64,000 nucleotides of DNA from Pseudomonadota bacterium (GTDB lineage Bacteria; Pseudomonadota; Gammaproteobacteria; Burkholderiales; Burkholderiaceae_D). Positions 1-64,000 of this stretch are shown here, piece after piece. How positions within the stretch are numbered: position 1 is the first letter of the stretch; the number at the start of each line of letters is the position of its first letter. The translations under genes and the position numbers were made by a program. The DNA lies in NCBI GenBank assembly GCA_040388555.1, contig JAZKBP010000027.1:20463-84462 (forward strand), written 5' to 3'. Below the pieces are notes generated by a model, which did no database searches, had not been told where the DNA came from, and was given only the letters and a program-made list of their open reading frames with translations.

Positions 1-237
1 CAATGCAGGACCAGGCGCGGCGGGCACGGGCGCAGGTCGGCTCGCCAGGCGCAGCTGTGTCGCCCGCGCCACCGGCGTGGCGATCCACACGATGCGCATG
101 CGCGTGCCATCGGCACTGCGCGCATGCTTGAAGGTGGAATGGGTGATGAAGGCGCTCAGCGCCAACAGGTTGACGGCAAGGGCGAGAGCGAACGCCAGCG
201 CGCGCGGCGTTCGGTTCGGGGGCGACGTGAAGCTCAT
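1..237 (-). CDS. hypothetical membrane-anchored protein, 5' part only (runs off window start)
   Basis: My own minus-strand translation from ATG 237-235 gives MSFTSPPNRTPRALAFALALAVNLLALSAFITH..., one hydrophobic helix followed by a Pro/Ala-rich stretch. The frame is open to position 1. It is absent from the ORF track because no stop lies in the window. Confidence 0.3.
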   Translation of the reverse strand, partial: MSFTSPPNRTPRALAFALALAVNLLALSAFITHSTFKHARSADGTRMRIVWIATPVARATQLRLASRPAPVPAAPGPAL

Positions 238-263
238 CAAGGGCGGGACGCCGCTGTTTTCGC

Positions 264-794
264 TTAGGCCTTTTCGGCCTGGGCCTTCATGGCGGCCAAA
301 CCTTTTTCAAAGTCCTTGCCGATCATCTTGTCCATGCTATAGAACACGCACATCACTTTCGACACGAAAGGCATCGGGCCAGACATCTTCCAGGTGACGG
401 TGGTGCTGTCACCCTTGCCGTCGAGCACGAATTCGTTGACGTCATGGCCTTCGAAGGGGCGGATGAAGTCGAGCTGGATCAGCACCTTCGAAGGCAGCGT
501 CTGATCCGTGATTTCCATGCGTCCAGCGCCCACGTCCTTGTTGCCGTCCCAGCCGTACACGGCGCCTTTGCCGCTGGCCGCGCCGCTGAAGCTGCGCTTC
601 ATGCCTGGGTCGAGATGCTCCCATGGCGACCAACTGGACCAGTTGTGGAAGTCGTTGATCATGGCCACGATTTTTTCCGGCGGTGCCTTGATCGTGATTT
701 GCCTTTGCACGGCGAAGGTATCGGGTTGCAGGACGGCCATGCCTACGATGATGGCGATGATGGCGGTGATGGCGATGACGATTTTCTTGATCAT
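264..794 (-). CDS. SRPBCC (START/polyketide-cyclase-like fold) family protein with N-terminal membrane anchor
   Basis: Lies in ORF 264..854. The likely start is MIKKIVIAITAII at 794, preceded by AGAGGAAAAAA. A hydrophobic anchor is followed by ...INDFHNWSSWSPWE..., typical of SRPBCC proteins. Confidence 0.75.
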   Translation of the reverse strand: MIKKIVIAITAIIAIIVGMAVLQPDTFAVQRQITIKAPPEKIVAMINDFHNWSSWSPWEHLDPGMKRSFSGAASGKGAVYGWDGNKDVGAGRMEITDQTLPSKVLIQLDFIRPFEGHDVNEFVLDGKGDSTTVTWKMSGPMPFVSKVMCVFYSMDKMIGKDFEKGLAAMKAQAEKA

Positions 795-902
795 TTTTTT
801 CCTCTGCTGTTGATCGCATTGGCTGGCCCCATGCCGGCCCCGCAAGACTACCATGATTTATTTAGCGGAGTACCATGGCTTTTCACCTGAAAGGATGGCG
901 CG

Positions 903-1622
903 ATGGATAGCTATGCACTGTATTACTGGCCAAACATCCAAGGCCGCGGCGAATTCGTGCGCCTGGCCCTGGAAGAGGCGGGCGCGCCCTATGTGGATGT
1001 GGCACGCGGCAAGCAGGGCATCGCGCGCCTGTTGGCGGTGCTGGGCCAGGAGGGGCCCGGCCATGCGCCGTTCGCGCCGCCCGTGCTCAAGGCTGGCGAC
1101 ATGTGGATCGCGCAGACGGCCAATATCCTGCTCTACCTCGGCGCCCATCATGGCTTGGCGCCGCGGCGCGAGGGCGGGCGCCTGTGGGCGCATCAGCTGC
1201 AATTGACGGTGGCGGACTGCGTGGGGGAGGTGCACGACACCCACCATCCGGTCTCGAGCGCGCTGTATTACGAAGACCAGAAAAGTGCGGCCAAGCGCGC
1301 CGCCCTGGAGTTCACCACCAAGCGCTTGCCCAAATACTTCGATTATTTCGAGGCGGTGCTGGCCGAGCACGGACGGCGCCGCCCCTTCATGCTGGGCGCG
1401 CGCCTGTCCTACGTGGACCTGTCGATGTTCCAGCTGCTCGAGGGCATGCGCTACGCTTTCCCGAACGCGATGGCGCGCCAGGCGCCGCGCTGGCCAGGCT
1501 TGATCGATTTGCATGAGCGGGTGGCGGCGCGCCCGAACATTGCGCGCTACCTCGCGTCCAAGCGGCGCCTGCCGTTCTGCGAGGAAGGCATTTTCCGCCA
1601 CTACCCGGAACTCGATCCCTGA
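903..1622 (+). CDS. glutathione S-transferase family protein
   Basis: 239-aa ORF with an N-terminal thioredoxin-like segment (YALYYWPNIQGRGEFVRLALEEAG) and a helical C-terminal domain. Length is typical for GSTs. Confidence 0.8.
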   Translation: MDSYALYYWPNIQGRGEFVRLALEEAGAPYVDVARGKQGIARLLAVLGQEGPGHAPFAPPVLKAGDMWIAQTANILLYLGAHHGLAPRREGGRLWAHQLQLTVADCVGEVHDTHHPVSSALYYEDQKSAAKRAALEFTTKRLPKYFDYFEAVLAEHGRRRPFMLGARLSYVDLSMFQLLEGMRYAFPNAMARQAPRWPGLIDLHERVAARPNIARYLASKRRLPFCEEGIFRHYPELDP

Positions 1623-1714
1623 GCCGGCCCTCGCGCTGATTAGAGTCCATCCTCCAAATGTGGCCGCTACCATGGGCGGCGCGCGGGTGTAAATGATAAT
1701 ATCTGGAGGGGACA

Positions 1715-3358
1715 TTGAGTATGACGACGTACGATTACATTATTGTCGGCGGCGGTTCGGCCGGTTGCGTGCTGGCCAAGCGGCTGTCGGAAGATCCGGC
1801 AGCGACCGTTTGCCTGCTCGAAGCGGGGCCGGCCGACAGCAGTCCCTTCATCCGCATGCCGATCGGGATCATCTACATGATGATGAGCCGGGTGCTCAAT
1901 TGGCGCTATTACACCGAGGCGCAGACGCATCTGGACGGGCGCCGCATGTACTGGCCGCGCGGCAAAACGCTGGGCGGCAGCAGCTCGAGCAATGCCATGG
2001 TCTACACGCGCGGCCATGCGCGCGACTACGACCACTGGGCCGAACTGGGCAACCACGGCTGGAGTTACGCCGACATGCTGCCGCTGTTCAAGCGCGCGGA
2101 AAACCATGAGCGCGGCGCCACCGACTTTCACGGCGTGGGCGGACCGCTCAATGTGGCGGACTTGCGCTCGCCCAACCTGCTGACGGGCGTGTACCTGCAG
2201 GCCGGGGTGGAGGCGGGCTACGCCATCAACAACGATTTCAGCGGCGCCAGCCAGGAAGGCGTGGGCCAGTATCAATTGACGCAAAAGAATGGCGAGCGCT
2301 GGAGCATCGCGCGCGCCTACCTGCATCCGGTGCGCGCGCGCGCCAACCTGACGGTGATCACGGGCGCGCGTGCCAACCGCGTGCTGCTCGACGGCAAGCG
2401 CGCCTGCGGCGTTGCGTATCTGAAGGACGGCAAGACCGTGAGCGCGCAGGCGCGGCGCGAAGTGATCCTGTCGGGCGGCGCCATCAATTCGCCGCAGTTG
2501 CTGATGTTGTCGGGCATCGGGCCGAAGGCCCAGCTGCAAGCGCACGGCATCGCCACCGTGCACGACTTGCCGGGCGTGGGCCAGAATCTGCAAGACCACC
2601 TCGACGTGCTGGTGGTGCACAAATGCGTCAAGCCCGTGTCGCTGGGCATTTCGTGGAGCAATTTGCTAGCGCAAGGCAAGCACCTGTTCGACTACCTGCG
2701 CCACCGCACGGGGCCGCTCACGACCAACGCGGCCGAGGGCGGCGGCTTCGTCAAGAGCTCGCCCGAGCAGGCGATTCCGGACCTGCAATTTCACTTCACG
2801 CCGGCGCACCTGGACGACCATGGGCGCAACCTCTCGCGCGCGGCCTACACCATGCTGGGGCACGGCTATTCGCTGCATGTGTGCGACTTGCGGCCCAAAA
2901 GCCGCGGCTATATCGGCTTGAAAAGCGCCGACCCCGCCGACAAGGCCTTGATCGAACCGAATTACCTGTCCCACCCGGACGATATGGAAACGCTGCTGCG
3001 CGGGGTGAAGGCGGCGCGCCGGGTGCTGGCCGCGCGCGCTTTCGACCCTTACCGGGGCGAGGAATTGTTCCCGGGCGCGCAAGTGCAAAGCGACGAGGAG
3101 ATCCGCGCCTTCATCCGGCGCAAGGCCGGCACCATCTACCATCCGGTGGGCACCTGCAAGATGGGGAGCGATGCGATGGCGGTGGTGGATGCCACGCTCA
3201 AGGTGCATGGCATTGAGGCGCTGCGCGTGGTCGACGCTTCCATCATGCCCACTCTCATCGGCGGCAACACCAATGCGCCGACGGTGGCGATCGCGGAAAA
3301 AGCGGCCGACATGATTTTGCAGCAGGCGCTGGCGCCGCAGGAAGCGCTGGCCGCGTAG
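1715..3358 (+). CDS. GMC-family FAD oxidoreductase (choline/alcohol dehydrogenase-like)
   Basis: FAD fingerprint YDYIIVGGGSAGCVLAKRLSED, then GKTLGGSSSSNAM and a C-terminal HPVGTCKMG. The track start is TTG 1715; ATG 1721 is equally possible. GGAGG lies at 1705. Confidence 0.9.
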   Translation: MSMTTYDYIIVGGGSAGCVLAKRLSEDPAATVCLLEAGPADSSPFIRMPIGIIYMMMSRVLNWRYYTEAQTHLDGRRMYWPRGKTLGGSSSSNAMVYTRGHARDYDHWAELGNHGWSYADMLPLFKRAENHERGATDFHGVGGPLNVADLRSPNLLTGVYLQAGVEAGYAINNDFSGASQEGVGQYQLTQKNGERWSIARAYLHPVRARANLTVITGARANRVLLDGKRACGVAYLKDGKTVSAQARREVILSGGAINSPQLLMLSGIGPKAQLQAHGIATVHDLPGVGQNLQDHLDVLVVHKCVKPVSLGISWSNLLAQGKHLFDYLRHRTGPLTTNAAEGGGFVKSSPEQAIPDLQFHFTPAHLDDHGRNLSRAAYTMLGHGYSLHVCDLRPKSRGYIGLKSADPADKALIEPNYLSHPDDMETLLRGVKAARRVLAARAFDPYRGEELFPGAQVQSDEEIRAFIRRKAGTIYHPVGTCKMGSDAMAVVDATLKVHGIEALRVVDASIMPTLIGGNTNAPTVAIAEKAADMILQQALAPQEALAA

Positions 3359-3464
3359 GTGGCGCAAGAACGGAGCGCTCGTCATGAGCGCCCGCCGGCT
3401 CGATACGACGTTGCGACGGGCGATTGCGCGCTATAATCGGCGCACCTCGTAGCGCCGGATCAGC

Positions 3465-4214
3465 ATGCCTATCATCGTCTGCCCCAAATGCGCCTACGCG
3501 CGCCAGCCCGAACGGGATAGCCATATCCATGAAGGGGTGTGCCCGTCCTGCGGCATCGCCTATCAAAAATTCCTCGACGCCCAAGGCGGGGCGGCGCCGC
3601 CAGAGGAAGTGCTCGCCATCGAGGAAGTGCTCGTCATCGAGGAAGTGCTTGGCTGGCGCGAGCGCCTGCTGCAAGTGCCGGCGCAGGTGGCGCCGGCCGA
3701 ATTCTGGGGGCGCGCCATCGTGTGGATGGGCGTGCTGTTGTGGAGCTGGCGCATCGCCGGCTCGGGCATCGATCCCGCATCCGTCGGCGGCTTCATCCAT
3801 AACATCAATCTGCCCTTCCATGAATTCGGCCACGTCCTGTTCCGTCCTTTCGGGCGCTTCATGACCATCCTGGGCGGCAGCCTGTTCGAGATCGTGATGC
3901 CGCTTGGCCTGCTTTGGGTGTTCCTGGTGCGGCAAAAAGACAGCTTCGCCGCCGGCTTGATGCTGTGGTGGAGCGGCGAGAACCTGGTCGACGTATCGGT
4001 GTATATCGCCGACGCCGTGCTGCGCGCCTTGCCGATGGTCGGCGGCGGCGGCGAGGACGGACACGACTGGGGCAATCTGCTGACGATGACGCATCAGCTG
4101 CACCACACCCAAGCCATCGCCCGCACCAGCTTCGCGCTGGGCGTGCTGCTGATGCTGGCGGGTCTGGCCTGGGCGGCGCTGGTGCTGCGGCGCCAGCACC
4201 GGCACCTGGCCTGA
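3465..4214 (+). CDS. membrane protein with N-terminal zinc ribbon and HExxH motif (metalloprotease-like, uncharacterised)
   Basis: CPKC...CPSC ribbon at the N-terminus, HEFGH within a hydrophobic region, and several predicted TM helices. Confidence 0.65.
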   Translation: MPIIVCPKCAYARQPERDSHIHEGVCPSCGIAYQKFLDAQGGAAPPEEVLAIEEVLVIEEVLGWRERLLQVPAQVAPAEFWGRAIVWMGVLLWSWRIAGSGIDPASVGGFIHNINLPFHEFGHVLFRPFGRFMTILGGSLFEIVMPLGLLWVFLVRQKDSFAAGLMLWWSGENLVDVSVYIADAVLRALPMVGGGGEDGHDWGNLLTMTHQLHHTQAIARTSFALGVLLMLAGLAWAALVLRRQHRHLA

Positions 4215-4224
4215 CGCGCGCGCC

Positions 4225-4338
4225 TCACATGCCGTGCAGGCGCTTGATAAAGCCAATCAGGTCGAAGTAACGGGCCGCGCTGACGATGGCGATCAAGCCG
4301 GTGGCGAGGACGGCGCTGACGATCAAAGATTTTTTCAT
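4225..4338 (-). CDS. small hydrophobic protein (37 aa), third gene behind the ABC pair
   Basis: My own translation gives MKKSLIVSAVLATGLIAIVSAARYFDLIGFIKRLHGM. AAGGAA lies 6 nt upstream of the ATG. The ORF starts 12 nt after the permease stop on the same strand. It is too short for the ORF track. Confidence 0.45.
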   Translation of the reverse strand: MKKSLIVSAVLATGLIAIVSAARYFDLIGFIKRLHGM

Positions 4339-4350
4339 GGGTGTTCCTTT

Positions 4351-6762
4351 TCAGAGGTGGGAGAGCGTTTGGTGGATGGACAAGCGCGCCGCGCGCCAAG
4401 CCGGGTAAATTGATGCGGCCATCGCGCCGCCCAGCACCAGGATTGACCACAACAGCACAGCCTTTTGCGATAGTACGAAGGGGAAGGGCAGGCCGAACAG
4501 CAGATTGCCGAGGAAGGCGCCGATGGCCGCCGATAGCGGCAGTGTCAGCGCGATGGCCAGCGGCAGGCTCAAGAACCCGACGAACACGCCCTCGGACAGC
4601 ACATTGCGTAGCACCACGCCGGTGCTCGCGCCGATCGAGCGCATGATGCCAAACTCGCGGCTGCGCTCGGCCACGCTGCTGCCCATGGCCGAGGCCAGGC
4701 CGAAAGCGCCGGCCACGCCCATCACGCCGGAGATGAACAGCAGGGCGGCGATCATCAGGTCGAAGTGGCCGTCCACATCCTTGCGCATCATGGTCTCGGT
4801 GATCGTCATGCGCACCGGCAGGCCCGCGCTGGACATGGCCGTCTCGATCGCGGCGGCCGCCGCGTCCAGCGCACCCGCGTCGTGGGCGCGGGTGATGATG
4901 CGGTAGGCGCTCGATTGGCCGGACTGGCCGGTGAGCGCGCTCAAGGCCGCGTCGTTCACGAACAGAGTCGCCGGCGACATGTACTGGCGCGCGATGCCCA
5001 CCACCCGCAGACGCGCCGTATGGCCGTGGCTGGAGACGTCGATGTCGGCGCCGACCTTCGCGCCCGGGAAAAAGTTGAGCGCCGCCGTGTTGTTCAATAC
5101 GACCGCCAGCGTTTCGTCCGAGCGCAGCCAGCGGCCCTCGAGCAGGGGCAGCGCGAGCATGCGGGTATCGGGCGGCACCGCCAGCACGCCCAGGGTGCCA
5201 TGGTCGCCATCCGGATAGACGCGTTCGATCTCCAGGCCGTCGCTGCGCGCCTTCGCCGCCAGCGTGCGCGGCCAGGCCTCGACCCGCGCCACCGCTGGCA
5301 GCGCCTGCAGGATGTAAGCCACCTGCTCGGGCGAGGCGGGCTTGGCGAGGATGGTTTCGAGGTCGTAGTGGCGCTCTAGCGCCGCTTCCAGCAAGTGCTG
5401 CTGGGCCGCCTTGCGCACGTTCAGGCTGCTGATGGTCATGGCGCCGGCCAGCGACAGCAGCGCCAGCGTGAGCGCCAGGCGGGCGCGCCGGCGCAGGCTG
5501 TTACGCAAGGCCATGAGCAGACTACGGCTGACGAAGGGCAGCGCTTCGAGCCAGCGACCGGAGGCGCTGTAATACTGGCGCGCGCTGCCAAAGTCGCCCA
5601 TGGCCGCTTGCACCGTGGCGCGCGTGGCTTGCCGGATCGGGATGGCGGCCAGCGCCAGCGGCAGCAGGATGCCGGCGCAGGCCAGCGCCAGGTAGACCAG
5701 GTGCGAAATGGCGTCGCTGGCCATGCCGAAGTTCAGGATCTGCATCAGCACCACGGCGGCGAAGGCGCGCCCGGCGGCGATCCCGCCAGCCATGCCGAGC
5801 ACGGTGGCCGCGATGGCGATGGCCGCCACCAGTCCAAGGTAGAGCCGCGCCAGCTGCGCGCCGCTCGCGCCGATCGCCTTCATCACGCCGATCTGGCGCC
5901 GTTGCTGCGCCAGCATCGCGCCCAGCACGGTGGCGCCGAGCACGGCGCTCAGCAGCAGGGCGATGGCGCTGAAGGCCAGCAGCATCAGCAGAATCGAATT
6001 CATGATGCGCGCATGCGGGTGCTCGCCCGGCGGCGGCACGCTGATGCGCTCGGCCCGCGTGCCTTGCTCGCGCAGCCATGTCGCCAGGCGCGCCACGGTG
6101 GCCTCCACCGCCTGCGCGTCGAGCGCGCGCTCGCGCACCGTCACCTTCAAGGTGCGCAGCTTGCCGTTCAAGCCCATCTGCATTACCGTCGCCGGCGAGG
6201 CGTAGGCGTACACGGTCGATCCGCGCGTGGCCGGCGGCAGGGCCGGGTCGTGCACGGTGCCGGCGATGCTCAAAATGTGCAGGCTGCCGTCGGCGCTGCG
6301 CGTGCTCACGCTGTCGCCGATGCTTGCTGCGATCAGCTTAAGCGCGTCGCGCTCGAGCAGCAGCGCGCCGTCCGGCGGCACGCGCGCGCCCGCTTCGGGG
6401 AACACGGTGTTGATGCTCATGGCGCGAAAGTCATCGACCACGAAGATCGTCAGCGCCATGGTCTGGCCGGCGCTGGTGCGCAGCGTGGCGCCGACGGTGG
6501 TGCCGGCCTGGGCTTCGCGGATGCCGGGAAAGCGGCGCACCCGCGCCACCAGCTCCGGCGTGATGGCGTCAAAGCGCAGCATGGCCGAGGGCGGATTGGT
6601 GGCCAGGTAGTTGCGCGGCACTTCGCGCGCCAGGATCGTGTAACTGCTGAGCATGGTGGCGAGCGCGCACACCCCGGCCGCCATCGCCAGCACCATCAAT
6701 GCAATGCGTCCGGGCGTGGCCCCGACGTCGCGCACCATCTTGATCCAGCGCGGGCTAAGCAT
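4351..6762 (-). CDS. ABC transporter permease, FtsX/MacB type with two FtsX modules
   Basis: Lies in ORF 4351..6870. The likely start is [13 protein letters not shown] at 6762, overlapping the upstream ATPase stop by 8 nt. It has two blocks of four TM helices separated by large periplasmic domains. Confidence 0.85.
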
Positions 6763-7495
6763 GCTGCACCAAGGCGTGGACGTGCGCGTGCGCCGCCGCC
6801 GTGCGCGCGCACAGGGCGCCGTCGGCCAGGGCCACGGTGCGCGTGAAGTAAGGCGCCAGTTCGCGCTCATGCGTCACCATCAACACCGTCTTGCCCTCGG
6901 CGACCAGGCCGGCGAACAGCCGCATGATCTGCTGCGTGGTTTCCGAATCGAGGTTGCCGGTCGGTTCGTCCGCCACCAAGAGCGGTGGGTCGTTGGCCAG
7001 CGCGCGCGCGATGGCGGCGCGTTGCTGCTGGCCGCCCGACAGGGCTGATGGCAGCTTGTCGGCCTGCTCGGCGATGCCAAGGCGCGAGAGCAGGGCCAGC
7101 GCGCGCGCACGGCGCTCGGCGCGTGGCCAGGTGTGGCAAAAGTCCATTGGCAGCATCACGTTTTCCGCCACCGTCAGGGTCGGCAGCAATTGAAAGAACT
7201 GGAACACGATGCCCACGTGCTTGCCGCGCCAGCGCGCCAGCTCCGATTCGCCCATCGCGTGCACCGCCTGGCCGTCGATCCAGGCCTGGCCGGAAGTGAC
7301 GCTGTCGATGCCGGTGATGAGGTTGAGCAGGGTGGACTTGCCGCTGCCGGACTTGCCGACCACGGCGACGAATTCGCCGCCGCGCACCTCCATATCGATG
7401 CTGTCGAGGGCCGTGAAGGGGCCCGATGGGCTGTCGTAACGCTTGCTCAAGGCCTTTAAGACCACCAGCGCGGGGGGCAGGTTTTGTACGTGCAT
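6755..7495 (-). CDS. ABC transporter ATP-binding protein (MacB/LolD-like)
   Basis: Walker [10 protein letters not shown], signature LSGGQQQR, Walker B LLVADEPT. The start was chosen at MHVQNL; upstream Met codons are possible. Confidence 0.9.
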
Positions 7496-7671
7496 GCTGT
7501 GCTTTCTGGATGTGGGCGACATTGCCATGTCCATCATTAGAGCCGTGCCGCGTTGCTTGGGTGTGTCGGCGGCGGGCAGATTGTTGGCGCGCGCGTTTCG
7601 CGCGGGTGCGGGAAACAAAGCAGAAACAAAAACCGGGTGAAGACGGGCCCGAAATAGGCTATAAAGCCGGT

Positions 7672-8412
7672 ATGGAAAAAACCGAGAAGTTAGATCACAT
7701 CCTGGTCGTCGATGACGACGAGGACATCCGCGACCTGGTGCGCCAGTATCTGGAAAAAAATGGCTTCAAGGTCAGCACCGCTGCCAACGGGCGCCAAATG
7801 CGCGAAGTGCTGGGGGCGCGCGGCGTCGACATGGTGGTGCTCGACCTGATGATGCCGGGCGAGGACGGCTTGGCGCTATGCCGCGGCCTGCGCGCCGTCG
7901 AGGCCGACGCCGTGCCGATCCTGATGCTGACGGCGAAAAACGAGGAGGCCGACCGCATCCTGGGACTGGAAATGGGCGCCGACGATTACCTGACCAAGCC
8001 CTTCGCCACGCGCGAGCTGCTGGCGCGCATCCGCGCCATCTTGCGCCGTGCGCGCATGATTCCGGCGCATTTGCAGGTGAGCGAATCGCACCATGTGCTC
8101 GCCTTTGGTCCCTGGAAGCTCGACACCCACGCGCGCCACCTGCTCGACGCGGGCGGCGCGATGGTGTTCCTGAGCGGGGCCGAGTACCGTTTGCTGCAGG
8201 TGTTCCTGGAGCACCCGAACCGCGTGCTCACGCGCGACCAGCTGCTGGGATTGACGCAGGGACGCGAGGCCGATGTGTTCGACCGTTCGATCGATATCCT
8301 GGTGAGCCGCCTGCGCAAGCGCCTGCGCGATGACGCCAGCGAGGCGCAGTACATCAAGACGGTGCGCAGCGGCGGCTATATATTCTCGGCCAGCGTGCAG
8401 GTGCGCGCGTGA
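7672..8412 (+). CDS. OmpR/PhoB-family response regulator
   Basis: Receiver domain ([14 protein letters not shown]...DLMMPGEDG) plus a winged-helix C-terminus (...[12 protein letters not shown]). The true start MEKTEK lies inside the longer track ORF 7426..8412. Confidence 0.9.
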
Positions 8413-9707
8413 ACCCGATGCGCTGGCGCGGCAGCTTGTTCCTGCGCCTGATGCTGGCCTGGTGCTGCGCGCTGCTGGTGGGGCACTTGATCAACGCCGG
8501 CGTCTCCTACCTGCATGTGCTCGATTACCAGGTCACGCGCACCAGCTATTACCTGGCCAAGGACTTGGCGGTGCTGGTGCCGATGGTGGAGGCGGCGGCG
8601 CCGCCCGAGCGCGCCGCCTGGCTTGGCCGAATGGAGCGCAGCGCCTACAGCTTCACGCTGGACCAGGGCGCGCCGGCGCTGGCACCGCGCACGGCCGACG
8701 CGTCGCGCTACCTGAAGGCGCTTGGCGACGAGCTTGGGCCGAAGCATCCGGTCACGCTGGTGCGCTCCGAGAGTGGCGACTATCTGCGCTTGCAAGTGGC
8801 GCTGGCCGATGGCGCGCGGCTGACGGCGCGCGTGCGCGACTTGCCGCCGCAGGTGTCGATGGCTGGCGGTTTTGTCTTTCTGGCGCAGATGCTGGCCGTG
8901 ATCGGCATCAGCTGGTTCGCCGTGCGCCAGGCCACGCGCCCCTTGCAGCGCCTGGCCGAGCAGGCCGAGGTGCTGGGCGTGTCGATGCAATGCGAGCCGA
9001 TCGCCGAGGACGGGCCGGCCGAGGTGGCACGCGCGGCGGCGGCGTTCAATGCGATGGGGCGGCGCATCAAGGAGCATCTGGCCGAGCGGGTGCGCATCCT
9101 GGCGGCCATCTCGCATGATTTGCAAACGCCGATCACGCGCATGCGCTTGCGCGCCGAGCTGATGGACGACGCGCAGTTGCGGGCCAAGTTCGAGAGCGAC
9201 TTGGGGGCGATGCAGGCGCTGGTGGAGGAGGGGATCGCGTATGCGCGCAGTGTCGACCGTACGGCCGAGGCGGCGTGCGCGGTCGACGTGAGCGCCCTGT
9301 TCGATAGCGTGGTGGGTGATTACGCCGATGGTGGCTACCAGGTGGACCTCGTATGCCCGCCGGAGCTGGTGTTGCACACGCGCCCGCATACGCTGCGCCG
9401 GGTGGTGGTCAACCTGGCCGACAACGCGCTCAAGTTCGCGCAGGAGGTGCAGATCGAGGTGAGCCGGCCGGCGCCGGATCGCGTGGCCGTTTGCGTGCGC
9501 GACCGCGGGCCGGGGATCGATCCGGCCCAGCTGGAAGCGGTGTGCCAGCCGTTTTATCGGATCGATTCGTCGCGCAATCGCAGTACCGGCGGCACTGGGC
9601 TGGGCTTGGCGATCGCGCAGCAGTTGAGCCTGGCGTTGGGCGGTACGCTGATGCTGGCCAATCGGGAGGGCGGCGGACTCGAAGCGCGCGTCGAATTTGC
9701 CTGCTGA
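8409..9707 (+). CDS. sensor histidine kinase (EnvZ-like architecture)
   Basis: Two TM segments, H-box AAISHDLQTPITRM, N/G boxes DNALKFA, DRGPGI and GGTGLGLAI. A GTGA overlap links it to the regulator gene. Confidence 0.9.
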   Translation: MNPMRWRGSLFLRLMLAWCCALLVGHLINAGVSYLHVLDYQVTRTSYYLAKDLAVLVPMVEAAAPPERAAWLGRMERSAYSFTLDQGAPALAPRTADASRYLKALGDELGPKHPVTLVRSESGDYLRLQVALADGARLTARVRDLPPQVSMAGGFVFLAQMLAVIGISWFAVRQATRPLQRLAEQAEVLGVSMQCEPIAEDGPAEVARAAAAFNAMGRRIKEHLAERVRILAAISHDLQTPITRMRLRAELMDDAQLRAKFESDLGAMQALVEEGIAYARSVDRTAEAACAVDVSALFDSVVGDYADGGYQVDLVCPPELVLHTRPHTLRRVVVNLADNALKFAQEVQIEVSRPAPDRVAVCVRDRGPGIDPAQLEAVCQPFYRIDSSRNRSTGGTGLGLAIAQQLSLALGGTLMLANREGGGLEARVEFAC

Positions 9708-9710
9708 AGG

Positions 9711-9790
9711 CCAAAAGGGGACAGACCCCTGTTTTAAGGAAAAAGGGCAATCGCCCTTTTTCCTTAAAACAGGGGTCTGTCCCCTTTTGG
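9711..9790. repeat. REP-like 80-bp near-perfect palindrome between convergent genes (probable bidirectional terminator)
   Basis: Sequence CCAAAAGGGGACAGACCCCTGTTTTAAGGAAAAAGGGC-aatc-GCCCTTTTTCCTTAAAACAGGGGTCTGTCCCCTTTTGG. It holds two inverted copies of the core AGGGGACAGACCCCTGTTTT, which recurs at 23.46-23.56 kb. Confidence 0.85.
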
Positions 9791-9800
9791 TTCTTTTGGT

Positions 9801-10769
9801 TCAGGCGGGCGCGATCCAGCGCGCGAAGGCGGCCAGGTCGACGTTGCCGCCGCTGACGAGCACGCCCACCCGCTTGCCCTCGAGCGGCAGCACCCGCGCC
9901 AGCGCCGCCGCCGCCGCCAGACAACCGGTCGGCTCGACCACCATCTTCATGCGCTCGGCGAAAAAGCGCATGGTGTCGATGAGCTGGGCGTCCGACACCG
10001 TGACGATGTCGGCCACGTAGCTTTGCATCACGGCGAAATTGTGGGCGCCCACATGCGTGACCTTGGCCCCGTCGGCGATCGTGTCGGGCACGGCGATGCG
10101 CACCACTTCGCCCTTGCGCAGCGATTGCTGGCCATCGTTGCCCAATTCCGGCTCCACCCCGATCACCTGGCATTGCGGGCTCAAGCCTGAGGCGGCCAGG
10201 GCGCTGCCGGCCAGCAGGCCGCCGCCACCCAGGCACACCAGCAGCACGTCGAGCTGGCCGACGTCGTTGAACAATTCGCGCGCCGCCGTGCCCTGGCCGC
10301 AGATCACGTCCGGATGGTCGTAGGGCGGAATGAGGGTCATGCCGCGCTCCTGCGCCAGGCGCTGGCCGATCTGCTCGCGGTCTTCCTTGTAGCGGTCGTA
10401 CAGCACGACCTCGCCGCCGTACTCGCGCGTGGCCTGCACTTTTTGCGGCGGCGCGTCGTGCGGCATGATGATGGTCGAGCGCATGCCCATCAGGGACGCC
10501 GAGAGCGCGATCGCCTGCGCGTGGTTGCCCGAGGAGTAGGTGAGCACGCCGGCGCGGCGCTGTCCCTCGTCAAAGCGCGCCAGCGCGTTGTAGGCGCCGC
10601 GGAACTTGAAGGCGCCCATGCGCTGGAAATTCTCGCACTTGAAGAACAGCTGGGCGCCGCTCATCGCATTCGCAGTGCGCGAGGTGAGCACCGGTGTGCG
10701 GTGGGCCGCGCCCTCGATGCGGGCGGCGGCTTGTTCGATGTCGCGGTAATGCAGTGGCGTCTGGCCCAT
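9801..10769 (-). CDS. fold-type II PLP enzyme, threonine/serine dehydratase family (serine racemase / hydroxyaspartate ammonia-lyase-like)
   Basis: FKCENFQRMGAFKFRGA (PLP lysine context), SSGNHAQA, and the glycine loop GGGGL. Confidence 0.85.
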   Translation of the reverse strand: MGQTPLHYRDIEQAAARIEGAAHRTPVLTSRTANAMSGAQLFFKCENFQRMGAFKFRGAYNALARFDEGQRRAGVLTYSSGNHAQAIALSASLMGMRSTIIMPHDAPPQKVQATREYGGEVVLYDRYKEDREQIGQRLAQERGMTLIPPYDHPDVICGQGTAARELFNDVGQLDVLLVCLGGGGLLAGSALAASGLSPQCQVIGVEPELGNDGQQSLRKGEVVRIAVPDTIADGAKVTHVGAHNFAVMQSYVADIVTVSDAQLIDTMRFFAERMKMVVEPTGCLAAAAALARVLPLEGKRVGVLVSGGNVDLAAFARWIAPA

Positions 10770-10826
10770 GGTGTGCCTCGTGTGTGCAAGGTGTCGAGCC
10801 CACAGTATAGCCCGCTACGCCGCCCT

Positions 10827-12179
10827 CTACGCGGGAGGCAGCGCGATCAGGATCTGCAAGCCGCCGCCGACCCGGTTTTTCACCAAGAGCTCGCCCTGGT
10901 GGCGCGCCACTACGCGCTCGACGATGGCCAGTCCCAGGCCGGCCCCGTTGGCCTGCCCGCGCGCGCTGTCGAGACGGGTGAAGGGTTTGAGCAAGCCGGC
11001 GATCTGCGCGTCCGGCACGCCCGCGCCGTGGTCTTGCAGTTCGATCACTACGCGCGCGCCGCCCGCGCCATGGCGCAACTGGCAGCGCAGGTCGATTTCG
11101 CTCACCTCCTGGCCGGGCGTCTTGCCGTAGCGGCGCGCGTTCTCGACCAGGTTGGCCAGCACGCGGCGCAATTCGGTGGCGTTGCCCAGCACATGCAGGG
11201 CGGGCGCGATGTCGCTCGTCACCCGCAGGCTAGGCACGCGCGCCGCCTCGTGCGCCGCCTCGCCCACCAGGGCGCTCAGGTCAAGCGGGAGGAAATTGGC
11301 CGCGTCGCTCGGCTTGGCGAAGTCGAGGAACTGGCCGATGATGGCGTCCATCTGCGCGATATCGGATTGCATGCCTTCGCGCGCCTCCTGCGCCAGGTTG
11401 GCCATTTCGATTTCCAGCTGCATGCGCGCGAGCGGCGTGCGCAAGTCGTGCGAGATGCCGGCCAGGACCAGGGCGCGGTCGGACTCGACGCGCTGCAAAT
11501 CGTCCACCATCTGGTTGAAGCTGCGGTTGGCCTCGATGATTTCGGTCGAGCCTTTTTCGGGCAGGGCTTGCGGGCGCCGGCCTTGGGCGATCTCGCGCGC
11601 GGCCGCCGTCAGGCGCGCCAGCGGCAGGTTGACCAGGCTCGAGATGAGCACCGCGCCCAGCAGCGAAAACATGCCCGCCAGGCTGGCCCAGCCGAGCCAC
11701 TGGGCGCCGCTCAAGCCTTCAATGCGCTCGCGTTCCAACATCAGCCAGTACTGGTCGTCGTCGATGGTGAAGCTGACCCAGAATCCTGCTTGGCCATTCA
11801 CGCGCCCGGAAAAGCGGGTGTCCGCGCCCAGCCGGTCTTTGACGATGCGCTCGATGTCGGGCATCAAGGGGTAGTCCGGCGCCGGGTCGACCGTGTCGGT
11901 GCTCTCGAGCAGGAATACGCGGATGCCTTCGCGGCTGACCAGGTCGAACAGCAGCTCCTTGGCCAGCTCCGGGCGCATATGGCGTAGCGCTGCCTTGGTG
12001 ATGGTCACCACCGACACCACCAGCTCGGCCGTCTGCTGGGCTTGCGGACCGCGCTGGGCGGCGCTGATCATGCCGACCCAGGACGCCGTCGATAGCGCCG
12101 TCAGGATGGCCAGTAGCACGAAGGTGCGCCAAAACAGGCCGCCCTTGAGCCGGCCCAGGCGGGTCGCGATCGACGTCAT
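10827..12179 (-). CDS. envZ: osmolarity-type sensor histidine kinase EnvZ
   Basis: TM-periplasmic-TM-HAMP layout, H-box AGISHDLRTPLARM, ATP-binding boxes NARRYG, DHGAGV and GAGLGLAIV. It starts 4 nt downstream of ompR. Confidence 0.85.
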   Translation of the reverse strand: MTSIATRLGRLKGGLFWRTFVLLAILTALSTASWVGMISAAQRGPQAQQTAELVVSVVTITKAALRHMRPELAKELLFDLVSREGIRVFLLESTDTVDPAPDYPLMPDIERIVKDRLGADTRFSGRVNGQAGFWVSFTIDDDQYWLMLERERIEGLSGAQWLGWASLAGMFSLLGAVLISSLVNLPLARLTAAAREIAQGRRPQALPEKGSTEIIEANRSFNQMVDDLQRVESDRALVLAGISHDLRTPLARMQLEIEMANLAQEAREGMQSDIAQMDAIIGQFLDFAKPSDAANFLPLDLSALVGEAAHEAARVPSLRVTSDIAPALHVLGNATELRRVLANLVENARRYGKTPGQEVSEIDLRCQLRHGAGGARVVIELQDHGAGVPDAQIAGLLKPFTRLDSARGQANGAGLGLAIVERVVARHQGELLVKNRVGGGLQILIALPPA

Positions 12180-12183
12180 CGCG

Positions 12184-12957
12184 TCAGCGCGGCTGGCCTT
12201 CGGGGATGAACACGTAGCCCAGGCCCCACACGGTCTGGATGTACAGCGGCGAGGAAGGGTCCGGTTCGATCAGCTTGCGCAGGCGCGAAATCTGCACGTC
12301 CAGGCTGCGGTCGAACACCTCGTATTCGCGTCCGCGCGCCAATTCCATCAGTTTTTCGCGCGACAAGGGCTGGCGCGCGTGGCGCGCGAACACCTTGAGG
12401 ACGGAGAATTCGCCCGTTGTCAGCGGCACCGTCTCGCCGTTTTTCTTGAGCGTGCGGGTGGCCAGGTCGAGCACGAACTGGCCGAACTCGAAGCTTTGCG
12501 GGGTTTCGGACGGCGCGCCCGGGATTTCGTCGGGGCCGCGCCGGCGCAGCACGGCGCCGATGCGCGCGACCAGCTCGCGCGGGTTGAAGGGCTTGGGCAG
12601 GTAGTCGTCGGCGCCCATTTCCAGGCCCACGATGCGGTCCACGTCCTCGCCCTTGGCCGTCAACATGATGATCGGGGTCTGGTCGCCGGCCCCGCGCAGG
12701 CGCCGGCAAATCGACAAGCCGTCCTCGCCCGGCAGCATCAGGTCAAGGACCAGCAGGTCGTAGCGCTCGCGCAGCCACAGCTTGTTCATGGCCGGCGCGC
12801 TGTCGGCGGTGACGACGGTGAAGCCTTGTTCGGCCAGATAGCGGCGCAACAGGTCGCGCAGGCGCACGTCGTCGTCGACGACCATGATGCGCGCGCCGTG
12901 GCCGCCGCCTGGGGCGCTTGCGGAATGGTTGGAATTGGTGGACGATGGCATGGTCAT
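12184..12957 (-). CDS. ompR: response regulator OmpR
   Basis: The C-terminus ...LARGREYEVFDRSLDVQISRLRKLIEPDPSSPLYIQTVWGLGYVF closely mirrors the E. coli OmpR sequence as I recall it. Receiver motif VVDDD...DLMLPGEDG is present. Confidence 0.9.
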   Translation of the reverse strand: MTMPSSTNSNHSASAPGGGHGARIMVVDDDVRLRDLLRRYLAEQGFTVVTADSAPAMNKLWLRERYDLLVLDLMLPGEDGLSICRRLRGAGDQTPIIMLTAKGEDVDRIVGLEMGADDYLPKPFNPRELVARIGAVLRRRGPDEIPGAPSETPQSFEFGQFVLDLATRTLKKNGETVPLTTGEFSVLKVFARHARQPLSREKLMELARGREYEVFDRSLDVQISRLRKLIEPDPSSPLYIQTVWGLGYVFIPEGQPR

Positions 12958-13166
12958 AGGCTTATCGGGTTTGTCAGCACGGGTTTGTCAGCAATTGCTC
13001 GCTATGGTAGCGTCATAACGCGCGCACATGCCCCCTGTTGGCAAGGCATTACATACTGTTACAATCTTTACCCATTTCCCCTTATCGCCAGGGGGGATTG
13101 GACATACACTTGGGGCAAGCGGAATAAAGCTTATCTGTTTACCAGGCATCGCGAAAGAGGAACACA

Positions 13167-13568
13167 ATGAAAATCGGGCTCACCAGGATGGACGCGAAGG
13201 CCGGCATGCCGCGCAGCGCCGCTCATGCGCTGGTGCGTCCGCTGTTCGTGTCCGTGCTGCTCGCCTGCGCCGGGATGTCCGGCGCGCTGGCCGGCGAGGG
13301 CAAGGACAAGCCGCACGCGCAGCAGCGCGAGCAGCGCGCCGAAATGCGCGTCGAGCGGCAGGCCGAGGCGCGCGCCGAGCGTCAGGCTGAACGTCAAGCC
13401 CAACAGCAACAACAGCGGGGCGCCGAAGGCCGCCCGGCGGACGGGCGGGGTCTGCCCATGCAGGGCGAACGCGGCCACAACCGCCTGACCCCGGACGAGC
13501 GGCGCGACTTGCGCCGCCAAATCAACGAAGCGGGCCAGGATATCTACAACCGCTCGCCGCGCCGCTAG
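13167..13568 (+). CDS. secreted low-complexity (Arg/Glu/Gln-rich) small protein
   Basis: AAAGAGGAA Shine-Dalgarno, signal-like LFVSVLLACAGMSGALA, ERQAE repeats, and a C-terminal RLTPDERRDLRRQINEAG. Confidence 0.6.
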   Translation: MKIGLTRMDAKAGMPRSAAHALVRPLFVSVLLACAGMSGALAGEGKDKPHAQQREQRAEMRVERQAEARAERQAERQAQQQQQRGAEGRPADGRGLPMQGERGHNRLTPDERRDLRRQINEAGQDIYNRSPRR

Positions 13569-13776
13569 GCGCGCTGGCCGGCCCCGGCTTCACTTTCCCC
13601 ACCATTTGCCGCTAATACCCTTAGGCAGGCGTGCGCCCGCGAGGCGTCAATGTCACACTAATTGACGGGAACAGTGTAATTGTCCAGCGCGTCATGTTAC
13701 GCTACGTTAATTAATGACAGATGGTGTACTTTGTTTATCAAAACTACAAATCTGATGCCAAACTCCGGAGCCGCGC

Positions 13777-15654
13777 GTGGCCACTGAAACCGCTGCCAGT
13801 GCCCCCAGCGCGCCGCAAACCTTTGGCGCGACTGCCTGCATCATCCGGCGCGATGATGGGGTGTTTGTCGATCCAATGGCATTGGGCCAAGTGTTCCAGG
13901 CCGCGGTCAACGATGTATTTTTCAGCAATCAATATTTCTCCAAGCTCGATTACGCCGTCTTCGTCAAGATCCTCTACGATTGCGGTCCCAGCCTGCCGCG
14001 CTCGACGACCGGCGAAGCCTTGATCCGGCTGGCCGCCGACGTGCTGCCCTTCAAGCCCGAGCGGCGCGCCCTGTACAAGGCGGTCAAGCTCAATCATGGC
14101 GAAGCCGAGTATTACTTCGAGCAAGTCTACCTGGCCGACCCGGACAATCCGGACGGCAGCGGCACCCCGACGGTGCTCAAGTTCGATGAATTCGTGGCCG
14201 ACATGTGGATGAAGGGGGTGCGCTTCGGGATCGACGCGGTCGGGGTGCGCAACGCCATCTCCTCGGGGCGGACCGAGCGCGTGCTGGTGGCGCGCCGGCT
14301 CGACGCGGCGCCGGGCGTGAACGCCTCCATCATCGAAGTGTCGGACCATCTGCACCGCAGCGACGCGCCGCGCATGCTGGCCAACGGCAAGCTCGACCTG
14401 ATGGCTTACCAGAACCGCTTTCCACAGATCGACAAGGGCGAGCGCCTGCTCAAGAAGGTGCCGCGTTCGGCCGGCACGCTCGGCTTCGAGCTGGCCGGCA
14501 CCCCGATCGAGCCGCCCATTCCCAGCGACATCGAACTGGGGCCCATGGCCGGGGCCGGCACGGTGATCGACATCACGGGCGAAGGCGAATTCCTGGTGTC
14601 GCAAAAGGCGGGTTTTTTGAGCATCGACGCGGGCAGCGGCCAGCTGTCGGTGGAAGACAAGATCATCAGCCGCGAGGGCGTCAGTTCGCGCACCACCGGC
14701 AATTTGCAGCTCACTGGCGACTACGAGGAATATGGCGAGGTGCAGGAGAAGCGGGTGCTCGAGGGCGAGAACATCACCATCCATGCCGACGTGTTTGGCA
14801 ACATCATCTCGCGCGGCGGCACCATTTTGCTCAACCATAACCTGGTGGGCGGCACCGCGCACAACGCCAAGGGCGACATCACGGTCAAGGGCATCGCCTC
14901 GAGCGCGGTGCTGCAGACCAGCGAGGGCACCATCACGCTCGAGCGCGCCGAGAGCTGCACCATCTCGGCCACGCGCGTGAAGATCGACCACGCCACCAAT
15001 TGCGAGATCATCGCCGACGAAGTGACGATCACCGTGGCCGAGGGCTGCGCGGTGGCCGCGCGCAAGGTGTCGATCGAGGCGGCCGGCCCGCGCAAGCAAA
15101 GTGAGATGCTGGTCTATGTGCTGCTGCCCGACAGCAGCAAGATCGACGAGGTGATGGACCAGGTGTCGGCCCGGGTGGACGAGTTCGGCGGCCTGGTCGA
15201 AAAGCGCAAGCTGGAAATGGACACCCTGACCAATATGCCGGACGTGCGCAAGTACATCATGCTCGCCTCCAAGGTGCGCAAGAAGGAATTGGTGCTCACG
15301 CCCGAACAGCTGCCCCAGTTCCAGAAGATGGCGCTGGCGGTGGGGCCGGCGCTCAAGGCCATCACCAAGGTCTCGCTCGACCTGAAGGCGGCCGAGACCG
15401 AGCAGCAGGCGGGCAAGGCCATGCTGGCGCAGTTGGCGCAGCAAAAGAAGGACAGCGGCGGCGGTGGCCAGGTCGAATTGCGCGCGGTGTCGGGCGACAC
15501 CCTGGTGCGCACCATGAAGTTCCACGCCGACGGCAAGAGCGTGTACGACATGCAGTCCAAGGACATCAAGGCTTACCTGCGCGGCAGTTCGGTGGGCGGC
15601 GACATCATCTTTTCCGGCAGCGGCGGCAAGGTCGAGTGGAGCTTCGACGCCTAG
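13777..15654 (+). CDS. FapA-like (DUF342-type) protein
   Basis: 625 aa, GTG start with GGAG 6 nt upstream. The centre is a repetitive beta-helix-like region (GENITIHADVFGNIISRGGTILLNHNLVGGTAHNAKGDITVKG...) and the tail is a coiled coil. I recall this architecture for FapA/DUF342 proteins. Confidence 0.85.
   Translation: MATETAASAPSAPQTFGATACIIRRDDGVFVDPMALGQVFQAAVNDVFFSNQYFSKLDYAVFVKILYDCGPSLPRSTTGEALIRLAADVLPFKPERRALYKAVKLNHGEAEYYFEQVYLADPDNPDGSGTPTVLKFDEFVADMWMKGVRFGIDAVGVRNAISSGRTERVLVARRLDAAPGVNASIIEVSDHLHRSDAPRMLANGKLDLMAYQNRFPQIDKGERLLKKVPRSAGTLGFELAGTPIEPPIPSDIELGPMAGAGTVIDITGEGEFLVSQKAGFLSIDAGSGQLSVEDKIISREGVSSRTTGNLQLTGDYEEYGEVQEKRVLEGENITIHADVFGNIISRGGTILLNHNLVGGTAHNAKGDITVKGIASSAVLQTSEGTITLERAESCTISATRVKIDHATNCEIIADEVTITVAEGCAVAARKVSIEAAGPRKQSEMLVYVLLPDSSKIDEVMDQVSARVDEFGGLVEKRKLEMDTLTNMPDVRKYIMLASKVRKKELVLTPEQLPQFQKMALAVGPALKAITKVSLDLKAAETEQQAGKAMLAQLAQQKKDSGGGGQVELRAVSGDTLVRTMKFHADGKSVYDMQSKDIKAYLRGSSVGGDIIFSGSGGKVEWSFDA
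15277..15652 (+). repeat. direct repeat copy 1 (3' end of the fapA-like gene)
   Basis: Aligned by eye to 16558..16933. Of 376 nt, the only differences are at 15282-15283, 15298 and 15316. Identity ends inside the stop codon (TAG here, TGA in copy 2). Confidence 0.95.
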
Positions 15655-15886
15655 CTTCATGCGACGAAACTTCTCAGATGTAGCGCCTTGATTGATTCGG
15701 AAAGGCCTATGACGAAGTGCGCGGAAGAATCAGGCTAGTTGCACAAAGTGGTCCCTCGGCCCACGCAACCAAGACGAGATTCAAAGGGGCGCGGGCGGCA
15801 CGGCTATCGCGGCCATGAGTCCATCGCCGTGCATTGTAATGCAAACGCAATTTCGCCGACCCAGCAAGTCCCAGGATAACTGTTGT

Positions 15887-16099
15887 CTATTTGAATTTAG
15901 TAAACTCTGTATCAATAGCACGTCCCGCCAGAAACTGCATGAATGTGTCTAAGTTGGCAACAATGCATCCAAAGGCAAGAAAAATAAAGGAACATACAAT
16001 TAGCTCTTCTTTGTCAATTTTCCCAATGGAAAAAAGAAGAGCGGAAACTGCTACGGACATGCAAAAAATTATGATATATAGCGCAAACGCCTTGTTCAT
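15887..16099 (-). CDS. small membrane protein, candidate immunity protein
   Basis: 70 aa with hydrophobic segments (FALYIIIFCMSVAVSALLF, LIVCSFIFLAFGCIVA). It lies 84 nt downstream of the bacteriocin-like gene on the same strand. The Shine-Dalgarno is weak. Confidence 0.5.
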   Translation of the reverse strand: MNKAFALYIIIFCMSVAVSALLFSIGKIDKEELIVCSFIFLAFGCIVANLDTFMQFLAGRAIDTEFTKFK

Positions 16100-16183
16100 A
16101 GCAGTTCTCGAAGGTTTTAATATTTGATATGGGAACGCGAAGTAGCTAAAATTGCGCCCGGCAAACCGGACGCTATCGGACTC

Positions 16184-16393
16184 TTAGTCGGTACCCACCG
16201 CGATTGCGACGCCAGACGCGGCAATTGAAGCACCAAGAGCAACGGCGCCGACGACAGCAGTAGGAATTACCAGGCAGACTGCAACACCAACACCCAACAG
16301 TGTGCACGCAACGGCAAGTGCGCCACCATAGATGGCGTCTTTACTAATGCCGCCACTGACACTGTCGATTTCCATCAAGTCCATTTCTTGCAT
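16184..16393 (-). CDS. class II bacteriocin / class IIa microcin-like precursor with double-glycine leader
   Basis: ATG at 16393 with GGAG 6 nt upstream. The leader is MQEMDLMEIDSVSGG (M-12, E-8, I-7, V-4, G-2, G-1). The 54-aa core is Gly/Ala/Val-rich with two Cys. Confidence 0.7.
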   Translation of the reverse strand: MQEMDLMEIDSVSGGISKDAIYGGALAVACTLLGVGVAVCLVIPTAVVGAVALGASIAASGVAIAVGTD

Positions 16394-16421
16394 TAATAAC
16401 TCCAAACGTTTCTAGTTGTTG

Positions 16422-16438
16422 TACTGTGAATTACAGTA
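16422..16438. promoter_or_regulatory. candidate operator palindrome TACTGT-N5-ACAGTA upstream of the bacteriocin-like gene
   Basis: Perfect 6-bp arms lying 29-45 nt upstream of the ATG in AT-rich DNA. Confidence 0.3.
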
Positions 16439-16557
16439 AGAACAGTATCGCATAGAAAAATAATCAATGCAAATATATCTACTTTAAATAATAATTAGTA
16501 TGATAATTATGGCAGCTATCATGGCGTGCTCGTGCCAACGAATGCGCCACGTATGAA

Positions 16558-16935
16558 CGCAATTAGGAATTGGTGCTCGCGCCCGAACAGCTGCCCGAGT
16601 TCCAGAAGATGGCGCTGGCGGTGGGGCCGGCGCTCAAGGCCATCACCAAGGTCTCGCTCGACCTGAAGGCGGCCGAGACCGAGCAGCAGGCGGGCAAGGC
16701 CATGCTGGCGCAGTTGGCGCAGCAAAAGAAGGACAGCGGCGGCGGTGGCCAGGTCGAATTGCGCGCGGTGTCGGGCGACACCCTGGTGCGCACCATGAAG
16801 TTCCACGCCGACGGCAAGAGCGTGTACGACATGCAGTCCAAGGACATCAAGGCTTACCTGCGCGGCAGTTCGGTGGGCGGCGACATCATCTTTTCCGGCA
16901 GCGGCGGCAAGGTCGAGTGGAGCTTCGACGCCTGA
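16558..16935 (+). pseudogene. orphan 3' fragment of the fapA-like gene (direct repeat copy 2)
   Basis: Encodes the same last ~121 residues as 13777..15654 apart from T->A and Q->E changes. It is preceded by an in-frame TAG (16564-16566) and by unrelated AT-rich DNA. Confidence 0.85.
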
Positions 16936-17003
16936 TCCAGCCGGCTCGGCCGTTCTGGCCGCTTGGACCACGCTAGCGTCGCCGGCGTCGTCCGCCTCTC
17001 ACC

Positions 17004-17402
17004 TCAGTCATGCACTTTCGCGCGGTTGGCCTTGAGCTGACCGTGCGCGTTCTTGCCGTCGAGGCGTTTGCGCTGCGAACTGCGGGTGGGGCGGGTGGCG
17101 CGGCGGGTGGCGGGCAGCACGGCGGCGCGTTCGATGATCTCTTGCAGGCGCTGCAAGGCGTCGGCCTTGTTTTGCTCGAGGCTGCGCGACTGCTGGGCCT
17201 TGAGCACCACCACGCCCTCGCGCGTGATGCGGGTGTCGCGCAGGGCCAGCAGGCGCCCTTTGACTTCGTCCGGCAGCGAAGAAGCGGGAATGTCAAAGCG
17301 CAGATGCACCGCGCACGAGACCTTGTTGACGTTTTGCCCGCCCGGCCCCTGGGCCCGGATGGCGATGAATTGGACTTCCTGCGCCAGTGCCTCGGGCGTC
17401 AC
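17004..17402 (-). CDS. arfB: alternative ribosome-rescue factor ArfB (peptidyl-tRNA hydrolase)
   Basis: Contains GPGGQNVNKV (GGQ motif) and a basic C-terminal tail. The GTG start at 17402 overlaps the upstream stop (GTGA). The longer track ORF 17004..17738 would overlap the HDOD gene. Confidence 0.85.
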   Translation of the reverse strand: MTPEALAQEVQFIAIRAQGPGGQNVNKVSCAVHLRFDIPASSLPDEVKGRLLALRDTRITREGVVVLKAQQSRSLEQNKADALQRLQEIIERAAVLPATRRATRPTRSSQRKRLDGKNAHGQLKANRAKVHD

Positions 17403-18481
17403 GAGAGGGCGGCCGACCCGGCTTGCGGATGCTCGGCGTCGGCGTCGTGCAGCTCGGCCCCCTCGACGGCGTCGAGCCCGTGGTAGCAATCCAGCGCCGA
17501 CTTCGACAAACCCTTGAACAGGCGGGTGTCGCCCTCGGCCAGGCGCGCCTGCTCGACCAGGATGCGCGTCTTGCTCAGATAGTCCGACAGCGACAGCAGG
17601 GTGCCCAGCGGCGACATGGTCACGCCCTTGCGCATGCTGCCCTGTTCGCCGATGGCGACGGTGACCGCTGGCGAGAAATTCCATTCGCGCCCGATATTGC
17701 AGGTCAGGGTGCGCGCGTCGCGCAGCAGGCTGGCGCAAAACATGGCCGAGCCGAGCTGCTTGCCATCCTTGGCCACCTGGTCCATCGTGCGCAGCGTGAC
17801 GATCAAGCCCACATGCTGGACCAGACCGGCCAGGAAGGCTTCGAAGGGATCGATCCCCATTTCCTCGGCCAGGGTGCGCATGGCCACGGCGCAGCGCTCG
17901 GACTGGTCCCAGATGCGCGGCGCCAGGGTGCGTGTGAAGACGCCGGAATTCATATCGATGATGGGGCGGAAAGCGACGCCCGTGATCAGCTGGCGCAAGC
18001 CTTCCTGGCCGATCACCATCACCGCGTGCTCGACGCTGGTGATGGTCACGCCGGTGCCCAGCAGGGAGCTGTTGGCCAGGCGGATCACGGCCGCCACCAG
18101 CACCACGTCGTGCGAGATGGTGCGCGAGAGCTGGGCCGAGGAGAAGTTATCGCTGCGCAGGCTTTGCAGCAGCTGGGGAATCAGGCCGGGCAGGCGCCGC
18201 ACCATGGTTGACGATTGCTGCGACTTGACGGCCGCGGCCAGGGTATCGAGGACCTGGGTTTCGAGCGGGTTGGTGTCGAGATCCGATTCGTCCTGGGCGT
18301 CGAACAGCCAGTTGTAGTAGTTCGAGTTGACGTTGTCTTTTTGCTCGAAGGAGACGCCGCGCGGGGCGCTTGCAGGCTCGCTAGCGGCGGGCGTGGCCGG
18401 CGTCATCGCGGGCGCGGCTGGCGGCTGGGGAGCTGGCGTGGACGGGGAACCGGAAAACAGACGCTGCAGCCATTGATACAT
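17399..18481 (-). CDS. HDOD domain-containing signalling protein
   Basis: Pro/Ala-rich N-terminus followed by an HDOD-type helical domain (...VAAVIRLANSSLLG...). The start is MYQWLQRLF with GGAG 8 nt upstream. Confidence 0.75.
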   Translation of the reverse strand: MYQWLQRLFSGSPSTPAPQPPAAPAMTPATPAASEPASAPRGVSFEQKDNVNSNYYNWLFDAQDESDLDTNPLETQVLDTLAAAVKSQQSSTMVRRLPGLIPQLLQSLRSDNFSSAQLSRTISHDVVLVAAVIRLANSSLLGTGVTITSVEHAVMVIGQEGLRQLITGVAFRPIIDMNSGVFTRTLAPRIWDQSERCAVAMRTLAEEMGIDPFEAFLAGLVQHVGLIVTLRTMDQVAKDGKQLGSAMFCASLLRDARTLTCNIGREWNFSPAVTVAIGEQGSMRKGVTMSPLGTLLSLSDYLSKTRILVEQARLAEGDTRLFKGLSKSALDCYHGLDAVEGAELHDADAEHPQAGSAALS

Positions 18482-18651
18482 CGTAAATCTCCAGGTGGAA
18501 GTACGTGGTAGGCGGTGCTGCACCATGAGCAATCCATTGTATCGCCTTCTCGCTTGTTTGCAAGTGAAGGCAAAGCTTGATGGCACGCAATGGGGTGGGC
18601 GGGCGCGCGACTTAGGATGGGATTTCGGGTTTTCGCGACGAAAGGAACAGC

Positions 18652-19164
18652 ATGCATTCCGACGAACTGCAGGCCGCCCCTCCCGGCACCATGGAATTTC
18701 TGCGCTTTCGGCTCGGCGGCCTCGATTACGGGCTCGATGCCGGCAAGGTGCAGGAGCTGCGGATCTTGAAGTCGCTCGAACGCTTCGCCGCGGACGGTGA
18801 AATCATCAGCGGCGTGGCCGTCTCGCGCGGCGTGATCATGCCCATCGTCGACATGCGGGCCGGCGCCGGCGCCGGCGCCGACGCACCCGTGGCGCCGCCC
18901 GCGCCGCACACCGATGTCATCATCCTCAAACTATCGAGCTGTGTGATGGGCATGGTGGTTGACGGCGTCACCGACGTGGTGCGGGTGCGCCTGGACCAGA
19001 TCGCGCCGATCCCGGGCGCCCAGGGCGGTTTGCCCGGACCGGACGCGCTCGACTACCTGATCGGCCTGGCCGAGGCGGACGGACGGCGCCTGATCCTGGT
19101 CGACATCGACAAATTGATGTCGATCCGGCGCGCCGCGCCGCTGGGGGCGCACCAAGCGGCCTAG
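18652..19164 (+). CDS. cheW: CheW-like chemotaxis coupling protein
   Basis: EFLRFRLGGLDYGLDAGKVQEL...GVAVSRGVIMPIVDMR matches the CheW domain pattern. AAGGAA lies 5 nt upstream. Confidence 0.75.
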   Translation: MHSDELQAAPPGTMEFLRFRLGGLDYGLDAGKVQELRILKSLERFAADGEIISGVAVSRGVIMPIVDMRAGAGAGADAPVAPPAPHTDVIILKLSSCVMGMVVDGVTDVVRVRLDQIAPIPGAQGGLPGPDALDYLIGLAEADGRRLILVDIDKLMSIRRAAPLGAHQAA

Positions 19165-19165
19165 G

Positions 19166-21160
<1,995 letters not shown>

Positions 21161-21206
21161 AATGTCTTCTTTTTATTTGGAAATATTGGTAGCAGCTGAT
21201 TTGAGG

Positions 21207-21266
21207 GCGCTCAGAATTAATTAGGGTCAGGATTAATTAATCCTGACCCTAATTAATTCTGAGCGC
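21207..21266. repeat. perfect 60-bp AT-rich palindrome
   Basis: GCGCTCAGAATTAATTAGGGTCAGGATTAA|TTAATCCTGACCCTAATTAATTCTGAGCGC. I verified base by base that the right half is the reverse complement of the left. It lies between the prmB stop and the ABC-F start. Confidence 0.95.
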
Positions 21267-21294
21267 TTTCAATTCAGTTCCGGCCGCCGCATCG

Positions 21295-22179
21295 TTACTG
21301 GAGCTGGTCGGCCGTGATCAGGAATACCATGTCGTCGCCGGCGCTGGTGGACAGCCAAGTCAAGCCCAGCGCGCCGAAAGCCGCTTCGGCGAAGTCGCGC
21401 TCGTTGCCCACCTCGACCACCAGCACGCCTTCGGGCGTGAGGCGCTCGGCGGCGCCGGCCACGATCTGGCGCACCAAGTCCATGCCGTCGCCGCCGCCGT
21501 CAAGCGCCAGGCGCGGCTCGTGCAGGTATTCGGCCGGCAGGCGCATCATCGAGCTTGAATTGACGTAAGGCGGGTTGGTGACGATCAGGTCGTACTTCTT
21601 GAACGGGACGTTCTGGTACAGGTCGGACGCGAGCAGGTTCACGCGGCCCTCGAGCTTGTAGTCGCGCACATTGCGCTCGGCCACGTCGAGCGCGTCCTTC
21701 GAAATGTCGACCGCGTCGACGACGCTGTTGGGGAAGGCGTCGGCCAGCATGATCGCCAGGCAGCCCGAACCTGTACACAGCTCGAGGATGTTTTCGACCG
21801 CGTCGGGGTCTTCGATCCACGGGTTGAAGCGCTCCGGAATGAGTTCGGCGATGAAGGAGCGCGGCACGATCACGCGCTCGTCGACGTAGAAGGCGTAGGT
21901 GCCGAGCCAGCCCTCGTTGGTGATGTAGGCTGCCGGCACCCGGTCGGTGGCGCGCCGCTCGATCACGGCCAGCACATGCGCCACTTCCTCGGGCATCAAG
22001 CGCGCGTCGAGGAAGGGCTCGAGCTTGTCGAGCGGCAGGCGCAGCGTGTGCAGGATCAGGTAGGCCGCCTCGTCGAAGGCTTCGGCGCTGCCGTGACCGA
22101 AGAACAGCTTGGCCGCGTTGAAGCGGGTGACGGCGTAGCGCAGCAGGTCACGCGGCGTGGTGAAGATCGATGGGCTCAT
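21295..22179 (-). CDS. prmB: ribosomal protein L3 glutamine N5-methyltransferase
   Basis: N-terminus DLLRYAVTRFNAAKLFFGHG, SAM motif LELCTGSGCL, and catalytic TNPPY. Confidence 0.9.
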   Translation of the reverse strand: MSPSIFTTPRDLLRYAVTRFNAAKLFFGHGSAEAFDEAAYLILHTLRLPLDKLEPFLDARLMPEEVAHVLAVIERRATDRVPAAYITNEGWLGTYAFYVDERVIVPRSFIAELIPERFNPWIEDPDAVENILELCTGSGCLAIMLADAFPNSVVDAVDISKDALDVAERNVRDYKLEGRVNLLASDLYQNVPFKKYDLIVTNPPYVNSSSMMRLPAEYLHEPRLALDGGGDGMDLVRQIVAGAAERLTPEGVLVVEVGNERDFAEAAFGALGLTWLSTSAGDDMVFLITADQLQ

Positions 22180-22297
22180 GGCATTTCTCAGTCGGGCAAT
22201 GGTAACAAAGGTCGGTCAGGCTTGGGTTGCGCTTTGGTCGGGCTTCGGTCAATCGGACGCTCGGCGTGGCGGGCAAATGCATGCACATGCCGCGCGC

Positions 22298-23560
<1,263 letters not shown>

Positions 23561-23567
<7 letters not shown>

Positions 23568-23920
23568 CGAAGGAAAAGTTTGCCATATTGGGCTTCGGAA
23601 AAGCCCACGTGCGGTTGCGCCAAGCCTTGCAGCACCGGGCGCTTGATCACGGAGGGCTGCTCGAGCATCAGCTCGAGCGCGCTGGCCGCGTCGACGATGG
23701 CGGCCTTGCGCGCGTCGGGCAGATTGCGCCAGGTCGTGCCCTTGCGGTTGACCAGGGTTTGCCAATCAAGCTGTTCGAGCCAGGCCACCACGGTCGCGCG
23801 CGCCAAGCCCTGCTTTTTGAAGTCAATGAACTCGAAGGCCAGCGCCTGGCTGGAGAGCCAGGTGCGCGCCTTCTTGACGGTGTCGCAGTTGGGAATGCCG
23901 TAGACGGTCAGCGCCATCAT
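23561..23920 (-). CDS. ArsC/Spx-family reductase-like protein (YffB-like)
   Basis: MMALTVYGIPNCDTVKKARTWL... shows the thioredoxin-like CxxV/K N-terminus. An ATGA overlap links it to the pilU stop. Confidence 0.8.
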
Positions 23921-25071
23921 GTGTTGAGCGTGAATTCGGTGAACGAGGCGCCCGAATCGTCGGGTGGCGCGCTGGGGGCGGCCGCTTCGGCCGGCTGCTG
24001 CTGCTTGCTGTCCGGGCCGTTGTTGAGCAGCCAAAGCAGGTTGGTGGCCGAATCGGCGTTGGCCAGCGCTTCCTCCTGCGTGATCATCTCGTCGCGCACC
24101 AACTGCAGCAAGGCCGCCTCGAACGATTGCGATCCCGGCGAGAGGCTCTTTTCCATCGCTTCCTTGATCTGGCCGATCTCGCCTTTTTCGATCAGGTCCG
24201 ACACGTAGCGCGTGTTGACCATGATCTCGACGGCGGCCTGGCGCGCGCCGCCATCCTTCGAGCGCACCAGGCGCTGCGAGACGATGGCCTTGACCGCCGA
24301 GGACAAGTCCTGCAGCAGGGCCGGGCGGTTTTCGATCGGGTAGAAGCTGATGATGCGGTTAAGCGCGTTGTAGCTATTATTGGCGTGCAGGGTGGCCAAG
24401 ACCAGGTGGCCCGACTGCGCGTAGGCCAGCGCGGCGGCCATGGTTTCGCGGTCGCGGATCTCGCCGATCAGGATGCAGTCCGGCGCCTGGCGCATCGCAT
24501 TGCGCAGCGCCGTGTAGAAGTTGATGGCGTCGCTGCCGATCTCGCGCTGGTTGACGATCGATTTTTTGTTCTTGAACAGGTACTCGATCGGGTCTTCCAG
24601 CGTCAGGATGTGGCCCGAGCGCAGTTCGTTGCGATGGTCGAGCATCGAGGCGATCGTGGTCGACTTGCCCGAACCGGTGGCGCCGACGAGCAGCAGCAGG
24701 CCGCGCTTTTCCATGATCAGTTCATTCAGAATCGGCGGCAGGCGCAGGTCCTCGAGCGCGGGGATCTGCACCGGCACGAAGCGGAACACGGCCGAGATGG
24801 TGCCGCGCTGGCGGAACGCCGACAGACGGAAGCGCCCCAGCTTGGGCACCGACACCGCCATATTGAGTTCGTTCTCGCGCTCGAGTTCCTCGAGCTGGGC
24901 CGGACTGGCGATCTCGGTGAGCAGCGAATAGATGTTCTCGGGTTCGAGCTTTTGCTGGTTGATCGGGATTAGATTGCCGTTGATTTTCAAGTGCACCGGC
25001 GAATTCACCGCGAAGAACATATCCGAGGCGTTTTTTTCCTTCATCAGCTGGAACAAGCGGTCCATTGCCAT
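23917..25071 (-). CDS. pilU: PilT/PilU-family type IV pilus ATPase
   Basis: Walker A GATGSGKST, Asp box, and an N-terminus MDRLFQLMKEKNASDMFF typical of PilU. It has a Pro/Ala-rich C-terminal extension. Confidence 0.85.
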   Translation of the reverse strand: MAMDRLFQLMKEKNASDMFFAVNSPVHLKINGNLIPINQQKLEPENIYSLLTEIASPAQLEELERENELNMAVSVPKLGRFRLSAFRQRGTISAVFRFVPVQIPALEDLRLPPILNELIMEKRGLLLLVGATGSGKSTTIASMLDHRNELRSGHILTLEDPIEYLFKNKKSIVNQREIGSDAINFYTALRNAMRQAPDCILIGEIRDRETMAAALAYAQSGHLVLATLHANNSYNALNRIISFYPIENRPALLQDLSSAVKAIVSQRLVRSKDGGARQAAVEIMVNTRYVSDLIEKGEIGQIKEAMEKSLSPGSQSFEAALLQLVRDEMITQEEALANADSATNLLWLLNNGPDSKQQQPAEAAAPSAPPDDSGASFTEFTLNT

Positions 25072-25124
25072 CGTGCTCTCCTCAATCTTTATAGTCTGGT
25101 TATTCGTTGTGGGTCGGCGCGGTG

Positions 25125-25949
25125 TCAGATCCCGCGCAGCAGTTCGTTGATGCCGGTCTTGGCGCGCGTCTTGGCGTCGACGCGCTTGACGATCACGGCG
25201 CAGTACAGGCTGTGGCTGCCATCAAAGGCGGGCAAGCTGCCCGAGACCACGACCGAGCCGGCCGGTACGCGCCCATACGACACCTCGCCCGTTTCGCGGT
25301 CCAGGATCTTGGTCGACTGGCCGATGTACACGCCCATCGAGATCACCGAGTTCTCCTCGACGATCACGCCTTCGACGATCTCCGAGCGCGCGCCGATGAA
25401 GCAGTTGTCTTCGATGATGGTGGGGTTGGCTTGCATCGGCTCGAGCACGCCGCCGATGCCCACGCCGCCCGACAGATGCACGTTTTTGCCGATCTGCGCG
25501 CACGAGCCGACGGTGGCCCAGGTGTCGATCATGGCGCCTTCGTCCACATAGGCGCCGATGTTCACGTAGGAGGGCATCAAGACCACGTTCTTGCCGATGA
25601 AGCTGCCGCGGCGAGCGACCGCCGGCGGCACCACGCGAAAGCCGCCGCGCGCGAAGTCTTCGCTGCTGTAGTCGGCGAACTTGGTGGGCACTTTGTCGTA
25701 GAACTGCATGCCGGGGCCACCGACGACGACGTTGTTCTCGAGCCGGAACGACAGCAGCACCGCCTTCTTGATCCACTGGTTCACCACCCATGCGCCGTCG
25801 GCCTTGTGCGCCACGCGCAGGCTTCCCTCGTCCAGGCCGGCCAGCACGTGGGCCACGGCCTGGCGCAGGTCAAGCGAGCCGTTCGCTGGATTGATGTCGG
25901 CGCGCTGTTCCCAGGCTTGGTCGATGATGTGCTCGAGTTGTGCTGTCAT
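25125..25949 (-). CDS. dapD: 2,3,4,5-tetrahydropyridine-2,6-dicarboxylate N-succinyltransferase
   Basis: 274 aa with hexapeptide-repeat region (...[36 protein letters not shown]...), next to dapC. Confidence 0.9.
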
Positions 25950-25964
25950 GTTGTGTCGTTGTGG

Positions 25965-27194
25965 TTAATGGAGTGAGCGTTTGGCCTTTTGGCCGTCGCA
26001 GAACTGGACGATGCGGGTGGCCGCCTCCAGGCATTCGTCAACTTCGGCCACCAGCGCCATGCGGATGCGGTTGCGGCCCGGGTTGACCCCGTGCGCCTCG
26101 CGCGCCAGGAAGGTCCCCGGCAGGACGGTGACATTATATTCGGCGTACAGCGCGCGTGCGAATTCGGTGTCCGACAGCCCGCTCTGGCGCACGTCGGCCC
26201 ACAGGTAGAAGCCGGCGTCGGGCAGCTCGACCTGCATCACGGGCTTGAGGATCGGCGTGATGAGATGGAATTTCTCGCGGTACTTGGCGCGGTTCTCCTG
26301 CACGTGGGCCTCGTCGTTCCAGGCCGCGATCGAGGCCGCCTGCACCGGCGGCGACATGGCGCCGCCGCTGTAGGTGCGGTACAGCAGGAACTGCTTGAGG
26401 ATGGCGGCGTCGCCGGCCACGAAGCCCGAGCGCATGCCCGGCACGTTCGAGCGCTTGGACAGGCTGGAAAAGGCCACCAGGGAGCGATACGGATGCTCGC
26501 CGCCGCTGCGCCCCAACTGGTGCGCCGCTTCGAGCGCGCCCAGCGGCGCCGTGCTGCCGTGATAGATCTCGGAATAGCATTCGTCGGCCGCGATCACGAA
26601 GCCGTGGCGGTCGGCCAGCGCGAACAGGTGCTCCCAGTCGGCCAACTCGAGCGTGGCGCCGGTCGGGTTGCCCGGCGAGCAAAGGTAGAGCAGCTGCACG
26701 CGCGCCCACACCGAATCGGGCACGCTGGCGTAGTCGCAGCCGAAATTGCGGGCCGCTTCCGAGTTGACGAAGTAGGGCTCGGCCCCGGCCAGGTAGGCCG
26801 CGCCTTCGTAGATCTGGTAGAACGGGTTCGGGCACATCACCAGGGCCGGACGGGCCGGGTCCACCACCGTGTGGGCGATCCCGAACAGCGCTTCGCGCGA
26901 GCCGTTCACCGGCAGCACCTGGGTGGCCGCATCGAGCGCGGGTACGCCATAGCGGCGCTCGATCCAGGCGGCGATGGCCGCGCGCAGCTCGGGGCCGCCG
27001 TGGGTGGTCGGGTAGACCGCCAAGCCTTGCAGGGCGTGGCTGAGCGCTTTGTGGATGAAGGGCGGGGTTGGATGCTTGGGCTCGCCCATGCCCAGGCTGA
27101 TCGGCGACCAGGCGGCGTCGGGCGTGACGCCCTGGAACAGCTGGCGCAGTCGTTCGAACGGGTAGGGATGCAGTTTGTCGAGGTGTGGATTCAC
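25965..27194 (-). CDS. dapC: succinyldiaminopimelate transaminase
   Basis: The GTG start gives VNPHLDKLHPYPFERLRQLF..., the typical DapC N-terminus. Class I aminotransferase motif SLSKRSNVPGMRSG is present. The track ORF is over-extended to 27338. Confidence 0.85.
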   Translation of the reverse strand: MNPHLDKLHPYPFERLRQLFQGVTPDAAWSPISLGMGEPKHPTPPFIHKALSHALQGLAVYPTTHGGPELRAAIAAWIERRYGVPALDAATQVLPVNGSREALFGIAHTVVDPARPALVMCPNPFYQIYEGAAYLAGAEPYFVNSEAARNFGCDYASVPDSVWARVQLLYLCSPGNPTGATLELADWEHLFALADRHGFVIAADECYSEIYHGSTAPLGALEAAHQLGRSGGEHPYRSLVAFSSLSKRSNVPGMRSGFVAGDAAILKQFLLYRTYSGGAMSPPVQAASIAAWNDEAHVQENRAKYREKFHLITPILKPVMQVELPDAGFYLWADVRQSGLSDTEFARALYAEYNVTVLPGTFLAREAHGVNPGRNRIRMALVAEVDECLEAATRIVQFCDGQKAKRSLH

Positions 27195-27289
27195 GGCGCG
27201 GACCCGGGTTGGCGTAGTGCGGCTTAGCCTCGGTATTATAGCGCCGATAGGGGCTTGCCGCCGCGCTCGCGACGGCTCATCCGAAAGGC

Positions 27290-28333
27290 TCAGGCGGCCG
27301 CCCGCTCGCGCCACGCGCCCGGGTTCATGCCGGACCACTCCTTGAAGGCGTGATTGAAGGCGCTTTGCTCCTGATAGCCAAGCAGGAAGGAGATGTCGAC
27401 CAGGGACAAGCCGCCCTGACGCAGATAATCTTTTGCTAACGCATAGCGGGCCTGGTCGAGCACGTGCTGGAAGCTCGCGCCGGCCTCGGAGAGCTTGCGC
27501 TGCAGGGTGCGCGGCGACAGTTTGAGCTCGTCGGCGATCGAGGCTAAGCGCACCCGGTCGTGCGCCAGGTTGCGGATAATGGCCGCGTGCACCTGGGCCA
27601 CCACGCCGGCGGCTTCGTCGGATTCCTCTTTCGCGCGCTGCGCCAGCAGGGTCTCGGCGTGCTGCTGCAGCACCGGATATAGGCCGACGTCGGCGTTCGG
27701 CACGGGCCAGCCCAGCAGTTGGGCGTCGAAGCTGGCCGCGTGGGTGGGCGCGCCGAACACGGGGGCGGCGCCGAACACGCGCTCATACTCTTTCAAGTCG
27801 GCCTCGCGCGCGTGGGCGAAGGCCAGCTGGGCCGGCGGCAGGGTGGCGCCGGCCAGCCAATTGCCGAACACGCGGATGCCGGCGAAGACGCTTTCGGCCA
27901 GGTGCCGGTTCGCCTGCGGGTAATTGCTGATCCATTCGTAGCGCGCCAGCGGGCCATCGAGGTGCAGCTGCGAGCGCCCCAGGTCGTGCGCCAGCTGCTC
28001 GTAGCGCATGGTCTGCTCGAAGGCTTGGCCGAAATGGCTGCAGCTAAGCAGGATCAGGCCGTACACGCTGTAGGTGCCAAGCTTGACGCGCTCGCCCACG
28101 TGCAGGCCAAAGTGCGGGTCTTGCGCCATCTGGGCGCCGGCGGCCAGCAGGGTGATGTAGTCGTCGGTGGCGAGCGACTCCGGCAGCGGCCACAGGGCGC
28201 GGTCGGGCAGGCCGGCCGCGCGCGCCAAGGCCAGCGGCTCGATGCCGCGCGCCTGCGCCGCTTCGAGCAGGGGCTGCAGGTAGGAGCCGGTGACGCGGCG
28301 ACCGTGGTGGTGCTCAGATGGCATAACTGGCAT
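27290..28333 (-). CDS. AraC-family transcriptional regulator
   Basis: C-terminal double HTH (...LSPRTLQRKLSEAGASFQ...GYQEQSAFNHAFKEWSG) plus an N-terminal ligand domain. Confidence 0.85.
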   Translation of the reverse strand: MPVMPSEHHHGRRVTGSYLQPLLEAAQARGIEPLALARAAGLPDRALWPLPESLATDDYITLLAAGAQMAQDPHFGLHVGERVKLGTYSVYGLILLSCSHFGQAFEQTMRYEQLAHDLGRSQLHLDGPLARYEWISNYPQANRHLAESVFAGIRVFGNWLAGATLPPAQLAFAHAREADLKEYERVFGAAPVFGAPTHAASFDAQLLGWPVPNADVGLYPVLQQHAETLLAQRAKEESDEAAGVVAQVHAAIIRNLAHDRVRLASIADELKLSPRTLQRKLSEAGASFQHVLDQARYALAKDYLRQGGLSLVDISFLLGYQEQSAFNHAFKEWSGMNPGAWRERAAA

Positions 28334-28479
28334 GATCGAACAATGCGGTTGTCATAAAAGAGCAATACCGGAGCTGAGGTCTCGCTTATTCTTTGTGCAT
28401 CATGGCTTGAACAGCCTTCGCGCCCAAGTATAGCGGCAAACGAGCGCGAATATCACGGAAAAAATGACGGGAAAACCAC

Positions 28480-30075
28480 ATGAGACGATGGAACGGATGG
28501 GGCGACGACGCCATTGAATTTGCGCTCAACGACGATGCGCTGGCCTTTTTGCGCGAACGCGTAGGGTCCGGCAACACGATTGTCGATGCCAGCTTGGCGC
28601 AGGCTTGCGCCCACATCGGGCCAAGCCGGCTCGAGGCGCACCGCCTGGTCGATACCACGGCGGCCACACGCATGGCCAACGCGCTGGGCCAAAGCCTGCC
28701 CGACTGGCTCAAGCTGCGTTACGGTAAAGTGGGTAATGTGCCCGATGGCGTGGCCTATCCGGAGAGTTCGGAACAGGTGCGCGAACTGCTCGACTATGCC
28801 GCGCGCATCAACGCCATCGTCATTCCCTACGGCGGCGGCACCAGCGTGGCCGGGCACCTGACGGTGTTCGATGGCGAACAGCCAGTGCTGTCGATGAACT
28901 TGACGCGCCTGCGCGCCTTGACCAACCTCGACACGGCGGCGCAGCTGGCCACCTTCGGCGCCGGCGTGTTCGGGCCGGACATGGAAGCGCAGCTGCGCGC
29001 ACACGGCTTCACGCTCGGCCACTTCCCGCAATCGTTCGAGTATTCGACCCTGGGCGGCTGGATCGTGACGCGTTCGTCCGGCCAGCAATCGCTGCGCTAC
29101 GGGCGCATCGAACAGATGTTCGCGGGCGGGCGCCTGGAGGCGCCCGTTGGCACGCTCGAGATTCCGACCTTCCCGGCGTCCGCCGCCGGCACCGACCTGC
29201 GCGAGATGGTGCTTGGTTCGGAAGGGCGAATGGGCATCCTGACCGAGGCGACCGTGCGCGTGACACGCTTGCCTGAGCACGAAGCCTTCCACGCGGTGTT
29301 CTTCCCCAACTGGCAAGCGGCGGCCGACGCGGTGCGCGCGATCGCGCAAGCCAAGCTGCCGCTGTCGATGCTGCGCTTGTCGAACCCGCTCGAGACGCTC
29401 ACCATGCTCACCCTGGCCGGCCACAAGAAGCTGATCGGCGCGATGGAAACCTACCTCGGCTGGCGCGGCTGCGGTGAAGGCAAGTGCATGCTGATGATCG
29501 GCGTGAGCGGCCAAAAGGCCACCACCGCCACCGGCCTGTCCGGCGCGTTGTCGATCGCGCGCGCCTACGGGGGCGTGCACGTGGGCCGCAAGATGGGCGA
29601 CAAGTGGAAGGAAAACCGCTTCCGTAATGTCTATCTGCGCAACGCGGCGTGGCAGCATGGCTTCGTGATCGACACGGTCGAGACGGCCGTCGACTGGTCG
29701 CGCGTGACGCCGATGATGCACGCGGTGGAAAAGGCCGGCACCGACGCGCTGGCCGGCCACGGCGAGCGCGTGCACGCCTACACCCACTTGTCGCATTTGT
29801 ATGCGCAAGGCGCGAGCGTGTATTCGACCTTCGTGTACCGCCTCTCGGGCGACTACGAAAACGATCTGCAGCGCTGGCACTCGCTCAAGAGCGGCATTTG
29901 CGAGGCGATCGTGGCCAATGGCGGCACCATCAGCCACCAGCACGGCGTGGGGAGCGACCATGCGCCCTACCTGGAAGCGGAAAAGGGCGCACTCGGCATG
30001 AGCGCGATGCGCTCGATGTTCCATCACTTCGATCCCGATGGCCGCATGAATCCCGGGAAGCTGGTGACGCCGTGA
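28480..30075 (+). CDS. FAD-linked oxidase (alkyl-DHAP synthase-like fold)
   Basis: FAD-binding PCMH-type region (...IVIPYGGGTSVAGH...) at 531 aa. Confidence 0.8.
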   Translation: MRRWNGWGDDAIEFALNDDALAFLRERVGSGNTIVDASLAQACAHIGPSRLEAHRLVDTTAATRMANALGQSLPDWLKLRYGKVGNVPDGVAYPESSEQVRELLDYAARINAIVIPYGGGTSVAGHLTVFDGEQPVLSMNLTRLRALTNLDTAAQLATFGAGVFGPDMEAQLRAHGFTLGHFPQSFEYSTLGGWIVTRSSGQQSLRYGRIEQMFAGGRLEAPVGTLEIPTFPASAAGTDLREMVLGSEGRMGILTEATVRVTRLPEHEAFHAVFFPNWQAAADAVRAIAQAKLPLSMLRLSNPLETLTMLTLAGHKKLIGAMETYLGWRGCGEGKCMLMIGVSGQKATTATGLSGALSIARAYGGVHVGRKMGDKWKENRFRNVYLRNAAWQHGFVIDTVETAVDWSRVTPMMHAVEKAGTDALAGHGERVHAYTHLSHLYAQGASVYSTFVYRLSGDYENDLQRWHSLKSGICEAIVANGGTISHQHGVGSDHAPYLEAEKGALGMSAMRSMFHHFDPDGRMNPGKLVTP

Positions 30076-30080
30076 ACACG

Positions 30081-31703
30081 ATGGAGCGTACAAGCATTGG
30101 CGCGAACTGGCGCATGGGTTGGCGCGAGGGTCTGCCAGAACTGCTGGCCCGCGAATGGGACTTGTTGATCATTGGCGGTGGTATCACGGGCGCCGGCATT
30201 TTGCTCGAAGCGTCGCGCCGCGGCTTGAAGGCGCTGCTGGTCGAGCAGCGCGACTTCGCCTGGGGCACGTCGAGCCGCTCGTCCAAGCTGGTGCACGGGG
30301 GCTTGCGCTACCTGAAGGAAGCGCGCTTTGGATTGACGCGCGAATCGGTGCACGAGCGCGAAAACCTGATGCGTGAGGCGCCCGGCCTGGTGGCGCCGCA
30401 GAGCTTTGCTTTCGGCGACTACAAAGGGCGCAAGCCGGGACGCAATGTGTTCCTGATTGGCTTGGCGATTTACGACTTCATGGCCGGCATGCGCGAGCGC
30501 CACTACTTCGGGCGTGAAGAATTCCTGATGATGGCGCCCAATATCGGGCGCGAGGGTCTGCATGGCGGCATGCGCTACACCGACGCCAAGACCGATGACG
30601 CGCGCATGGTCATGCGCGTGCTGCAGGAGGCACAGTCGCACGGCGGCGTGGCCATCAACTACCTGGCCGCCAAGTCGCTGCTGCGCGAGGGCGGGGGTGA
30701 CACCGGCAAAGTATGCGGCGCTCTGCTGCATGACATCGGCGACGACGCCACCCACCAGGTGCGTGCGCGCCTGGTCATCAACGCCACCGGCGCCTGGGCC
30801 GACGGCCTGCGCGGGCAAACGGGCGCTGTGCGCAAGCTGCGTCCGCTGCGCGGCAGCCACCTGGTGCTGCCGGCCTGGCGCTTGCCGCTGGCGCAGGCGA
30901 TCAGTCTGATGCATCCGCGCGACGGGCGCCCCGTGTTCGCCTATCCGTGGGAAGGCGTGACCCTGGTCGGCACCACCGATGTCGACCATAGCGAAGACAT
31001 GAAACTCGAGGCGGCCATCACGCGCGCCGAGCTTGAATACCTGCTCGAAGCCTTGAACGCGCAGTTCCCGCAGATGGGCTTGAACGAAGAAGACGTGCTG
31101 GCCACCTACGCCGGCGTGCGCCCCGTCATCGACACCGGCCAGAGCGATCCGTCCAAGGAAGGGCGCGAGCACGCGGTGTGGGTCGACGATGGTTTGTTGA
31201 CCGTCACCGGCGGCAAGCTCACCACCTTCCGCGTGATCGCGCTCGATGCCCTCAAGCACGCCATGCCGCTGCTGCCGGGCTGGCGCGACAATCTCAAGCC
31301 CTTGCCGATTTTCGGCAGCGGCACCCCGGTCGCATTGGCCAGCGCGCGGCAGCGCTTGCCAAGCGCGCACGCCGAACGCCTGCGCGGACGCTTCGGCGCG
31401 CAAGCGCAAGCGGTGGTGGACGCCGCGCGCGCGGGCGAACTCGACGCCATCCCCGGCACCGAAACGCTGTGGGCCGAGCTGCGCTGGGCCGCGCGCGCCG
31501 AGGGCGTGCTGCGCCTGGAAGACCTGATGCTGCGCCGTACCCGTCTTGGCCTGCTGCTGCGTAACGGCGGGCAGGAGCACATCGATCGCATCCGCGCCAT
31601 CTGCCAGGACGAACTGGCTTGGGACGACACGCGCTGGGACGCCGAGCACGCCGCCTACCGCGCGCTCTGGAACGCCAACTACAGCCTGCCGCGCGCAGCG
31701 TAA
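30081..31703 (+). CDS. FAD-dependent glycerol-3-phosphate dehydrogenase/oxidase-like protein
   Basis: Contains DLLIIGGGITGAGILLEASRRGLKALLVEQRDFAWGTSSRSSKLVHGGLRYL. An alternative GTG at 30072 overlaps the upstream stop (GTGA). The track ORF is over-extended to 29649. Confidence 0.85.
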   Translation: MERTSIGANWRMGWREGLPELLAREWDLLIIGGGITGAGILLEASRRGLKALLVEQRDFAWGTSSRSSKLVHGGLRYLKEARFGLTRESVHERENLMREAPGLVAPQSFAFGDYKGRKPGRNVFLIGLAIYDFMAGMRERHYFGREEFLMMAPNIGREGLHGGMRYTDAKTDDARMVMRVLQEAQSHGGVAINYLAAKSLLREGGGDTGKVCGALLHDIGDDATHQVRARLVINATGAWADGLRGQTGAVRKLRPLRGSHLVLPAWRLPLAQAISLMHPRDGRPVFAYPWEGVTLVGTTDVDHSEDMKLEAAITRAELEYLLEALNAQFPQMGLNEEDVLATYAGVRPVIDTGQSDPSKEGREHAVWVDDGLLTVTGGKLTTFRVIALDALKHAMPLLPGWRDNLKPLPIFGSGTPVALASARQRLPSAHAERLRGRFGAQAQAVVDAARAGELDAIPGTETLWAELRWAARAEGVLRLEDLMLRRTRLGLLLRNGGQEHIDRIRAICQDELAWDDTRWDAEHAAYRALWNANYSLPRAA

Positions 31704-31729
31704 TCCACTCCAACAGGAACAGAACGACC

Positions 31730-33292
31730 ATGCCAGATTCACATATCCTCGCCATCGACAATGGCACCCAGAGCGTGCGCGCGATTCTGTTCGACCTCAA
31801 GGGCAATATCGTGGCCAAGTCCCAGGTGCACCTGGAGGCGTATTTTTCCGACCATCCGGGCTGGGCCGAGCACGACGCCGACGGCTATTGGGACGCGGTG
31901 TGCACGGCATGCCAGCGCCTGTGGAGCGAGCCGGGCGCGGACAAGACGCGCGTGGCCGGCGTGGCCATCACCACCCAGCGCGGCACGGTGGTTAACCTGG
32001 ACCGCCACGGCAAGCCGCTGCGTCCGGCCATCACCTGGCTCGACCAGCGCCGCACCGACGAGGTGCCGCCGATGGGCATGCTGTGGAGCGCGGCGTTCAA
32101 GCTGGCGCGCGTCGACAGCACCATCAATTTTTTTCGCGGCGAGGCCGAGATCAACTGGATCAAGGCGCACCAGCCGGACGTCTGGAAAAAGACCGACAAG
32201 TTCCTGCTGCTGTCGGGTTACCTGAACTACCGTATGTCGGGCCGCTTCGTCGATTCGATCGGCTCGCAAGTGGCCTACATCCCCTTCGACTACAAGAAGC
32301 AGCAGTGGGCCGGACCGCTCGACTGGAAGTGGCAGGCGCTGGCCGTCACGCCCGAGATGCTGCCCGAGCTGGTCGAGCCGGGCACGGTGATCGGCGCCAT
32401 CGATGCCGATGTCGAACGCGCAACCGGCATCCCGGTCGGCACGCCGATCATCGCCGCGGCCGCCGACAAGGCGTGCGAAGTGATCGGCGCCGGCTGCCAG
32501 GCTCCGCACATCGGCTGCATCAGCTACGGCACCACCGCCACCATCAACACCACCACCAAGAAGTACGTGGAGGTGACGCCTTTCATACCGCCATATCCCT
32601 CTGCGATTCCCGACACCTATAGCACCGAGGTGCAGATCTTCCGCGGCTACTGGATGGTCAACTGGTTCAAGGAGCAGTTCGGCCATCACGAGCAGGCGCA
32701 GGCCGCCACCCGCGGCGTGGCGCCGGAGTCGCTATTCGACGATCTGGTCAACACGGTGCCGCCCGGCTCGATGGGCTTGATGCTGCAGCCTTACTGGACG
32801 CCGGGGATCCGGGTGCCGGGGCCGGAAGCGAAGGGCGCGATCATCGGCTTTGGCGACGTCCACACGCGCGCCCACGTGTACCGCGCCATCCTCGAGGGCC
32901 TCGCATATGCGCTACGCGAGGGCAAGGAGCGCACCGAAAAGCGCAGCGGCGTGAAGATCACCGAACTGCGCGTCTCGGGCGGCGGCTCGCAAAGCGACGC
33001 GGCCATGCAGCTGACGGCCGATATCTTCGGACTGCCGACGGCGCGCCCGCACATCTACGAGACGTCCGGCCTGGGCGCGGCGATTGACGCGGCCGTTGGC
33101 CTGGGCCTGTACCCGGACTTCGAGCATGCGATCGGCAAGATGACGCGCATCGGCCGCGTGTTCAAGCCAATCGCGAAGAACCAGGAAATGTACGATCGCC
33201 TGTACCGGCGCGTGTACCAGAAGATGTATGCGCGGCTGCAGCCGATGTATCAGGAAATCGCCGACATCACCGGCTATCCGCGCAAGGTGTAA
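31730..33292 (+). CDS. FGGY-family carbohydrate kinase
   Basis: N-terminus ILAIDNGTQSVRAILFD with C-terminal FGGY motifs (...LRVSGGGSQSDAAMQLTADIFG...). The start is ATG 31730 inside the longer track ORF. Confidence 0.85.
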   Translation: MPDSHILAIDNGTQSVRAILFDLKGNIVAKSQVHLEAYFSDHPGWAEHDADGYWDAVCTACQRLWSEPGADKTRVAGVAITTQRGTVVNLDRHGKPLRPAITWLDQRRTDEVPPMGMLWSAAFKLARVDSTINFFRGEAEINWIKAHQPDVWKKTDKFLLLSGYLNYRMSGRFVDSIGSQVAYIPFDYKKQQWAGPLDWKWQALAVTPEMLPELVEPGTVIGAIDADVERATGIPVGTPIIAAAADKACEVIGAGCQAPHIGCISYGTTATINTTTKKYVEVTPFIPPYPSAIPDTYSTEVQIFRGYWMVNWFKEQFGHHEQAQAATRGVAPESLFDDLVNTVPPGSMGLMLQPYWTPGIRVPGPEAKGAIIGFGDVHTRAHVYRAILEGLAYALREGKERTEKRSGVKITELRVSGGGSQSDAAMQLTADIFGLPTARPHIYETSGLGAAIDAAVGLGLYPDFEHAIGKMTRIGRVFKPIAKNQEMYDRLYRRVYQKMYARLQPMYQEIADITGYPRKV

Positions 33293-33301
33293 GGCGGCCG
33301 C

Positions 33302-34666
33302 TCAGGCCACTTTGGCGCTGTCGATGGCGGCGCAGGGCGCTTCGATCGCGCGCGCCGCCTGCACCCGGTTGCGCCCGCATTCCTTGGCCAGGTACATGGC
33401 GCGGTCGGCCGCGATCAACAGCTTGCTCATCTCGTCGCGCCGGCCAGGACGGATCGTGGCCACGCCCACGCTCACCGTGATCCATTGGCTGGCGGAGGAA
33501 CGCGGATGCGGCATGTGCAGCTCTTCCACATGGGTGCGGATCGCCTCGGCCAGGCGCAGTGCATCCTTGGCCTGGGTCTCGGCGAACAGCAGCACGAATT
33601 CCTCGCCGCCGTAGCGCGCGGCCATGTCGGTCGGGCGCAGCGCGTGCGCGGCGATCGCCTGCGCCACTTGCAGCAGGCAGGCGTCGCCGGCCGGGTGGCC
33701 GAGCGTGTCGTTGTACTGCTTGAAGTGGTCGACGTCAATCACCACCAGCGACAGCGGCTGCTTGCTACGTATGGCGCGCTGCCATTCCTTTTCCATGAAG
33801 GTGTCGAAGTGGCGCCGGTTCGCGATTTTCGTCAGCGGGTCGAACAGGGCGGCGCGCTGCAGCTGCGTCTCCGAGTGCTTGTGGTGGGTGATGTCGTGCA
33901 AAAGGCCGATGAACAGCGGCTCGCGCACGAACATGGGCGTGAGCGTCAGGTCCATCGCGCGCGGCTCGCCGTCGCTGTGGCGGATCAGCACTTCGCGCGC
34001 GCCGTGCTGCGGCGGATTGGCCGGGTTGTCGGCGCAGGCCTGGAAGAAGTCCAGGCATTGCTCGGTTACGGCTGGCGGCAGCAGCTCGGCGATGGTGTGG
34101 CCGGCCAGCGCGTTGCCGGGGTAGCCCAGGTATTGGCCGCAGGCCGGGTTGGTGTACTGGATGCGCCCGCACGCTTCGATGATCATCAAGCCCTCGGCCA
34201 TGCCGTCGACGATGCAGCGCAGGTGGTCTGCCTGTTCGCGTGTGCTCTCGTTGTGGCTGTGCAGCTGCAGCTGGGTGCGCACGCGCGCGCACACCTCGGT
34301 CATGCGCAAGGGTTTGCTGATGTAGTCGACCGCGCCGCTATCAAGGCCGGCGGCGACATCGTCGGCCTCCGTATTGGCGCTCATGAAGATGACGGGGATG
34401 CGTTCGGTGCCGGCATGCGCCTTCAGACGCCGGCAAGTCTCGAAGCCGTCCATGCCGGGCATGACGACGTCGAGCAAAATCAAATCTGGGTGCACGCGCT
34501 GGGCGATCTTGAGTGCGCGTTCGCCCGAGGTGGCGACAAAAGTCTGGTAGCCCTGGGAGATCATGGTCTTGCGCAGCGCGCCCAGGTTGGCCGGGACGTC
34601 GTCGACAATCAGGATGGCTGCATCGCGGCGCGCTTGGATGCTGCTGCTGGCGCCGCTGCTATTCAT
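33302..34666 (-). CDS. response-regulator receiver + PAS + GGDEF diguanylate cyclase
   Basis: Receiver (ILIVDDVPANL...DVVMPGMDG), a PAS-like middle, and the GGDEF domain with RYGGEEF. Confidence 0.9.
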   Translation of the reverse strand: MNSSGASSSIQARRDAAILIVDDVPANLGALRKTMISQGYQTFVATSGERALKIAQRVHPDLILLDVVMPGMDGFETCRRLKAHAGTERIPVIFMSANTEADDVAAGLDSGAVDYISKPLRMTEVCARVRTQLQLHSHNESTREQADHLRCIVDGMAEGLMIIEACGRIQYTNPACGQYLGYPGNALAGHTIAELLPPAVTEQCLDFFQACADNPANPPQHGAREVLIRHSDGEPRAMDLTLTPMFVREPLFIGLLHDITHHKHSETQLQRAALFDPLTKIANRRHFDTFMEKEWQRAIRSKQPLSLVVIDVDHFKQYNDTLGHPAGDACLLQVAQAIAAHALRPTDMAARYGGEEFVLLFAETQAKDALRLAEAIRTHVEELHMPHPRSSASQWITVSVGVATIRPGRRDEMSKLLIAADRAMYLAKECGRNRVQAARAIEAPCAAIDSAKVA

Positions 34667-35036
34667 TGTTGGCAGACCGTGGTGGTGGCGTCGCCGGCGC
34701 GGCGTGGCTCGGCCAGGTGGCGTGGAACGGTGATGTCTGCGCGTGCAATCAATGGAAGCCTTCTGGAGTGAAGTGATTGTCTGCGCCGATCATACTGCGG
34801 CTTCAATGTGATGGGTGAAAAATTATTGCCCAACGCCACTTTCAAGTTCCATTTGTGCCAGCGCCGGGGCCCACGCTTTTGGCGGTGCTACAGAATGAAA
34901 ACGCGGCGAATTGGAGGGGCTCCGTGGCCTGGAGGCGAGGGCTGGGATGGGGAAATGTTGTTGCGATATTACAACTCGCGGAGGACTGGACTTGGGCTCG
35001 CTGGTAAGCCTGCGCAAGGCTCTGCGAATTGATGTC

Positions 35037-35073
35037 GGCGGCACCATCACGCCCATTGGGTGACGGTGCCGCC
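35037..35073 (-). terminator. stem-loop just downstream of the aminotransferase gene
   Basis: GGCGGCACCATCAC-gcccattg-GGTGACGGTGCCGCC (one mismatch), 15 nt after the stop at 35088. It has no clear U tract. Confidence 0.35.
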
Positions 35074-35087
35074 GAGCTTTGAAAGCC

Positions 35088-36281
35088 TTACACCTGTGCG
35101 GCGATCAGCTTGCCCAGGATGGCGATGCCTTCGCGGATACGCTCGGGCGAGACCGTCACGAAAGACAGGCGCAGCGTGTTCGTTTCCGGCTCGTTGGCGT
35201 AGAACGGCGCGCCCGGCACGAAAGCGACCTTGTTGGCGATGGCGATGTCGAGCAGCTTCATCGCGTCGATATGCTTGGGCAGGGTCACCCAGATGAACAT
35301 GCCGCCTTCCGGCTTGGTCCAGGAGACCGAGGCCGGGAAGTGCTCGGCCATCGCGTCGAGCATCACCTGGCACTGGTTGCCGTACAGGGTGCGGATACTC
35401 GGGATATGGCGATCGAGGAAGCCGTCCTTGACCACTTCATGCACCACCATCTGGGTCAGCTGCGCGGTGTGCAGGTCGGCCGCCTGCTTGGCCAGCTCGA
35501 GGCGGCGCACCAGCGGGGTTGGCGCCACCACGTAACCGAGGCGGATGCCCGGCGTGAGCACTTTCGAGAACGAACCCATGTAGATGACGCCATCGGGGTT
35601 CATGTTCAGCATTTTAGGGAAGGGCTCGCCGTTGTAGCACAGCGCGCCATAAGGATCGTCCTCGATCAGCGGCAGGCCGTGCGCGGCGCAGGTCTTGACC
35701 AGCTCGAGGCGGCGCTCGACGGACAGGCTGCGCCCGGTCGGGTTCTGGAAGTTCGGCAGCGCGTACAGCAGGCGCGCGCCATCGGCCACCGCTTCGATCG
35801 AGGCTGGCACCAAGCCATGGTCGTCGGTTGCGACGGAGGCGAATTCGGGACGATACACCGAGAACGCTTGCAGCGCGCCCAGGTAGCTCGGGGTTTCAAC
35901 GAGCACGCGGCTGCCTTCGTCGATCAAGACCTTGCCCAAGAGGTCGAGCGCTTGCTGCGAGCCCGACGTCATCAACACTTGTTCGGCGGAGATCTTGACG
36001 CCGTCCGTGGAGAGGGAATTGGCAATCCATTCGCGCAGCGGCGGGAAACCGTCGGTCGGGCCGTATTGCAGGGCCACTTTACCGTTGTCGGTCAAGACCT
36101 TGTCGAACGCTTCCTTCATTTCGCCAACCGGGAAGGTGGCGGGCGAGGGCAGGCCGCCAGCGAAGGAGATGATCTCCGGGCGCTGGGTGATTTTCAGGAT
36201 TTCGCGGATGAACGAGCTTTGCAGCTGGCTGGCGCGGTCCGAAAAACGCCACTGTATCGGGTTTGGATTTTCAATTTTCAT
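35088..36281 (-). CDS. class I/II PLP-dependent aminotransferase
   Basis: The start MKIENPNPIQWRF lies within track ORF 35088..36362. The pattern ...FAGGLPSP...YMGSFSKVLTPGIRLGY... contains the PLP lysine. Confidence 0.85.
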   Translation of the reverse strand: MKIENPNPIQWRFSDRASQLQSSFIREILKITQRPEIISFAGGLPSPATFPVGEMKEAFDKVLTDNGKVALQYGPTDGFPPLREWIANSLSTDGVKISAEQVLMTSGSQQALDLLGKVLIDEGSRVLVETPSYLGALQAFSVYRPEFASVATDDHGLVPASIEAVADGARLLYALPNFQNPTGRSLSVERRLELVKTCAAHGLPLIEDDPYGALCYNGEPFPKMLNMNPDGVIYMGSFSKVLTPGIRLGYVVAPTPLVRRLELAKQAADLHTAQLTQMVVHEVVKDGFLDRHIPSIRTLYGNQCQVMLDAMAEHFPASVSWTKPEGGMFIWVTLPKHIDAMKLLDIAIANKVAFVPGAPFYANEPETNTLRLSFVTVSPERIREGIAILGKLIAAQV

Positions 36282-36416
36282 ACGGGTCTCACAGGGAAGG
36301 GGCCAAATTGCGGCTCGGCCATTATAAAGCACGCTGGGTAAGCGGGCTTCGAAAGGCGGCACTGGGTAAGTGCCGCCGGCATGCGGTGTTGGACGGCGCG
36401 CGCGGGCGCCGCCCGT

Positions 36417-36878
36417 TTATGCGATTTCGACGATCATTTCGATTTCGACGCAGGCGCCCAGCGGAATCTGCGCCACGCCGAAGGCCGAACGGGCGTGCTT
36501 GCCCTGCTCGCCGAACACGTCGCCGAGCAATTCGGAGGCGCCATTCGTGACCAGGTGGTGCTCGGTGAAGTCGGGCGCGGAATTAACCAGGCTCATCAGC
36601 TTGACGATGCGCTTGGCGCGGCTCAGGTCGCCGCCGCAGGCTTGCTGCAAGGTGCCGATGAGGGCGACGGCGATGCCGCGCGCGGCCTGCTTGCCTTGTT
36701 CGGTCGTGACGGTCTTGCCCAGCTGGCCGGCCCAGATGCTGCCGTCGGCGTGGCGCGCCAGGTGGCCGGAAATGAAGACCAGATTGCCGGTCTGGACGTA
36801 CATCACGTAAGCGGCCGCCGGCGCGGCCGGTTCGCTCAGGGTGATGTCGAGGGCTTTGAGTTTTTCGTAGACTGACAT
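36417..36878 (-). CDS. RidA/YjgF-family protein
   Basis: 153 aa with a C-terminus ...RSAFGVAQIPLGACVEIEMIVEI typical of RidA-family proteins. Confidence 0.8.
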   Translation of the reverse strand: MSVYEKLKALDITLSEPAAPAAAYVMYVQTGNLVFISGHLARHADGSIWAGQLGKTVTTEQGKQAARGIAVALIGTLQQACGGDLSRAKRIVKLMSLVNSAPDFTEHHLVTNGASELLGDVFGEQGKHARSAFGVAQIPLGACVEIEMIVEIA

Positions 36879-36979
36879 GGGCTATCCGTAGGTGGGAGGG
36901 GCGGTAAGGCGATATTGTACGTCCATTCGAGCTCGGCCACCCGCGTCGAAACGCGCTTCATGTCATATCCCCCATTGCA

Positions 36980-38428
36980 CTAGTGCGGCGCGCGCACTTG
37001 ATGCGCGATCGGCTCGCCGTTCAGCACGCCCCAGACGGTAACTGCCATCACTTGCGCTCCTTGCAGCAAATCGGCGATCACGACATGGTCGAGCGTGTCC
37101 GCTTGGCTGTGCTGGGTGTGGCTACGGTAATCAAGGGGTTCTTGCATCGGCGTGAAGGCGGGAATGCCGCGATCGAAAAATACATCGTGGTCCGAACCGG
37201 CGCCGATCGCGTAAGGCACATCGAGCGCTCCCAATTGCTTGGCCGGCGCGAGCGCGGCCGACAGCGCCGTGTACCAGGCCTCGACCTTCATGTCCGGGAA
37301 GCCGAGGATGCGTCCGGATCCCGCGTCCATCACGAAGACGGCTTGAATCTTTTCCAGTTCCGCATGGTGCTGCGCGAGGTAGGCTTTACTGCCAAGCAAT
37401 CCTTGCTCCTCCCCCGAGAACAGTACGACGCGCAGGCTGCGGCGCGGCTTCAAGCCCAGCGCATGCATGGTCCGCATCATTTCCATTGCCACGACCGTGC
37501 CGGTGCCATTGTCGGTGGCACCGGTGCCCAGGTCCCATGAATCCTGATGCGCACCAACGATCACCATCTCGTCGGCTAACTCACTGCCCTTGAAGTCGGC
37601 GACGACGTTGTAAGCCTGGACCGGCTGCGCGCCGAAGCCGCCGCCCAATTCCAGTTCCAGGCGCGGGTGCAAGCCCCTGGCGAGCAAGCGCCGCAGCAGC
37701 TTGGCGCTTTCCTTTGTGATGATGCCGGCATTGCGGTCAAAGCGCGAGTTGGGCCCGCCGAGCATATCTTGCAGCTTGCCTTCCTTGCGTGAAATGATGA
37801 GGATGGCCGCGAATTGGGCGTCCTTGATCACTTGATTGACTTCGTTGGCGAACTGACGCATGTTCTTGCCTTGCTCGCTTGATGCTGTCGGGCTCGAAAC
37901 GAGCAACACGATCTTTCCCTTGAGCTTGGGCGCCGCCACCTTGAGCTCGTCCAAGGTATTGACATCAAGCACGGCCACATCGGCCTGAATGGGACCATCG
38001 GTGCCGGTTGTCCACGCCTTTTGCACGATGTCCACGCTTTGACCGTTGGCATTGAGCAGGCGGGCGCGCGCGCTTCCGCGCTGCCACGGTTTGCCCAGCT
38101 CGTAAGCTTCCTCATGCACATTGGTGGCGCCATATTCCTTCAGTTTTTCCATGGCCCATGCTTGCGCCGTGCGCAATTGCGCGGAACCCGTCATGCGCGG
38201 GCCGATGCCGTCGCACATTTCCTCGAGGTTTTGCATCAAGGACGAGTGTCGCGCGATGTCTTCGATGAGGCGTTCTGGCGCCGCTTGGAACGCGCTGCTG
38301 CCCTGATTGGGGTGATGGGCGGGCGCGTTCCCGTTGGCGTTGGCAACCTGGGAATAGGCTACATCCGCCCATATAAATAGCGCGGTGATAACTGCCGCCG
38401 CAAAAAGCTTGTTTGGCATGACGCGCAT
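36980..38428 (-). CDS. secreted M28-family aminopeptidase with PA domain
   Basis: Signal peptide, then M28 metal-ligand regions (...VIVGAHQDSWDLGTGATDNGTG...FSGEEQGLLGS...). Confidence 0.8.
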   Translation of the reverse strand: MRVMPNKLFAAAVITALFIWADVAYSQVANANGNAPAHHPNQGSSAFQAAPERLIEDIARHSSLMQNLEEMCDGIGPRMTGSAQLRTAQAWAMEKLKEYGATNVHEEAYELGKPWQRGSARARLLNANGQSVDIVQKAWTTGTDGPIQADVAVLDVNTLDELKVAAPKLKGKIVLLVSSPTASSEQGKNMRQFANEVNQVIKDAQFAAILIISRKEGKLQDMLGGPNSRFDRNAGIITKESAKLLRRLLARGLHPRLELELGGGFGAQPVQAYNVVADFKGSELADEMVIVGAHQDSWDLGTGATDNGTGTVVAMEMMRTMHALGLKPRRSLRVVLFSGEEQGLLGSKAYLAQHHAELEKIQAVFVMDAGSGRILGFPDMKVEAWYTALSAALAPAKQLGALDVPYAIGAGSDHDVFFDRGIPAFTPMQEPLDYRSHTQHSQADTLDHVVIADLLQGAQVMAVTVWGVLNGEPIAHQVRAPH

Positions 38429-38500
38429 GGTGTCTTTCTTTGCTAGTTGATCGCGGCTTTTGAGGCAAGCGCCAGCGGCTTGCCTTGCCCTGGTTTTGGA

Positions 38501-39028
38501 TTATTGATTCGGCATTGGGGGCAGTGCGGCCACGAACGCGGCCAAGCCGCCCTTGTCGCGAATGGCGATCGCTTCATCCAATTGCGCAGAGCGATTTTCA
38601 GGACGCTTGGCGAGCAGGCTTTCATAGGCGCGCAGCAAGCCTTCAACGCCGGCCAGGGTTTTCGCAGCGAGGTCGCTCGGTTTGGCGCGCGCGTCGGCGA
38701 TATGGTGTTGAACTTGGTACGCCGCCGTGCTTACGGTGTGATGAAAGCGCATCACACGTTTGAGATCGCCCTTGGCCGCGCCATTCATGAACCAGAATGC
38801 GCCGTCATCCGGGCCCAGCATGTAGTCGGGCGTGTCATCGGCCCATTTTTCGAACCAGCGTCCATCGGCGGACGTCATCGTGCCGATCGGATCTTTATCC
38901 GATGCCAAGGCGATTTTCACGACACGGGCTTCTTCGTCAGCCGTGCCGGCGGCGAGGGCCGGCGCGTTGAAGCTGGCGATGATGGCGAGGACGGCGCAAG
39001 CGCGTTGAACGAGGTGTTGAAATTTCAT
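38501..39028 (-). CDS. secreted hypothetical protein
   Basis: The start MKFQHLVQRACAVLAIIASFNAPALA forms a signal peptide. I recognise no family. Confidence 0.6.
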   Translation of the reverse strand: MKFQHLVQRACAVLAIIASFNAPALAAGTADEEARVVKIALASDKDPIGTMTSADGRWFEKWADDTPDYMLGPDDGAFWFMNGAAKGDLKRVMRFHHTVSTAAYQVQHHIADARAKPSDLAAKTLAGVEGLLRAYESLLAKRPENRSAQLDEAIAIRDKGGLAAFVAALPPMPNQ

Positions 39029-39245
39029 GCTAGGACTCCAAGAGTGTGTGAAGGTTGAATGCGTCGGGCTATAACGACATGAGTAGATGTCGTCGCAGCT
39101 CTGCGTATCCAACCTTGAGCAAGTCTTGTGCCAGCACTGAATTTAGCTTGTCTGAGTATGCAAATGGCGCGATATCGCGAAAATGCGCATCCAAAGGTGC
39201 CCGCATTCGGGCAGTCGATGTTCGAGTCCGGACAAACCTTGGGCG

Positions 39246-39641
39246 CTAAGCTGGCTGGATCGCAAGCGCCGATCGCGCGTCCGCTTTCAGGGCGAAGTGG
39301 GTCCATATGCCGCCAAGGAGGTCGACGGCACCGAAGAGAATAATCATGGGACTGGCCAGGCCAAGTAAAGCGAAGGTGGTGAAGGTTGCGAAAACAATGG
39401 CGCGGGTGTACACCGACGCTTCGAGGAAAGGCTTGTTTTCATGCTTGGCCGCGATCCAGCTATAAACGCCGATCATGAACGCGGTGACGCCGACGACGCG
39501 TATCCACACCTCGGAGGTCGCGGCGATGCCGAAAATCGACAGCAAGACATTTGGCGCGACGATCAATACGGCGCCAATGGCGAACAGGTAAATGGCGAAC
39601 ACCTTGGCGCTAAAAGCTGACTTGGACATGTTTTCCTTCAT
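39246..39641 (-). CDS. hypothetical four-helix membrane protein
   Basis: 131 aa with four hydrophobic segments. Confidence 0.6.
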   Translation of the reverse strand: MKENMSKSAFSAKVFAIYLFAIGAVLIVAPNVLLSIFGIAATSEVWIRVVGVTAFMIGVYSWIAAKHENKPFLEASVYTRAIVFATFTTFALLGLASPMIILFGAVDLLGGIWTHFALKADARSALAIQPA

Positions 39642-39655
39642 AGTGGGTGGCTGGC

Positions 39656-40105
39656 TTAGCGCGCTTCTACCGCGGCTTTGATATCGTTAATGTCTTGCAG
39701 GATGGCCTTGCGCATCACGCCCTTGAAGAACAATGACATCGGGATGAGCATCAAGCTAGCGAGGAAACCTTGCGGCTTGGATTCGTGAGACTCGGTCAAA
39801 ACCATCGCGCCGGCGCTCGCGGAAATGCGTTTGGTGCAAACGAACGCAAAGCCGCCATCTTCTGCCTTGGTTTTGTAGAACTCGTTTTCAAGCGCATCCG
39901 TGATCGATTTTTCCACGCTCGCCGGTTTGCCAAAGAGCATGCGTGTTTCGCGCCATTTCAGGCCGACCAGTCCGCTCGCGGGTTTTTCCAGGATCTCGAT
40001 CGCGTCGATACCATTGATGAATGAAGCGGCGTTCTCGATATCCGTGATCGCTGCCCAGATCGCTGGCTTGGATCCATTGATGCTCATCTGGACTTCAACG
40101 ATCAT
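39656..40105 (-). CDS. SRPBCC-fold protein
   Basis: The start MIVEVQMSINGSKPAIWAAITDIENAASF has AGGAG 7 nt upstream. It shows the START-like pattern. Confidence 0.65.
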   Translation of the reverse strand: MIVEVQMSINGSKPAIWAAITDIENAASFINGIDAIEILEKPASGLVGLKWRETRMLFGKPASVEKSITDALENEFYKTKAEDGGFAFVCTKRISASAGAMVLTESHESKPQGFLASLMLIPMSLFFKGVMRKAILQDINDIKAAVEAR

Positions 40106-40243
40106 GGCGATACTCCTGGGTTTAGGATATCCGGACAGCGCGGGGCCGGGCGTCAAGGCACCGCGCCGCTGGATTGTACTAGCCAATCATTCAATGCGTC
40201 GACTTCGGTTGACGCTAGAAGGCTTGCATACGCATGCATCGAT

Positions 40244-40963
40244 TCATGGTCCGCTGTCCGAACACGTTTTCCGCTTCTTCGCCCAGATCGCAACGAGTGC
40301 CAAGCCTGATAGCTGGAAGGGTAGGCGCCACCAATCATCGAGCGGGTTCGAAACGAGCGGTCCGAACGACCAGGCCGCGTCATACCCAGCATGCATGGCG
40401 ATCGGCACGAGCAGGGATCCGGTCCGAATATAAACGAGCCCAAGTACGTATGAAAGCGAGAAGATCCCGACAGCGCCAACGATGGTGAGCGGTTGTGCGC
40501 CGTAATGGTAAACAGTGAAAATTGCGCTGGAAAGCAGGAGTGCGGAAATCCGTCCGAAGTGGTCTTCGAGCAGCGTCTGCACTACGCCTCGATAGAGAAG
40601 CTCTTCTCTCACTGCGACGATGATGCTGGTGAACCCAAAGATGATACGCACAGTCATGTCAGTCGGCATGCCACCGTCAAAGAGAAAGGGAACGAGCAGC
40701 AATGGCAGCATTCCAGCGAAATACAAGGGCGTAAACTGCGCCGCCACGTGCGGCCGCGGACGTTGTTGAATGATTTCCTTGAACAGGAGCCAATAGGCTG
40801 CGATTGTCACCGCGCGGCAGCCCGATAAAAGCAATTCCAATCCGACGCCTTCCGCGTGCGCGCGCAGCCAGGTACGTGTCAAGATCGCATACGCAAGCTC
40901 GATTGCGATCGCCAATATGATTCTGTTCGACATCGCAGGTTTTGCGAGATTAACTTCACTCAT
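40244..40963 (-). CDS. CPBP-family intramembrane glutamic endopeptidase (CAAX protease/Abi-like)
   Basis: Polytopic membrane protein with VREELLYRG (the EExxxR motif) and a downstream FxxxH. Confidence 0.75.
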   Translation of the reverse strand: MSEVNLAKPAMSNRIILAIAIELAYAILTRTWLRAHAEGVGLELLLSGCRAVTIAAYWLLFKEIIQQRPRPHVAAQFTPLYFAGMLPLLLVPFLFDGGMPTDMTVRIIFGFTSIIVAVREELLYRGVVQTLLEDHFGRISALLLSSAIFTVYHYGAQPLTIVGAVGIFSLSYVLGLVYIRTGSLLVPIAMHAGYDAAWSFGPLVSNPLDDWWRLPFQLSGLALVAIWAKKRKTCSDSGP

Positions 40964-41013
40964 GGAGGTTTGCGATGCGATGAATATGGCGAGTGCGCGT
41001 TAATATTGGACGC

Positions 41014-41370
41014 TCATTCATAGACGATTTCCACGTCCGGGACCGAACGTTCTTTCGTGAATACACCTGCCGAAAGCACACCTTTAATCGATAAGCGACT
41101 TTCGGAAAGCCATGTGAGTTTCAACGGGGCGTTGCCGTCGACGATAAGCACGTTGCCGCCGTCGTCTTGGAGCGAGGACGACGCTGCGATAACAGAGACC
41201 TGTGTATTGAACCCCGTCGCGGCACCACAACTTCTGTGGAAGACAACGGCCTTTAGATTTCCGGAGGGCGACACGACGCTGGCTTGCACTTCGTTCTCGC
41301 ATATCGAATCGCATCCGAGCAGCAACAAAGCGGCGGGGAGGTACGCGAGCCAAGAGTAAATTGATTTCAT
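41014..41370 (-). CDS. small lipoprotein
   Basis: The start MKSIYSWLAYLPAALLLLGC contains the lipobox L-L-G-C. Confidence 0.6.
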   Translation of the reverse strand: MKSIYSWLAYLPAALLLLGCDSICENEVQASVVSPSGNLKAVVFHRSCGAATGFNTQVSVIAASSSLQDDGGNVLIVDGNAPLKLTWLSESRLSIKGVLSAGVFTKERSVPDVEIVYE

Positions 41371-41495
41371 CGTCCAATGATAGCAAACGAAATTCCGGCA
41401 ACTGAACCATATTCCACTGTCCGCACCTGAGGTGGCTAAGTCGTCACGTCGATTGTCGAGTTGCCGGCTTCGCCCAGTCACCCGCCGGAACGGAC

Positions 41496-41927
41496 TTAGG
41501 CGGTATGCGATGCCAGCAAGAGAGCGCGGACCTGCTCATATTCTTCAAGGCGCGCATAGTCTTTTTCGGTCGGCTTGGCAATCCGGCTTAAATCCATATT
41601 CTCCGCGTTATCGGCGAGCTTTACTACAAGTGCTACCGGGTCGGCTGCCGCCCGAGCCGCCGCTTGCAAGCGGGATTCGCCAGGATATTTTGTCAGCGCT
41701 TGGATCGCTGATATCACCGCCGGCGGAAAACGTTCATGTTGCAACTGCTCGAGTGTCACCGCAGTATCCTCAACGACATCGTGCAGCACAGCCGCCATGC
41801 GCTCATGATCGCTCGACACCCGAAGCATCACGCGCAAGGGATGAAGGATATACGCTTGGCCGGCTTTGTCGACCTGGCCCGCGTGTGCCGCAGCCGCAAT
41901 TGCAATTGCGCGTTCAAGTGTCGCCAT
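41496..41927 (-). CDS. small HD-domain protein, RelA/SpoT-type hydrolase-like (small alarmone hydrolase candidate)
   Basis: AHAGQVDKAGQAYILHPLRV...AAVLHDVVEDT fits the (p)ppGpp-hydrolase HD pattern. It is 143 aa from ATG 41927. Confidence 0.7.
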   Translation of the reverse strand: MATLERAIAIAAAAHAGQVDKAGQAYILHPLRVMLRVSSDHERMAAVLHDVVEDTAVTLEQLQHERFPPAVISAIQALTKYPGESRLQAAARAAADPVALVVKLADNAENMDLSRIAKPTEKDYARLEEYEQVRALLLASHTA

Positions 41928-42050
41928 GGGTGCTCCGATATGGATGTCGTACCCCCATAGTAGCAAATGCGTATCTTGTCTTGGCACACCGAATTGCATG
42001 AGAAACATGGAGCCCAGTCGCCTCGTACTGTCTCCGTATGTTGCGAGTGC

Positions 42051-42176
42051 CCGATTTCGCACGATAGCGTACGATTTCGCCCGATTGCGGCGCGAATTCT
42101 GCCGATTCGTATCCGAAGGCACGCGCTTTGAATCCGAAAACGCACGATTTCGAGCCGAAATTGAACGAATTTCGTC
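42051..42176. repeat. phased array of CGAT(T)TCG-containing decamers
   Basis: CCGATTTCGC/ACGATAGCGT/ACGATTTCGC/CCGATTGCGG/CGCGAATTCT/GCCGATTCGT occupy 42051-42110 in exact 10-nt register. Further copies lie at 42144 and 42165. Confidence 0.6.
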
Positions 42177-42201
42177 GCTGTTTCAATTGTCAAAAATTCG
42201 C

Positions 42202-43152
42202 TTAGCGCAATTTTCGCACGTGCATCTTGCGCCCAATCGCGACGATCGCGATAACGGCCAGGGCGAACAGAAAATTCGACGCTTGCAAGGGCTCGCCCAG
42301 CAAGACGGCCGCCCCCAGCAAGGTCAAGAACGGTTGCAGCAGCTGCACTTGCCCAACCCGTGCGATGCCGCCGCGCGCCATGCCCCGGTACCACAGGAAC
42401 ATCCCGATGAACATCGAGAACACCGACACGTAGGCGAAGGCGAGCCAGCTGCGCGCGCCAGCATGGGCGATGCTTCCCAATTGCTCCCAGCACAGATACA
42501 GCACCAGCGGCAGCAACACGGGCGCCGCCAGCACCAGCGCCCAACTGATCACCTCTTGCCCATCCATCAGTTTCGACAGGCGCCCGCCTTCCGCGTAGCC
42601 GATCGACGCCAGCACCACGGCCGCAAGCATCAGCAGGTCGGCTCGATGGAAGCTGCCGCCGCTCTGGCGCAGCGCGAAGCCGACCACGATGGCCGAACCG
42701 ATGACGGCCATGATCCAGAAGCCGGCGGACGGTTTCTCGTTCCCGCGCAGGGCGGAAAACAGCGCCGTCATCAGCGGCAAGACCCCGGCCAGCACCGCCG
42801 CGTGCGAGGCGGGCAGGGTACGCAAGGCGATCGACGTCAACCACGGAAAACCGACCACGCAGCCGGCCGCCACCAGGGCCAGCGGCAGCAAGGCCGCGCG
42901 CGGCGGCAATGGCGCGCGTCTGGCCCACAACCACGCGCCGGCGAGCGCGGCCGCAACCAATGCGCGGCCGAGCGCGACGAAGGCGGCCGGCAGTTCGGCC
43001 ACGGCCATGCGCGTGAAGGGCATGGTCAAGCTGAAGATCGCCACACCGGCCAGGCCCAGCAGCATGCCGGCGCTTTCCTCGCTGAGCACGCGCGTGGTGG
43101 GCAGGCGCGGGGCCAGCCCGATGCCGGTTTTTATGACGACGCTGTCGGACAT
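42202..43152 (-). CDS. DMT-superfamily (EamA-type) transporter
   Basis: About 10 TM helices in two EamA-like halves. The start is MSDSVVIK. Confidence 0.8.
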   Translation of the reverse strand: MSDSVVIKTGIGLAPRLPTTRVLSEESAGMLLGLAGVAIFSLTMPFTRMAVAELPAAFVALGRALVAAALAGAWLWARRAPLPPRAALLPLALVAAGCVVGFPWLTSIALRTLPASHAAVLAGVLPLMTALFSALRGNEKPSAGFWIMAVIGSAIVVGFALRQSGGSFHRADLLMLAAVVLASIGYAEGGRLSKLMDGQEVISWALVLAAPVLLPLVLYLCWEQLGSIAHAGARSWLAFAYVSVFSMFIGMFLWYRGMARGGIARVGQVQLLQPFLTLLGAAVLLGEPLQASNFLFALAVIAIVAIGRKMHVRKLR

Positions 43153-43153
43153 A

Positions 43154-44158
43154 TCAATCTCCCTGCAAAACGTGGCGGAACAGCTCGGAATCGACATTGC
43201 CACCACTGATGGGAAGCCCGATCTTGCGCCCGCGAATCAAGCCGCCGTCCTTGATTTGCAGCGCGCCGGCCAGCGCGGCGGCGCCAGCACCCTCGGCCAG
43301 GTTATGCGTGCTGCGGTAGTACAGGCGCATCGCGCGCGCGATTTCATCGTCATTCACGGCCAATACATCGTCGACGCATTCGAGCATGGTGGCCAAGCCG
43401 TCGCGGTCGGCCACGCGGCAGGCCATGCCGTCGGCCAGCACGGTCGTCACCGGCGCTTCGATGCTGTGGCGCGCGCGGAACGAGAGCTGGTAGGCCGGCG
43501 CGTGGCTCGACACAACGCCGATGATGCGGGTCTTGAGGCCCAGCGCGTGGCGCGCCGCCACCGCCCCGCACACCCCGGTGCCCACGCCGATCGGAACGAG
43601 CACTAGGTCCAGATCCGGCTGGGCGCGAAACAGCTCGCACCAACTGGTGGCCACCCCGGCCAGCAGGTCCGGATGGAAGGAGGGGATGAAATGCAGGCCT
43701 TCGCGCGCGGCCAGCTCTTGCGCGTACTCCTTGCTCTCCTGGACGTCAGCTCCGACTTCGATCAAGCGCGCGCCCAGCGCGCGCATGGCGGCGTTCTTTT
43801 CCACGCTGTTCACGCGCGGCACCACGATGGTCGTGTGCAAGCCATGGCGGCGCGCCGCGAATGCGATCGACTGCCCGTGGTTGCCGCGCGTGGCGCATAC
43901 GACGCCCTCAACTTCCGGGTGGTGGCGCACCAGCGCCTGCATGTACACCAAGCCGCCACGCACCTTGAAGGCGCCGATCGGGCTGTGGTTCTCGTGCTTG
44001 ATCCAGGCGTGGGCATCGAGCGCGGCATTGATCAAGGGCCAGGAGTATTGCGGCGTCGGCGGCATGGCGCAATACACCGCCCGCGCTGCCGCGTCCAGTT
44101 CGGCCGCGCTCGGCAGGAAGAGGGTGGGCGGGGCGGACATGCTGGTGGCTTGCTGCAT
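43154..44158 (-). CDS. fold-type II PLP enzyme, threonine dehydratase-like
   Basis: Contains KHENHSPIGAFKVRGG and CATRGNHGQS. It is divergent from the MocR regulator. Confidence 0.8.
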   Translation of the reverse strand: MQQATSMSAPPTLFLPSAAELDAAARAVYCAMPPTPQYSWPLINAALDAHAWIKHENHSPIGAFKVRGGLVYMQALVRHHPEVEGVVCATRGNHGQSIAFAARRHGLHTTIVVPRVNSVEKNAAMRALGARLIEVGADVQESKEYAQELAAREGLHFIPSFHPDLLAGVATSWCELFRAQPDLDLVLVPIGVGTGVCGAVAARHALGLKTRIIGVVSSHAPAYQLSFRARHSIEAPVTTVLADGMACRVADRDGLATMLECVDDVLAVNDDEIARAMRLYYRSTHNLAEGAGAAALAGALQIKDGGLIRGRKIGLPISGGNVDSELFRHVLQGD

Positions 44159-44266
44159 ACGGGTTCTCCGGTTGCGGTGGAAATGGCGATCGGTGTATCC
44201 TAGTCCACAAAGCCAATACAGTGCCAATACACATTGGCACATAATTTCTCATACTGTGACGGTAAA

Positions 44267-45754
44267 ATGGCCAATACACCTTCCCATGCCGCCGCGACGC
44301 CGTTCGTGACGCTGCTCTCGCGCGAGTCGGGCGAAACCTTGATCGACCAGATCGTGCGATCCGTGGTTGCGCGCATCGACGACAAACTGCTACGCGGCGG
44401 CGCGCGCATGCCGTCGATCCGCCAATTCGCCGCCACCCACGGCGTATCGTGCTTCACGGTTGTGGCCAGCTACGACAAGCTGGTGGCCAAAGGCTATCTG
44501 GAGTCGCGCCGCGGCGCCGGCTTCTTCGTACGCGAACGTTCACCCATCAATGTCGGCGAGCGTTCGGGCGAAGCGCCCGGCGCGCCGGCCGCGCCGCAAC
44601 CGCTCGACGTGGTCTGGCTGATCCGGAATATGTTCCGCCAATCGCCACTGCAAAAGGTGCCTGGCTCCGGCGTGCTGCCGGCCGAATGGCTTGATGGCGC
44701 CAGCATCGCCGGCGCGCTGCGCGACATCGGCCGCCAGCACAGCCGCCTGCTGCTGAACTACGGCGCGCCGCAAGGTTTCCTGCCGCTGCGCCAGCAATTG
44801 CAATTGAAGCTGGCCGAGCTGGAGATTGAAGCGGCGCCCGAGCAGTTCGTCACCACCGTGGGCGTGACCCAGGCGCTGGACTTGGTGGCGCGCGAATTCA
44901 CCCGCCCGGGCGACACCATCTTCGTTGACGACCCGGCCTGGTTTCTGATGTTCGGCTCCTTCGCCGCCCTGGGCGCGCGCGTGGTGGGCATCCCGCGCTT
45001 GGCCGACGGGCCGGACATCGCCCAGTTGGCGCAGCTGGCGGCCCTGCACAAGCCAAAGCTCTACGTGATCAACTCGGTGCTGCACAACCCCACTTCGACC
45101 TCACTGTCGGCGGCCAAGGCCTTCCAGGTGTTGCGTATCGCCGAGGAGCACGGCATCACCATTGTCGAGGACGACATTTACTGCGACCTGCATCCGGGCA
45201 GCGCGGTGCAGCCGGCCACCCGCCTGGCGGCGCTGGATCAGCTGCAGCGGGTGATTTACTTGGGCGGCTTTTCGAAGTCGCTGGCGGCGAACTTGCGGGT
45301 TGGTTTTATCGCCACCTCGCCCGAGTGGGCGCGTCGCCTGGCCGACCGCAAAATGCTCGCTACCCTGACCACCAGCGACATCACTGAGCGCGTGGTCTAC
45401 AAGATCCTGTCCGAGGGCTCGTATCGCAAGCAGGTCGACCGTATTCGCGCGCGCCTCGATGCCCTGCGCGCCAAGACGGTGCGCCAGATCGAGCGCGCCG
45501 GCCTGCGGGTGGACGTGGCGCCGCCAGCCGGGATGTTCGTGTGGGCCGATGCCGGTTGTGATACCAATGTGCTGACCGAGCGCGCCATGGCCGAGGGCTT
45601 GCTGTTCGCGCCCGGTAGCCTGTTTTCGCCTAATCAGTTGCCCTCGACCCGCATGCGTCTGAACGTGGCGACGATGCAGGAGCCGACGGTGTGGAAGTTC
45701 TTGCAGCGGGAGATGGAGGCGCGCGATGTGCGCAAGGGCGTGAGCGCGGGTTGA
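44267..45754 (+). CDS. MocR-subfamily GntR regulator (HTH + aminotransferase-like domain)
   Basis: N-terminal wHTH (...GGARMPSIRQFAATHGVSCFTVVASYDKLVAKGYLESRRGAGFFV) followed by a class I aminotransferase-like domain with GGFSKSL. Confidence 0.85.
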   Translation: MANTPSHAAATPFVTLLSRESGETLIDQIVRSVVARIDDKLLRGGARMPSIRQFAATHGVSCFTVVASYDKLVAKGYLESRRGAGFFVRERSPINVGERSGEAPGAPAAPQPLDVVWLIRNMFRQSPLQKVPGSGVLPAEWLDGASIAGALRDIGRQHSRLLLNYGAPQGFLPLRQQLQLKLAELEIEAAPEQFVTTVGVTQALDLVAREFTRPGDTIFVDDPAWFLMFGSFAALGARVVGIPRLADGPDIAQLAQLAALHKPKLYVINSVLHNPTSTSLSAAKAFQVLRIAEEHGITIVEDDIYCDLHPGSAVQPATRLAALDQLQRVIYLGGFSKSLAANLRVGFIATSPEWARRLADRKMLATLTTSDITERVVYKILSEGSYRKQVDRIRARLDALRAKTVRQIERAGLRVDVAPPAGMFVWADAGCDTNVLTERAMAEGLLFAPGSLFSPNQLPSTRMRLNVATMQEPTVWKFLQREMEARDVRKGVSAG

Positions 45755-45895
45755 CGTCGCAGTGTGCCACTACCCTGCATCGCGCGCAGGCTGGCGTTTC
45801 CGATTGGCTAGCGACCTCCAGCTACCCGAGTGTGTGGCACATACGGATTTGCTACCTACATATTCATGGGTACCGAATGGGACTGCAAACTTCAG

Positions 45896-46246
45896 TCAGT
45901 GAAGGCGAACCGTGCAGCTAATGGGCTGGCCGTTTGCCTTAATGGTGATGTCGAAACGTTCCGGAATTTTTGGTACATAACGGAGGTTGCCGCTACTTCC
46001 ATCAATCTGTAAATCGGCACGCAGAAGATGCGCGCCGCACGCGTCAATTTTGCGCAATTCAAGGAGACGGACACTCGGCGCTCCGGCCTCCTTCAATCGG
46101 CGCATGAATTCCGAAATGTCAGAATCGGCTTCTGCCAGGGCGATAACACGAGCGCCTCCGATTCCCGAACTTGCAAATGGAATAAAGACCGATGACGGCG
46201 TCGCGGCAGCCAGGGCTGATGAGAGATTGAGTGGATGAGGTTTGCA
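45896..46246 (-). pseudogene. open frame lacking a start codon upstream of an internal ATG (69-aa ORF 45896..46105); possible gene remnant
   Basis: My own translation shows the frame open from 46246 (...VFIPFASSGIGGARVIALAEADSDISEFMRRLKEAG...). No ATG/GTG/TTG occurs before 46105, and that ATG has no Shine-Dalgarno. Confidence 0.2.
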
Positions 46247-46260
46247 TCAATCCGGACCAA

Positions 46261-46542
46261 TCACACTTTATCGAAGGACACACTGATGCCAAACGTGTTT
46301 TCGAGCCAACCCTCTGCGGCCTTGAAGTCTCCGAAGCGGACAACGTGATCGCCGCCAGCAAGGTGCAGCGTGATAACCGGGGTGACCACGACTGGACTTA
46401 TCTGAGGTTCCCCGTCTCCAGCCAAGCTTGCGACGTTTACACCTCCTCCTGTTCGCACGGTCTTGCAGCTGACAGCTTCCACCTTTTCAAGATCGACGAA
46501 GTGGTTGGGGTTGTCCTTTTCCGGCACCTTAAAGTATTTCAT
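46261..46542 (-). CDS. hypothetical protein (93 aa)
   Basis: The start MKYFKVPEKD has a strong AGGAGG 6-7 nt upstream. It is divergent from parA. Confidence 0.55.
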   Translation of the reverse strand: MKYFKVPEKDNPNHFVDLEKVEAVSCKTVRTGGGVNVASLAGDGEPQISPVVVTPVITLHLAGGDHVVRFGDFKAAEGWLENTFGISVSFDKV

Positions 46543-46717
46543 GCTGTCCCTCCTGATCATGCCGGCAACCGGCCGGCTCGGATTCTGCATTCTAGCGCCT
46601 TCTGGACGGATCATGCTTAGATGACACTTGCTCCTGAGTAAGCGTAAAAACGGTTCTTCCTATAATCGTATTGTCGGCAAAGCGTATTGCCTCCAATCCG
46701 TAAATAAGGGAACCAGC

Positions 46718-47347
46718 ATGATCATCGGCTTACTGAACCAGAAGGGCGGGGTGGGGAAGACCACACTCGCCATCGCACTTGCATCGTGCTTCGCCCAGAT
46801 GGGCTATCGTGTCCTCCTGGTGGACATCGACCCCCAACGCAGCGCCCTGGATTGGGCGGCAGCGCGCCAGGGAGATCCGTTGTTCTCCGTCGTTGGGCTG
46901 CCGCGGGCGTCCATCCACAAGGAAATCGCCTCGATCGGCGCCGGCTACGACATTGTGATCCTGGACGGCCCGCCGCGCGTGACCGACCTGGCCCGCAGTG
47001 CCATCCTGGCGTCGGACCTAGTGGTGATCCCGGTGCAGCCATCGCCCTATGACATCTGGGCGGCCGAGGAGATCATCAAGCTGGTGGACGAGGCGCGCAT
47101 CTATAAGGAAAACCTGAAAGCCTGCTTTGCGATTAACCGCAAAATCGCAAATACGGCCATCGGGCGCGACGTGCGCGACGCTTTGGCTGCCTACCCACTG
47201 CACGTCCTGGAGTTGACCGTCACGCAGCGCGTGGTGTTTGCCGAGGCAGCTGCATCCGGCCAGGCGGTATGGGAGGTCGACCCGGACAGTCCGGCCAGCG
47301 CCGAGACGACCGCACTTGCAACGGAAATTTTGGAGTATCTGGCATGA
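46718..47347 (+). CDS. parA: ParA-family partition ATPase (small plasmid type)
   Basis: Deviant Walker A NQKGGVGKTT, VLLVDIDPQ, and ILDGPP, at 209 aa from MIIGLLN. Confidence 0.9.
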   Translation: MIIGLLNQKGGVGKTTLAIALASCFAQMGYRVLLVDIDPQRSALDWAAARQGDPLFSVVGLPRASIHKEIASIGAGYDIVILDGPPRVTDLARSAILASDLVVIPVQPSPYDIWAAEEIIKLVDEARIYKENLKACFAINRKIANTAIGRDVRDALAAYPLHVLELTVTQRVVFAEAAASGQAVWEVDPDSPASAETTALATEILEYLA

Positions 47348-47589
47348 GCAAGAAGGTGACGTTCGGCACGCGCCCGACTGCGCGCGAGACACCGCCAGCG
47401 CCCGCAGGTGACGACTGGGTAACGAACCGCAGCGAAGGCGGTGCTCCAGAACCACTCAAGCGCTTGACGTTCGACGTTCCCGAGAGCTTGCACACCGCAA
47501 TGAAGATCGACTGCGCGCGGCGCAAGGTGAAGATGGGACACGAAGTGCTGGCCCTGCTTGAAGCGAAATGGCGTCCAAAGCAGGACTGA
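47344..47589 (+). CDS. ribbon-helix-helix partition/centromere-binding protein (ParG-like)
   Basis: ATGA overlap with parA. A disordered basic N-terminus is followed by KRLTFDVPESLHTAMKIDCARRKVKMGHEVLALLE, an RHH pattern. Confidence 0.7.
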   Translation: MSKKVTFGTRPTARETPPAPAGDDWVTNRSEGGAPEPLKRLTFDVPESLHTAMKIDCARRKVKMGHEVLALLEAKWRPKQD

Positions 47590-47658
47590 TGCGAATCCCG
47601 GTGTCATAGTCGGCGATTTGTTGAGCTGTAACACTATCGCTCGAAGCGGGTTTGCCCT

Positions 47659-48414
47659 TTACTTTGCCGATACCAATACGAACTCCTTCGGCAGGGCCAT
47701 CGTTTTTTGCCATTCTGTGGTGATCGTCAGACGAGAAAAATCTATTTCCACTGGGCCTTCGCTAATCCCTTCCGGGATTTCTGGTTCAATGCGAACATTA
47801 AATCGTGCAAAATCGACCTTCTTGCCGTCAATAAAATCAAAGGCGGTGAGCTTGAGTATCGGGCCTTCGATTGTGCCCATTATCTGCACCGTCGGATCAG
47901 GGAATCCCCATTTCGGGACGGCTCTTGACGTAATCATTCCTACCGCCGTTCCACCTTCCATTGATAGCTCGATTCTTACTGACGGCTCCGCAGGGCCGCT
48001 CTTGATTGATTGGGCTTGGCTAGTCCATATTCCCGTCAAATTTCGACTGAGCCGCCACTGATGCCATTCAGCGGCAAGCGTTTGATAGGCAGTCGACGGT
48101 ATTTTGGGGATGTCCTTCACGTTTGCCACGCCTGCGGCCGACAGCGCAACGCAAATGGCGACAAGCAGCGCCGCGACACGACGCCCCCACACCACGACAC
48201 TGGACGTTTTAGTAGGGATCGAAGGCGATTGTCGAACGTTCCGACGCAGGTGAGTTCGTTGCGACGGGTGCACAGGTGGCTTACGCATCTTGTTGGCGGA
48301 CTGTAATGGATTGGACCCTGAATCATATCGCAAAGCGCGATCATCTCCGCTCGCGCAGGAGGCGTCGGTCCTCCCTGAAGCGAAATGGCGCCCCAAGTCA
48401 GGTTGATTTGCCAT
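47659..48414 (-). CDS. hypothetical single-pass membrane protein
   Basis: 251-aa ORF with one TM helix (VAALLVAICVALSAAGV) and a ~160-aa extracytoplasmic domain. An alternative start lies at 48288. Confidence 0.5.
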   Translation of the reverse strand: MANQPDLGRHFASGRTDASCASGDDRALRYDSGSNPLQSANKMRKPPVHPSQRTHLRRNVRQSPSIPTKTSSVVVWGRRVAALLVAICVALSAAGVANVKDIPKIPSTAYQTLAAEWHQWRLSRNLTGIWTSQAQSIKSGPAEPSVRIELSMEGGTAVGMITSRAVPKWGFPDPTVQIMGTIEGPILKLTAFDFIDGKKVDFARFNVRIEPEIPEGISEGPVEIDFSRLTITTEWQKTMALPKEFVLVSAK

Positions 48415-48447
48415 ACTGTGTTTTTATCCTGTTGTTTTGGGGGCGCC

Positions 48448-48672
48448 ATGGAAACCTTCGAAGAACGCCTTGTGCCGTTCTACTTGGTTCGCTATTTCAA
48501 CGAAGTCACCAAAAAATGGGCGACGACTAGGTGGCGCATGTCCGCGGAGGCTGCCGCGAGCCGATACGCGGGCCAGCAGTATGAGATTTTGCGTGGAACC
48601 AGGATCTACCAGCGCCTCGGTGGCGACCCGATGCGTAGCCAGGCCGGCCACCTCTACCAGAAGCGTGAATAG
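48448..48672 (+). CDS. hypothetical protein (74 aa)
   Basis: METFEERLVPFYLVRYF... with a GGGGG Shine-Dalgarno-like run 4 nt upstream. It is the only plus-strand ORF in the string. Confidence 0.4.
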   Translation: METFEERLVPFYLVRYFNEVTKKWATTRWRMSAEAAASRYAGQQYEILRGTRIYQRLGGDPMRSQAGHLYQKRE

Positions 48673-49155
48673 CTACCAAAGGCAACTGATGTCGATCGCG
48701 TTGCTGTTCTTGTCCTTGGGGTAGGTGACGGTGCATTCAGTGGTCGCGTCATCGAGTTGCCTTGATAGGATTGCGTCGCGCTGGCCGCCGTCGCCGTAGT
48801 AACACGCCATCCATTTCTCACCATAGCCATCCCGGCTAAGGCCTTCCCACTTCGAAAATCCTCGGCCGCCGTCCTTGCCCGAGCCCTTAGTCCTACCAAC
48901 CGTCGTTGGCTTTGACATCGTCATTGTTTCGGGCGCCCCAAGCATGAGGCCAGCCGAATGCAATGGCAGACCGGGCTGAAACTCGAAAGGCACGAACGGC
49001 GTCCATCCATCGGGTGCCTCGACGATCTTGATCGACTTCCTCGGTATTTCAGCCGGGCATGCAATGCGATGCTCGACTGGCGCGACATTGTGGAACCCCA
49101 ATTGGCGTAATAACGAGGAAATAAGCAATATCGAACTATGGAAGGTGAATCGCAT
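48673..49155 (-). CDS. hypothetical protein with signal-peptide-like N-terminus
   Basis: MRFTFHSSILLISSLLRQ... The ATG lies inside the last codons of the upstream ORF (20-nt overlap). Cysteines are spaced through the sequence. Confidence 0.5.
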   Translation of the reverse strand: MRFTFHSSILLISSLLRQLGFHNVAPVEHRIACPAEIPRKSIKIVEAPDGWTPFVPFEFQPGLPLHSAGLMLGAPETMTMSKPTTVGRTKGSGKDGGRGFSKWEGLSRDGYGEKWMACYYGDGGQRDAILSRQLDDATTECTVTYPKDKNSNAIDISCLW

Positions 49156-49534
49156 ATTCCATCATGTTTGGACTAAAATCAAAATATGGCCATGGAGCTG
49201 GTTCAGTGAAGCCAAACTTGTCGCGTTCACCATTTATACCTAACTCATGTGGTTTCTTGATTTGTTTGCCAAATGTATTGGTTGGAGCGGCGTCAAGTAT
49301 GGCAGCAAATTTTGCGTGAATTTTGTCGATATCCGCTATCTGTCGAATATTGGATTTAATGTCTTGCATTCTCTTTAACCATTCTGGGTGGGCGGTGATC
49401 GTGTTTAATGTGCATGCCCCCTGATTCCAAAGGCGGACTCCAAGCACGACATGGTCAGAATATAAGTAATTAACGCCGATTACTAGCTTTTGGCGTTGTT
49501 CCAAGTAGATATCATAGCTGTCGTATTTAGACAT
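49136..49534 (-). CDS. hypothetical protein (132 aa)
   Basis: The preferred start is ATG 49534 (MSKYDSYDIYLEQ) with GGGAA upstream. The track start at 49615 is a TTG without a Shine-Dalgarno. Confidence 0.5.
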   Translation of the reverse strand: MSKYDSYDIYLEQRQKLVIGVNYLYSDHVVLGVRLWNQGACTLNTITAHPEWLKRMQDIKSNIRQIADIDKIHAKFAAILDAAPTNTFGKQIKKPHELGINGERDKFGFTEPAPWPYFDFSPNMMEYAIHLP

Positions 49535-49598
49535 ACGTTTCCCATGTCCCAAAGTCCGATCGAGTGCGCTATTTGCAAACCCCGGTTTTTCAGAAATT

Positions 49599-49910
49599 CT
49601 ATTCTGATTCTTCAAAAAAAGAAAAGGCGCAAGACTTGATTATTCCTCGACGTGTTTTATAACAAATAATATGTCCATCAGAATTGGCCAAGTTCCCCAT
49701 TTCGTCTTGGTCATAGACTACATCGTAATCTCCTACGAATTCAGCGCCATATTCATCAGCGACTCTCTTTATTTTTACAAAAGTAACGTCCCCAACTCCA
49801 TCAAATAGACCAGAACTTCTTGCCTTGGCGTTCCACGTTAGTCTTTGGCCGCTACGCAATGCCAATGACCTGCGCCAGCTATCTCGCTCTTTGTCGTCAT
49901 AAATTCGCAT
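49599..49910 (-). CDS. hypothetical protein (103 aa)
   Basis: ATG start in low-G+C DNA. I recognise no family. Confidence 0.45.
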   Translation of the reverse strand: MRIYDDKERDSWRRSLALRSGQRLTWNAKARSSGLFDGVGDVTFVKIKRVADEYGAEFVGDYDVVYDQDEMGNLANSDGHIICYKTRRGIIKSCAFSFFEESE

Positions 49911-50117
49911 GAAATTTTCATTCCTGGATATTGGTAATATATTTAGTTCTGTCTCGCTATATTTGGGAAGACGTTGACATCAAAGCTTGGAAAGATCCGG
50001 GAGTGCGCGCAATTTCTTTATGGCTGACATGATGAACTGATTCCATGAAACGAACAACCTTTGCCCTGCAGCGCTCAGGCTAAACAGTCACGATCCATCT
50101 ACCATAATCCTCGCGGA

Positions 50118-50519
50118 TTATTTCCAATAATTCAATATCTTCCTCATCTTCATATCAATTTGGTATGCGCGTTCAGTTTCTAGTTTACGTTCTGGGGTGG
50201 TGCGTTTCATTCTTTCTTCTTCTAGTCTCTTTACTTCAGCCTGATATCCTGGTGTATTTTGAGCGATACGTAATAGTTCATTCGGATCAGTGATGGCTCG
50301 CCGCGGCTCGCGCGCACTCTCAGGTTGCGCGTAATATCTATTTTTTAACCTATCGAGTTCGCTATTAGCATTGCGAATAATATTGGACCAGCGCTCCTTG
50401 GTTTGCTGTTCATATTCGACCGACGTATAGTTGAGCTCGCTGCGTCGAGCAACTTGAAGGCGGCTAATTTCTTGTTCGAGGGCGGCCTCCGCCCTTTCAA
50501 ATTCTTGTCTGTTCATCAT
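50118..50519 (-). CDS. hypothetical coiled-coil protein (133 aa)
   Basis: AAGGA lies 6 nt upstream. The product is a highly charged heptad-like sequence rich in E/R/K/Q. Confidence 0.55.
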   Translation of the reverse strand: MMNRQEFERAEAALEQEISRLQVARRSELNYTSVEYEQQTKERWSNIIRNANSELDRLKNRYYAQPESAREPRRAITDPNELLRIAQNTPGYQAEVKRLEEERMKRTTPERKLETERAYQIDMKMRKILNYWK

Positions 50520-50606
50520 GGTCGTCCTTGTGGAGCGGTAGGGTATGAACCGTATGAACCATGTCCTGTCCCTACCGGAAAATTATATTTATTAATCTAA
50601 CAACTA

Positions 50607-50765
50607 TCAAGAACGCAAATTTCTAAGCTTTTGTTCCTGTCGCCGAAGTTCTTCCTCCATGGAGCGTCGATAATCTGGCTCGTCTTTTGCTCGTTGCGAG
50701 TCAAGGTTATCTTCAAGGCCATTTATAATATCCTGAACTACACGTTCTTCATCTTTTGTCGCCAA
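50607..50765 (-). CDS. hypothetical charged mini-protein (52 aa, TTG start)
   Basis: My own translation gives (M)ATKDEERVVQDIINGLEDNLDSQRAKDEPDYRRSMEEELRRQEQKLRNLRS. GGAG lies 7 nt upstream, and an in-frame TAA just upstream forces the TTG start. Confidence 0.4.
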   Translation of the reverse strand: MATKDEERVVQDIINGLEDNLDSQRAKDEPDYRRSMEEELRRQEQKLRNLRS

Positions 50766-50863
50766 AGTTTATCTCCAATTGAGTGAGTAGTTAAAAATAG
50801 CTAAATTTATCTCTTCCATAGCAACTCTATTTTGCCATGAAATTATCAGCATCTTAGTGAATT

Positions 50864-51067
50864 TTAATTACCGGTCGGCGACTCATATTTTCCGTTACAC
50901 TTGGAACAGTTCCACACATCCCAGTCCATAACCGAGCCGTCAGCGCTGCATTTCCAAAGGCGGCGATCATTTTGGCTATTGTAGGAGCCATGCTTTGGGC
51001 ATGGTTTTCCCCAAGCGTAATTATTGCCACAATCGCTGCACTGCCAAATGTCTATATCCGCTGGCAT
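50864..51067 (-). CDS. Cys/Trp-rich zinc-ribbon-like mini-protein (67 aa)
   Basis: CxxC (10,13), CxxH (23,26), C40 and CxxC (54,57), with three W-x-C units. AAGGAG lies upstream. Confidence 0.55.
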   Translation of the reverse strand: MPADIDIWQCSDCGNNYAWGKPCPKHGSYNSQNDRRLWKCSADGSVMDWDVWNCSKCNGKYESPTGN

Positions 51068-51145
51068 GATGTTAAAACTCCTTGGTTAAAGTGGTTCAAT
51101 TGTTTCGTTGAAAGACAACTTCCAAAAATTGGAATATCCGACGAA

Positions 51146-51631
51146 TCAACGTTTTTTCAATGAAACTGCCATCGGACCTTTTTGTCCTGCTTGGACATTA
51201 AATAAAATCTTATTACCTTCAGAGAGAGAGTTAAAGCCTTCTACTTTATCAACACATCCAGAAAAATGGAAAAAAATCTCGGCAGGATATTTTTTATTTT
51301 CCAAATCAAAAGAAATAAAACCAAAACCTTGATCTTTCTTGATAATCTTGATGCTACCTAAATAGGTCTCATCGTCGCAAACGTCAACAGGTATTGAAAA
51401 TTGGTTGCCTCGCTGCGGCACATCGTGTTCTATGTTGCCGTATCCCCCATCATATAGTCGCTTGTAAAGCGGCTGCGATTCATTACCGAGGCGATTGTAT
51501 AGCGCTTTGAGTCGTTGCATTTCAGATTCATCGCATCTGTCTTGCCATTGACTACGTAGACTATTCCGGCGTTTTTCAATATCCTGTATGCAACTTCTTA
51601 TTGTATATAACTCATCCGCGTCTAAAGGCAT
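51146..51631 (-). CDS. cold-shock-domain fusion protein (helical N-terminal region + C-terminal CSD)
   Basis: QGFGFISF and EIFFHFS match the RNP1/RNP2 motifs of cold-shock domains. The N-terminal ~90 aa are unrelated and helical. Confidence 0.7.
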   Translation of the reverse strand: MPLDADELYTIRSCIQDIEKRRNSLRSQWQDRCDESEMQRLKALYNRLGNESQPLYKRLYDGGYGNIEHDVPQRGNQFSIPVDVCDDETYLGSIKIIKKDQGFGFISFDLENKKYPAEIFFHFSGCVDKVEGFNSLSEGNKILFNVQAGQKGPMAVSLKKR

Positions 51632-51919
51632 ATTTCGATTCTCCCTTTTCTATATTGACCAAATATAAATATTGCGGCTGTAGGTAAACTCTTGGCACAC
51701 TTGGAGTGTAAGGTAGGGTGATGCGTAAGTAAATGACTTTTGGTTTGAATCGATCAGTGGTTGGACAAGGCCAAGAGCTGCGGGGTGTATTCGAATGAGC
51801 TACGGCAAGGAGGCGAAACCGAGAAGACCCCGCAGATTTGCGCACTCGCTCTCGTCTAGGGAAGCGCTGATCAATTGACGATTTCAGCGGTTTTCCAAGT
51901 TTTAGAGGAAACGGCTTCG

Positions 51920-51946
51920 CCGAAAAAACGAAACGCGCTTTTTCGG
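51920..51946 (-). terminator. possible terminator hairpin after the 124-aa ORF
   Basis: CCGAAAAA-N11-TTTTTCGG lies 6 nt downstream of the stop at 51952. The stem is A/U-rich, so this is weak. Confidence 0.3.
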
Positions 51947-51951
51947 GGCCG

Positions 51952-52326
51952 TTACATCCATTTTTTTAGCAAAATTGCAGTATTTCTTGCGCCTTTCGGC
52001 GTGTTGTTCAAAGTCAGTAAACGCGGGCCGTCTAGCGCAATGTCCAGCATTTGGTCCATTTGAAATAGCTGGCCGACTCGAATCCTTGTATGAGTGTTGA
52101 GCTCATTTCCGGTGATGCGATCGAACAATACTGCCGGTTCGAATTTTACGCGGTCAAGTTCCAGAGTGCGAAGAAAGGAAGCAAGTGCGTTTTCGACGAG
52201 CAATGATTGGTACCCGGCCATGAATGGGCCGCTTTCACCCTTTTCAATGAACTGAAATCTTCCATCGTCGAGTTCGTACACCCGCGCAAAAGGCAAGTCA
52301 CAATAGATGTAGAAAGGTAATGGCAT
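51952..52326 (-). CDS. hypothetical protein (124 aa), immunity-protein-like
   Basis: The preferred start is ATG 52326 (MPLPFYIYCDLPF). The track start at 52341 is a TTG. It lies 21 nt downstream of the 144-aa ORF. Confidence 0.5.
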   Translation of the reverse strand: MPLPFYIYCDLPFARVYELDDGRFQFIEKGESGPFMAGYQSLLVENALASFLRTLELDRVKFEPAVLFDRITGNELNTHTRIRVGQLFQMDQMLDIALDGPRLLTLNNTPKGARNTAILLKKWM

Positions 52327-52347
52327 TCGATGGTGGCCCAACTAAAA

Positions 52348-52782
52348 TTAAGCCGTCGTACCTTGATGTTCTAGAAAGTCGCGTACCGCTTCACAAGTCG
52401 ATTCCGGCGCATTCGGGTGTTCAAGAACTAACCGCAATTCTGTAAGCCACATACTCCGTTGCTCATTCGAAACCACGGAATTGAGAATGCGATTTACCAT
52501 CCACACCGTCAAGTCCGTAGGCTGGCGATGCAGCGACTCCGGCAGGAGTAATTCGTTTCCAGGAATAGCTTCAAGTTCGTGAACCAACGGACCAGGTGAG
52601 CCAAACTCGGCTTCAGGAAAGCGTTCGAGAAGATCAAGAATGGCGGGTGCCGCCTGTTCTCGACCGGCCAACGTACGGAATTCCGAAAAAATTTCGTAGA
52701 GCCGCTCGACGTTCTCCGCATCGTCATCAGATGGCACCAGCGATTGGAGCGCGCGTATGGTCGAGTCAATAGTCGTTGTCAT
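52348..52782 (-). CDS. hypothetical acidic all-helical protein (144 aa), immunity-protein-like
   Basis: ...LLERFPEAEFGSPGPLVHELEAIPG...TVWMVNRILN... There is no clear Shine-Dalgarno. Confidence 0.5.
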   Translation of the reverse strand: MTTTIDSTIRALQSLVPSDDDAENVERLYEIFSEFRTLAGREQAAPAILDLLERFPEAEFGSPGPLVHELEAIPGNELLLPESLHRQPTDLTVWMVNRILNSVVSNEQRSMWLTELRLVLEHPNAPESTCEAVRDFLEHQGTTA

Positions 52783-52796
52783 GTATTAAGCGGCTT

Positions 52797-52829
52797 AAAA
52801 GTAGGCGCCCCAATAGGCGCCTTTGTTTT
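52797..52829. terminator. bidirectional rho-independent terminator-like hairpin
   Basis: AAAAGT-AGGCGCC-ccaata-GGCGCCT-TTGTTTT is a 7-bp GC stem flanked by an A-run and a T-run. Confidence 0.6.
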
Positions 52830-53158
52830 GGACACCAGGTCGGAAAAGGACGCCTCTTCAGGTCACTCCACCTATGGTGTCAAATAGTCATCTCACTTTA
52901 GCACACCCGAAGTCGAAGGCGCAAACCGACAATTCCCATGGTGAAACTTTTGAATTGGACACGTCTCCCTCAGCTTGCGCGCAAAACGAGCACAATCGAG
53001 CATAAGGCATCACGCGCGTGGCACCATGCCTAGACGAGCATGAATTTCGGCAACGAACTCCGCCGGAAAGGCGCGTTCCGCATGTTCAACCCAGTATCCG
53101 CGTTGCCACCAGTGCCAAGGCGCCACCCGAACCCAGCTCCGCCTGCTGCGCAATATGC

Positions 53159-53186
53159 CTTGAAATCGCCGCCCGCACCCCCATGT
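53159..53186 (+). promoter_or_regulatory. sigma-32 (heat-shock) promoter of htpG
   Basis: CTTGAAA-13 nt-CCCCATGT matches the sigma-32 consensus (CTTGAAA...CCCCATnT). It lies 75 nt upstream of the htpG ATG. Confidence 0.7.
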
Positions 53187-53260
53187 TGGTACGGCTCGAT
53201 TGATTTTATTGCTTAGTTTTCAATCTCTTAACCTGCAAACCGTATTAACGAGGACATAAA

Positions 53261-55183
<1,923 letters not shown>

Positions 55184-55205
55184 TTCGGGGCGACGTGGCG
55201 AAAAA

Positions 55206-55238
55206 GCGGGGAGGCGTCGAGCTTCTCCGCTTTTTTTT
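55206..55238 (+). terminator. rho-independent terminator of htpG
   Basis: GCGGGGAGG-cgtcgag-CTTCTCCGC followed by T8, 23 nt after the stop. Confidence 0.7.
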
Positions 55239-55331
55239 CGCGCTCAGATCTTGCGCGCCAAATCCCAAGCTTTGCGCATATTAATAATTTGCTACAATTA
55301 TCGATCCATTCTACGCGCGCGAACATCACTG

Positions 55332-56609
55332 ATGAATATTCCAGATAAATTGCGGGCGATTAAAGACGCCCTGTCCGGCAGAAGGCAGGAGCGCAAGCGC
55401 TTGCGCGGGCCGGCACCGCTGAACTACGCGATTGCCGATGCAATCGGCATGCTCGACGCGGCGTCATGGAAGGCGATGAGCGCCGACGCCGGGTTTTTCA
55501 TGTCCATCGAATACCTGGCCGCGCTCGAACAGGTCTTGCCGTCCAATCTGTCGGCGCGCTATGCCTTGATTTACAGCGGCGAGGGGAGCGAGCGCAAACC
55601 GGTGGCGGCTGTGTATATGCAAATCGCGGATATCAGCCTGGCGCAGGCGCGCCCGGAAAAGGGCGCCGACGAAGTCAAACGCCTCGATCTGCTGGCCGCT
55701 AACGCACGCCAGCGCGTCCTGAGCTGCGGCAATCTGCTCACCTACGGCCAGCATGGCATCGCCTTCGCGCAAGGCGTCGATGAAAAGCTGGCATGGCATG
55801 GCGTGGCCGAAGTGTTGTACCGGGTGCGCCGCGCCGAAAAATTGGCCGGCAAGACGCACTTCATCATGATCAAGGATCTGCACGCGCCCTACACGGAGCA
55901 AGCCGTCCATTTGCAGAGCCTCAGCTACCGCTACGTGGAAACGGAGCCGAACATGCTGCTGACCTTGCAGGACGATTGGAAAAGCTACGACGATTATCTG
56001 GCCAGCCTGGCTTCCAAATATCGCGGCAAGGTGCGCAGCGGCATATTCAAGCCGATGGACGAGGCGGCCTGCACGATCGAGCAAGTGGCCGATTTGTCCG
56101 CGGTCCAGGACCGGGTTCACGCCCTGTACAAGGCGGTGCAATCGAACGCCAGCTTCCGCCCCTTCGAGCTGCGCCCCGAATACTTCGCCACACTACAACA
56201 GGTCGCTGGCGCGCGCATGCGCTGCAGCGCCGTCATGCGCGACAACACCATGCTTGGTTTCCTGATCACGGTGGCCGATGGTCCCACCGCTATCGCCTAT
56301 CACATCGGCTTCGACCGCGATGCGGCCGAGGATTTGCCGATTTACCTGCGCCTGTTGCACGCGGGCGTCGCCGATGCCATCGCGCTCGGATGCAAGCAAG
56401 TGTCGTACGGACGCACCGCCCTCGAACCGAAGGCGGCATTGGGCGCGAAGCCGCAGACCTTCGGCATCCTGGTGCGGCACCGCCAGCCCGTGCTCAACAA
56501 GATCATCAAGCGCATTTTGCTCGGCGTCGAACACGAAGATGCGCCCGAGCGCAGCCCATTCAAGAACGCGCCCGCGCCAAAACAAGACAAGCAGCTTGAA
56601 ACCACATGA
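55332..56609 (+). CDS. GNAT-fold / FemAB-like acyltransferase family protein (function uncertain)
   Basis: The start MNIPDKLRAIKD lies within the longer track ORF. Size and C-terminal half resemble acyl-CoA N-acyltransferase-fold proteins. Confidence 0.6.
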   Translation: MNIPDKLRAIKDALSGRRQERKRLRGPAPLNYAIADAIGMLDAASWKAMSADAGFFMSIEYLAALEQVLPSNLSARYALIYSGEGSERKPVAAVYMQIADISLAQARPEKGADEVKRLDLLAANARQRVLSCGNLLTYGQHGIAFAQGVDEKLAWHGVAEVLYRVRRAEKLAGKTHFIMIKDLHAPYTEQAVHLQSLSYRYVETEPNMLLTLQDDWKSYDDYLASLASKYRGKVRSGIFKPMDEAACTIEQVADLSAVQDRVHALYKAVQSNASFRPFELRPEYFATLQQVAGARMRCSAVMRDNTMLGFLITVADGPTAIAYHIGFDRDAAEDLPIYLRLLHAGVADAIALGCKQVSYGRTALEPKAALGAKPQTFGILVRHRQPVLNKIIKRILLGVEHEDAPERSPFKNAPAPKQDKQLETT

Positions 56610-57136
56610 CAATTTTGCATACCGCGCGCCTGCGCCTGGAACCATTTGACATGAGCCATCTCGATGGCTTGGCACGTATGAACAGCGATCCGGACGTGAT
56701 GCGCTACTTGACCGGCAAGCCGGAATCGCGCGAGGAAACCGAGGCCGCGATCGTGCGCATCCAGGGCCGCTGGATCGAATGGGGCTATTCGTGGTGGAGC
56801 TTCATCGAACTGGAATCGAAAGAAGTGATCGGGGCCGGCACCATTCAACGCCTTGGACACGATCGCGCCAATCCGCTCGAAATCGGATGGCGCCTGCGCA
56901 AGGATAAATGGGGGCAGGGTTACGCGTCCGAGGCGGCGCGCACGATGGCGGCGTTCGCCTTCGACAGCATAGGCGACGACCTTTTGAGCGCCGTCTGCCA
57001 TCCCGAAAATCTCGATTCGGCGCGCGTGATGCAGCGCTTGGGGATGACATACCACGGTGTGGAAACCTGGTACGACATGGATACCTCGGTGTATCGCATG
57101 ACGCGCGCCGACTGGGAGCGTGTCACGAGCGGCTGA
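56606..57136 (+). CDS. GNAT-family N-acetyltransferase (RimJ/RimL-like)
   Basis: TARLRLEPFDMSHLDGL...GWRLRKDKWGQGYASEAA matches the pattern. An ATGA overlap links it to the upstream gene. Confidence 0.8.
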   Translation: MTILHTARLRLEPFDMSHLDGLARMNSDPDVMRYLTGKPESREETEAAIVRIQGRWIEWGYSWWSFIELESKEVIGAGTIQRLGHDRANPLEIGWRLRKDKWGQGYASEAARTMAAFAFDSIGDDLLSAVCHPENLDSARVMQRLGMTYHGVETWYDMDTSVYRMTRADWERVTSG

Positions 57137-57214
57137 GGGTATATCGCATGTCGGCGTTCGTAGATGTTGAACACTCAGCCTCGGCGGCAGGAAGAAAACG
57201 AATCAGCGCTCGTT

Positions 57215-57322
57215 TCAAAGGTCAGTCATCCCGCCATCGAGCGCGAGGTTCGCCCCAACCATATATGCCGACGCGTCGCTGGCCAGGAAGAGGGCGGCAT
57301 TGGCCACTTCATCGGCCAGGGC
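57215..57322 (-). pseudogene. 3' remnant of a short-chain dehydrogenase/reductase gene
   Basis: Only the C-terminal ~35 aa (ALADEVANAALFLASDASAYMVGANLALDGGMTDL) look SDR-like. The upstream part of the ORF is low-complexity nonsense. Confidence 0.6.
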
Positions 57323-57327
57323 AAAGA

Positions 57328-57540
57328 TTGGACCGCGCCGTTGAAGTGTTTTGGCGCCACGGCTTCCAGGACGCGTCGATGCACGAGCTGACCGAGGCCA
57401 TGCGCTTGAGCAAACCGAGCCTGTACGCGGCCTTTGGCGACAAGGAGGCGCTGTACTTGAAGGCGCTCGAGCGCTATAGCGCCTTGCTGATAGCGGGTCA
57501 GGCGGCGCTCTGTCCGCGCGCGCCCCGCTGCACGCATTGA
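57328..57540 (+). pseudogene. truncated TetR-family regulator (HTH region only)
   Basis: LDRAVEVFWRHGFQDASMHELTEAMRLSKPSLYAAFGDKEALYLKALERY is a TetR N-terminal HTH. It has no proper start and stops about 20 aa later. Confidence 0.6.
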
Positions 57541-57660
57541 TTTCTGCGCACAGATTTTTGGGTCCCGTCGCGAAATTGCGGGCTCCTGTCGGAGAGGCGC
57601 CACGCCCGCTCCAGGTTTTACCTACAATGCCCCGACTGAACAAAACGGGGAACCGATCGC

Positions 57661-59556
57661 ATGGAATCAGCACTCATACGCCGCCAAGCGCCACAGCTAG
57701 GCCTGGCGCGACTGGCCCTGCTGGCCGGCGCGCTGCTGCTGGGCGCCAGCGCGCGCGCGGTGGCCGCGCAGCCGCCACTGCCGAATAATCTCGACGGTCT
57801 CGATCGCCAACTGGCCGCGCTGTTCAAGGCCGGTGCGGTACCCGGCGCGTCGGTGGTATTGATCGAAAACGGGCAGATTGTTTTTGAAAAAGGCTATGGC
57901 TACGCCGACCTCGCCAAGCAAATTCCTGCCACCGCCCACACCCCGTTCCGCGCCGGTTCGATCTCCAAGGGGCTCACGGCCATCGGCGTCATGGCCTTGG
58001 TCGAGCAGGGCCGCTTGAGCCTGGATGCGCCGCTGCACACCCTCGCGCCGGAAATCACCTTCGCCAATCCGTGGGAACGCACCGACCCGGTGCGCCTGGT
58101 GCACCTGCTCGAACATACGACCGGCTGGCCCGATATTTCGACCCGCGTCTTGTCGAAGGACGAAGCCAACTGGTCGACCCTGCAGGGCATTAACTTCAGC
58201 AGTGCCGAATTCATCAGCCGCTGGAAGCCGGGCACCTTCGCGGTCTATAACAACGCCGGCCCCGCCGTGGCTGCCTATGCCATCGAGAAGCGCAGCGGCC
58301 AAAGCTTCGACCAGTACATGAGGGCCAGCGTGCTCGAACCGATGGGGATGCGCGGTGCCGACTTCACGCTCACGCCCGCCCTGGCCAAGAGCGTCGCCAA
58401 AAGCTATGGGCCGGACCTGACTCAAACGCCGTACCAGCACATCGTGCTCAAGCCGGCGGGTTCCCTGCTTGTCAGCGCCCACGAACTGGCGCAGTTGGCG
58501 CGCTTCTATATTGGGCGCGGCAGTGTCGACGGGCGCCAGATATTAAAGCCGGAATCGGTAGCGCGCATCGAACGCGCGGAATCGAACCTGGGCGCGCGCT
58601 CGGGTTTCTACAACGGTTACGGGCTTGGCAATGCGCCGATTCCCGACAGCGGCATCACCTTCCGAGGCCATAACGGCGGCATCGACTCATTTACTTCCGT
58701 GCTTGGCTACACCATGCGCAACGGCTCCGGCTACGTGTTGATGGCCAATGGCGGCGATGGGGTCGACTTCGCCAGCCCGGCCGCTCACTTGATCCAGGCG
58801 TGGCTCACGCGTGGATTGCCGCTTGAGCCGCAAGCGACGGTGCCACTTAGCGATGATCAATTGCGGGCATATGCGGGCTTTTACCGCACCATCACGCCGT
58901 CCAACGACCTGATGCGGCCCTACGCGGAGGTGTTCGGCCTGACGCGGGTGAGCGCCGCCCAAGGTGGGCTGCGCATGGGCGGCAAGGACTTTGTGCCGAC
59001 GGGGCACCATGGCTTTCGCCGTAGCGACCGCAGCGAAGCGAGCGTGTCGTTTATCGAGCAAGATGGCCAGCTATTCAAGCTCAACCTCACCTCGGCCCAG
59101 CAAAAGGTGGGGCTGTGGTACATGATCCCATTGTGGCTGCTTGGCGCGATCCTGGTGCTCGGCCTGGTGGTGGGCATCGTCATGCTGATTCCATGGATAG
59201 TCGCACAGCGGCGCGCACGGCTCGCTGGCAAGGGTGGCCTGGTGCTTCGTCTGCTGCCGCTGGCCGCCACCTCCGCCTTGGCGGCAACCCTGGCGCTGCC
59301 CTTGGCGGCCTTGGTGAACGGTGCCAGCACGTCGGTTCAGCAATTGGCCAGCATCGGTCCCTATTCCTTGCTGATCATGGCTTGCAGCGTGCTCTACCCC
59401 ATGCTGGCGGTGGCGGGCTTGCTGTCGGCGCTGCGCCAACGCCGCGCGCCGCGCGCGATTCGTGCCTACGTCGGCGTGACGTCGCTGGGGCTGATCAGCG
59501 TTGCCGCCTATGCGGCGACGATCGCTTGGCTGCCGCTGCGCACCTGGCTGATGTAG
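57661..59556 (+). CDS. serine hydrolase (beta-lactamase/PBP4*-like) with C-terminal membrane helices
   Basis: Signal peptide, SxxK motif (GSISKG), and four hydrophobic helices at the C-terminus. Confidence 0.8.
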   Translation: MESALIRRQAPQLGLARLALLAGALLLGASARAVAAQPPLPNNLDGLDRQLAALFKAGAVPGASVVLIENGQIVFEKGYGYADLAKQIPATAHTPFRAGSISKGLTAIGVMALVEQGRLSLDAPLHTLAPEITFANPWERTDPVRLVHLLEHTTGWPDISTRVLSKDEANWSTLQGINFSSAEFISRWKPGTFAVYNNAGPAVAAYAIEKRSGQSFDQYMRASVLEPMGMRGADFTLTPALAKSVAKSYGPDLTQTPYQHIVLKPAGSLLVSAHELAQLARFYIGRGSVDGRQILKPESVARIERAESNLGARSGFYNGYGLGNAPIPDSGITFRGHNGGIDSFTSVLGYTMRNGSGYVLMANGGDGVDFASPAAHLIQAWLTRGLPLEPQATVPLSDDQLRAYAGFYRTITPSNDLMRPYAEVFGLTRVSAAQGGLRMGGKDFVPTGHHGFRRSDRSEASVSFIEQDGQLFKLNLTSAQQKVGLWYMIPLWLLGAILVLGLVVGIVMLIPWIVAQRRARLAGKGGLVLRLLPLAATSALAATLALPLAALVNGASTSVQQLASIGPYSLLIMACSVLYPMLAVAGLLSALRQRRAPRAIRAYVGVTSLGLISVAAYAATIAWLPLRTWLM

Positions 59557-59562
59557 GCCAGC

Positions 59563-60207
59563 TTATTTGGGATCGAAGTTCGGGCCGATGAATTCGAGCC
59601 CGGACAGCACTTCGGCGCTGCCCTTGAACGCTTCCCATTGCTCTTGCGGCGCGCCGAACATGAACAGGCCGACGATATCGATGTCGTCGCTCCAGAAACC
59701 CCAGTACAGCATGTGATAGGCCTTGCTTTCGCCCTTGCGCTCGATGGTTTCGATCACCTCGAGACATTGGCGCTGCAAGCGCCCCTGGACGCTCTGCGGG
59801 CACTCGCGCACCAGCTTGGCGCCGGCTTTTTTCTCGGCCAGGACATTTTTGACGTATGCCGCGCGCGTCATTTTGCTGGTCATTTCGATGCCGACGATGG
59901 CGTGCAGCTGCAGGCCGGTTTCGTAGTGTCCGTTTTCCGATTCTTCGGGCAGCATGGTCCAAGCCCAGCCGCTACCGGTGCGCCCGTCCTTCACGATCCA
60001 GTCCTTGGGCCTGGCGATCTTCCCGCCGGTGGGCGTGAGCGCTTCGAGCACATAGCCGTCGGGAACGGTGAAGGCGCCTTGGGCTTGGCTTGATGCGCTG
60101 GCCAACATGAGCACGGCAGACAGGGCTGCGAAACGGGCAGTGAAACGCGTGGTGACGCGGACTGCTTGCAGCACGCGCTGCGCCGTGGCTTGCATTTCAG
60201 TTTTCAT
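59563..60207 (-). CDS. secreted hypothetical protein
   Basis: MKTEMQ...FAALSAVLMLASASSQAQG forms a signal peptide. I recognise no family. Confidence 0.55.
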   Translation of the reverse strand: MKTEMQATAQRVLQAVRVTTRFTARFAALSAVLMLASASSQAQGAFTVPDGYVLEALTPTGGKIARPKDWIVKDGRTGSGWAWTMLPEESENGHYETGLQLHAIVGIEMTSKMTRAAYVKNVLAEKKAGAKLVRECPQSVQGRLQRQCLEVIETIERKGESKAYHMLYWGFWSDDIDIVGLFMFGAPQEQWEAFKGSAEVLSGLEFIGPNFDPK

Positions 60208-60571
60208 CGATATAGGTCCAGGTGTCGGCGCCGTCAAAGCGGCGGATGCGCACGTCGCCAATTTGCGCCGGCTCGAAATTGCGGATGTTCACGCCCATGC
60301 GCGCGCCATGCTGGGACGGCAAGGGCTCCCAATGGGTGACGCTGCCACAATGGCGGCAGCGTATGGTCTTGAGCATTCGGTCGCCCCAGATGTACTCGCA
60401 GGTATGCTCCGGATGCCCCGTCACCTTGACCTCCCCAACCGTGTAATAAGCCCACAGCGCGCCGGTGCGCCGGCACAAGGAGCAATTACAGTTGGTGACG
60501 CACTCTGGCGCCGCCGGGATGGTGATGTGAACGGCGCCGCAATGGCAGGTAGCGCTAAGTGTGCTCGTCAT
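60197..60571 (-). CDS. GFA (glutathione-dependent formaldehyde-activating / CENP-V-like) family protein
   Basis: MTSTLSATCHCGAVH...CNCSLCRRTGALW...RHCGS shows the Cys pattern. An alternative upstream ATG lies at 60613. Confidence 0.75.
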   Translation of the reverse strand: MTSTLSATCHCGAVHITIPAAPECVTNCNCSLCRRTGALWAYYTVGEVKVTGHPEHTCEYIWGDRMLKTIRCRHCGSVTHWEPLPSQHGARMGVNIRNFEPAQIGDVRIRRFDGADTWTYIDEN

Positions 60572-60619
60572 GGCGATGGTGTTTGAACGATGGGAGACGG
60601 GGAAGGGCTTCATGTTGAG

Positions 60620-61549
60620 TCAATGCGGCGCCGCCAGCGTGGCGCGAAAACGCAGGTAGTCTTGCGCCGTCAGGGCCGGCTGCTCGACCATCGGCACATG
60701 ACCGATGCGCGGCATGACGATCACGCTCGAATGGGGTAGCAGCTTGTGCAGGACGTCCGCGCTGCCGACGTGGATGACGCGATCCTGTTCGCCCCAGACG
60801 ATCAGCGTCGGTGTCGCCAGCCCGGCCACCGCCTGCTCGAGCGAATCGCCGGCGATCTGCGCGAACACATACTGCTCCGTCGCGAAGTTGGCGATGCGCT
60901 CTTGCGCCATTTCGTCGAGCATGCCGCGCGGCAGATAGGGCGGATCGCTCATGATGAAGTCGAACACCCGCGCGAATTCCTCCTCGTTGCGCGCCAGCAG
61001 AGGGTTGCCGCCTTTGGCTGTCATGATCGCCTTCAGTTCGCTAGCGGGCGCGTTCTGGATGCCGGCAGGGTCGAGCAGCCACAGGCTGCCCACTTCGGCA
61101 GGGTAGCGCGCCGCGTAGGCCAGCGCCACGTAGCCGCCCATCGAATTGCCACCCAAGTGAGATGACCGCACGCCCAGCGCCTGCAACAAAGCGCGCACAC
61201 GTTCAAGCTGGGCGCCGGCCCGGTAGTCGGCGCCCGGCAGGCGCGTCGATTCGCCGAAGCCCACCAGGTCCGGCACAATGACGCGGTAGTGCGGCGTGAG
61301 CAGGCGCGCCACCCGCGTGAAGTTGTCCTTGTTTCCGCCCAAGCCGTGCAGCAGCACCAGGGTCTCGCCCGCGCCGCCTTCCAGGTAAACGTAATGCAGC
61401 CCACCAGGCAGGTCGATCTCCTTGCGTTCCAGGCCCGAGCGCGCGCGTTCGATCTTGACCGCATACTCGGTCAGCGTATGGTAGCTGCACGCGCCGAGCG
61501 CGAGCGGCAGGCACAGGGAAATCAACAACGACAAGCATCGGCGTAGCAT
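60620..61549 (-). CDS. alpha/beta hydrolase lipoprotein
   Basis: Lipobox LALGAC, HG oxyanion LLHGLGG, and nucleophile elbow GNSMGG. Confidence 0.8.
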   Translation of the reverse strand: MLRRCLSLLISLCLPLALGACSYHTLTEYAVKIERARSGLERKEIDLPGGLHYVYLEGGAGETLVLLHGLGGNKDNFTRVARLLTPHYRVIVPDLVGFGESTRLPGADYRAGAQLERVRALLQALGVRSSHLGGNSMGGYVALAYAARYPAEVGSLWLLDPAGIQNAPASELKAIMTAKGGNPLLARNEEEFARVFDFIMSDPPYLPRGMLDEMAQERIANFATEQYVFAQIAGDSLEQAVAGLATPTLIVWGEQDRVIHVGSADVLHKLLPHSSVIVMPRIGHVPMVEQPALTAQDYLRFRATLAAPH

Positions 61550-61700
61550 GGAGGGAACTCGGCGGGTACGGTTGGGGGAGGGCGGCGCTGCATCCCGATC
61601 GGGCCAATCATAACCGAAGCGCGGCGCGCCGTCGTACACAGTGCCGCAGCGCTGATGCATAATGGACCCATCCGCCGTGCACTTCCGATCGAACATCGCC

Positions 61701-62438
61701 ATGCCGCTCGCGCTACGCTACCTGTCGATACTCCTGCTCGCGCTGATGCCCATTTGGGCCGGCGCCGGCCCCGCCATTGTGCTTAGCACCGGCGACTGGC
61801 CGCCCTACACGGCGCAGCAGGCGGCCGACGGCGGCGTTGTCGCGCGCATCGTCAGCGCAGCGTTCGCGCTCGAAGGGATCACCGTCACCTATCGCTTCGC
61901 GTCCTGGACGCGCGCCATCCACGATGCGCGCGAGGGCGCCGTGGACGGCTCCATCATCTGGCGCCACGATGCCGAGCGGGCCAGTTCCTTCCTTTACAGC
62001 GATCCCGTGTTTGAAGGGCGCACGGTGCTGTTCCATCTCGAATCCACACCGTTCGACTGGACCGGCATCGAAGACCTGTACAAGATCAGCGTGGGCGGAA
62101 CGGTGGGCTACCGTTACCAGTTCGAGCCCAACCCAATCATCCACATCGATCGCGCCGCCACCGACGAAATCGGCTTTCGCAAGCTGCTCGGCGGACGCTT
62201 CCCGGTCTTTATATCGGACGTCGCCGCGGGCCGGGCGGTGCTGCGCGAGCATTTCAGCGCGGCCGAGGCGCAGCGCGTGACCAGTCATGCGCGGCCAGTG
62301 CAAATAACGGCCTATTTCCTGATCTTGCCACGCAAGCTGGCCGCCAGCGGCGCCTTGATGGCCAGTTTTAACCGCGGTCTGGCGCGTCTGCGCGCCAGTG
62401 GCAGGTACGCCGAGCTGTTCGCCCCAGCGGCACCCTGA
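61701..62438 (+). CDS. periplasmic substrate-binding protein (family 3-like)
   Basis: Signal peptide MPLALRYLSILLLALMPIWAGA, then ...GDWPPYT..., at ~245 aa. Confidence 0.65.
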   Translation: MPLALRYLSILLLALMPIWAGAGPAIVLSTGDWPPYTAQQAADGGVVARIVSAAFALEGITVTYRFASWTRAIHDAREGAVDGSIIWRHDAERASSFLYSDPVFEGRTVLFHLESTPFDWTGIEDLYKISVGGTVGYRYQFEPNPIIHIDRAATDEIGFRKLLGGRFPVFISDVAAGRAVLREHFSAAEAQRVTSHARPVQITAYFLILPRKLAASGALMASFNRGLARLRASGRYAELFAPAAP

Positions 62439-62493
62439 ACGGCGCGGTGCGGGCGTATAATCGGCGCATGGTATCCCCAAGCCCAAGGCCGAT

Positions 62494-63669
62494 ATGTCCA
62501 CCGAGCCGCCCACTGACAGCCCACTAGCGGGCGCGTCGCCGGGCGCGGGCACGATGCCTTGGGTCACGCGCGCGCTCGACCTTATCCTCACCACCGACTT
62601 CAAACAGCGCCGCTGCATCCGCATGTTGTTGCTCACCGCCTTGGTGTACGCCGTGTGCATCGGCTTGATGGGCTATGGCGCGCACGTGGGCATTTTCGAT
62701 CCCGTCCAAATCGGCGTGCTCGCAGTGTTTTGCGTCGCCTTCACGCTGCTGTTCTACGTCATCGTGCGCAGCGGGCGCAACCTGCGCTGGCCCGATCCCA
62801 CCTTGGCCATGCCGCAGACGCTGGTGGCGCAGACCCTGATCGCCGGCGCCTACGCGGTGGGCGGCGAAATCCATCCGGCCACCATCATCCTGATGGCGTT
62901 GGTGATGGTGTTTGGTATGTTTAACATGCGTATTCGCAGCGCGCGCATGGTCAGCGCCTACACCATCGTGCTGCTGGGCGCGGTCATCGCGTGGCGCACC
63001 CAGGTCGACCCTGAGGTGTACGTGCCCGCGCACGAATGGATGGTCTTCGTGCTGGTGGCCACGGTGCTGCCGGCCATCGCCCAATTGTCGGCGCAGCTGA
63101 TGAACATGCGTGCGCGGCTCAAGCAGCAGAAGGTGGCGCTCGAGCAGGCGCTCGCGCACATCAACGACATGGCGATCCAGGACGAGCTGACCGGGCTGGC
63201 CAACCGCCGCCACATGATGGCGCAGCTGGCCGAGCACGCGCAGCGGCGCACACGCGGCGGCCCCGCGTTTTTTGTCGCGATGGTCGACCTCGATCATTTC
63301 AAGCAGATCAACGACAAATACGGCCATGCCACTGGCGATGAAGCCTTGCGCGTATTCGCGCGCGAAGCCACCAGCGCCTTGCGCGCGACCGACGTGATCG
63401 GGCGCTGGGGCGGCGAGGAATTCCTGGTGCTGCTGCCCGAGTCCGCACCGGGCGAACCGGCGGGCGAACCGACGGTCGCGGTCGAGCGCCTTCGCGTGCG
63501 CCTGTCGCAGCTGGAGGCTTGCCCCGTCGTGCCGGAACTGCGGATCGCGTTTTCGGCCGGGTTTTCGCGCCATCGCGATGGCGAGGCGGTCGATCACACC
63601 ATCGAGCGGGCCGACCGCGCCCTGTATGCGGCCAAGCTGGCTGGGCGCAACCGCAGCGTCGTCGACTGA
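62494..63669 (+). CDS. membrane-anchored GGDEF diguanylate cyclase
   Basis: Five to six N-terminal TM helices, then GGDEF with RWGGEEF and an I-site-like RATD. Confidence 0.85.
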   Translation: MSTEPPTDSPLAGASPGAGTMPWVTRALDLILTTDFKQRRCIRMLLLTALVYAVCIGLMGYGAHVGIFDPVQIGVLAVFCVAFTLLFYVIVRSGRNLRWPDPTLAMPQTLVAQTLIAGAYAVGGEIHPATIILMALVMVFGMFNMRIRSARMVSAYTIVLLGAVIAWRTQVDPEVYVPAHEWMVFVLVATVLPAIAQLSAQLMNMRARLKQQKVALEQALAHINDMAIQDELTGLANRRHMMAQLAEHAQRRTRGGPAFFVAMVDLDHFKQINDKYGHATGDEALRVFAREATSALRATDVIGRWGGEEFLVLLPESAPGEPAGEPTVAVERLRVRLSQLEACPVVPELRIAFSAGFSRHRDGEAVDHTIERADRALYAAKLAGRNRSVVD

Positions 63670-63786
63670 GCCGCGGGCGCGCCACGCGCCGTCCCGCCTT
63701 CGGTTTATATTCTACATATTTATAGTTTATTGACTTATATAATATGTGCTGATATGCTGTTCTTTGGATCATTGAAGGAACACGCC

Positions 63787-64000
63787 ATGTCCGATCAACT
63801 CGACATCGAGCAAATGCAGCGCGGCGCCGAAGCTGCCACGGCCATGCTGCGCGTGCTGGCCAACCGGGACCGCTTGATGCTGATGTGCCAGCTGAGCCAA
63901 GGCGAGCTGTGCGTGAGCGAACTGGAGGAGCAGCTTGCCATTCGCCAGCCGACCTTGTCGCAGCAGCTGGGTATTCTGCGCGAGCAGGGGTTGGTGGCCA
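63787..64000 (+). CDS. ArsR/SmtB-family transcriptional regulator (3' end outside window)
   Basis: ...LRVLANRDRLMLMCQLSQGELCVSELEEQLAIRQPTLSQQLGILREQGLV shows the wHTH. AAGGA lies 7 nt upstream. TTGACT-17-TATGCT is a promoter-like element at 63731. Confidence 0.8.
   Translation, partial: MSDQLDIEQMQRGAEAATAMLRVLANRDRLMLMCQLSQGELCVSELEEQLAIRQPTLSQQLGILREQGLVA

Follow-up and report, generated by a model that had tools for sequence, protein, structure and literature searches.

Insertion-duplication through a single homologous crossover of the Campbell type is known mainly from laboratory suicide plasmids. In Escherichia coli, e14 and phage 21 occupy the icd gene (icd - prophage - icdC), the 15-kb prophage e14 bringing its own site-specific integrase (PMC13626634). 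According to the same source (PMC13626634; Hill et al. 1989 cited there), excision of e14 recombines the icd copies, and icd and icdC differ. The microcin H47 island of E. coli, 13 kb in length and including export genes, carries extensive imperfect direct repeats and encodes no recombinase, and its RecA-independent excision uses short segments of identity (PMC3191183, PMC5426353). Class II microcins, finally, are defined by a small precursor (less than about 100 aa) with an N-terminal leader of 15 - 18 aa that ends in GG or GA (PMC12219008).

Here we describe a locus at which a spacer of 904 bp, carrying a putative bacteriocin gene and a putative immunity gene, lies between two copies of the 3' end of a fapA-family gene. 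In the following, the window is the whole stretch of DNA that was analysed (64 kb), X is the repeat with its two copies X1 and X2, and S is the spacer between them.

The duplicated 3' end of fapA

The repeat and the genes next to it comprise the following features:

13777..15654, plus strand: intact fapA-family (DUF342) gene of 625 codons with stop codon TAG (Pfam, homologue alignment, synteny)
15277..15653, plus strand: repeat copy 1 (X1), contiguous with the 5' part of fapA (gapless comparison)
16558..16934, plus strand: repeat copy 2 (X2), orphan fapA 3' end (gapless comparison, homologues, synteny)
16564-16566, plus strand: in-frame TAG at the left edge of copy 2, produced by a derived change
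16570-16935, plus strand: open reading frame of 121 codons after this TAG (TTG start, or GTG at 16573; AGGA just upstream)
17004..17420, minus strand: arfB, ribosome-rescue peptidyl-tRNA hydrolase (NCBIfam PRK09256, E 3e-49, 166 bits versus a cut-off of 100)

The initial annotation had reported two near-identical segments of 376 bp with four exceptions, all at the left edge, a period of 1281 bp and an end of identity inside the stop codon, and every one of these points was recovered here. Gapless comparison pairs 15277-15653 with 16558-16934 at an offset of 1281 bp with four mismatches, namely 15282-15283 (GA versus TT), 15298 (A versus G) and 15316 (C versus G); a repeat search and self-BLAST (98.9% over 376 nt) gave the same result. 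The mismatches are confined to the first 40 nt of the repeat, a clustering which, counted as three events, has a p of about 0.001 under uniform mutation, and the copies are perfectly identical over the 337 nt of 15317-15653. On the right, identity ends with the T of the stop codon (TAG at 15652-15654 versus TGA at 16933-16935). A 377-nt match with four mismatches is beyond the reach of chance. No further match to X or S occurs elsewhere in the 64-kb window, and no decayed homology was detected past either repeat edge by Smith-Waterman alignment with shuffles.

The product of the host gene matches FapA_N of Pfam (44.9 bits, E 1.1e-11; curated cut-off 27) and aligns over its full length with 120 homologues of 598 - 645 aa, the closest of which (90% protein identity) has different downstream genes. 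Homologues at E<=1e-50 number 1304, several of them named flagellar assembly protein A in their sources. The last 376 nt of fapA and the T of its stop codon constitute copy 1, and fapA is left full-length because the first two bases of the spacer rebuild the stop codon (T plus AG); the earlier statement that copy 1 completes an intact gene is therefore correct. At all four differing sites copy 1 has the ancestral base, as judged from the 120 homologues and from the DNA of relatives (L010, L012 and L001 share the bases of copy 1). Among these homologues T508 is found in 117/120 and Q514 in 99/120, R501 is invariant, and K502 and K503 occur in 119 and 91 of the 120, respectively. The edge changes of copy 2, by contrast with these ancestral bases, are derived: one of them makes the in-frame TAG, and the residues A508 and E514 are seen in none of the 120 homologues. 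A descent of the edge variants from a diverged functional allele was rejected on account of these residues and of the bases that relatives share with copy 1.

The outer flanks of both repeats are native, copy 1 continuing fapA and copy 2 adjoining the arfB side. Indeed, the order envZ-ompR-small ORF-fapA><arfB-HDOD-cheW-ABCF is conserved in Oxalobacteraceae, and by this synteny the native position is that of copy 2, beside arfB; 68 bp separate its end from arfB in the window, and the fapA stop codon lies 2 - 80 bp from the convergent arfB stop codon in the related loci L001, L002 and L012. Copy 2 is a displaced and presumably non-functional orphan. It had been described as an untranslatable orphan behind an in-frame TAG; orphan and TAG are both there, but "untranslatable" is too strong a word, since the 121-codon ORF follows. 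This ORF (16570-16935, AGGA-GTG after an engineered-looking TAG) may be expressed as a free C-terminal fragment of FapA, and a consensus scan found no promoter-like site before it on that strand.

Relatives that carry the duplication without foreign DNA, which the initial annotation had named as contrary evidence, did not turn up, none of 12 related loci having an orphan fapA 3' fragment. The exact FapA protein was absent from the searched records, and a scan of species-representative genomes for the fapA locus reached 62% identity at most. No conspecific genome with an empty or a filled site was retrieved, and no circular form is on record.

The spacer and its putative bacteriocin cassette

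The spacer contains two small ORFs only, and its features are:

15654..15880, no strand: left part of S, GC 0.56, which supplies the AG of the fapA stop codon TAG (GC content)
15853..15867, minus strand: terminator-like hairpin after the immunity gene (consensus scan; pattern match only)
15887..16099, minus strand: putative immunity gene, 70 aa, with two hydrophobic segments (ORF list, hydropathy)
16154..16173, minus strand: GC-rich hairpin separating the bacteriocin gene from the immunity gene (consensus scan; stem of 8 pairs, of which 7 are G-C; pattern match only)
16184..16393, minus strand: putative bacteriocin precursor, 69 aa, with leader MQEMDLMEIDSVSGG (sub-threshold Pfam match, relatives)
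16488..16515, minus strand: sigma-70-like promoter candidate for the cassette (consensus scan, 9/12 positions)

The cassette is of foreign origin, as its GC3 (0.50 in the bacteriocin gene and 0.39 in the immunity gene, versus 0.887 in fapA and 0.849 in arfB) demonstrates; together with the repeat geometry this bears out the earlier claim that the duplication brackets a foreign bacteriocin cassette. The spacer is composite, with ends of intermediate GC content and a low-GC core. The promoter candidate is situated at the right end of an AT-rich stretch (16406-16510, GC 0.24), and DNA of 20% G+C had been said to precede copy 2; the stretch exists, but it does not directly abut copy 2, because 47 nt of spacer with a GC content of 0.57 (16511-16557) lie between them.

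From its sequence, the minus-strand unit appears to be a cassette for a class II microcin-like bacteriocin and its immunity protein, a function that stays putative because the large ORFs in the 64-kb window include no peptidase-containing ABC exporter (PCAT). The predicted precursor consists of a leader of the double-glycine type, followed by a mature peptide of 54 aa that is hydrophobic and rich in Gly and Ala; a GGAG precedes the ATG at a distance of 6 nt. The putative immunity ORF is located 84 nt downstream of the bacteriocin gene, and its hydropathy windows cover about residues 1-29 and 30-57; the protein matched only itself among 5.8 billion proteins, and a small ORF directly downstream of the bacteriocin gene is also present in the family members L013, L014 and L017. 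The hairpin between the two genes is a possible attenuating terminator.

Pfam Bacteriocin_IIc matches the precursor with 18.6 - 20.3 bits (E 5e-4 to 2e-3), which is below the gathering score of 27.1, and there is no NCBIfam match. Six relatives were found in 1.84 billion representative proteins, having the leader and an [IVL]S.DA.YG mature N-terminus in common, and three further family loci were obtained from metagenome DNA with a three-member alignment of the family as query. The leader, E8, V12 and G14 are conserved in the six relatives and the three metagenome loci. Bacteriocin_IIc is matched by 2/7 and MccV by 1/7 of the family members, and the family, of about ten members, is uncharacterised. 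Its other members are solitary low-GC cassettes in intergenic DNA between housekeeping genes, and none of nine such loci (L013-L023) has flanking direct repeats of at least 30 nt or att-like repeats; the repeat is thus a feature of this event and not of the cassette type. Neither a PCAT nor a membrane fusion protein was found within 6 - 10 kb in L013, L015 and L018, and an exporter may be encoded elsewhere in the genome.

The left part of S shows no recognisable gene or structure (folding z-score -0.36; no Rfam match) and no homology to the native DNA downstream of fapA or to any fetched locus. S has no terminal inverted repeats, there is no short target-site duplication, and S contains neither attC-like or other structured RNAs nor Rfam families; together with the missing edge homology, this argues against transposase and integron mechanisms. 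Likewise, S has no DNA similarity to plasmids or phages; a search of plasmid proteins gave a chance-level match only, and a scan of viral contigs gave none. The absence of a recombinase, noted already in the initial annotation, holds for S and for the 40 ORFs of the window scanned with Pfam, in which no integrase or recombinase was detected, and no tRNA was found near the insertion.

Origin of the arrangement

Insertion-duplication by a single homologous crossover with circular DNA is, in our tentative judgement, the best reading. One reciprocal crossover, carried out by the host RecA, would have joined the resident fapA with incoming DNA, a circular or circularised donor of 1281 bp in which the cassette was linked to a fapA 3' fragment of the same lineage; fapA would have stayed full-length and its old 3' end would have been left as an orphan beside arfB. 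That the incoming fragment would have come from the same lineage follows from the near-perfect identity of the copies, the nearest fapA elsewhere being ~85% identical in DNA. The circle itself could have arisen in a sibling genome from which an earlier insertion was excised aberrantly, by an illegitimate event; a first circle carrying a fragment of the host gene does need an extra illegitimate event. Owing to the 337-nt perfect repeats the insertion should be reversible: by recombining, they would give back the fapA-arfB site without a scar and set free a 1281-bp circle, and cells losing the immunity gene would be exposed to the bacteriocin of their neighbours. Given such reversibility, persistence would imply either selection or an insertion of recent date. 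That derived changes cluster by the junction of S and copy 2 is not predicted by a plain Campbell crossover, and error-prone joining at the first S-X junction, or a later re-homogenisation of the rest of copy 2, would have to be added.

The initial annotation had proposed a Campbell-type or 3'-end-replacing insertion, and a single crossover is indeed the simplest route to X-S-X with 337 nt of identity, but duplication with capture in one step gives the same product. Here a break in or near the 3' end of fapA would have been repaired in situ through an illegitimate joint, made by end-joining or by a template switch between sister chromosomes, a foreign fragment being captured as filler and 377 nt of the target duplicated simultaneously, with neither a circle nor a homologous crossover. 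The derived substitutions, at most 40 nt from the S/X2 junction, are compatible with error-prone synthesis or processing at such a joint, the repeat edges are sharp and without extended homology, and a composite S is expected of a fragment from another genome. However, no mutations are found near the X1/S junction, and duplication with capture is rarer in bacteria than single-crossover integration. We regard this origin as rather unlikely.

The single-crossover reading can be carried further, to the unlikely notion that the 1281-bp unit is a recombinase-free mobile cassette with a captured piece of a host gene as its portable homology arm. The circle would then exit by host recombination, move between conspecifics (e.g. 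by transformation) and re-enter at fapA without damage, and it would be kept since loss of immunity exposes the cell to the bacteriocin of its kin.

We consider it quite improbable that the arrangement is a remnant or satellite of an integrative element of the e14/icd type, whose integrase was lost or acts in trans. The layout does resemble icd-e14-icdC, with an intact gene ending within the element and a displaced C-terminal pseudogene (PMC13626634), the stop codons differ between the copies (TAG versus TGA), and on the right the repeat stops where the coding sequence stops, which makes the insertion non-disruptive; moreover, the microcin H47 island is a case of a bacteriocin island that depends on functions encoded elsewhere. 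Yet no integrase was found in S or in the 40 window ORFs scanned with Pfam, there is no tRNA, and 337 nt of perfect identity is far above the need of an att core and unexpected for an element-borne end of independent origin. Furthermore, the ancestral residues are in the gene-contiguous copy and the odd ones in the displaced copy, and att-like flanking repeats were seen in 0/9 other cassette loci.

More doubtful still is an assembly ambiguity: the chromosome would contain one fapA 3' end only, and the X-S unit, in reality a 1281-bp circle of its own or a variant that is amplified or in the minority, would have been placed in the chromosome by the assembler. In a de Bruijn graph, a 337-nt exact repeat fits fapA-X1-arfB plus a circle (X2-S) equally well, and the window is drawn from a 112-kb contig for which the sequencing technology is not given. 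Besides the source, SRR26324622 is the only data set that carries the cassette, and contig L009 (1005 bp) of its Logan k-mer assembly matches 15623-16627 with 100% identity. The contig is interrupted in the repeat at either end, 30 - 31 nt (about k-1, k = 31) past the last copy-specific base; both inner junctions and both versions of each repeat edge are thus present in the reads of that run. The integrated form and a single-X chromosome with a free X-S circle look the same in a k-mer graph. Against the ambiguity, 337 nt is within the reach of ordinary paired-end inserts and the assembler resolved the repeat; the TT/G/G edge is tied to S and the GA/A/C edge to the 5' part of fapA, as integration requires; and a free 1281-bp circle could not persist alone, since it has no replication gene.

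A functional repeat system (a polymorphic-toxin orphan, a silent cassette for the FapA C-terminus, or a DGR template/variable pair) is hardly credible, its likeness being a superficial one of layout (the 3' end of a gene with a partial copy downstream), whereas the C-termini are the same save for two derived substitutions (0/120 homologues) and a stop codon, and the 12 related loci lack orphan fapA fragments. The silent-cassette reading was rejected on sequence, the DGR for want of a reverse transcriptase in the neighbouring genes and of adenine-specific mismatches (they are GA/TT, A/G and C/G), and the polymorphic toxin because the identity of the copies reaches as far as the stop codon and FapA-family proteins are not toxins. 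The "displaced 3' end" likeness to polymorphic toxins that had been drawn for this locus fails accordingly: both copies encode the same C-terminus, so that no alternative module is swapped in.

Significance and comparison with known systems

If the single-crossover reading is true, the locus would be a clean natural case of a very small weapon cassette that enters and leaves the chromosome by host recombination alone, the borrowed piece of the host gene sparing the target gene and the exit being scar-free. Such events are invisible to searches for integrases and transposases and could therefore constitute an under-counted route of bacteriocin spread. It is a single instance, from which the mechanism is what we infer. 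Besides, the locus adds a peptide family to the double-glycine bacteriocins of environmental Betaproteobacteria.

With the class II microcins (PMC12219008, PMC9746304) the cassette has in common a small precursor whose 15-aa leader ends in GG, a mature peptide that is hydrophobic and rich in Gly and Ala, and a neighbouring gene for a small membrane protein of presumed immunity function; it differs in that its Bacteriocin_IIc and MccV matches are sub-threshold and that no PCAT or membrane fusion protein exporter is nearby. As in CDI/Rhs orphan modules, the full gene is followed by an immunity-type gene and then by a partial copy of its own 3' end, but there is no alternative toxin domain, and toxin and immunity are self-contained on the opposite strand.

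Recombinase-free mobility of a bacteriocin cassette, initially regarded as unusual, has a published precedent in the microcin H47 island (PMC3191183, PMC5426353), which is likewise a chromosomal bacteriocin system between direct repeats that has no recombinase and depends on host functions. The repeats of the H47 island, however, are att-like and occur in many genomic islands, whereas here they are the duplicated end of a housekeeping gene. The e14/icd system resembles the locus in that a 3' end is duplicated so that the gene stays intact, with a displaced C-terminal pseudogene beyond the insert; in contrast to e14, the present locus lacks an integrase, its insert measures 0.9 kb, and its two copies do not differ over 337 nt.

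Finally, Campbell insertion-duplication likewise produces direct repeats of a homologous fragment around the insert, one continuing the gene and the other adjoining the native downstream DNA, and it is undone by homologous recombination with no need for a recombinase of its own. Compared with the suicide-plasmid cases, the insert here is 0.9 kb of natural foreign DNA without vector functions, and the fragment ends exactly at the stop codon, leaving the gene undisrupted. The layout is real and tidy, and it is a variant of known architectures rather than a new kind of element.

The repeated fapA end and its setting

A 377-nt sequence (X) is present twice in direct orientation, as X1 at 15277-15653 and X2 at 16558-16934, on either side of a spacer (S) of 904 bp (15654-16557). 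When the window is compared with itself shifted by 1281 bp, the two copies are the same save at four sites, where copy 1 and copy 2 carry GA and TT (15282-15283), A and G (15298) and C and G (15316), respectively. From 15317 to 15653 there follow 337 consecutive matching bases, and the copies diverge after the T of the stop codon (TAG in copy 1, TGA in copy 2). A repeat search and a self-BLAST of the window gave the same picture, and the coordinates, mismatches and period reported in the initial annotation were correct. Neither repeat nor spacer occurs elsewhere in the window, and gapped local alignment with shuffling controls detected no decayed homology outside either repeat edge.

Copy 1 continues, without a break, the 5' part of a 625-codon gene of the FapA/DUF342 family (FapA_N, 44.9 bits). 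The right repeat boundary lies inside its stop codon, which the first two spacer bases restore, so that the length of FapA is unchanged. Copy 2 is followed, in convergent orientation, by arfB (NCBIfam PRK09256, E 3e-49). A species-representative genome scan and close-homologue look-ups placed the window in Oxalobacteraceae, with relatives in Telluria, Massilia and Duganella, among which the order envZ-ompR-small ORF-fapA><arfB-HDOD, followed by cheW and an ABC-F gene, is conserved. In three related loci (L001, L002, L012) a gap of 2-80 bp separates the fapA stop from the arfB stop, and copy 2 of the window ends 68 bp from arfB, which indicates that this copy occupies the native gene-end position.

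What lies 3' of fapA varies across the family: a 90%-identical relative (L010, 3990-6913) has DUF1003-MarR-ClC genes in this place, two Massilia genomes (L004 and L005, 11.9-20 kb) have ~8 kb including a two-component system, and in another relative (L008, 11857-11988) arfB and HDOD are absent there. No orphan fapA 3' fragment was found at 12 related loci. Tandem full-length fapA paralogues, each 46-53% identical to the FapA of the window, are present in two Duganella/Pseudoduganella metagenome-assembled genomes (L003, 8-2916; L006, 8057-11797), indicating that whole-gene duplication at this locus recurs in Oxalobacteraceae. Within the ABC-F ATPase gene of the window there is a 41-nt direct repeat of 95% identity (19728-19768 and 20601-20641), which most likely reflects the two homologous ATP-binding domains of that gene.

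The spacer and its cassette

The spacer is composite in GC content and contains the following features.

Features of the spacer S (window coordinates)
15654-15880: left end, GC 0.56, intermediate
15881-16510: low-GC core
16406-16510: AT-rich stretch, GC 0.24
16511-16557: right end, 47 nt, GC 0.57, intermediate
16515-16488, minus strand: candidate sigma-70-like promoter, recognised by pattern
16393-16184, minus strand: bacteriocin precursor ORF, 69 codons, with GGAG 6 nt 5' of the ATG
16173-16154, minus strand: GC-rich hairpin
16099-15887, minus strand: putative immunity ORF, 70 codons
15867-15853, minus strand: terminator-like hairpin

No homologue, ORF or structure was detected in the two intermediate ends, which may have travelled with the cassette as leftovers of a previous genomic setting.

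The product of the 69-codon ORF has MQEMDLMEIDSVSGG as its N-terminus and continues as a hydrophobic, Gly/Ala-rich stretch of 54 residues; it matches Pfam Bacteriocin_IIc below threshold (18.6-20.3 bits vs 27.1). A word-indexed search of 5.8 billion proteins returned no match except itself. HMMER, run exhaustively against 1.84 billion cluster representatives, yielded six relatives (44-54% identity), whose alignment shows conservation of the double-glycine leader and of the mature peptide start, [IVL]-S-x-D-A-x-Y-G. Metagenome DNA yielded three further, more distant ones. The 70-codon product has two hydrophobic segments and its homologue search gave no detectable match; its position is that of small ORFs 3' of the bacteriocin relatives in three loci (L013, L014, L017). 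In the working definition of class II microcins (PMC12219008), a short precursor whose leader of ~15 aa terminates in a glycine pair is accompanied by export machinery and by a neighbouring gene for a small membrane immunity protein. By this definition the cassette is, as judged from sequence, a class II microcin-like bacteriocin with a putative immunity partner, no export machinery being found among the large ORFs of the 64-kb window. It is also foreign to the genome, because third-position GC is 0.50 and 0.39 in its genes vs 0.887 in fapA and 0.849 in arfB.

Among the relatives, one metagenome contig (L017, 392-1570) carries two consecutive small-gene pairs (70+79 aa and 71+80 aa), the first gene of the second pair being the bacteriocin relative, an arrangement suggestive of bacteriocin and immunity pairs in tandem. 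Of the three relatives from metagenome DNA, two (L021, 235-426; L023, 489-692) are interrupted by an in-frame stop within the mature peptide and may be pseudogenes or contain sequencing errors. A statement in PMC5311971 places expression of the E. coli microcin PDI under EnvZ/OmpR control, and in the window an envZ/ompR pair (10827-12957) lies ~1 kb 5' of fapA; its proximity to the cassette is probably coincidental, since the pair belongs to the conserved synteny.

Two other stretches of the window are reduced in GC. The first (45800-53200; GC 0.42-0.57 vs ~0.65) adjoins htpG (53261-55183) and encodes a ParA-like ATPase (46628-47347) and a protein that ends in a cold-shock domain (51146-51631). 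Its remaining ORFs gave no Pfam hit, and neither integrase nor tRNA was detected at its edges. The second (39000-42100, ~0.55) encodes an HD-domain protein (41496-42122) and, at 40244-40963, a CAAX/Rce1-like intramembrane protease; such proteases are often tied to bacteriocin self-immunity.

Origin of the duplication

Relatives agree with copy 1 at each of the four sites of difference. Of 120 homologues, all share R501, 119 share K502, 117 share T508, 99 share Q514 and 91 share K503, and the copy-1 nucleotides recur in L010, L012 and L001. The A508 and E514 of copy 2 occur in none of the 120, and its TT gives an in-frame TAG (16564-16566). The differences are thus derived changes in the orphan copy 2, and a diverged functional allele is rejected as their source. 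Directly 3' of the derived TAG, and preceded by a fapA-internal AGGA, starts a 121-codon open frame (16570-16935; TTG, or GTG at 16573), with no promoter-like site 5' of it on the same strand.

Counted as three events, the differences are confined to the leftmost 40 of the 377 positions (P ~ (40/377)^3 = 0.001 if mutation were uniform), and the right 337 nt are unchanged up to the repeat boundary. A plain crossover leaves this edge asymmetry unexplained. It may stem from errors introduced as the S/X junction originally formed. Alternatively, most of copy 2 may have been re-homogenised at a later time, through gene conversion with copy 1 as donor or through import of a conspecific fapA-arfB segment from the right.

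No terminal inverted repeats, short target duplication, attC-like or other significant structure or Rfam match was found in S, nor any recombinase or tRNA among the window ORFs and sequence scanned. The nearest fapA elsewhere is only ~85% identical in DNA, as against 337 nt of perfect identity between the copies, which indicates that the fapA fragment accompanying the cassette came from the same lineage. The simplest process giving X-S-X with native outer flanks would be, in a tentative reading to which we assign a little less than an even chance, homologous integration, by one crossover, of a circular DNA bearing S and X into the chromosome; such a circle could derive from aberrant excision in a sibling chromosome. 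In the laboratory this kind of integration is called insertion-duplication. The initial annotation had proposed this Campbell-type insertion, which the 337-nt identity and the native flanks favour, and had also likened the locus to polymorphic toxin loci, which the sequence contradicts. Its interpretation is supported in part.

Alternatively, one-step illegitimate break repair may have duplicated the target and captured foreign DNA; we regard this as rather unlikely, although the mutation cluster beside one junction fits it somewhat better than it fits the crossover. A site-specific element like e14/icd shares the layout of the locus (PMC13626634), but no integrase was found in S or among the window ORFs scanned, and perfect identity of the copies is not predicted by it, which makes it improbable.

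As to the assembly, an identical bacteriocin protein is encoded by a contig of 1005 bp (L009) in the Logan assembly of run SRR26324622. This contig is 100% identical to window 15623-16627; its left end lies 31 nt ahead of 15654, the first copy-1-specific base, and its right end 30 nt past 16597, the last copy-2-specific base. Its ends fall where a k = 31 unitig must stop given graph branching, which indicates that in this run S is joined on the left to the X end and on the right to the TT/G/G version of the X start, and that a second version of each repeat edge is also present. With both S-X junctions in this contig, a scaffolding artefact is ruled out. Being a k-mer contig, it fits alike the integrated form and a state in which the chromosome has a single X and the X-S unit exists separately as a 1281-bp circle; the latter has very little probability, since such a circle has no replication function, and the integrated form, or an equilibrium of integrated form and circle, is much more likely. 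The sequence contradicts readings of the repeat as functional (polymorphic-toxin orphan, silent cassette, DGR), which have a negligible chance of being correct.

Expected loss and comparison with known systems

By what is generally known of RecA-dependent recombination between repeats, the cassette, flanked by perfect 337-nt direct repeats 0.9 kb apart, should be lost at appreciable frequency, leaving a scarless fapA-arfB site. That it is present therefore suggests either a recent insertion or selection, the latter plausibly because loss of the immunity gene would be costly among bacteriocin-producing kin.

Nine other loci with bacteriocin relatives are solitary low-GC cassettes in housekeeping intergenic DNA, e.g. 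between gltD and mlaF (L013) or beside holC and tatABC (L018). None has flanking repeats, and so the duplication belongs to the insertion event in the window and is no signature of the cassette family. Bacteriocin mobility without a recombinase, considered unusual in the initial annotation, has a precedent in the microcin H47 island, which encodes no recombinase, has extensive imperfect direct repeats at its flanks, and is excised and integrated by host functions independently of RecA (PMC3191183, PMC5426353). In contrast to that island, the insert in the window is very small, its repeat is a duplicated housekeeping gene end and not att-like, and the repeat identity is long enough for ordinary homologous recombination. 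The X-S-X locus is a variant of known architectures.

Follow-up and report, generated by a model that had tools for sequence, protein, structure and literature searches.

The described systems that come closest to the locus reported here are the class II microcins of Gram-negative bacteria, represented by microcin V (MccV, or colicin V), with the gene pair cvaC-cvi, the exporter cvaA-cvaB and TolC. Precursors of this class are limited to about 10 kDa and start with an N-terminal double-glycine leader of 15-19 amino acids, which is hydrophobic at positions -4, -7 and -12, acidic at -8 and carries GG, GA or GS at -2/-1. They are made ribosomally and have a dedicated C39-peptidase ABC exporter (PCAT) and a membrane-fusion protein, encoded in the locus or elsewhere in the genome; export goes along with removal of the leader, and the mature peptide is antibacterial. 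Verified microcin immunity proteins are adjacent, small and inner-membrane-spanning (PMC12219008). According to recent surveys, class II microcins occur widely outside Enterobacteriaceae as well (PMC12219008), and their wide and diverse occurrence has already been reported (PMC12219008, PMC9746304).

In a window of 64 kb (by this we mean the whole stretch of DNA that was analysed), an earlier note had recognised an orphan double-glycine-leader peptide of bacteriocin or microcin type together with a candidate immunity gene. Given the wide occurrence of class II microcins in these surveys (PMC12219008), such a finding is less surprising than the note implied, and its interpretation is supported by the leader, the family, the partner gene and the linkage to a PCAT exporter in a relative. 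The window peptide is probably an orphan class II microcin-like bacteriocin accompanied by a candidate immunity gene. With class II microcins it shares a Gram-negative host (a betaproteobacterium from soil, whose neighbouring genes are those of Oxalobacteraceae, near Massilia/Telluria), a precursor below 10 kDa, a 15-aa double-glycine leader, a hydrophobic, slightly anionic, Gly/Ala-rich core and an adjacent gene for a small inner-membrane protein. Linkage to a C39 ABC exporter and a membrane-fusion protein (MFP) is shared only at the level of the family, and the locus differs from class II microcins in that an exporter is missing nearby, here and at most family loci.

Direct reading of the sequence bears out the 69-codon minus-strand ORF (16393..16184, encoding 69 aa), with ATG at 16393, the stop codon at 16186-16184 and a GGAG Shine-Dalgarno sequence 6 nt 5' of the start (GGAGTTATTAATG). 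The family alignment favours this ATG over an upstream TTG at 16405, the leader being 15 aa long in 39 of 57 members. A separate assembly, the 1005-bp Logan contig from SRR26324622, is 100% identical across 15623-16627 and confirms both junctions of the insert in which the gene lies. The precursor, calculated at 6.5 kDa, consists of the leader MQEMDLMEIDSVSGG (15 codons, 16349..16393, minus strand), with predicted cleavage after G15, and a core of 54 aa and 4.9 kDa (ISKDAIYGG...AVGTD, with the stop codon 16184..16348, minus strand). In a consensus scan, three sigma-70-like sites were found in the scanned region against 1.2 expected, among them the match CTGCCA-16-TATTAT (16488..16515, minus strand) in the AT-rich region 5' of the peptide gene. 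A GC-rich hairpin followed by AATTTTAG (16154..16173, minus strand), likewise from a consensus scan, is situated between the two ORFs and may be a terminator- or attenuator-like site; Rfam gave no match near threshold on 15500-17000.

The leader is identical at 9 of 15 positions to that of MccV (MRTLTLNELDSVSGG, as quoted in PMC12219008), and it combines hydrophobic residues at -4, -7 and -12 with an acidic one at -8 and GG at the junction. This pattern, pointed out in the earlier note, is conserved in homologues. Among the 57 alignable members (59 clusters in all) we found L, M or I at -12 in 50, E at -8 in 45, I, L or V at -7 in 49 and V at -4 in 48, while the junction reads GG in 44 and GA in 13; homologues devoid of the junction, named by the note as contrary evidence, are thus absent from this set. 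Across distant taxa these positions (-12, -8, -7, -4 and GG/GA) are the best conserved residues of the leader. AlphaFold predicts a short helix at leader residues 6-12. When all 522 window ORFs of at least 40 aa were scanned for a loose double-glycine-leader pattern within the first 35 residues, the peptide ORF was the only one to contain it.

The core differs from that of MccV: it is unrelated in sequence and shorter (54 versus 88 aa), and the helical hairpin predicted for it would be embedded in the membrane almost completely. No curated microcin model matches it above threshold. Its calculated mass is 4.91 kDa, its pI 4.5 and its GRAVY 1.67, with helices predicted by AlphaFold at residues 18-42 and 45-68 of the precursor (mean pLDDT 74). 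Conserved motifs of the family core are (V/I)SxDAxYG, nearly invariant directly after the predicted cut site, P44, and S56/S60 of GASIxxSG. No similarity of the core to characterised bacteriocins, PDB sequences or PDB folds was detectable; sequence-profile search of the PDB gave chance matches only and Foldseek comparison of the AlphaFold model with the PDB no match. Two Cys residues had been taken for a trait resembling class IIb bacteriocins and class IIa microcins. This part of the earlier interpretation did not survive, as Cys is present anywhere in the core in just 8 of 57 members; the pair, not being conserved, was rejected as a class IIa disulfide signature.

The peptide family was found by an exhaustive HMMER scan of 1.84 billion representative proteins, which returned 6 homologues, and then by profile search, which extended it to 59 protein clusters; the single peptide, run as query against 5.8 billion proteins in a word-indexed search, recovered only itself. 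Some family members bear the source auto-names 'bacteriocin-like' or 'Bacteriocin'. Neither ORF had a significant match in NCBIfam, PADLOC or PHROGs, and tblastn against 72,556 plasmids yielded no match. Two viral-contig matches from a degenerate DNA pattern scan were discarded as false positives within an unrelated 140-codon open frame. Comparison with bacteriocin-family profiles, as the earlier note had advised, did give matches, weak ones that all remain below curated thresholds. PF10439 (Bacteriocin_IIc) scored 18.6 bits with the window peptide (E 0.0019; gathering threshold 27.1) and matches 5 of 40 family members weakly, whereas TIGR03949 (lactobin A/cerein 7B class IIb) reached 10.9 bits (E 0.31; cut-off 21.5). 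PF17508 (MccV) did not match the window peptide and matches 6 of 40 relatives weakly (best E 0.0018); alignment of the family profile with MccV is confined to the leader. The family is rare (about 59 protein clusters) and has no Pfam or NCBIfam coverage.

Gram-positive bacteriocins of PF10439 and TIGR03949 also possess a double-glycine leader, a small, membrane-active, Gly/Ala-rich core and small-xxx-small motifs, but here the host is Gram-negative and the core anionic, not cationic. Class IIb bacteriocins need two complementary peptides, while the insert contains a single peptide gene. Siderophore-linked class IIb microcins have a Gly/Ser-rich C-terminus ending in Ser, whereas the window peptide ends in ...AIAVGTD, and the insert has no mceC/mceD-like glycosyltransferase or esterase genes. 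The Nap peptides of Neisseria are likewise bacteriocin-like and encoded on a small, horizontally acquired island of a betaproteobacterium (PMC11798529); Naps are cationic, and their likeness to the window peptide is drawn on function only, not on sequence.

The second ORF of the pair (15887..16099, minus strand) starts 84 nt after the peptide stop codon on the same strand and encodes a 70-aa candidate immunity protein with two hydrophobic segments, presumed to span the membrane, and the loop GKIDKEE between them. The earlier note had assigned this ORF to the usual position of an immunity gene, and both position and architecture prove to be conserved across unrelated genomes: an ORF of 58-80 aa with two transmembrane segments follows 15-100 nt 3' of the peptide gene at 9 or more of the 12 distinct loci. 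Presence and architecture agree with the adjacent small membrane protein typical of class II microcins. Partner sequences have diverged so far that, of those in the first loci, HMMER detected from the window protein only the homologue in the module of Lysobacter rhizosphaerae (E 4e-5, 2806 ORFs searched); two partners found later (L036, P0064) are 33-37% identical over 43-64% of the window protein. In one copy of marine origin, a premature stop interrupts the peptide gene, the partner being intact.

Both ORFs are contained in a low-GC insert of 912 bp (15653..16564), absent from relatives, in two of which (L002 and L003) the FapA-like gene is directly followed by arfB. GC content of the insert is 38-54% compared with about 66% for the genome, and GC3 equals 0.50 in the peptide ORF and 0.39 in the partner ORF, against 0.89 in the neighbouring gene. 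By these sequence characters, the insert is foreign DNA, acquired horizontally. A direct repeat borders it on both sides, and no other long one occurs in the window. Copy 1 (15284..15652, plus strand) forms the final 369 nt of the FapA-like gene, which is intact (13777-15654), up to the first base of its stop codon; copy 2 (16565..16933, plus strand) is a duplicated FapA-like 3' fragment with a 121-aa ORF (16570-16935), after which the native spacer leads to arfB. The copies differ by 2 mismatches in 369 nt, both in the first 33 nt, or, with a weaker 7-nt extension included, by 4 mismatches, all of them within the first 40 nt, so that the last 336 nt are identical. Compared with relatives, the residues at these mismatches are derived. 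As the repeats are almost identical, the insertion looks recent and reversible by homologous recombination. Flanking duplications were absent at five other family loci, so the duplication is specific to the window insertion and not a family trait. Exact look-up of the FapA-like protein brought no strain on record with either an empty or a filled site.

That the pair is orphan in the window, as had been stated before, is correct. When a genuine PCAT and a genuine MFP served as tblastn queries against the 64 kb, only generic ABC ATPases matched; no C39 motif was detected, those large ORFs that were compared with Pfam are unrelated, and the 233-bp tail of the insert (15653-15886) contains nothing above noise in a search for exporter remnants. 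The situation is different in relatives. The closest profile match (P0024, 55% identical) is encoded in a low-GC island beside tRNA-Met (L020-L022), together with an MFP of 423 aa and a PCAT of 716 aa that comprises Peptidase_C39, ABC_membrane and ABC_tran domains and has the catalytic-Cys motif QTEATECG (L020). It is followed by a 64-aa ORF with two transmembrane segments, whose loop motif K-x-x-K-E-D/E recurs in the window partner, and the island further encodes a Rce1/CPBP protein and at least three more double-glycine-leader peptides. Like the window insert, these islands carry such a peptide followed by a two-transmembrane partner and are low in GC relative to the host; the window differs from them in holding the two-gene unit only, with no adjacent tRNA, exporter, CPBP protein or extra peptides. 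In Microbulbifer spongiae (L016), a frameshifted PCAT ATPase remnant, 53% identical, is located directly upstream of the peptide gene, and an MFP remnant is also present at L020. Because most family loci lack an intact exporter (none within 10 kb at about 10 of 12 distinct loci), dependence on a PCAT is deduced from one intact locus and one remnant.

Selection was compared for the orphan modules at the gltD-mlaF site in three Oxalobacteraceae genomes. There, the peptide has a dN/dS of 0.05-0.09 and the partner one of 0.18-0.34, with a module dS of 0.6-1.5; between L010 and L023, module dS is 0.95-1.5 and that of flanking genes 0.16-0.20. The orphan pairs in the three relatives compared are under purifying selection, and their divergence far exceeds that of the flanks, a pattern to be expected of toxin/immunity loci with exchanged alleles. 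We rejected the view that these orphan copies are housekeeping genes, since module dS at this site is 5-8 times that of the flanks.

Taken together, the pair is likely a bacteriocin module that was acquired horizontally and resembles the class II microcins of Gram-negative bacteria in type, with no exporter in the window. We infer that it is expressed in this strain, and that cleavage, export, membrane killing and immunity take the following course. The leader of the 69-aa precursor would be recognised by the C39 peptidase domain of a PCAT and cut after Gly15, the PCAT acting together with an MFP and an outer-membrane channel. The product set free would be the 54-aa core, a helical hairpin that is slightly anionic and very hydrophobic. 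This peptide may enter the inner membrane of related bacteria and cause damage there, while the 70-aa two-helix inner-membrane protein would shield the producer. As the 64-kb window has no exporter, either a PCAT from another part of the genome would serve the peptide, or the pair may be kept mainly for its immunity gene.

An objection to this reading is that the pair could be inert in this genome: a piece captured recently from a larger bacteriocin island, without export or expression, and awaiting decay or loss via the 369-bp repeats. The insert, just 912 bp long, indeed carries no exporter, regulator or mobility gene, the near-identity of the repeats suggests a recent and reversible event, and exporters have decayed beside the modules of relatives (L016 and the MFP remnant in L020). 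We nevertheless regard such a state as unlikely, because both ORFs are intact and a good Shine-Dalgarno sequence precedes the peptide gene, selection maintains orphan copies elsewhere, and an immunity gene can be of use even alone.

Export by a PCAT does not itself imply killing. The peptide might be a signal or pheromone, or act on its own cell in lysis or membrane remodelling, with the partner as modulator or receptor. Double-glycine-leader peptides serve diverse functions, gonococcal Naps are bacteriocin-like peptides in which no antimicrobial activity was seen and which promote autolysis (PMC11798529), and PCAT substrates include communication peptides (PMC7018657). The low dN/dS of the peptide indicates stronger conservation than in a typical arms-race toxin, and the nearly invariant motif behind the cut site could be a receptor-binding epitope. 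However, the pheromones known to be exported by PCATs are short, unlike a 54-aa hairpin of such hydrophobicity. None of the family loci seen has a linked sensor kinase or regulator, and divergence of the module far outpaces that of its flanks; an adjacent two-transmembrane partner, kept in one case where the peptide gene is broken, suits toxin and immunity better. A non-killing role is therefore improbable in our opinion.

We give similarly little credence to the idea of a free-standing, self-sufficient mobile 'bacteriocin cassette', spreading free of any recombinase by means of a captured piece of host gene. A circle of about 1.28 kb, integrated by a single homologous crossover, would explain both the 369-bp duplication and the reversible insertion. 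If this were true, the resident cassette would plug into any PCAT of the genome, or act without one, and the family would represent a distributed arsenal apart from its exporter.

Finally, a cell-internal, PCAT-independent pair (a membrane toxin with its membrane antidote in addiction or stress, or simply two small membrane proteins, with an uncleaved N-terminus whose double-glycine look reflects ancestry or coincidence) would fit the scarcity of intact exporters at family loci, the purifying selection on both genes in three orphan copies and the location of modules alone among housekeeping genes, as in toxin-antitoxin cassettes, yet it is highly improbable, since conservation within the leader is best at the very residues read by C39, which is hard to explain without the protease, physical linkage exists to PCAT and MFP (L020) and to a PCAT remnant (L016), pre-microcins inside the cytoplasm are reportedly not toxic (PMC12219008), and PADLOC and PHROGs contain no match.

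Should the class II microcin reading be confirmed, it would add to these microcins a new core family, a helical hairpin with (V/I)SxDAxYG behind an MccV-type leader, and widen the class to include Beta- and Gammaproteobacteria of soil and aquatic habitats (Oxalobacteraceae, Lysobacter/Arenimonas, Microbulbifer). It would not create a new category: the peptide family itself is new and unstudied, while the kind of system is already well known (PMC12219008, PMC9746304). Peptide/immunity pairs that mostly lack an exporter, and are under selection in the copies compared, bear on the distribution of bacteriocin arsenals across genomes and on orphan immunity. Due to the closeness of its leader to that of MccV, the peptide should suit the published CvaAB secretion platform directly.

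The window also encodes, far from the insert, a 631-aa protein of beta-lactamase fold (57661-59556). A bifunctional class C/D enzyme was considered for it and rejected, as its NCBIfam matches cover residues 18-250 or so only and fall far below the cut-offs, the best of them being AmpH-like.

The two minus-strand ORFs described in the earlier note were borne out exactly. ORF 1, the peptide precursor gene (16393..16184, minus strand), starts with an ATG carrying GGAG 6 nt upstream and encodes the leader MQEMDLMEIDSVSGG followed by the 54-aa core ISKDAIYGGALAVACTLLGVGVAVCLVIPTAVVGAVALGASIAASGVAIAVGTD. ORF 2 (16099..15887, minus strand) starts 84 nt past the ORF 1 stop, and its 70-aa product has a loop GKIDKEE between two hydrophobic segments. 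Among 522 window ORFs of at least 40 aa, ORF 1 alone shows a permissive double-glycine-leader pattern near its N-terminus. The predicted mature peptide has a computed mass of 4.91 kDa, pI of 4.5 and GRAVY of 1.67. AlphaFold, run on the family alignment (mean pLDDT 74), places a short leader helix at residues 6-12 and predicts the core to be a helical hairpin (helices 18-42 and 45-68). Also on the minus strand, a sigma-70-like site at 16515..16488 and, between the two ORFs, a hairpin at 16173..16154 are consensus matches only. As the note had also stated, neither a C39-peptidase-domain ABC exporter (PCAT) nor a membrane-fusion protein (MFP) gene is found across the 64 kb.

A word-indexed protein search with the peptide recovered only the peptide itself. 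Exhaustive HMMER scanning of 1.84 billion representatives yielded six homologues (44-54% identity), and a subsequent profile search gave 59 clusters, with Rugamonas sp. FT82W, Microbulbifer spongiae, Arenimonas metalli, Lysobacter rhizosphaerae and many metagenomes among the sources; a few members carry the automatic name 'bacteriocin-like'. The proposed double-glycine junction is kept by these homologues, as GG (n=44) or GA (n=13), in 57 of 59 members. Of these 57, 39 have a leader of 15 aa; V stands at -4 in 48, I/L/V at -7 in 49, E at -8 in 45 and L/M/I at -12 in 50. Judged from this alignment, the putative protease-recognition positions are where the leader is best conserved between distant taxa. 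Immediately C-terminal of the junction stands a near-invariant (V/I)SxDAxYG, followed by a Gly/Ala-rich segment, a conserved Pro turn and GASIxxSGxAI, and the hydrophobic hairpin core is conserved in the family. The two cysteines, regarded earlier as a bacteriocin- or microcin-like trait, are not kept family-wide, any core Cys being present in only 8 of 57 members.

The profile search against named bacteriocin families that the earlier note had proposed gave the window peptide a weak match to PF10439 (Bacteriocin_IIc; E 0.0019), but its 18.6 bits lie below the 27.1 cut-off; TIGR03949 gave E 0.31. Among 40 relatives, weak matches were found to PF17508 (microcin V, MccV) in six and to PF10439 in five. 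The family core is absent from Pfam and NCBIfam. Compared with MccV, the family profile drew its score from the leader alone and the core by itself scored nothing, which is a lead only. PDB sequence and fold searches, as well as PADLOC and PHROG searches, returned no match. Since the similarity to MccV is confined to the leader and these searches were empty, the family combines, as read from its sequences, an export signal of microcin V type with a core that lacks a characterised relative. The MccV leader MRTLTLNELDSVSGG (PMC12219008) is identical to the window peptide leader at 9 of 15 positions. Class II microcins are reported to be abundant well beyond Enterobacteriaceae (PMC12219008, PMC9746304); a limited literature search, in part poorly targeted, found no paper tying microcins to Oxalobacteraceae.

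Genomic context was surveyed at 12 distinct family loci. At least nine of them have, 15-100 nt downstream of the peptide gene, an ORF of 58-80 aa encoding two TM helices and a short charged loop, uncalled in the original annotation at several loci. The position and architecture of the previously suggested immunity gene, a small downstream ORF with hydrophobic helices, are therefore recurrent. These partners are strongly divergent: HMMER from the window partner recovers just the Lysobacter partner (E 4e-5 among 2806 ORFs), and a profile of eight partners collects just 15 clusters, all hypothetical but for one automatic 'PAP2 phosphatase' label.

Linkage to PCAT and MFP genes exists at one locus and a PCAT remnant at another. 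The closest peptide of the profile search (P0024, 55% identity) is encoded in a low-GC island directly after tRNA-Met 2716-2792 (locus L020, 2700-13000; also L021 and L022). This island contains an uncalled 64-aa two-TM partner (4491-4685), an MFP remnant (4905-5190), at least three further GG-leader peptides (5439-5603, 7502-7726, 12822-12953 and one inside 3446-3721), a Rce1/CPBP protein, a 423-aa MFP and a 716-aa PCAT with Peptidase_C39, ABC_membrane and ABC_tran domains. At the Microbulbifer spongiae locus (CP098023.1, L016), a frameshifted PCAT ATPase-domain fragment (9389-9971), 53% identical to residues 495-698 of the island PCAT, lies directly upstream of the peptide gene in a prophage setting, tail and terminase genes being found further upstream; apparently, the exporter was lost while the adjacent peptide/partner pair survived. 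The remaining loci are exporter-less two-gene modules of GC below that of the host, with unrelated housekeeping genes on either side.

The orphan modules compared in relatives are under selection. The gltD-mlaF site holds the module in three Oxalobacteraceae genomes as divergent alleles (L010, L023/L024/L034, L029), and pairwise dN/dS (peptide, 0.05-0.09; partner, 0.18-0.34) shows both genes to evolve under purifying selection. For the L010-L023 pair, dS is 0.95-1.5 in the module, compared with 0.16-0.20 in gltD and mlaF. This could reflect a much higher evolutionary rate of the module or the swapping of divergent alleles at a fixed site; the dS contrast suggests allele replacement. Such swapping is the behaviour of toxin/immunity loci under frequency-dependent selection. 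On a marine contig (L030), the peptide gene (199-360) has a premature stop (41-aa P0049) and the 63-aa partner downstream is intact, an anecdote that points to a value of the partner on its own.

ORF 1 and ORF 2 sit on a 912-bp stretch (15653-16564) whose GC content is 38-54%, against ~66% for the genome; their GC3 is 0.50 and 0.39, respectively, versus 0.89 for the neighbouring gene. On one side lies the gene of a 625-aa FapA_N-domain protein (13777-15654, plus strand); downstream follow arfB (minus strand; NF006718, 164 bits) and then, in order, genes of an HDOD protein, a CheW-like protein and an ABC-F ATPase. The FapA-like protein finds its best relatives in Telluria, Massilia, Duganella and Pseudoduganella (43-62% identity), which places the window in Oxalobacteraceae. 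At two related loci (L002 and L003) arfB comes after the FapA-like gene with only ~45-80 nt between, and tblastn of ORF 1 and ORF 2 against this site gave no match to either; these are thus empty sites, and the origin of the module in this genome is foreign. An independent public assembly (Logan SRR26324622) has a 1005-bp contig 100% identical to window 15623-16627, and since its ends coincide with the branch points that the flanking repeat creates in the assembly graph, both insert junctions are real. An insert of only 912 bp and a window devoid of an exporter would suit an inert, recently captured passenger in this genome; set against the selection acting on orphan copies elsewhere, we regard this as unlikely. 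Separately, Pseudoduganella and Duganella MAGs (L007 4057-7797, L004 8-2916) encode a tandem pair of full-length FapA-like paralogues (46-53% identity to the query), so duplication at this locus has a precedent.

Direct repeats of 369 bp, derived from the 3' end of the FapA-like gene, flank the insert (15284-15652 and 16565-16933; period 1281 nt); no other long direct repeat occurs in the 64-kb window. The repeated sequence includes just the first base of the stop codon, which reads TAG in copy 1 and TGA in copy 2, and copy 2 continues into the native spacer to arfB. The copies differ at two positions, both within the initial 33 nt, and agree over the final 336 nt; if a weaker 7-nt extension is included, four mismatches fall in the first 40 nt, so that all lie at the 5' edge. 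At these sites copy 1 has the residues of relatives and copy 2 derived ones. A comparable flanking duplication is absent at five other family loci, and no recombinase is encoded on the 912-bp insert. Three origins would fit the scar: Campbell-type integration, by one homologous crossover, of a ~1.28-kb circle that bore part of the target gene; homology-facilitated illegitimate recombination; or a short tandem duplication in which filler DNA was captured. A 121-aa ORF just downstream of the AT-rich insert DNA (16570-16935, plus strand, TTG start) corresponds to the duplicated C-terminal part of the FapA-like protein.

We propose, as the probable reading, that a PCAT encoded elsewhere in the genome would cut the precursor after Gly15 and, together with an MFP and an outer-membrane channel, export the 54-aa peptide. 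The peptide may harm related cells at their inner membrane, and the producer would be shielded by the 70-aa protein. A GG peptide could also be exported for a purpose other than killing, as the Neisseria Nap peptides illustrate (PMC11798529); next to the conserved adjacent partner and the apparent allele replacement, this seems quite improbable. The pair could instead act inside the cell without a PCAT, as a membrane toxin with its antidote, or be simply two membrane proteins; the exporter-less loci would match this, yet it is hard to reconcile with the conserved protease-recognition positions and seems very improbable. The kind of system proposed, a class II microcin-like peptide with its immunity protein, is already well known; novelty lies in the core family, the exporter-less habit and the 369-bp scar being modest extras.

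Two other window features deserve mention. A 631-aa protein (57661-59556, plus strand), checked because bifunctional beta-lactamases have been reported from the Telluria group, has an N-terminal serine beta-lactamase/AmpH-like domain (PF00144, residues 48-376) and ~250 C-terminal residues without a match at the thresholds used; NCBIfam matches span only about residues 18-250, far under cut-offs. The region 46600-52800 is the second of atypical composition (57% GC, down to 42-44% at 49-52 kb); no tRNA occurs anywhere in the window. With a ParA-like ATPase (46628-47347, plus strand), several ORFs without a Pfam match and a cold-shock-domain ORF (51146-51631, minus strand), it is probably another acquired island.

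Follow-up and report, generated by a model that had tools for sequence, protein, structure and literature searches.

The ~7.4-kb interval from position 45755 to ~53157 that parts mocR from the conserved sigma-32-type htpG promoter in this Massilia-like host is probably a horizontally acquired, decaying mosaic islet of one strain and not one functional system. Positions are those of the 64-kb window, the whole stretch of DNA analyzed (64,000 nucleotides). At least three foreign DNA pieces of differing G+C content would have gathered between mocR and the htpG promoter, where the spacer is short, and would have been cut back there by recombination. A plasmid or integrative element of Burkholderiales type is the probable source of block A (57% G+C), which keeps an intact type Ib parA-parG pair without a replicon and a Tai2-type gene without Tae2. 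Block B (43% G+C) holds five or six co-oriented small genes of this genome only, one of them encoding a cold-shock-domain protein and another a zinc-ribbon protein. Block C (51% G+C) holds one gene of the o129 family, which is truncated, and one of the o144 family; each family occurs singly in many unrelated genomes. The rest of the islet would be cargo of unknown or no function, partly decaying.

The inserted DNA and the host sequence at its right border are located as follows.
45755..53157, no strand: inserted DNA (composition, empty site in relatives, Logan contigs)
53159..53186, + strand: htpG promoter, sigma-32 type, CTTGAAA-N13-CCCCATGT, host sequence at the right border, outside the island

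Comparison of the mocR-htpG interval in relatives, proposed as a check in a sequence-only reading of this DNA, demonstrated an insertion: the two genes are separated by a spacer of 60-217 bp in 47 of the 59 Oxalobacteraceae loci of relatives in which both occur, and island genes or DNA were found in none of 80 related loci. The islet, known from one strain alone, was probably acquired horizontally. Its right end, previously placed at 52830, lies instead at ~53157, at the -35 box of the htpG promoter, which is conserved in the window and in 14/14 empty sites printed, and which we take to be of the sigma-32 type from general knowledge of the consensus. Positions 46714-51885 and 51886-53375 are each covered at 100% by a Logan contig; these two contigs let the right junction be seen independently, and on their basis the island is not an assembly artifact. 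All ORFs listed earlier are present, and most are also called by an independent gene caller on the Logan assembly. Ten ORFs, nine of them on the minus strand, follow parA-parG, as had been counted, and there is an eleventh, a 52-aa minus-strand ORF absent from the gene caller's set. Domain scans and a repeat search bore out the reported lack of an integrase, transposase, tRNA, or flanking direct repeat: there is no tRNA in the window, no integrase or transposase domain among the ORFs scanned, and no direct or inverted repeat of at least 8 bp common to both island ends. This counts against the mosaic islet, in that no integrase, att repeats, or tRNA explains how the DNA entered.

Mean G+C content is 50.5% in the island and 64.0% in the rest of the window. 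The shift noted after the mocR stop at 45754 is real (0.67 to 0.53-0.58), but the 28-37% G+C given for the interior describes the 60-nt lines of lowest G+C, which go down to 28% at 51275, and not the island overall. The GC3 of island genes is 0.32-0.79, compared to 0.84 in mocR. Block A (45755-49155) has 56.7% G+C, with a break to block B at ~49080; block B (49156-51951) has 42.7%, with a break to block C at ~51750; and block C (51952-53156) has 51.2%. These composition breaks sit in or beside genes, namely, the 5' end of o160, the gene o129 with its missing 3' end, and a displaced copy, 42 nt long, of the parG tail, which is likely a recombination scar.

Block A contains the following features.
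45896..46105, - strand: o69, putative 69-aa ORF of uncertain coding status (ORF list)
46261..46614, - strand: o117, internal start probable (ORF list)
46718..47347, + strand: parA, plasmid-type partition ATPase, 209 aa (KGGVGKTT Walker A, Pfam, PHROG 164)
47344..47589, + strand: parG, ribbon-helix-helix centromere-binding partner (ATGA coupling to parA, identity to plasmid ParG)
47659..48414, - strand: o251, ORFan with one predicted membrane helix (ORF list)
48356..48397, + strand: degenerate parG 3'-end copy (…EAKWRPK), 42 nt, 76% (repeat search; tblastn E 8e-4)
48385..48672, + strand: o95, the sole plus-strand small ORF (ORF list; 74 aa according to the independent gene caller)
48673..49155, - strand: o160, member of the STY0301 family (Tai2 type), predicted to act in the periplasm as immunity protein to Tae2, a T6SS amidase (NCBIfam NF042415, alignments, homologue contexts)

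The earlier description of a KGGVGKTT ParA that is ATGA-coupled to a ribbon-helix-helix protein proved correct. ParA matches Pfam AAA_31 (7e-28), CbiA, and the ParA-like PHROG 164, and it has 70% amino acid identity to ParA of the Cupriavidus pauculus plasmid NZ_CP082867. The parA stop and the parG ATG overlap as ATGA (junction sequence GGCATGAGC), and ParG, whose RHH Pfam match is weak, is 55% identical in amino acids to an annotated plasmid ParG. The island is matched by 320 plasmid records, by parA/parG only, and the best match is a Cupriavidus parA-parG-repA region. The pair resembles that of the 12-kb Cupriavidus plasmid in the identities just given, and it resembles type Ib partition cassettes (ParA/ParG, ParF/ParG-like) in that its Walker-type ParA of 209 residues lacks an N-terminal DNA-binding domain and a small ParG-like gene overlaps the 3' end of parA. 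It differs from type Ib cassettes in being chromosomal, with no adjacent rep gene and no recognizable centromere repeats, and in having a second, degenerate parG tail 0.8 kb downstream.

Two intact, translationally coupled genes so similar to those of a real plasmid could be still in use, which counts against the mosaic islet, and they would suit an integrative or plasmid-like mobile element that still functions, with parA-parG actively stabilizing its excised form. We regard such an element as extremely unlikely, in that the island lacks genes for replication, for an integrase, and for a relaxase as well as any oriT-associated gene, and its ends share no repeats; no iterated centromere-like repeats were seen adjoining parA, and the internal truncations and G+C steps suggest decay. 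There is no repA anywhere in the window, and the pair, which has no replicon, most likely persists as a relic.

The smaller ORFs of block A gave few matches. No hits were obtained for o69 in Pfam, PHROGs, or NCBIfam, for o117 in these or in PADLOC, or for o95 in Pfam or PHROGs, and the exact sequence of o117 is absent from the protein collection. ORF o251, of which one annotation calls the C-terminal 153 residues alone, retrieved only itself from 5.8 billion proteins and has no family or PDB match.

The o160 protein scores 62 bits against NCBIfam NF042415 (STY0301 family; cutoff, 22), and in alignments it keeps every invariant residue of the family, four cysteines included; its N terminus carries a hydrophobic segment. 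Tae2/Tai2 pairs, each a type VI amidase effector with its immunity protein, were reportedly described by Russell et al. in 2012 (cited in PMC10469887). A Tae2-family amidase effector is encoded directly upstream of the o160 homologue in six of seven distinct contexts, which makes o160 a Tai2-type immunity gene. When the upstream genes are combined into a profile, it matches PDB 6WIN, “Type 6 secretion amidase effector 2” (E 4.5e-39), an Hcp gene precedes Tae2 in one of the loci, and Tae2 is the sole common neighbor of the Tai2 homologues. Tae2/Tai2 is given as an effector-immunity pair in SPI-6 in PMC10469887. Like the members of such pairs, o160 passes the family threshold, and its homologues come after Tae2; unlike them, it has no Tae2 or Hcp gene in the 64-kb window, and its protective activity is predicted. 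The proposal that the small genes are orphan immunity genes thus holds firmly for o160, a predicted orphan of the Tai2 type. If exported, its product would act in the periplasm as an orphan immunity protein that binds Tae2 peptidoglycan amidase on its arrival and blocks it. Because its first ~30 codons, within which the G+C step (~49050-49100) falls, lie on the low-G+C side of the break, the protein may have a signal peptide of foreign origin. ORF o159, which holds the usual position of Tae2, was considered as Tae2 and rejected (hhalign probability, 1.2%; hmmsearch score, -1.4).

Block B consists of small genes on one strand.
49136..49615, - strand: o159, strain-unique, 132 aa from an internal ATG (self only among the matches listed; singleton cluster)
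49599..49910, - strand: o103, strain-unique (no relative in profile and sequence searches)
50118..50519, - strand: o133, strain-unique, charged, probably helical or coiled-coil (no relative in profile and sequence searches)
50607..50765, - strand: o52, putative short acidic ORF with a TTG start (ORF list)
50864..51067, - strand: o67, small zinc-ribbon protein with CxxC pairs (relatives P0101 and P0088)
51146..51631, - strand: o161, ~90-aa unique N-terminal region plus C-terminal cold-shock domain (PF00313)

The coding status of o52 is doubtful, since the independent gene caller missed it. The relatives of o67 are P0101, at 65% identity, and P0088; the latter is an SLH-domain protein of 2220 aa in which the domain is repeated ~10 times in tandem. 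The one cold-shock domain reported earlier was confirmed in o161 (PF00313, E 7e-12; CspA-family PDB matches); its RNP1 (KDQGFGFI) and RNP2 (IFFHF) motifs, read from the translation, are intact, and its N-terminal part found only itself among the matches listed. That this was the only placeable domain does not hold for o160 or for o144, o129, and o67, which have relatives, but it stands for the other ORFs. By sequence comparison these remaining ORFs appear as singletons of this genome, and of the eight island proteins present in a collection of 15 billion sequences, none clusters at 90% identity with a protein of a different genome. Weak relatives (E 1e-15 to 1e-3) of o159, o133, o103, and the o161 N terminus are possible beyond the best 150 of 941 matches used from the representative search.

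The genes are co-oriented, some lie close together or overlap (o160/o159/o103), and their Shine-Dalgarno sites are plausible, all of which fits co-transcription; block B could therefore still be a functional unit, which counts against the mosaic islet. Its five or six genes come with RBS-like sequences and show GC1>GC2, a pattern of the coding type, and low G+C is typical of mobile defense cargo. One could thus suppose that block B (~49.1-51.7 kb), alone or with neighbors, is an undescribed multi-gene anti-phage defense or anti-defense module centered on o161, the cold-shock domain of which weakly matches retron effector models (NF038236, E 2.7e-5; PADLOC CSD_V, 1.2e-5). These matches arise because the domain is a generic one, NF038236 reaching 24 bits against a cutoff of 82, and the sole match to defense-system models in PADLOC is this weak one. 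Missing from the island are a reverse transcriptase, a nuclease, an NTPase (other than ParA, according to the sequence-only reading), and any Rfam RNA; searches for block B gave no homologues or conserved gene set; and phage, viral-contig, Rfam, and PHROGs searches gave no signal save for parA to PHROG 164. We consider such a module very unlikely. A new multi-gene defense or accessory system had been one of two readings offered earlier, to be given up if the ORFs occurred only singly elsewhere; since the homologues of island ORFs are single and without conserved linkage (those of o129, o144, and o160 have no neighbors in common across the contexts inspected), that reading is not supported and fails by its own test.

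Block C carries two members of other families.
51952..52341, - strand: o129, 3'-truncated member of a ~145-aa family (alignment with the family)
52348..52782, - strand: o144, member of a large ~145-aa all-alpha (8-helix) family (representative search, AF2)

ORF o129 lacks the conserved C-terminal …FVSPxLK…LRFSEGL of its family, the missing part being absent in every frame, and is a 3'-truncated remnant. AF2 models were made for o129 and o144. The o129 model (pLDDT 82) has as its best PDB match MXAN_0049, an experimentally supported immunity protein (PMC12077131), although the match is weak (Foldseek E 0.077, TM 0.42, rmsd 10.9). The o144 model (pLDDT 96) has no significant PDB fold match. The o144 family makes up 118 of the best 150 of 941 matches in the representative search and spans several phyla, its members being single and in unrelated contexts; some are tandem duplications inside one protein.

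The other earlier reading, an orphan immunity array, thus stands firmly for o160, has weak hints in o129 (MXAN_0049) and o144 (Imm30), and has no sign in its favor in the others. In its widest form, most of the small genes would neutralize T6SS, CDI, or other polymorphic toxins, and the interval would be mainly an acquired interbacterial defense cluster. We regard this as unlikely. It would suit o160, Tai2-type without its effector, the fold match of o129, the Imm30 matches of three o144-family members, with tandem duplications as in immunity domains, and the small, varied, co-oriented genes, which recall the putative T6SS immunity islet that Barretto & Fowler published for Salmonella Typhi in 2020 (PMC7400221). 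However, one of ~13 genes passes a family threshold, the Imm30 scores are far below gathering, and o129 is truncated. The 78 loci with an o129 homologue contain no other island gene and no conserved neighbor, and no toxin gene was found in the o144-homologue contexts checked against Pfam or record annotation. Because the block B genes have no detectable relatives, they offer no effector neighborhoods to examine.

The mosaic islet shares with the S. Typhi islet and the Bacteroidales AID clusters a small size, restricted distribution, lack of effectors, small co-oriented genes, and at least one orphan immunity gene. The genes of those clusters are mostly homologous to effector-adjacent immunity genes, compared to one here plus two weak candidates; the island lacks a recombinase and, by repeat search, a repeated intergenic element, and its remainder is strain-unique ORFs and a plasmid partition cassette. 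With the low-G+C ORFan islets of high-G+C Betaproteobacteria it has in common an odd composition, a conserved site that is empty in relatives, small genes whose function is unknown, and traces of decay. It differs from these in having no tRNA target, integrase, or flanking direct repeats, and in lying directly upstream of a heat-shock promoter.

The DNA between mocR and htpG is a strain-specific genomic islet of a kind already known, with an orphan type VI secretion system (T6SS) immunity gene and plasmid remnants. The window as a whole has ~64% G+C and core genes of Massilia or Oxalobacteraceae type, and its closest relatives share at most 85% identity in MocR and at most 91% in HtpG. Directly past the mocR stop (45754), the G+C fraction falls from 0.67 to 0.53-0.58, and it lies at 0.36-0.46 between 49.0 and 51.8 kb. 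The mean for the island is 50.5%, compared to 64.0% in the remaining window; the 28-37% quoted in the sequence-only reading applies to the poorest single 60-nt lines and not to the island average. Three blocks of composition are seen:

45755-49155: block 1, 56.7% G+C
49156-51951: block 2, 42.7% G+C
51952-53156: block 3, 51.2% G+C

Every ORF listed from the sequence alone was found in the window (ORFs are named here by length in amino acids), and an independent gene caller, run on the Logan assembly of SRR26324622, gave the same genes from the cold-shock-domain protein through ParA, minus the 52-aa ORF. An assembly artefact is ruled out by two Logan contigs with 100% matches to 46714-51885 and 51886-53375, so that neither the internal structure nor the right junction into htpG is peculiar to one assembly.

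A MocR scan with one genome per species yielded 80 related loci. Both mocR and htpG are present in 59 of these, separated by 60 to 217 bp in 47 and by 0.7 to 8.6 kb in the other 12; the remaining 21 have no htpG match past mocR, 16 of them with a full 10 kb downstream and 5 on contigs ending at 0.7 to 2.9 kb. At the empty sites a conserved element, CCTTGAAA-N13-CCCCAT, comes a few bases to a few dozen bases after the mocR stop, and each of the 14 Oxalobacteraceae empty sites inspected (among loci L002 to L042) has it ahead of htpG. We take it to fit the sigma-32 heat-shock promoter consensus. The copy in the window lies at 53158-53186, which places the inserted DNA at 45755 to about 53157 and moves the right end from the 52830 first proposed. 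Since the island stops exactly at the -35 box of the promoter, the heat-shock control of htpG is probably undisturbed.

Neither the island ORFs (tblastn) nor the island DNA (blastn and tblastx) was detected in any of the 80 related loci. The comparison of this interval in relatives, suggested in the sequence-only reading, thus bears out an insertion, with short spacers free of island DNA in 47 of 59 cases. Two classical criteria for a genomic island are found here: its composition is atypical, and the relatives lack it at a site that is itself conserved. Other classical marks are absent, as had been noted by eye: there is no tRNA in the window, no integrase or transposase domain in the ORFs scanned, and no flanking direct repeat, with no repeat of at least 8 bp common to the two island ends.

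In the remaining 12 insertions at the site the G+C fraction is, with two exceptions, within about 0.04 of the flanks, and their readable ORFs have the appearance of ordinary host genes, which argues against the spacer being a preferred entry point for low-G+C mobile elements in general. The lower-G+C exceptions are loci L055 (0.59 versus 0.70) and L074 (0.56 versus 0.67). The L074 insertion, from Duganella phyllosphaerae (11456-12511), is 1.2 kb long with 56% G+C and holds a single 351-aa ORF, which by eye resembles a YhcG/DUF1016-type PDDEXK nuclease. Two Massilia loci (L003, 11482-11663; L008, 11446-11663) carry a palindromic element of roughly 100 to 170 nt in the mocR-htpG spacer, CGCCCTCGCGAAGGCGGGGGC…GCCCGCCTTCGCGAGGGCG, that looks like an inserted REP or MITE.

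The first block of the island contains a plasmid-type partition pair:

46718-47347: parA, AAA_31/CbiA domain, matching a ParA PHROG
47344-47589: parG, overlapping parA as ATGA

The pair has the hallmarks of type Ib ParA/ParG, namely, a small ParA with a deviant Walker A motif followed by a translationally coupled small ribbon-helix-helix protein. When plasmids were searched with the interval of about 7.5 kb, parA and parG alone matched, in 320 records. The best match was a 12-kb plasmid of Cupriavidus pauculus with the order parA-parG-repA (70% amino acid identity in ParA and 55% in ParG). No RepA-like sequence or repA remnant is present in the window, and no centromere-type repeat family was found beside the pair at a 9-nt seed, nor was anything obvious by eye in 46615-46717 and 47590-47660. 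The 3' end of parG (…EAKWRPK, 47539-47580) has a degenerate 42-nt copy, 76% identical, at 48356-48397, within the N-terminal part of o251 and just ahead of the only small ORF on the plus strand. This copy suggests that two par loci have recombined, and it makes the first ~98 codons of o251 doubtful; o251 matched only itself in a search of 5.8 billion proteins.

The next assignable gene lies at the change in composition between the first two blocks:

48673-49155, minus strand: o160, NCBIfam STY0301 family

o160 matches NF042415 (STY0301 family protein) with an E value of 4.6e-17 and 62.1 bits (cut-off, 22), shares 49 to 68% identity with 16 homologues, and keeps every invariant residue of the family, conserved cysteines included. 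In six of seven distinct contexts, a gene for a protein of 136 to 137 aa lies directly upstream of the o160 homologue (P0163, P0014, P0161, P0154, P0162, and P0151). The six upstream proteins align clearly as one family with conserved Cys and His motifs, and a profile built from three of them identified PDB 6WIN, the type 6 secretion amidase effector 2, with an E value of 4.5e-39. In one locus (L089), an Hcp gene precedes the effector-immunity pair. In Salmonella, Tae2 and Tai2 have been described as an effector and its immunity protein belonging to SPI-6 (PMC10469887); STY0301 is also located there, adjoining the Hcp gene sciM (PMC3680342). On sequence grounds, o160 is a Tai2-type immunity gene, because its homologues directly follow Tae2-family genes.

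No Tae2 gene was detected in the 64-kb window by tblastn. A forced MAFFT alignment raised, through motif-like matches, the idea that the upstream o159 is a decayed Tae2, which hhalign (probability, 1.2%) and hmmsearch (score, -1.4) rejected. With no cognate effector beside it, this copy of o160 is an orphan, which leaves its family assignment unaffected. Within its first ~30 codons o160 shows a step in G+C content from 58% to 42%, and for this reason the signal peptide may be non-native; the N-terminus, beyond the break, has a short hydrophobic core, and an AXA cleavage site is not clear. The one mechanistic inference with real support is that o160, if exported, would protect the cell from peptidoglycan amidases of the Tae2 type that competitors inject. 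With this locus, a soil Massilia-like strain joins the bacteria in which a Tai2-type immunity gene stands alone, in keeping with the idea that orphan immunity genes spread as a defense against the T6SSs of neighbors. The gene neighborhoods that connect the STY0301 family to Tae2 also suggest what this family does, on which its name is silent.

Elsewhere, Tae2-Tai2 pairs adjoin SIR2 and HerA-like (DUF87) genes, HicAB, and BrnTA (L171, 127-2878; L087, 6968-7675; L090, 1165-1678). Such neighbors indicate that the pairs are embedded in variable defense or toxin-antitoxin neighborhoods and not in T6SS core clusters, an adjacent Hcp gene being seen only in L089.

An exhaustive phmmer search, in which nine ORFs were concatenated and compared to 1.84 billion representative proteins, gave 941 matches, the best 150 of which extend to about E = 1e-15. 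Among these best 150, o159, o103, o133, and the N-terminus of o161 matched only their own proteins. Ten island proteins were looked up in the protein collection; eight were present, none with a cluster-mate at 90% identity from another genome. The ORFs that could not be assigned had no match in PHROGs, PADLOC, phage and plasmid collections, viral contigs, Rfam, or PDB sequence searches, and across PHROGs, PADLOC, NCBIfam, the phage and viral collections, and Rfam only a generic cold-shock domain was added.

The one cold-shock domain recognized in the sequence-only reading is indeed present, in o161 (PF00313, 45.5 bits, with a cut-off of 27; CspA-family matches in the PDB), and the translation carries intact RNP1 (KDQGFGFI) and RNP2 (IFFHF) motifs. 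An N-terminal extension of ~90 aa precedes it, with no relative among the best 150 of 941 matches. The adjacent o67 is a zinc-ribbon protein with a 66-aa relative at 65% identity. A 2220-aa SLH-domain protein (P0088) contains about ten tandem o67-like zinc ribbons, with Pfam RYYR-CCHC and rubredoxin-like matches; the small o67 may be a single, free-standing unit of such a repeat module.

We consider it very improbable that the 43%-G+C block (about 49.1 to 51.7 kb; o159, o103, o133, o52, o67, and o161) is a functional operon forming a new accessory module. Such a module would, for example, be an abortive-infection or anti-defense set around the N-terminally extended cold-shock-domain nucleic acid binder and the zinc-ribbon protein, and it would come from an unsampled lineage of low-G+C mobile elements, hence the lack of detectable relatives so far. 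PADLOC matched no system component apart from CSD_V (23 bits), a match owed to the generic cold-shock domain. A Se72-type retron would carry a reverse transcriptase and an msr-msd noncoding RNA beside its cold-shock-domain effector; the scanned ORFs contain no reverse transcriptase domain, Rfam gave no match, and the effector model reached 24 bits against a cut-off of 82.

The two genes of the third block belong to more widely distributed families. The o144 family accounts for the majority of the best 150 of 941 phmmer matches; its members are stand-alone proteins of ~145 aa, with some proteins carrying two tandem domains. The AF2 model of o144 is an all-alpha fold of eight helices (pLDDT 96) with no significant neighbor in the PDB, the only hits being designed helical repeats at E = 0.1 or worse; three members of the family gave sub-threshold matches to Imm30. 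Homologues of o144 are carried by plasmids from Bacteroidota, Planctomycetota, and Burkholderiales as well as by chromosomal contigs, among unrelated neighbors, with no toxin beside them in the contexts that have Pfam or record annotation; none was found in viral contigs.

The o129 family is smaller. Its conserved C-terminal ~35 residues are missing from the o129 of the window in every frame, so this gene is a truncated remnant. The o129 model (pLDDT 82) has a single notable PDB match, MXAN_0049 (E = 0.077, probability 0.97, TM 0.42), a Myxococcus immunity protein with experimental support (PMC12077131); this resemblance of a predicted model is a lead and not a sign of membership. An apparent fusion of o144 and o129 proved to be an artefact of the concatenated query, P0121 being GNAT plus o129 and P0016, P0067, P0118, and P0120 being tandem o144 proteins. 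Neither family has a Pfam model, and since both are widespread and fold confidently, o144 especially, they are candidates for new curated families. Just upstream of the o144 start, at 52803-52822, a G+C-rich hairpin is followed by a run of T on the plus strand, with no plus-strand gene before it; this could be the remnant of a terminator or could protect htpG from read-through.

Two readings had been put forward for the island, an array of orphan immunity genes and an undescribed multi-gene defense or accessory system, with the proviso that single occurrence of the ORFs, without conserved linkage, would speak against a system. We scanned metagenomes for o129 with a profile of 5 sequences, the 16-sequence family profile being too divergent, and found 78 loci with a homologue, none of which holds any other island ORF at a tblastn threshold of 1e-4. 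Neighboring families recur around these homologues only in a handful of near-identical contigs, and the sole neighbor common to the Tai2 homologues is Tae2. The multi-gene system thus fails on its own test, since the genes occur singly and without conserved linkage. The immunity array holds for one gene, o160; o129 and o144 give only weak indications, with no toxin neighbors in the loci inspected, and no homologues of the others were found (best 150 of 941 matches; 90% clusters). In AID clusters or immunity islets most genes match effector-adjacent immunity genes, whereas this island has one secure case, o160. The rAID type is accompanied by a recombinase or mobile element and by intergenic sequences that recur; neither was found here.

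The simplest account is a mosaic islet, in which several horizontally acquired fragments would have been joined and trimmed by illegitimate recombination. Its first part, with parAG and the Tai2-type gene, would derive from a plasmid; the second, very low in G+C, would consist of small genes unique to the strain; and the third would hold two accessory genes of "singleton" occurrence, of which one is truncated. The consequences for the field are very small; the locus clearly illustrates how foreign fragments of different origins can pile up and decay in a short spacer between conserved genes, with no visible integrase.

Synteny with the relatives is limited to EamA-PALP-mocR-htpG. Just downstream of htpG, 55330-59556 encodes a GNAT/FemAB-like protein and others absent from the flanks of the relatives. 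A second region of lowered G+C (54 to 57%), at 39000-42150, lies upstream of the conserved EamA-PALP-mocR block and includes ORFs without a Pfam match as well as the following genes:

40244-40963: CAAX/CPBP (Rce1-like) protease
41496-42122: HD-domain protein

In the 10-kb flanks of the 80 relatives, the genes of this region are absent except for one weak HD-domain match (L022, 37.5% identity), and this near-absence indicates that the region is probably another accessory patch.
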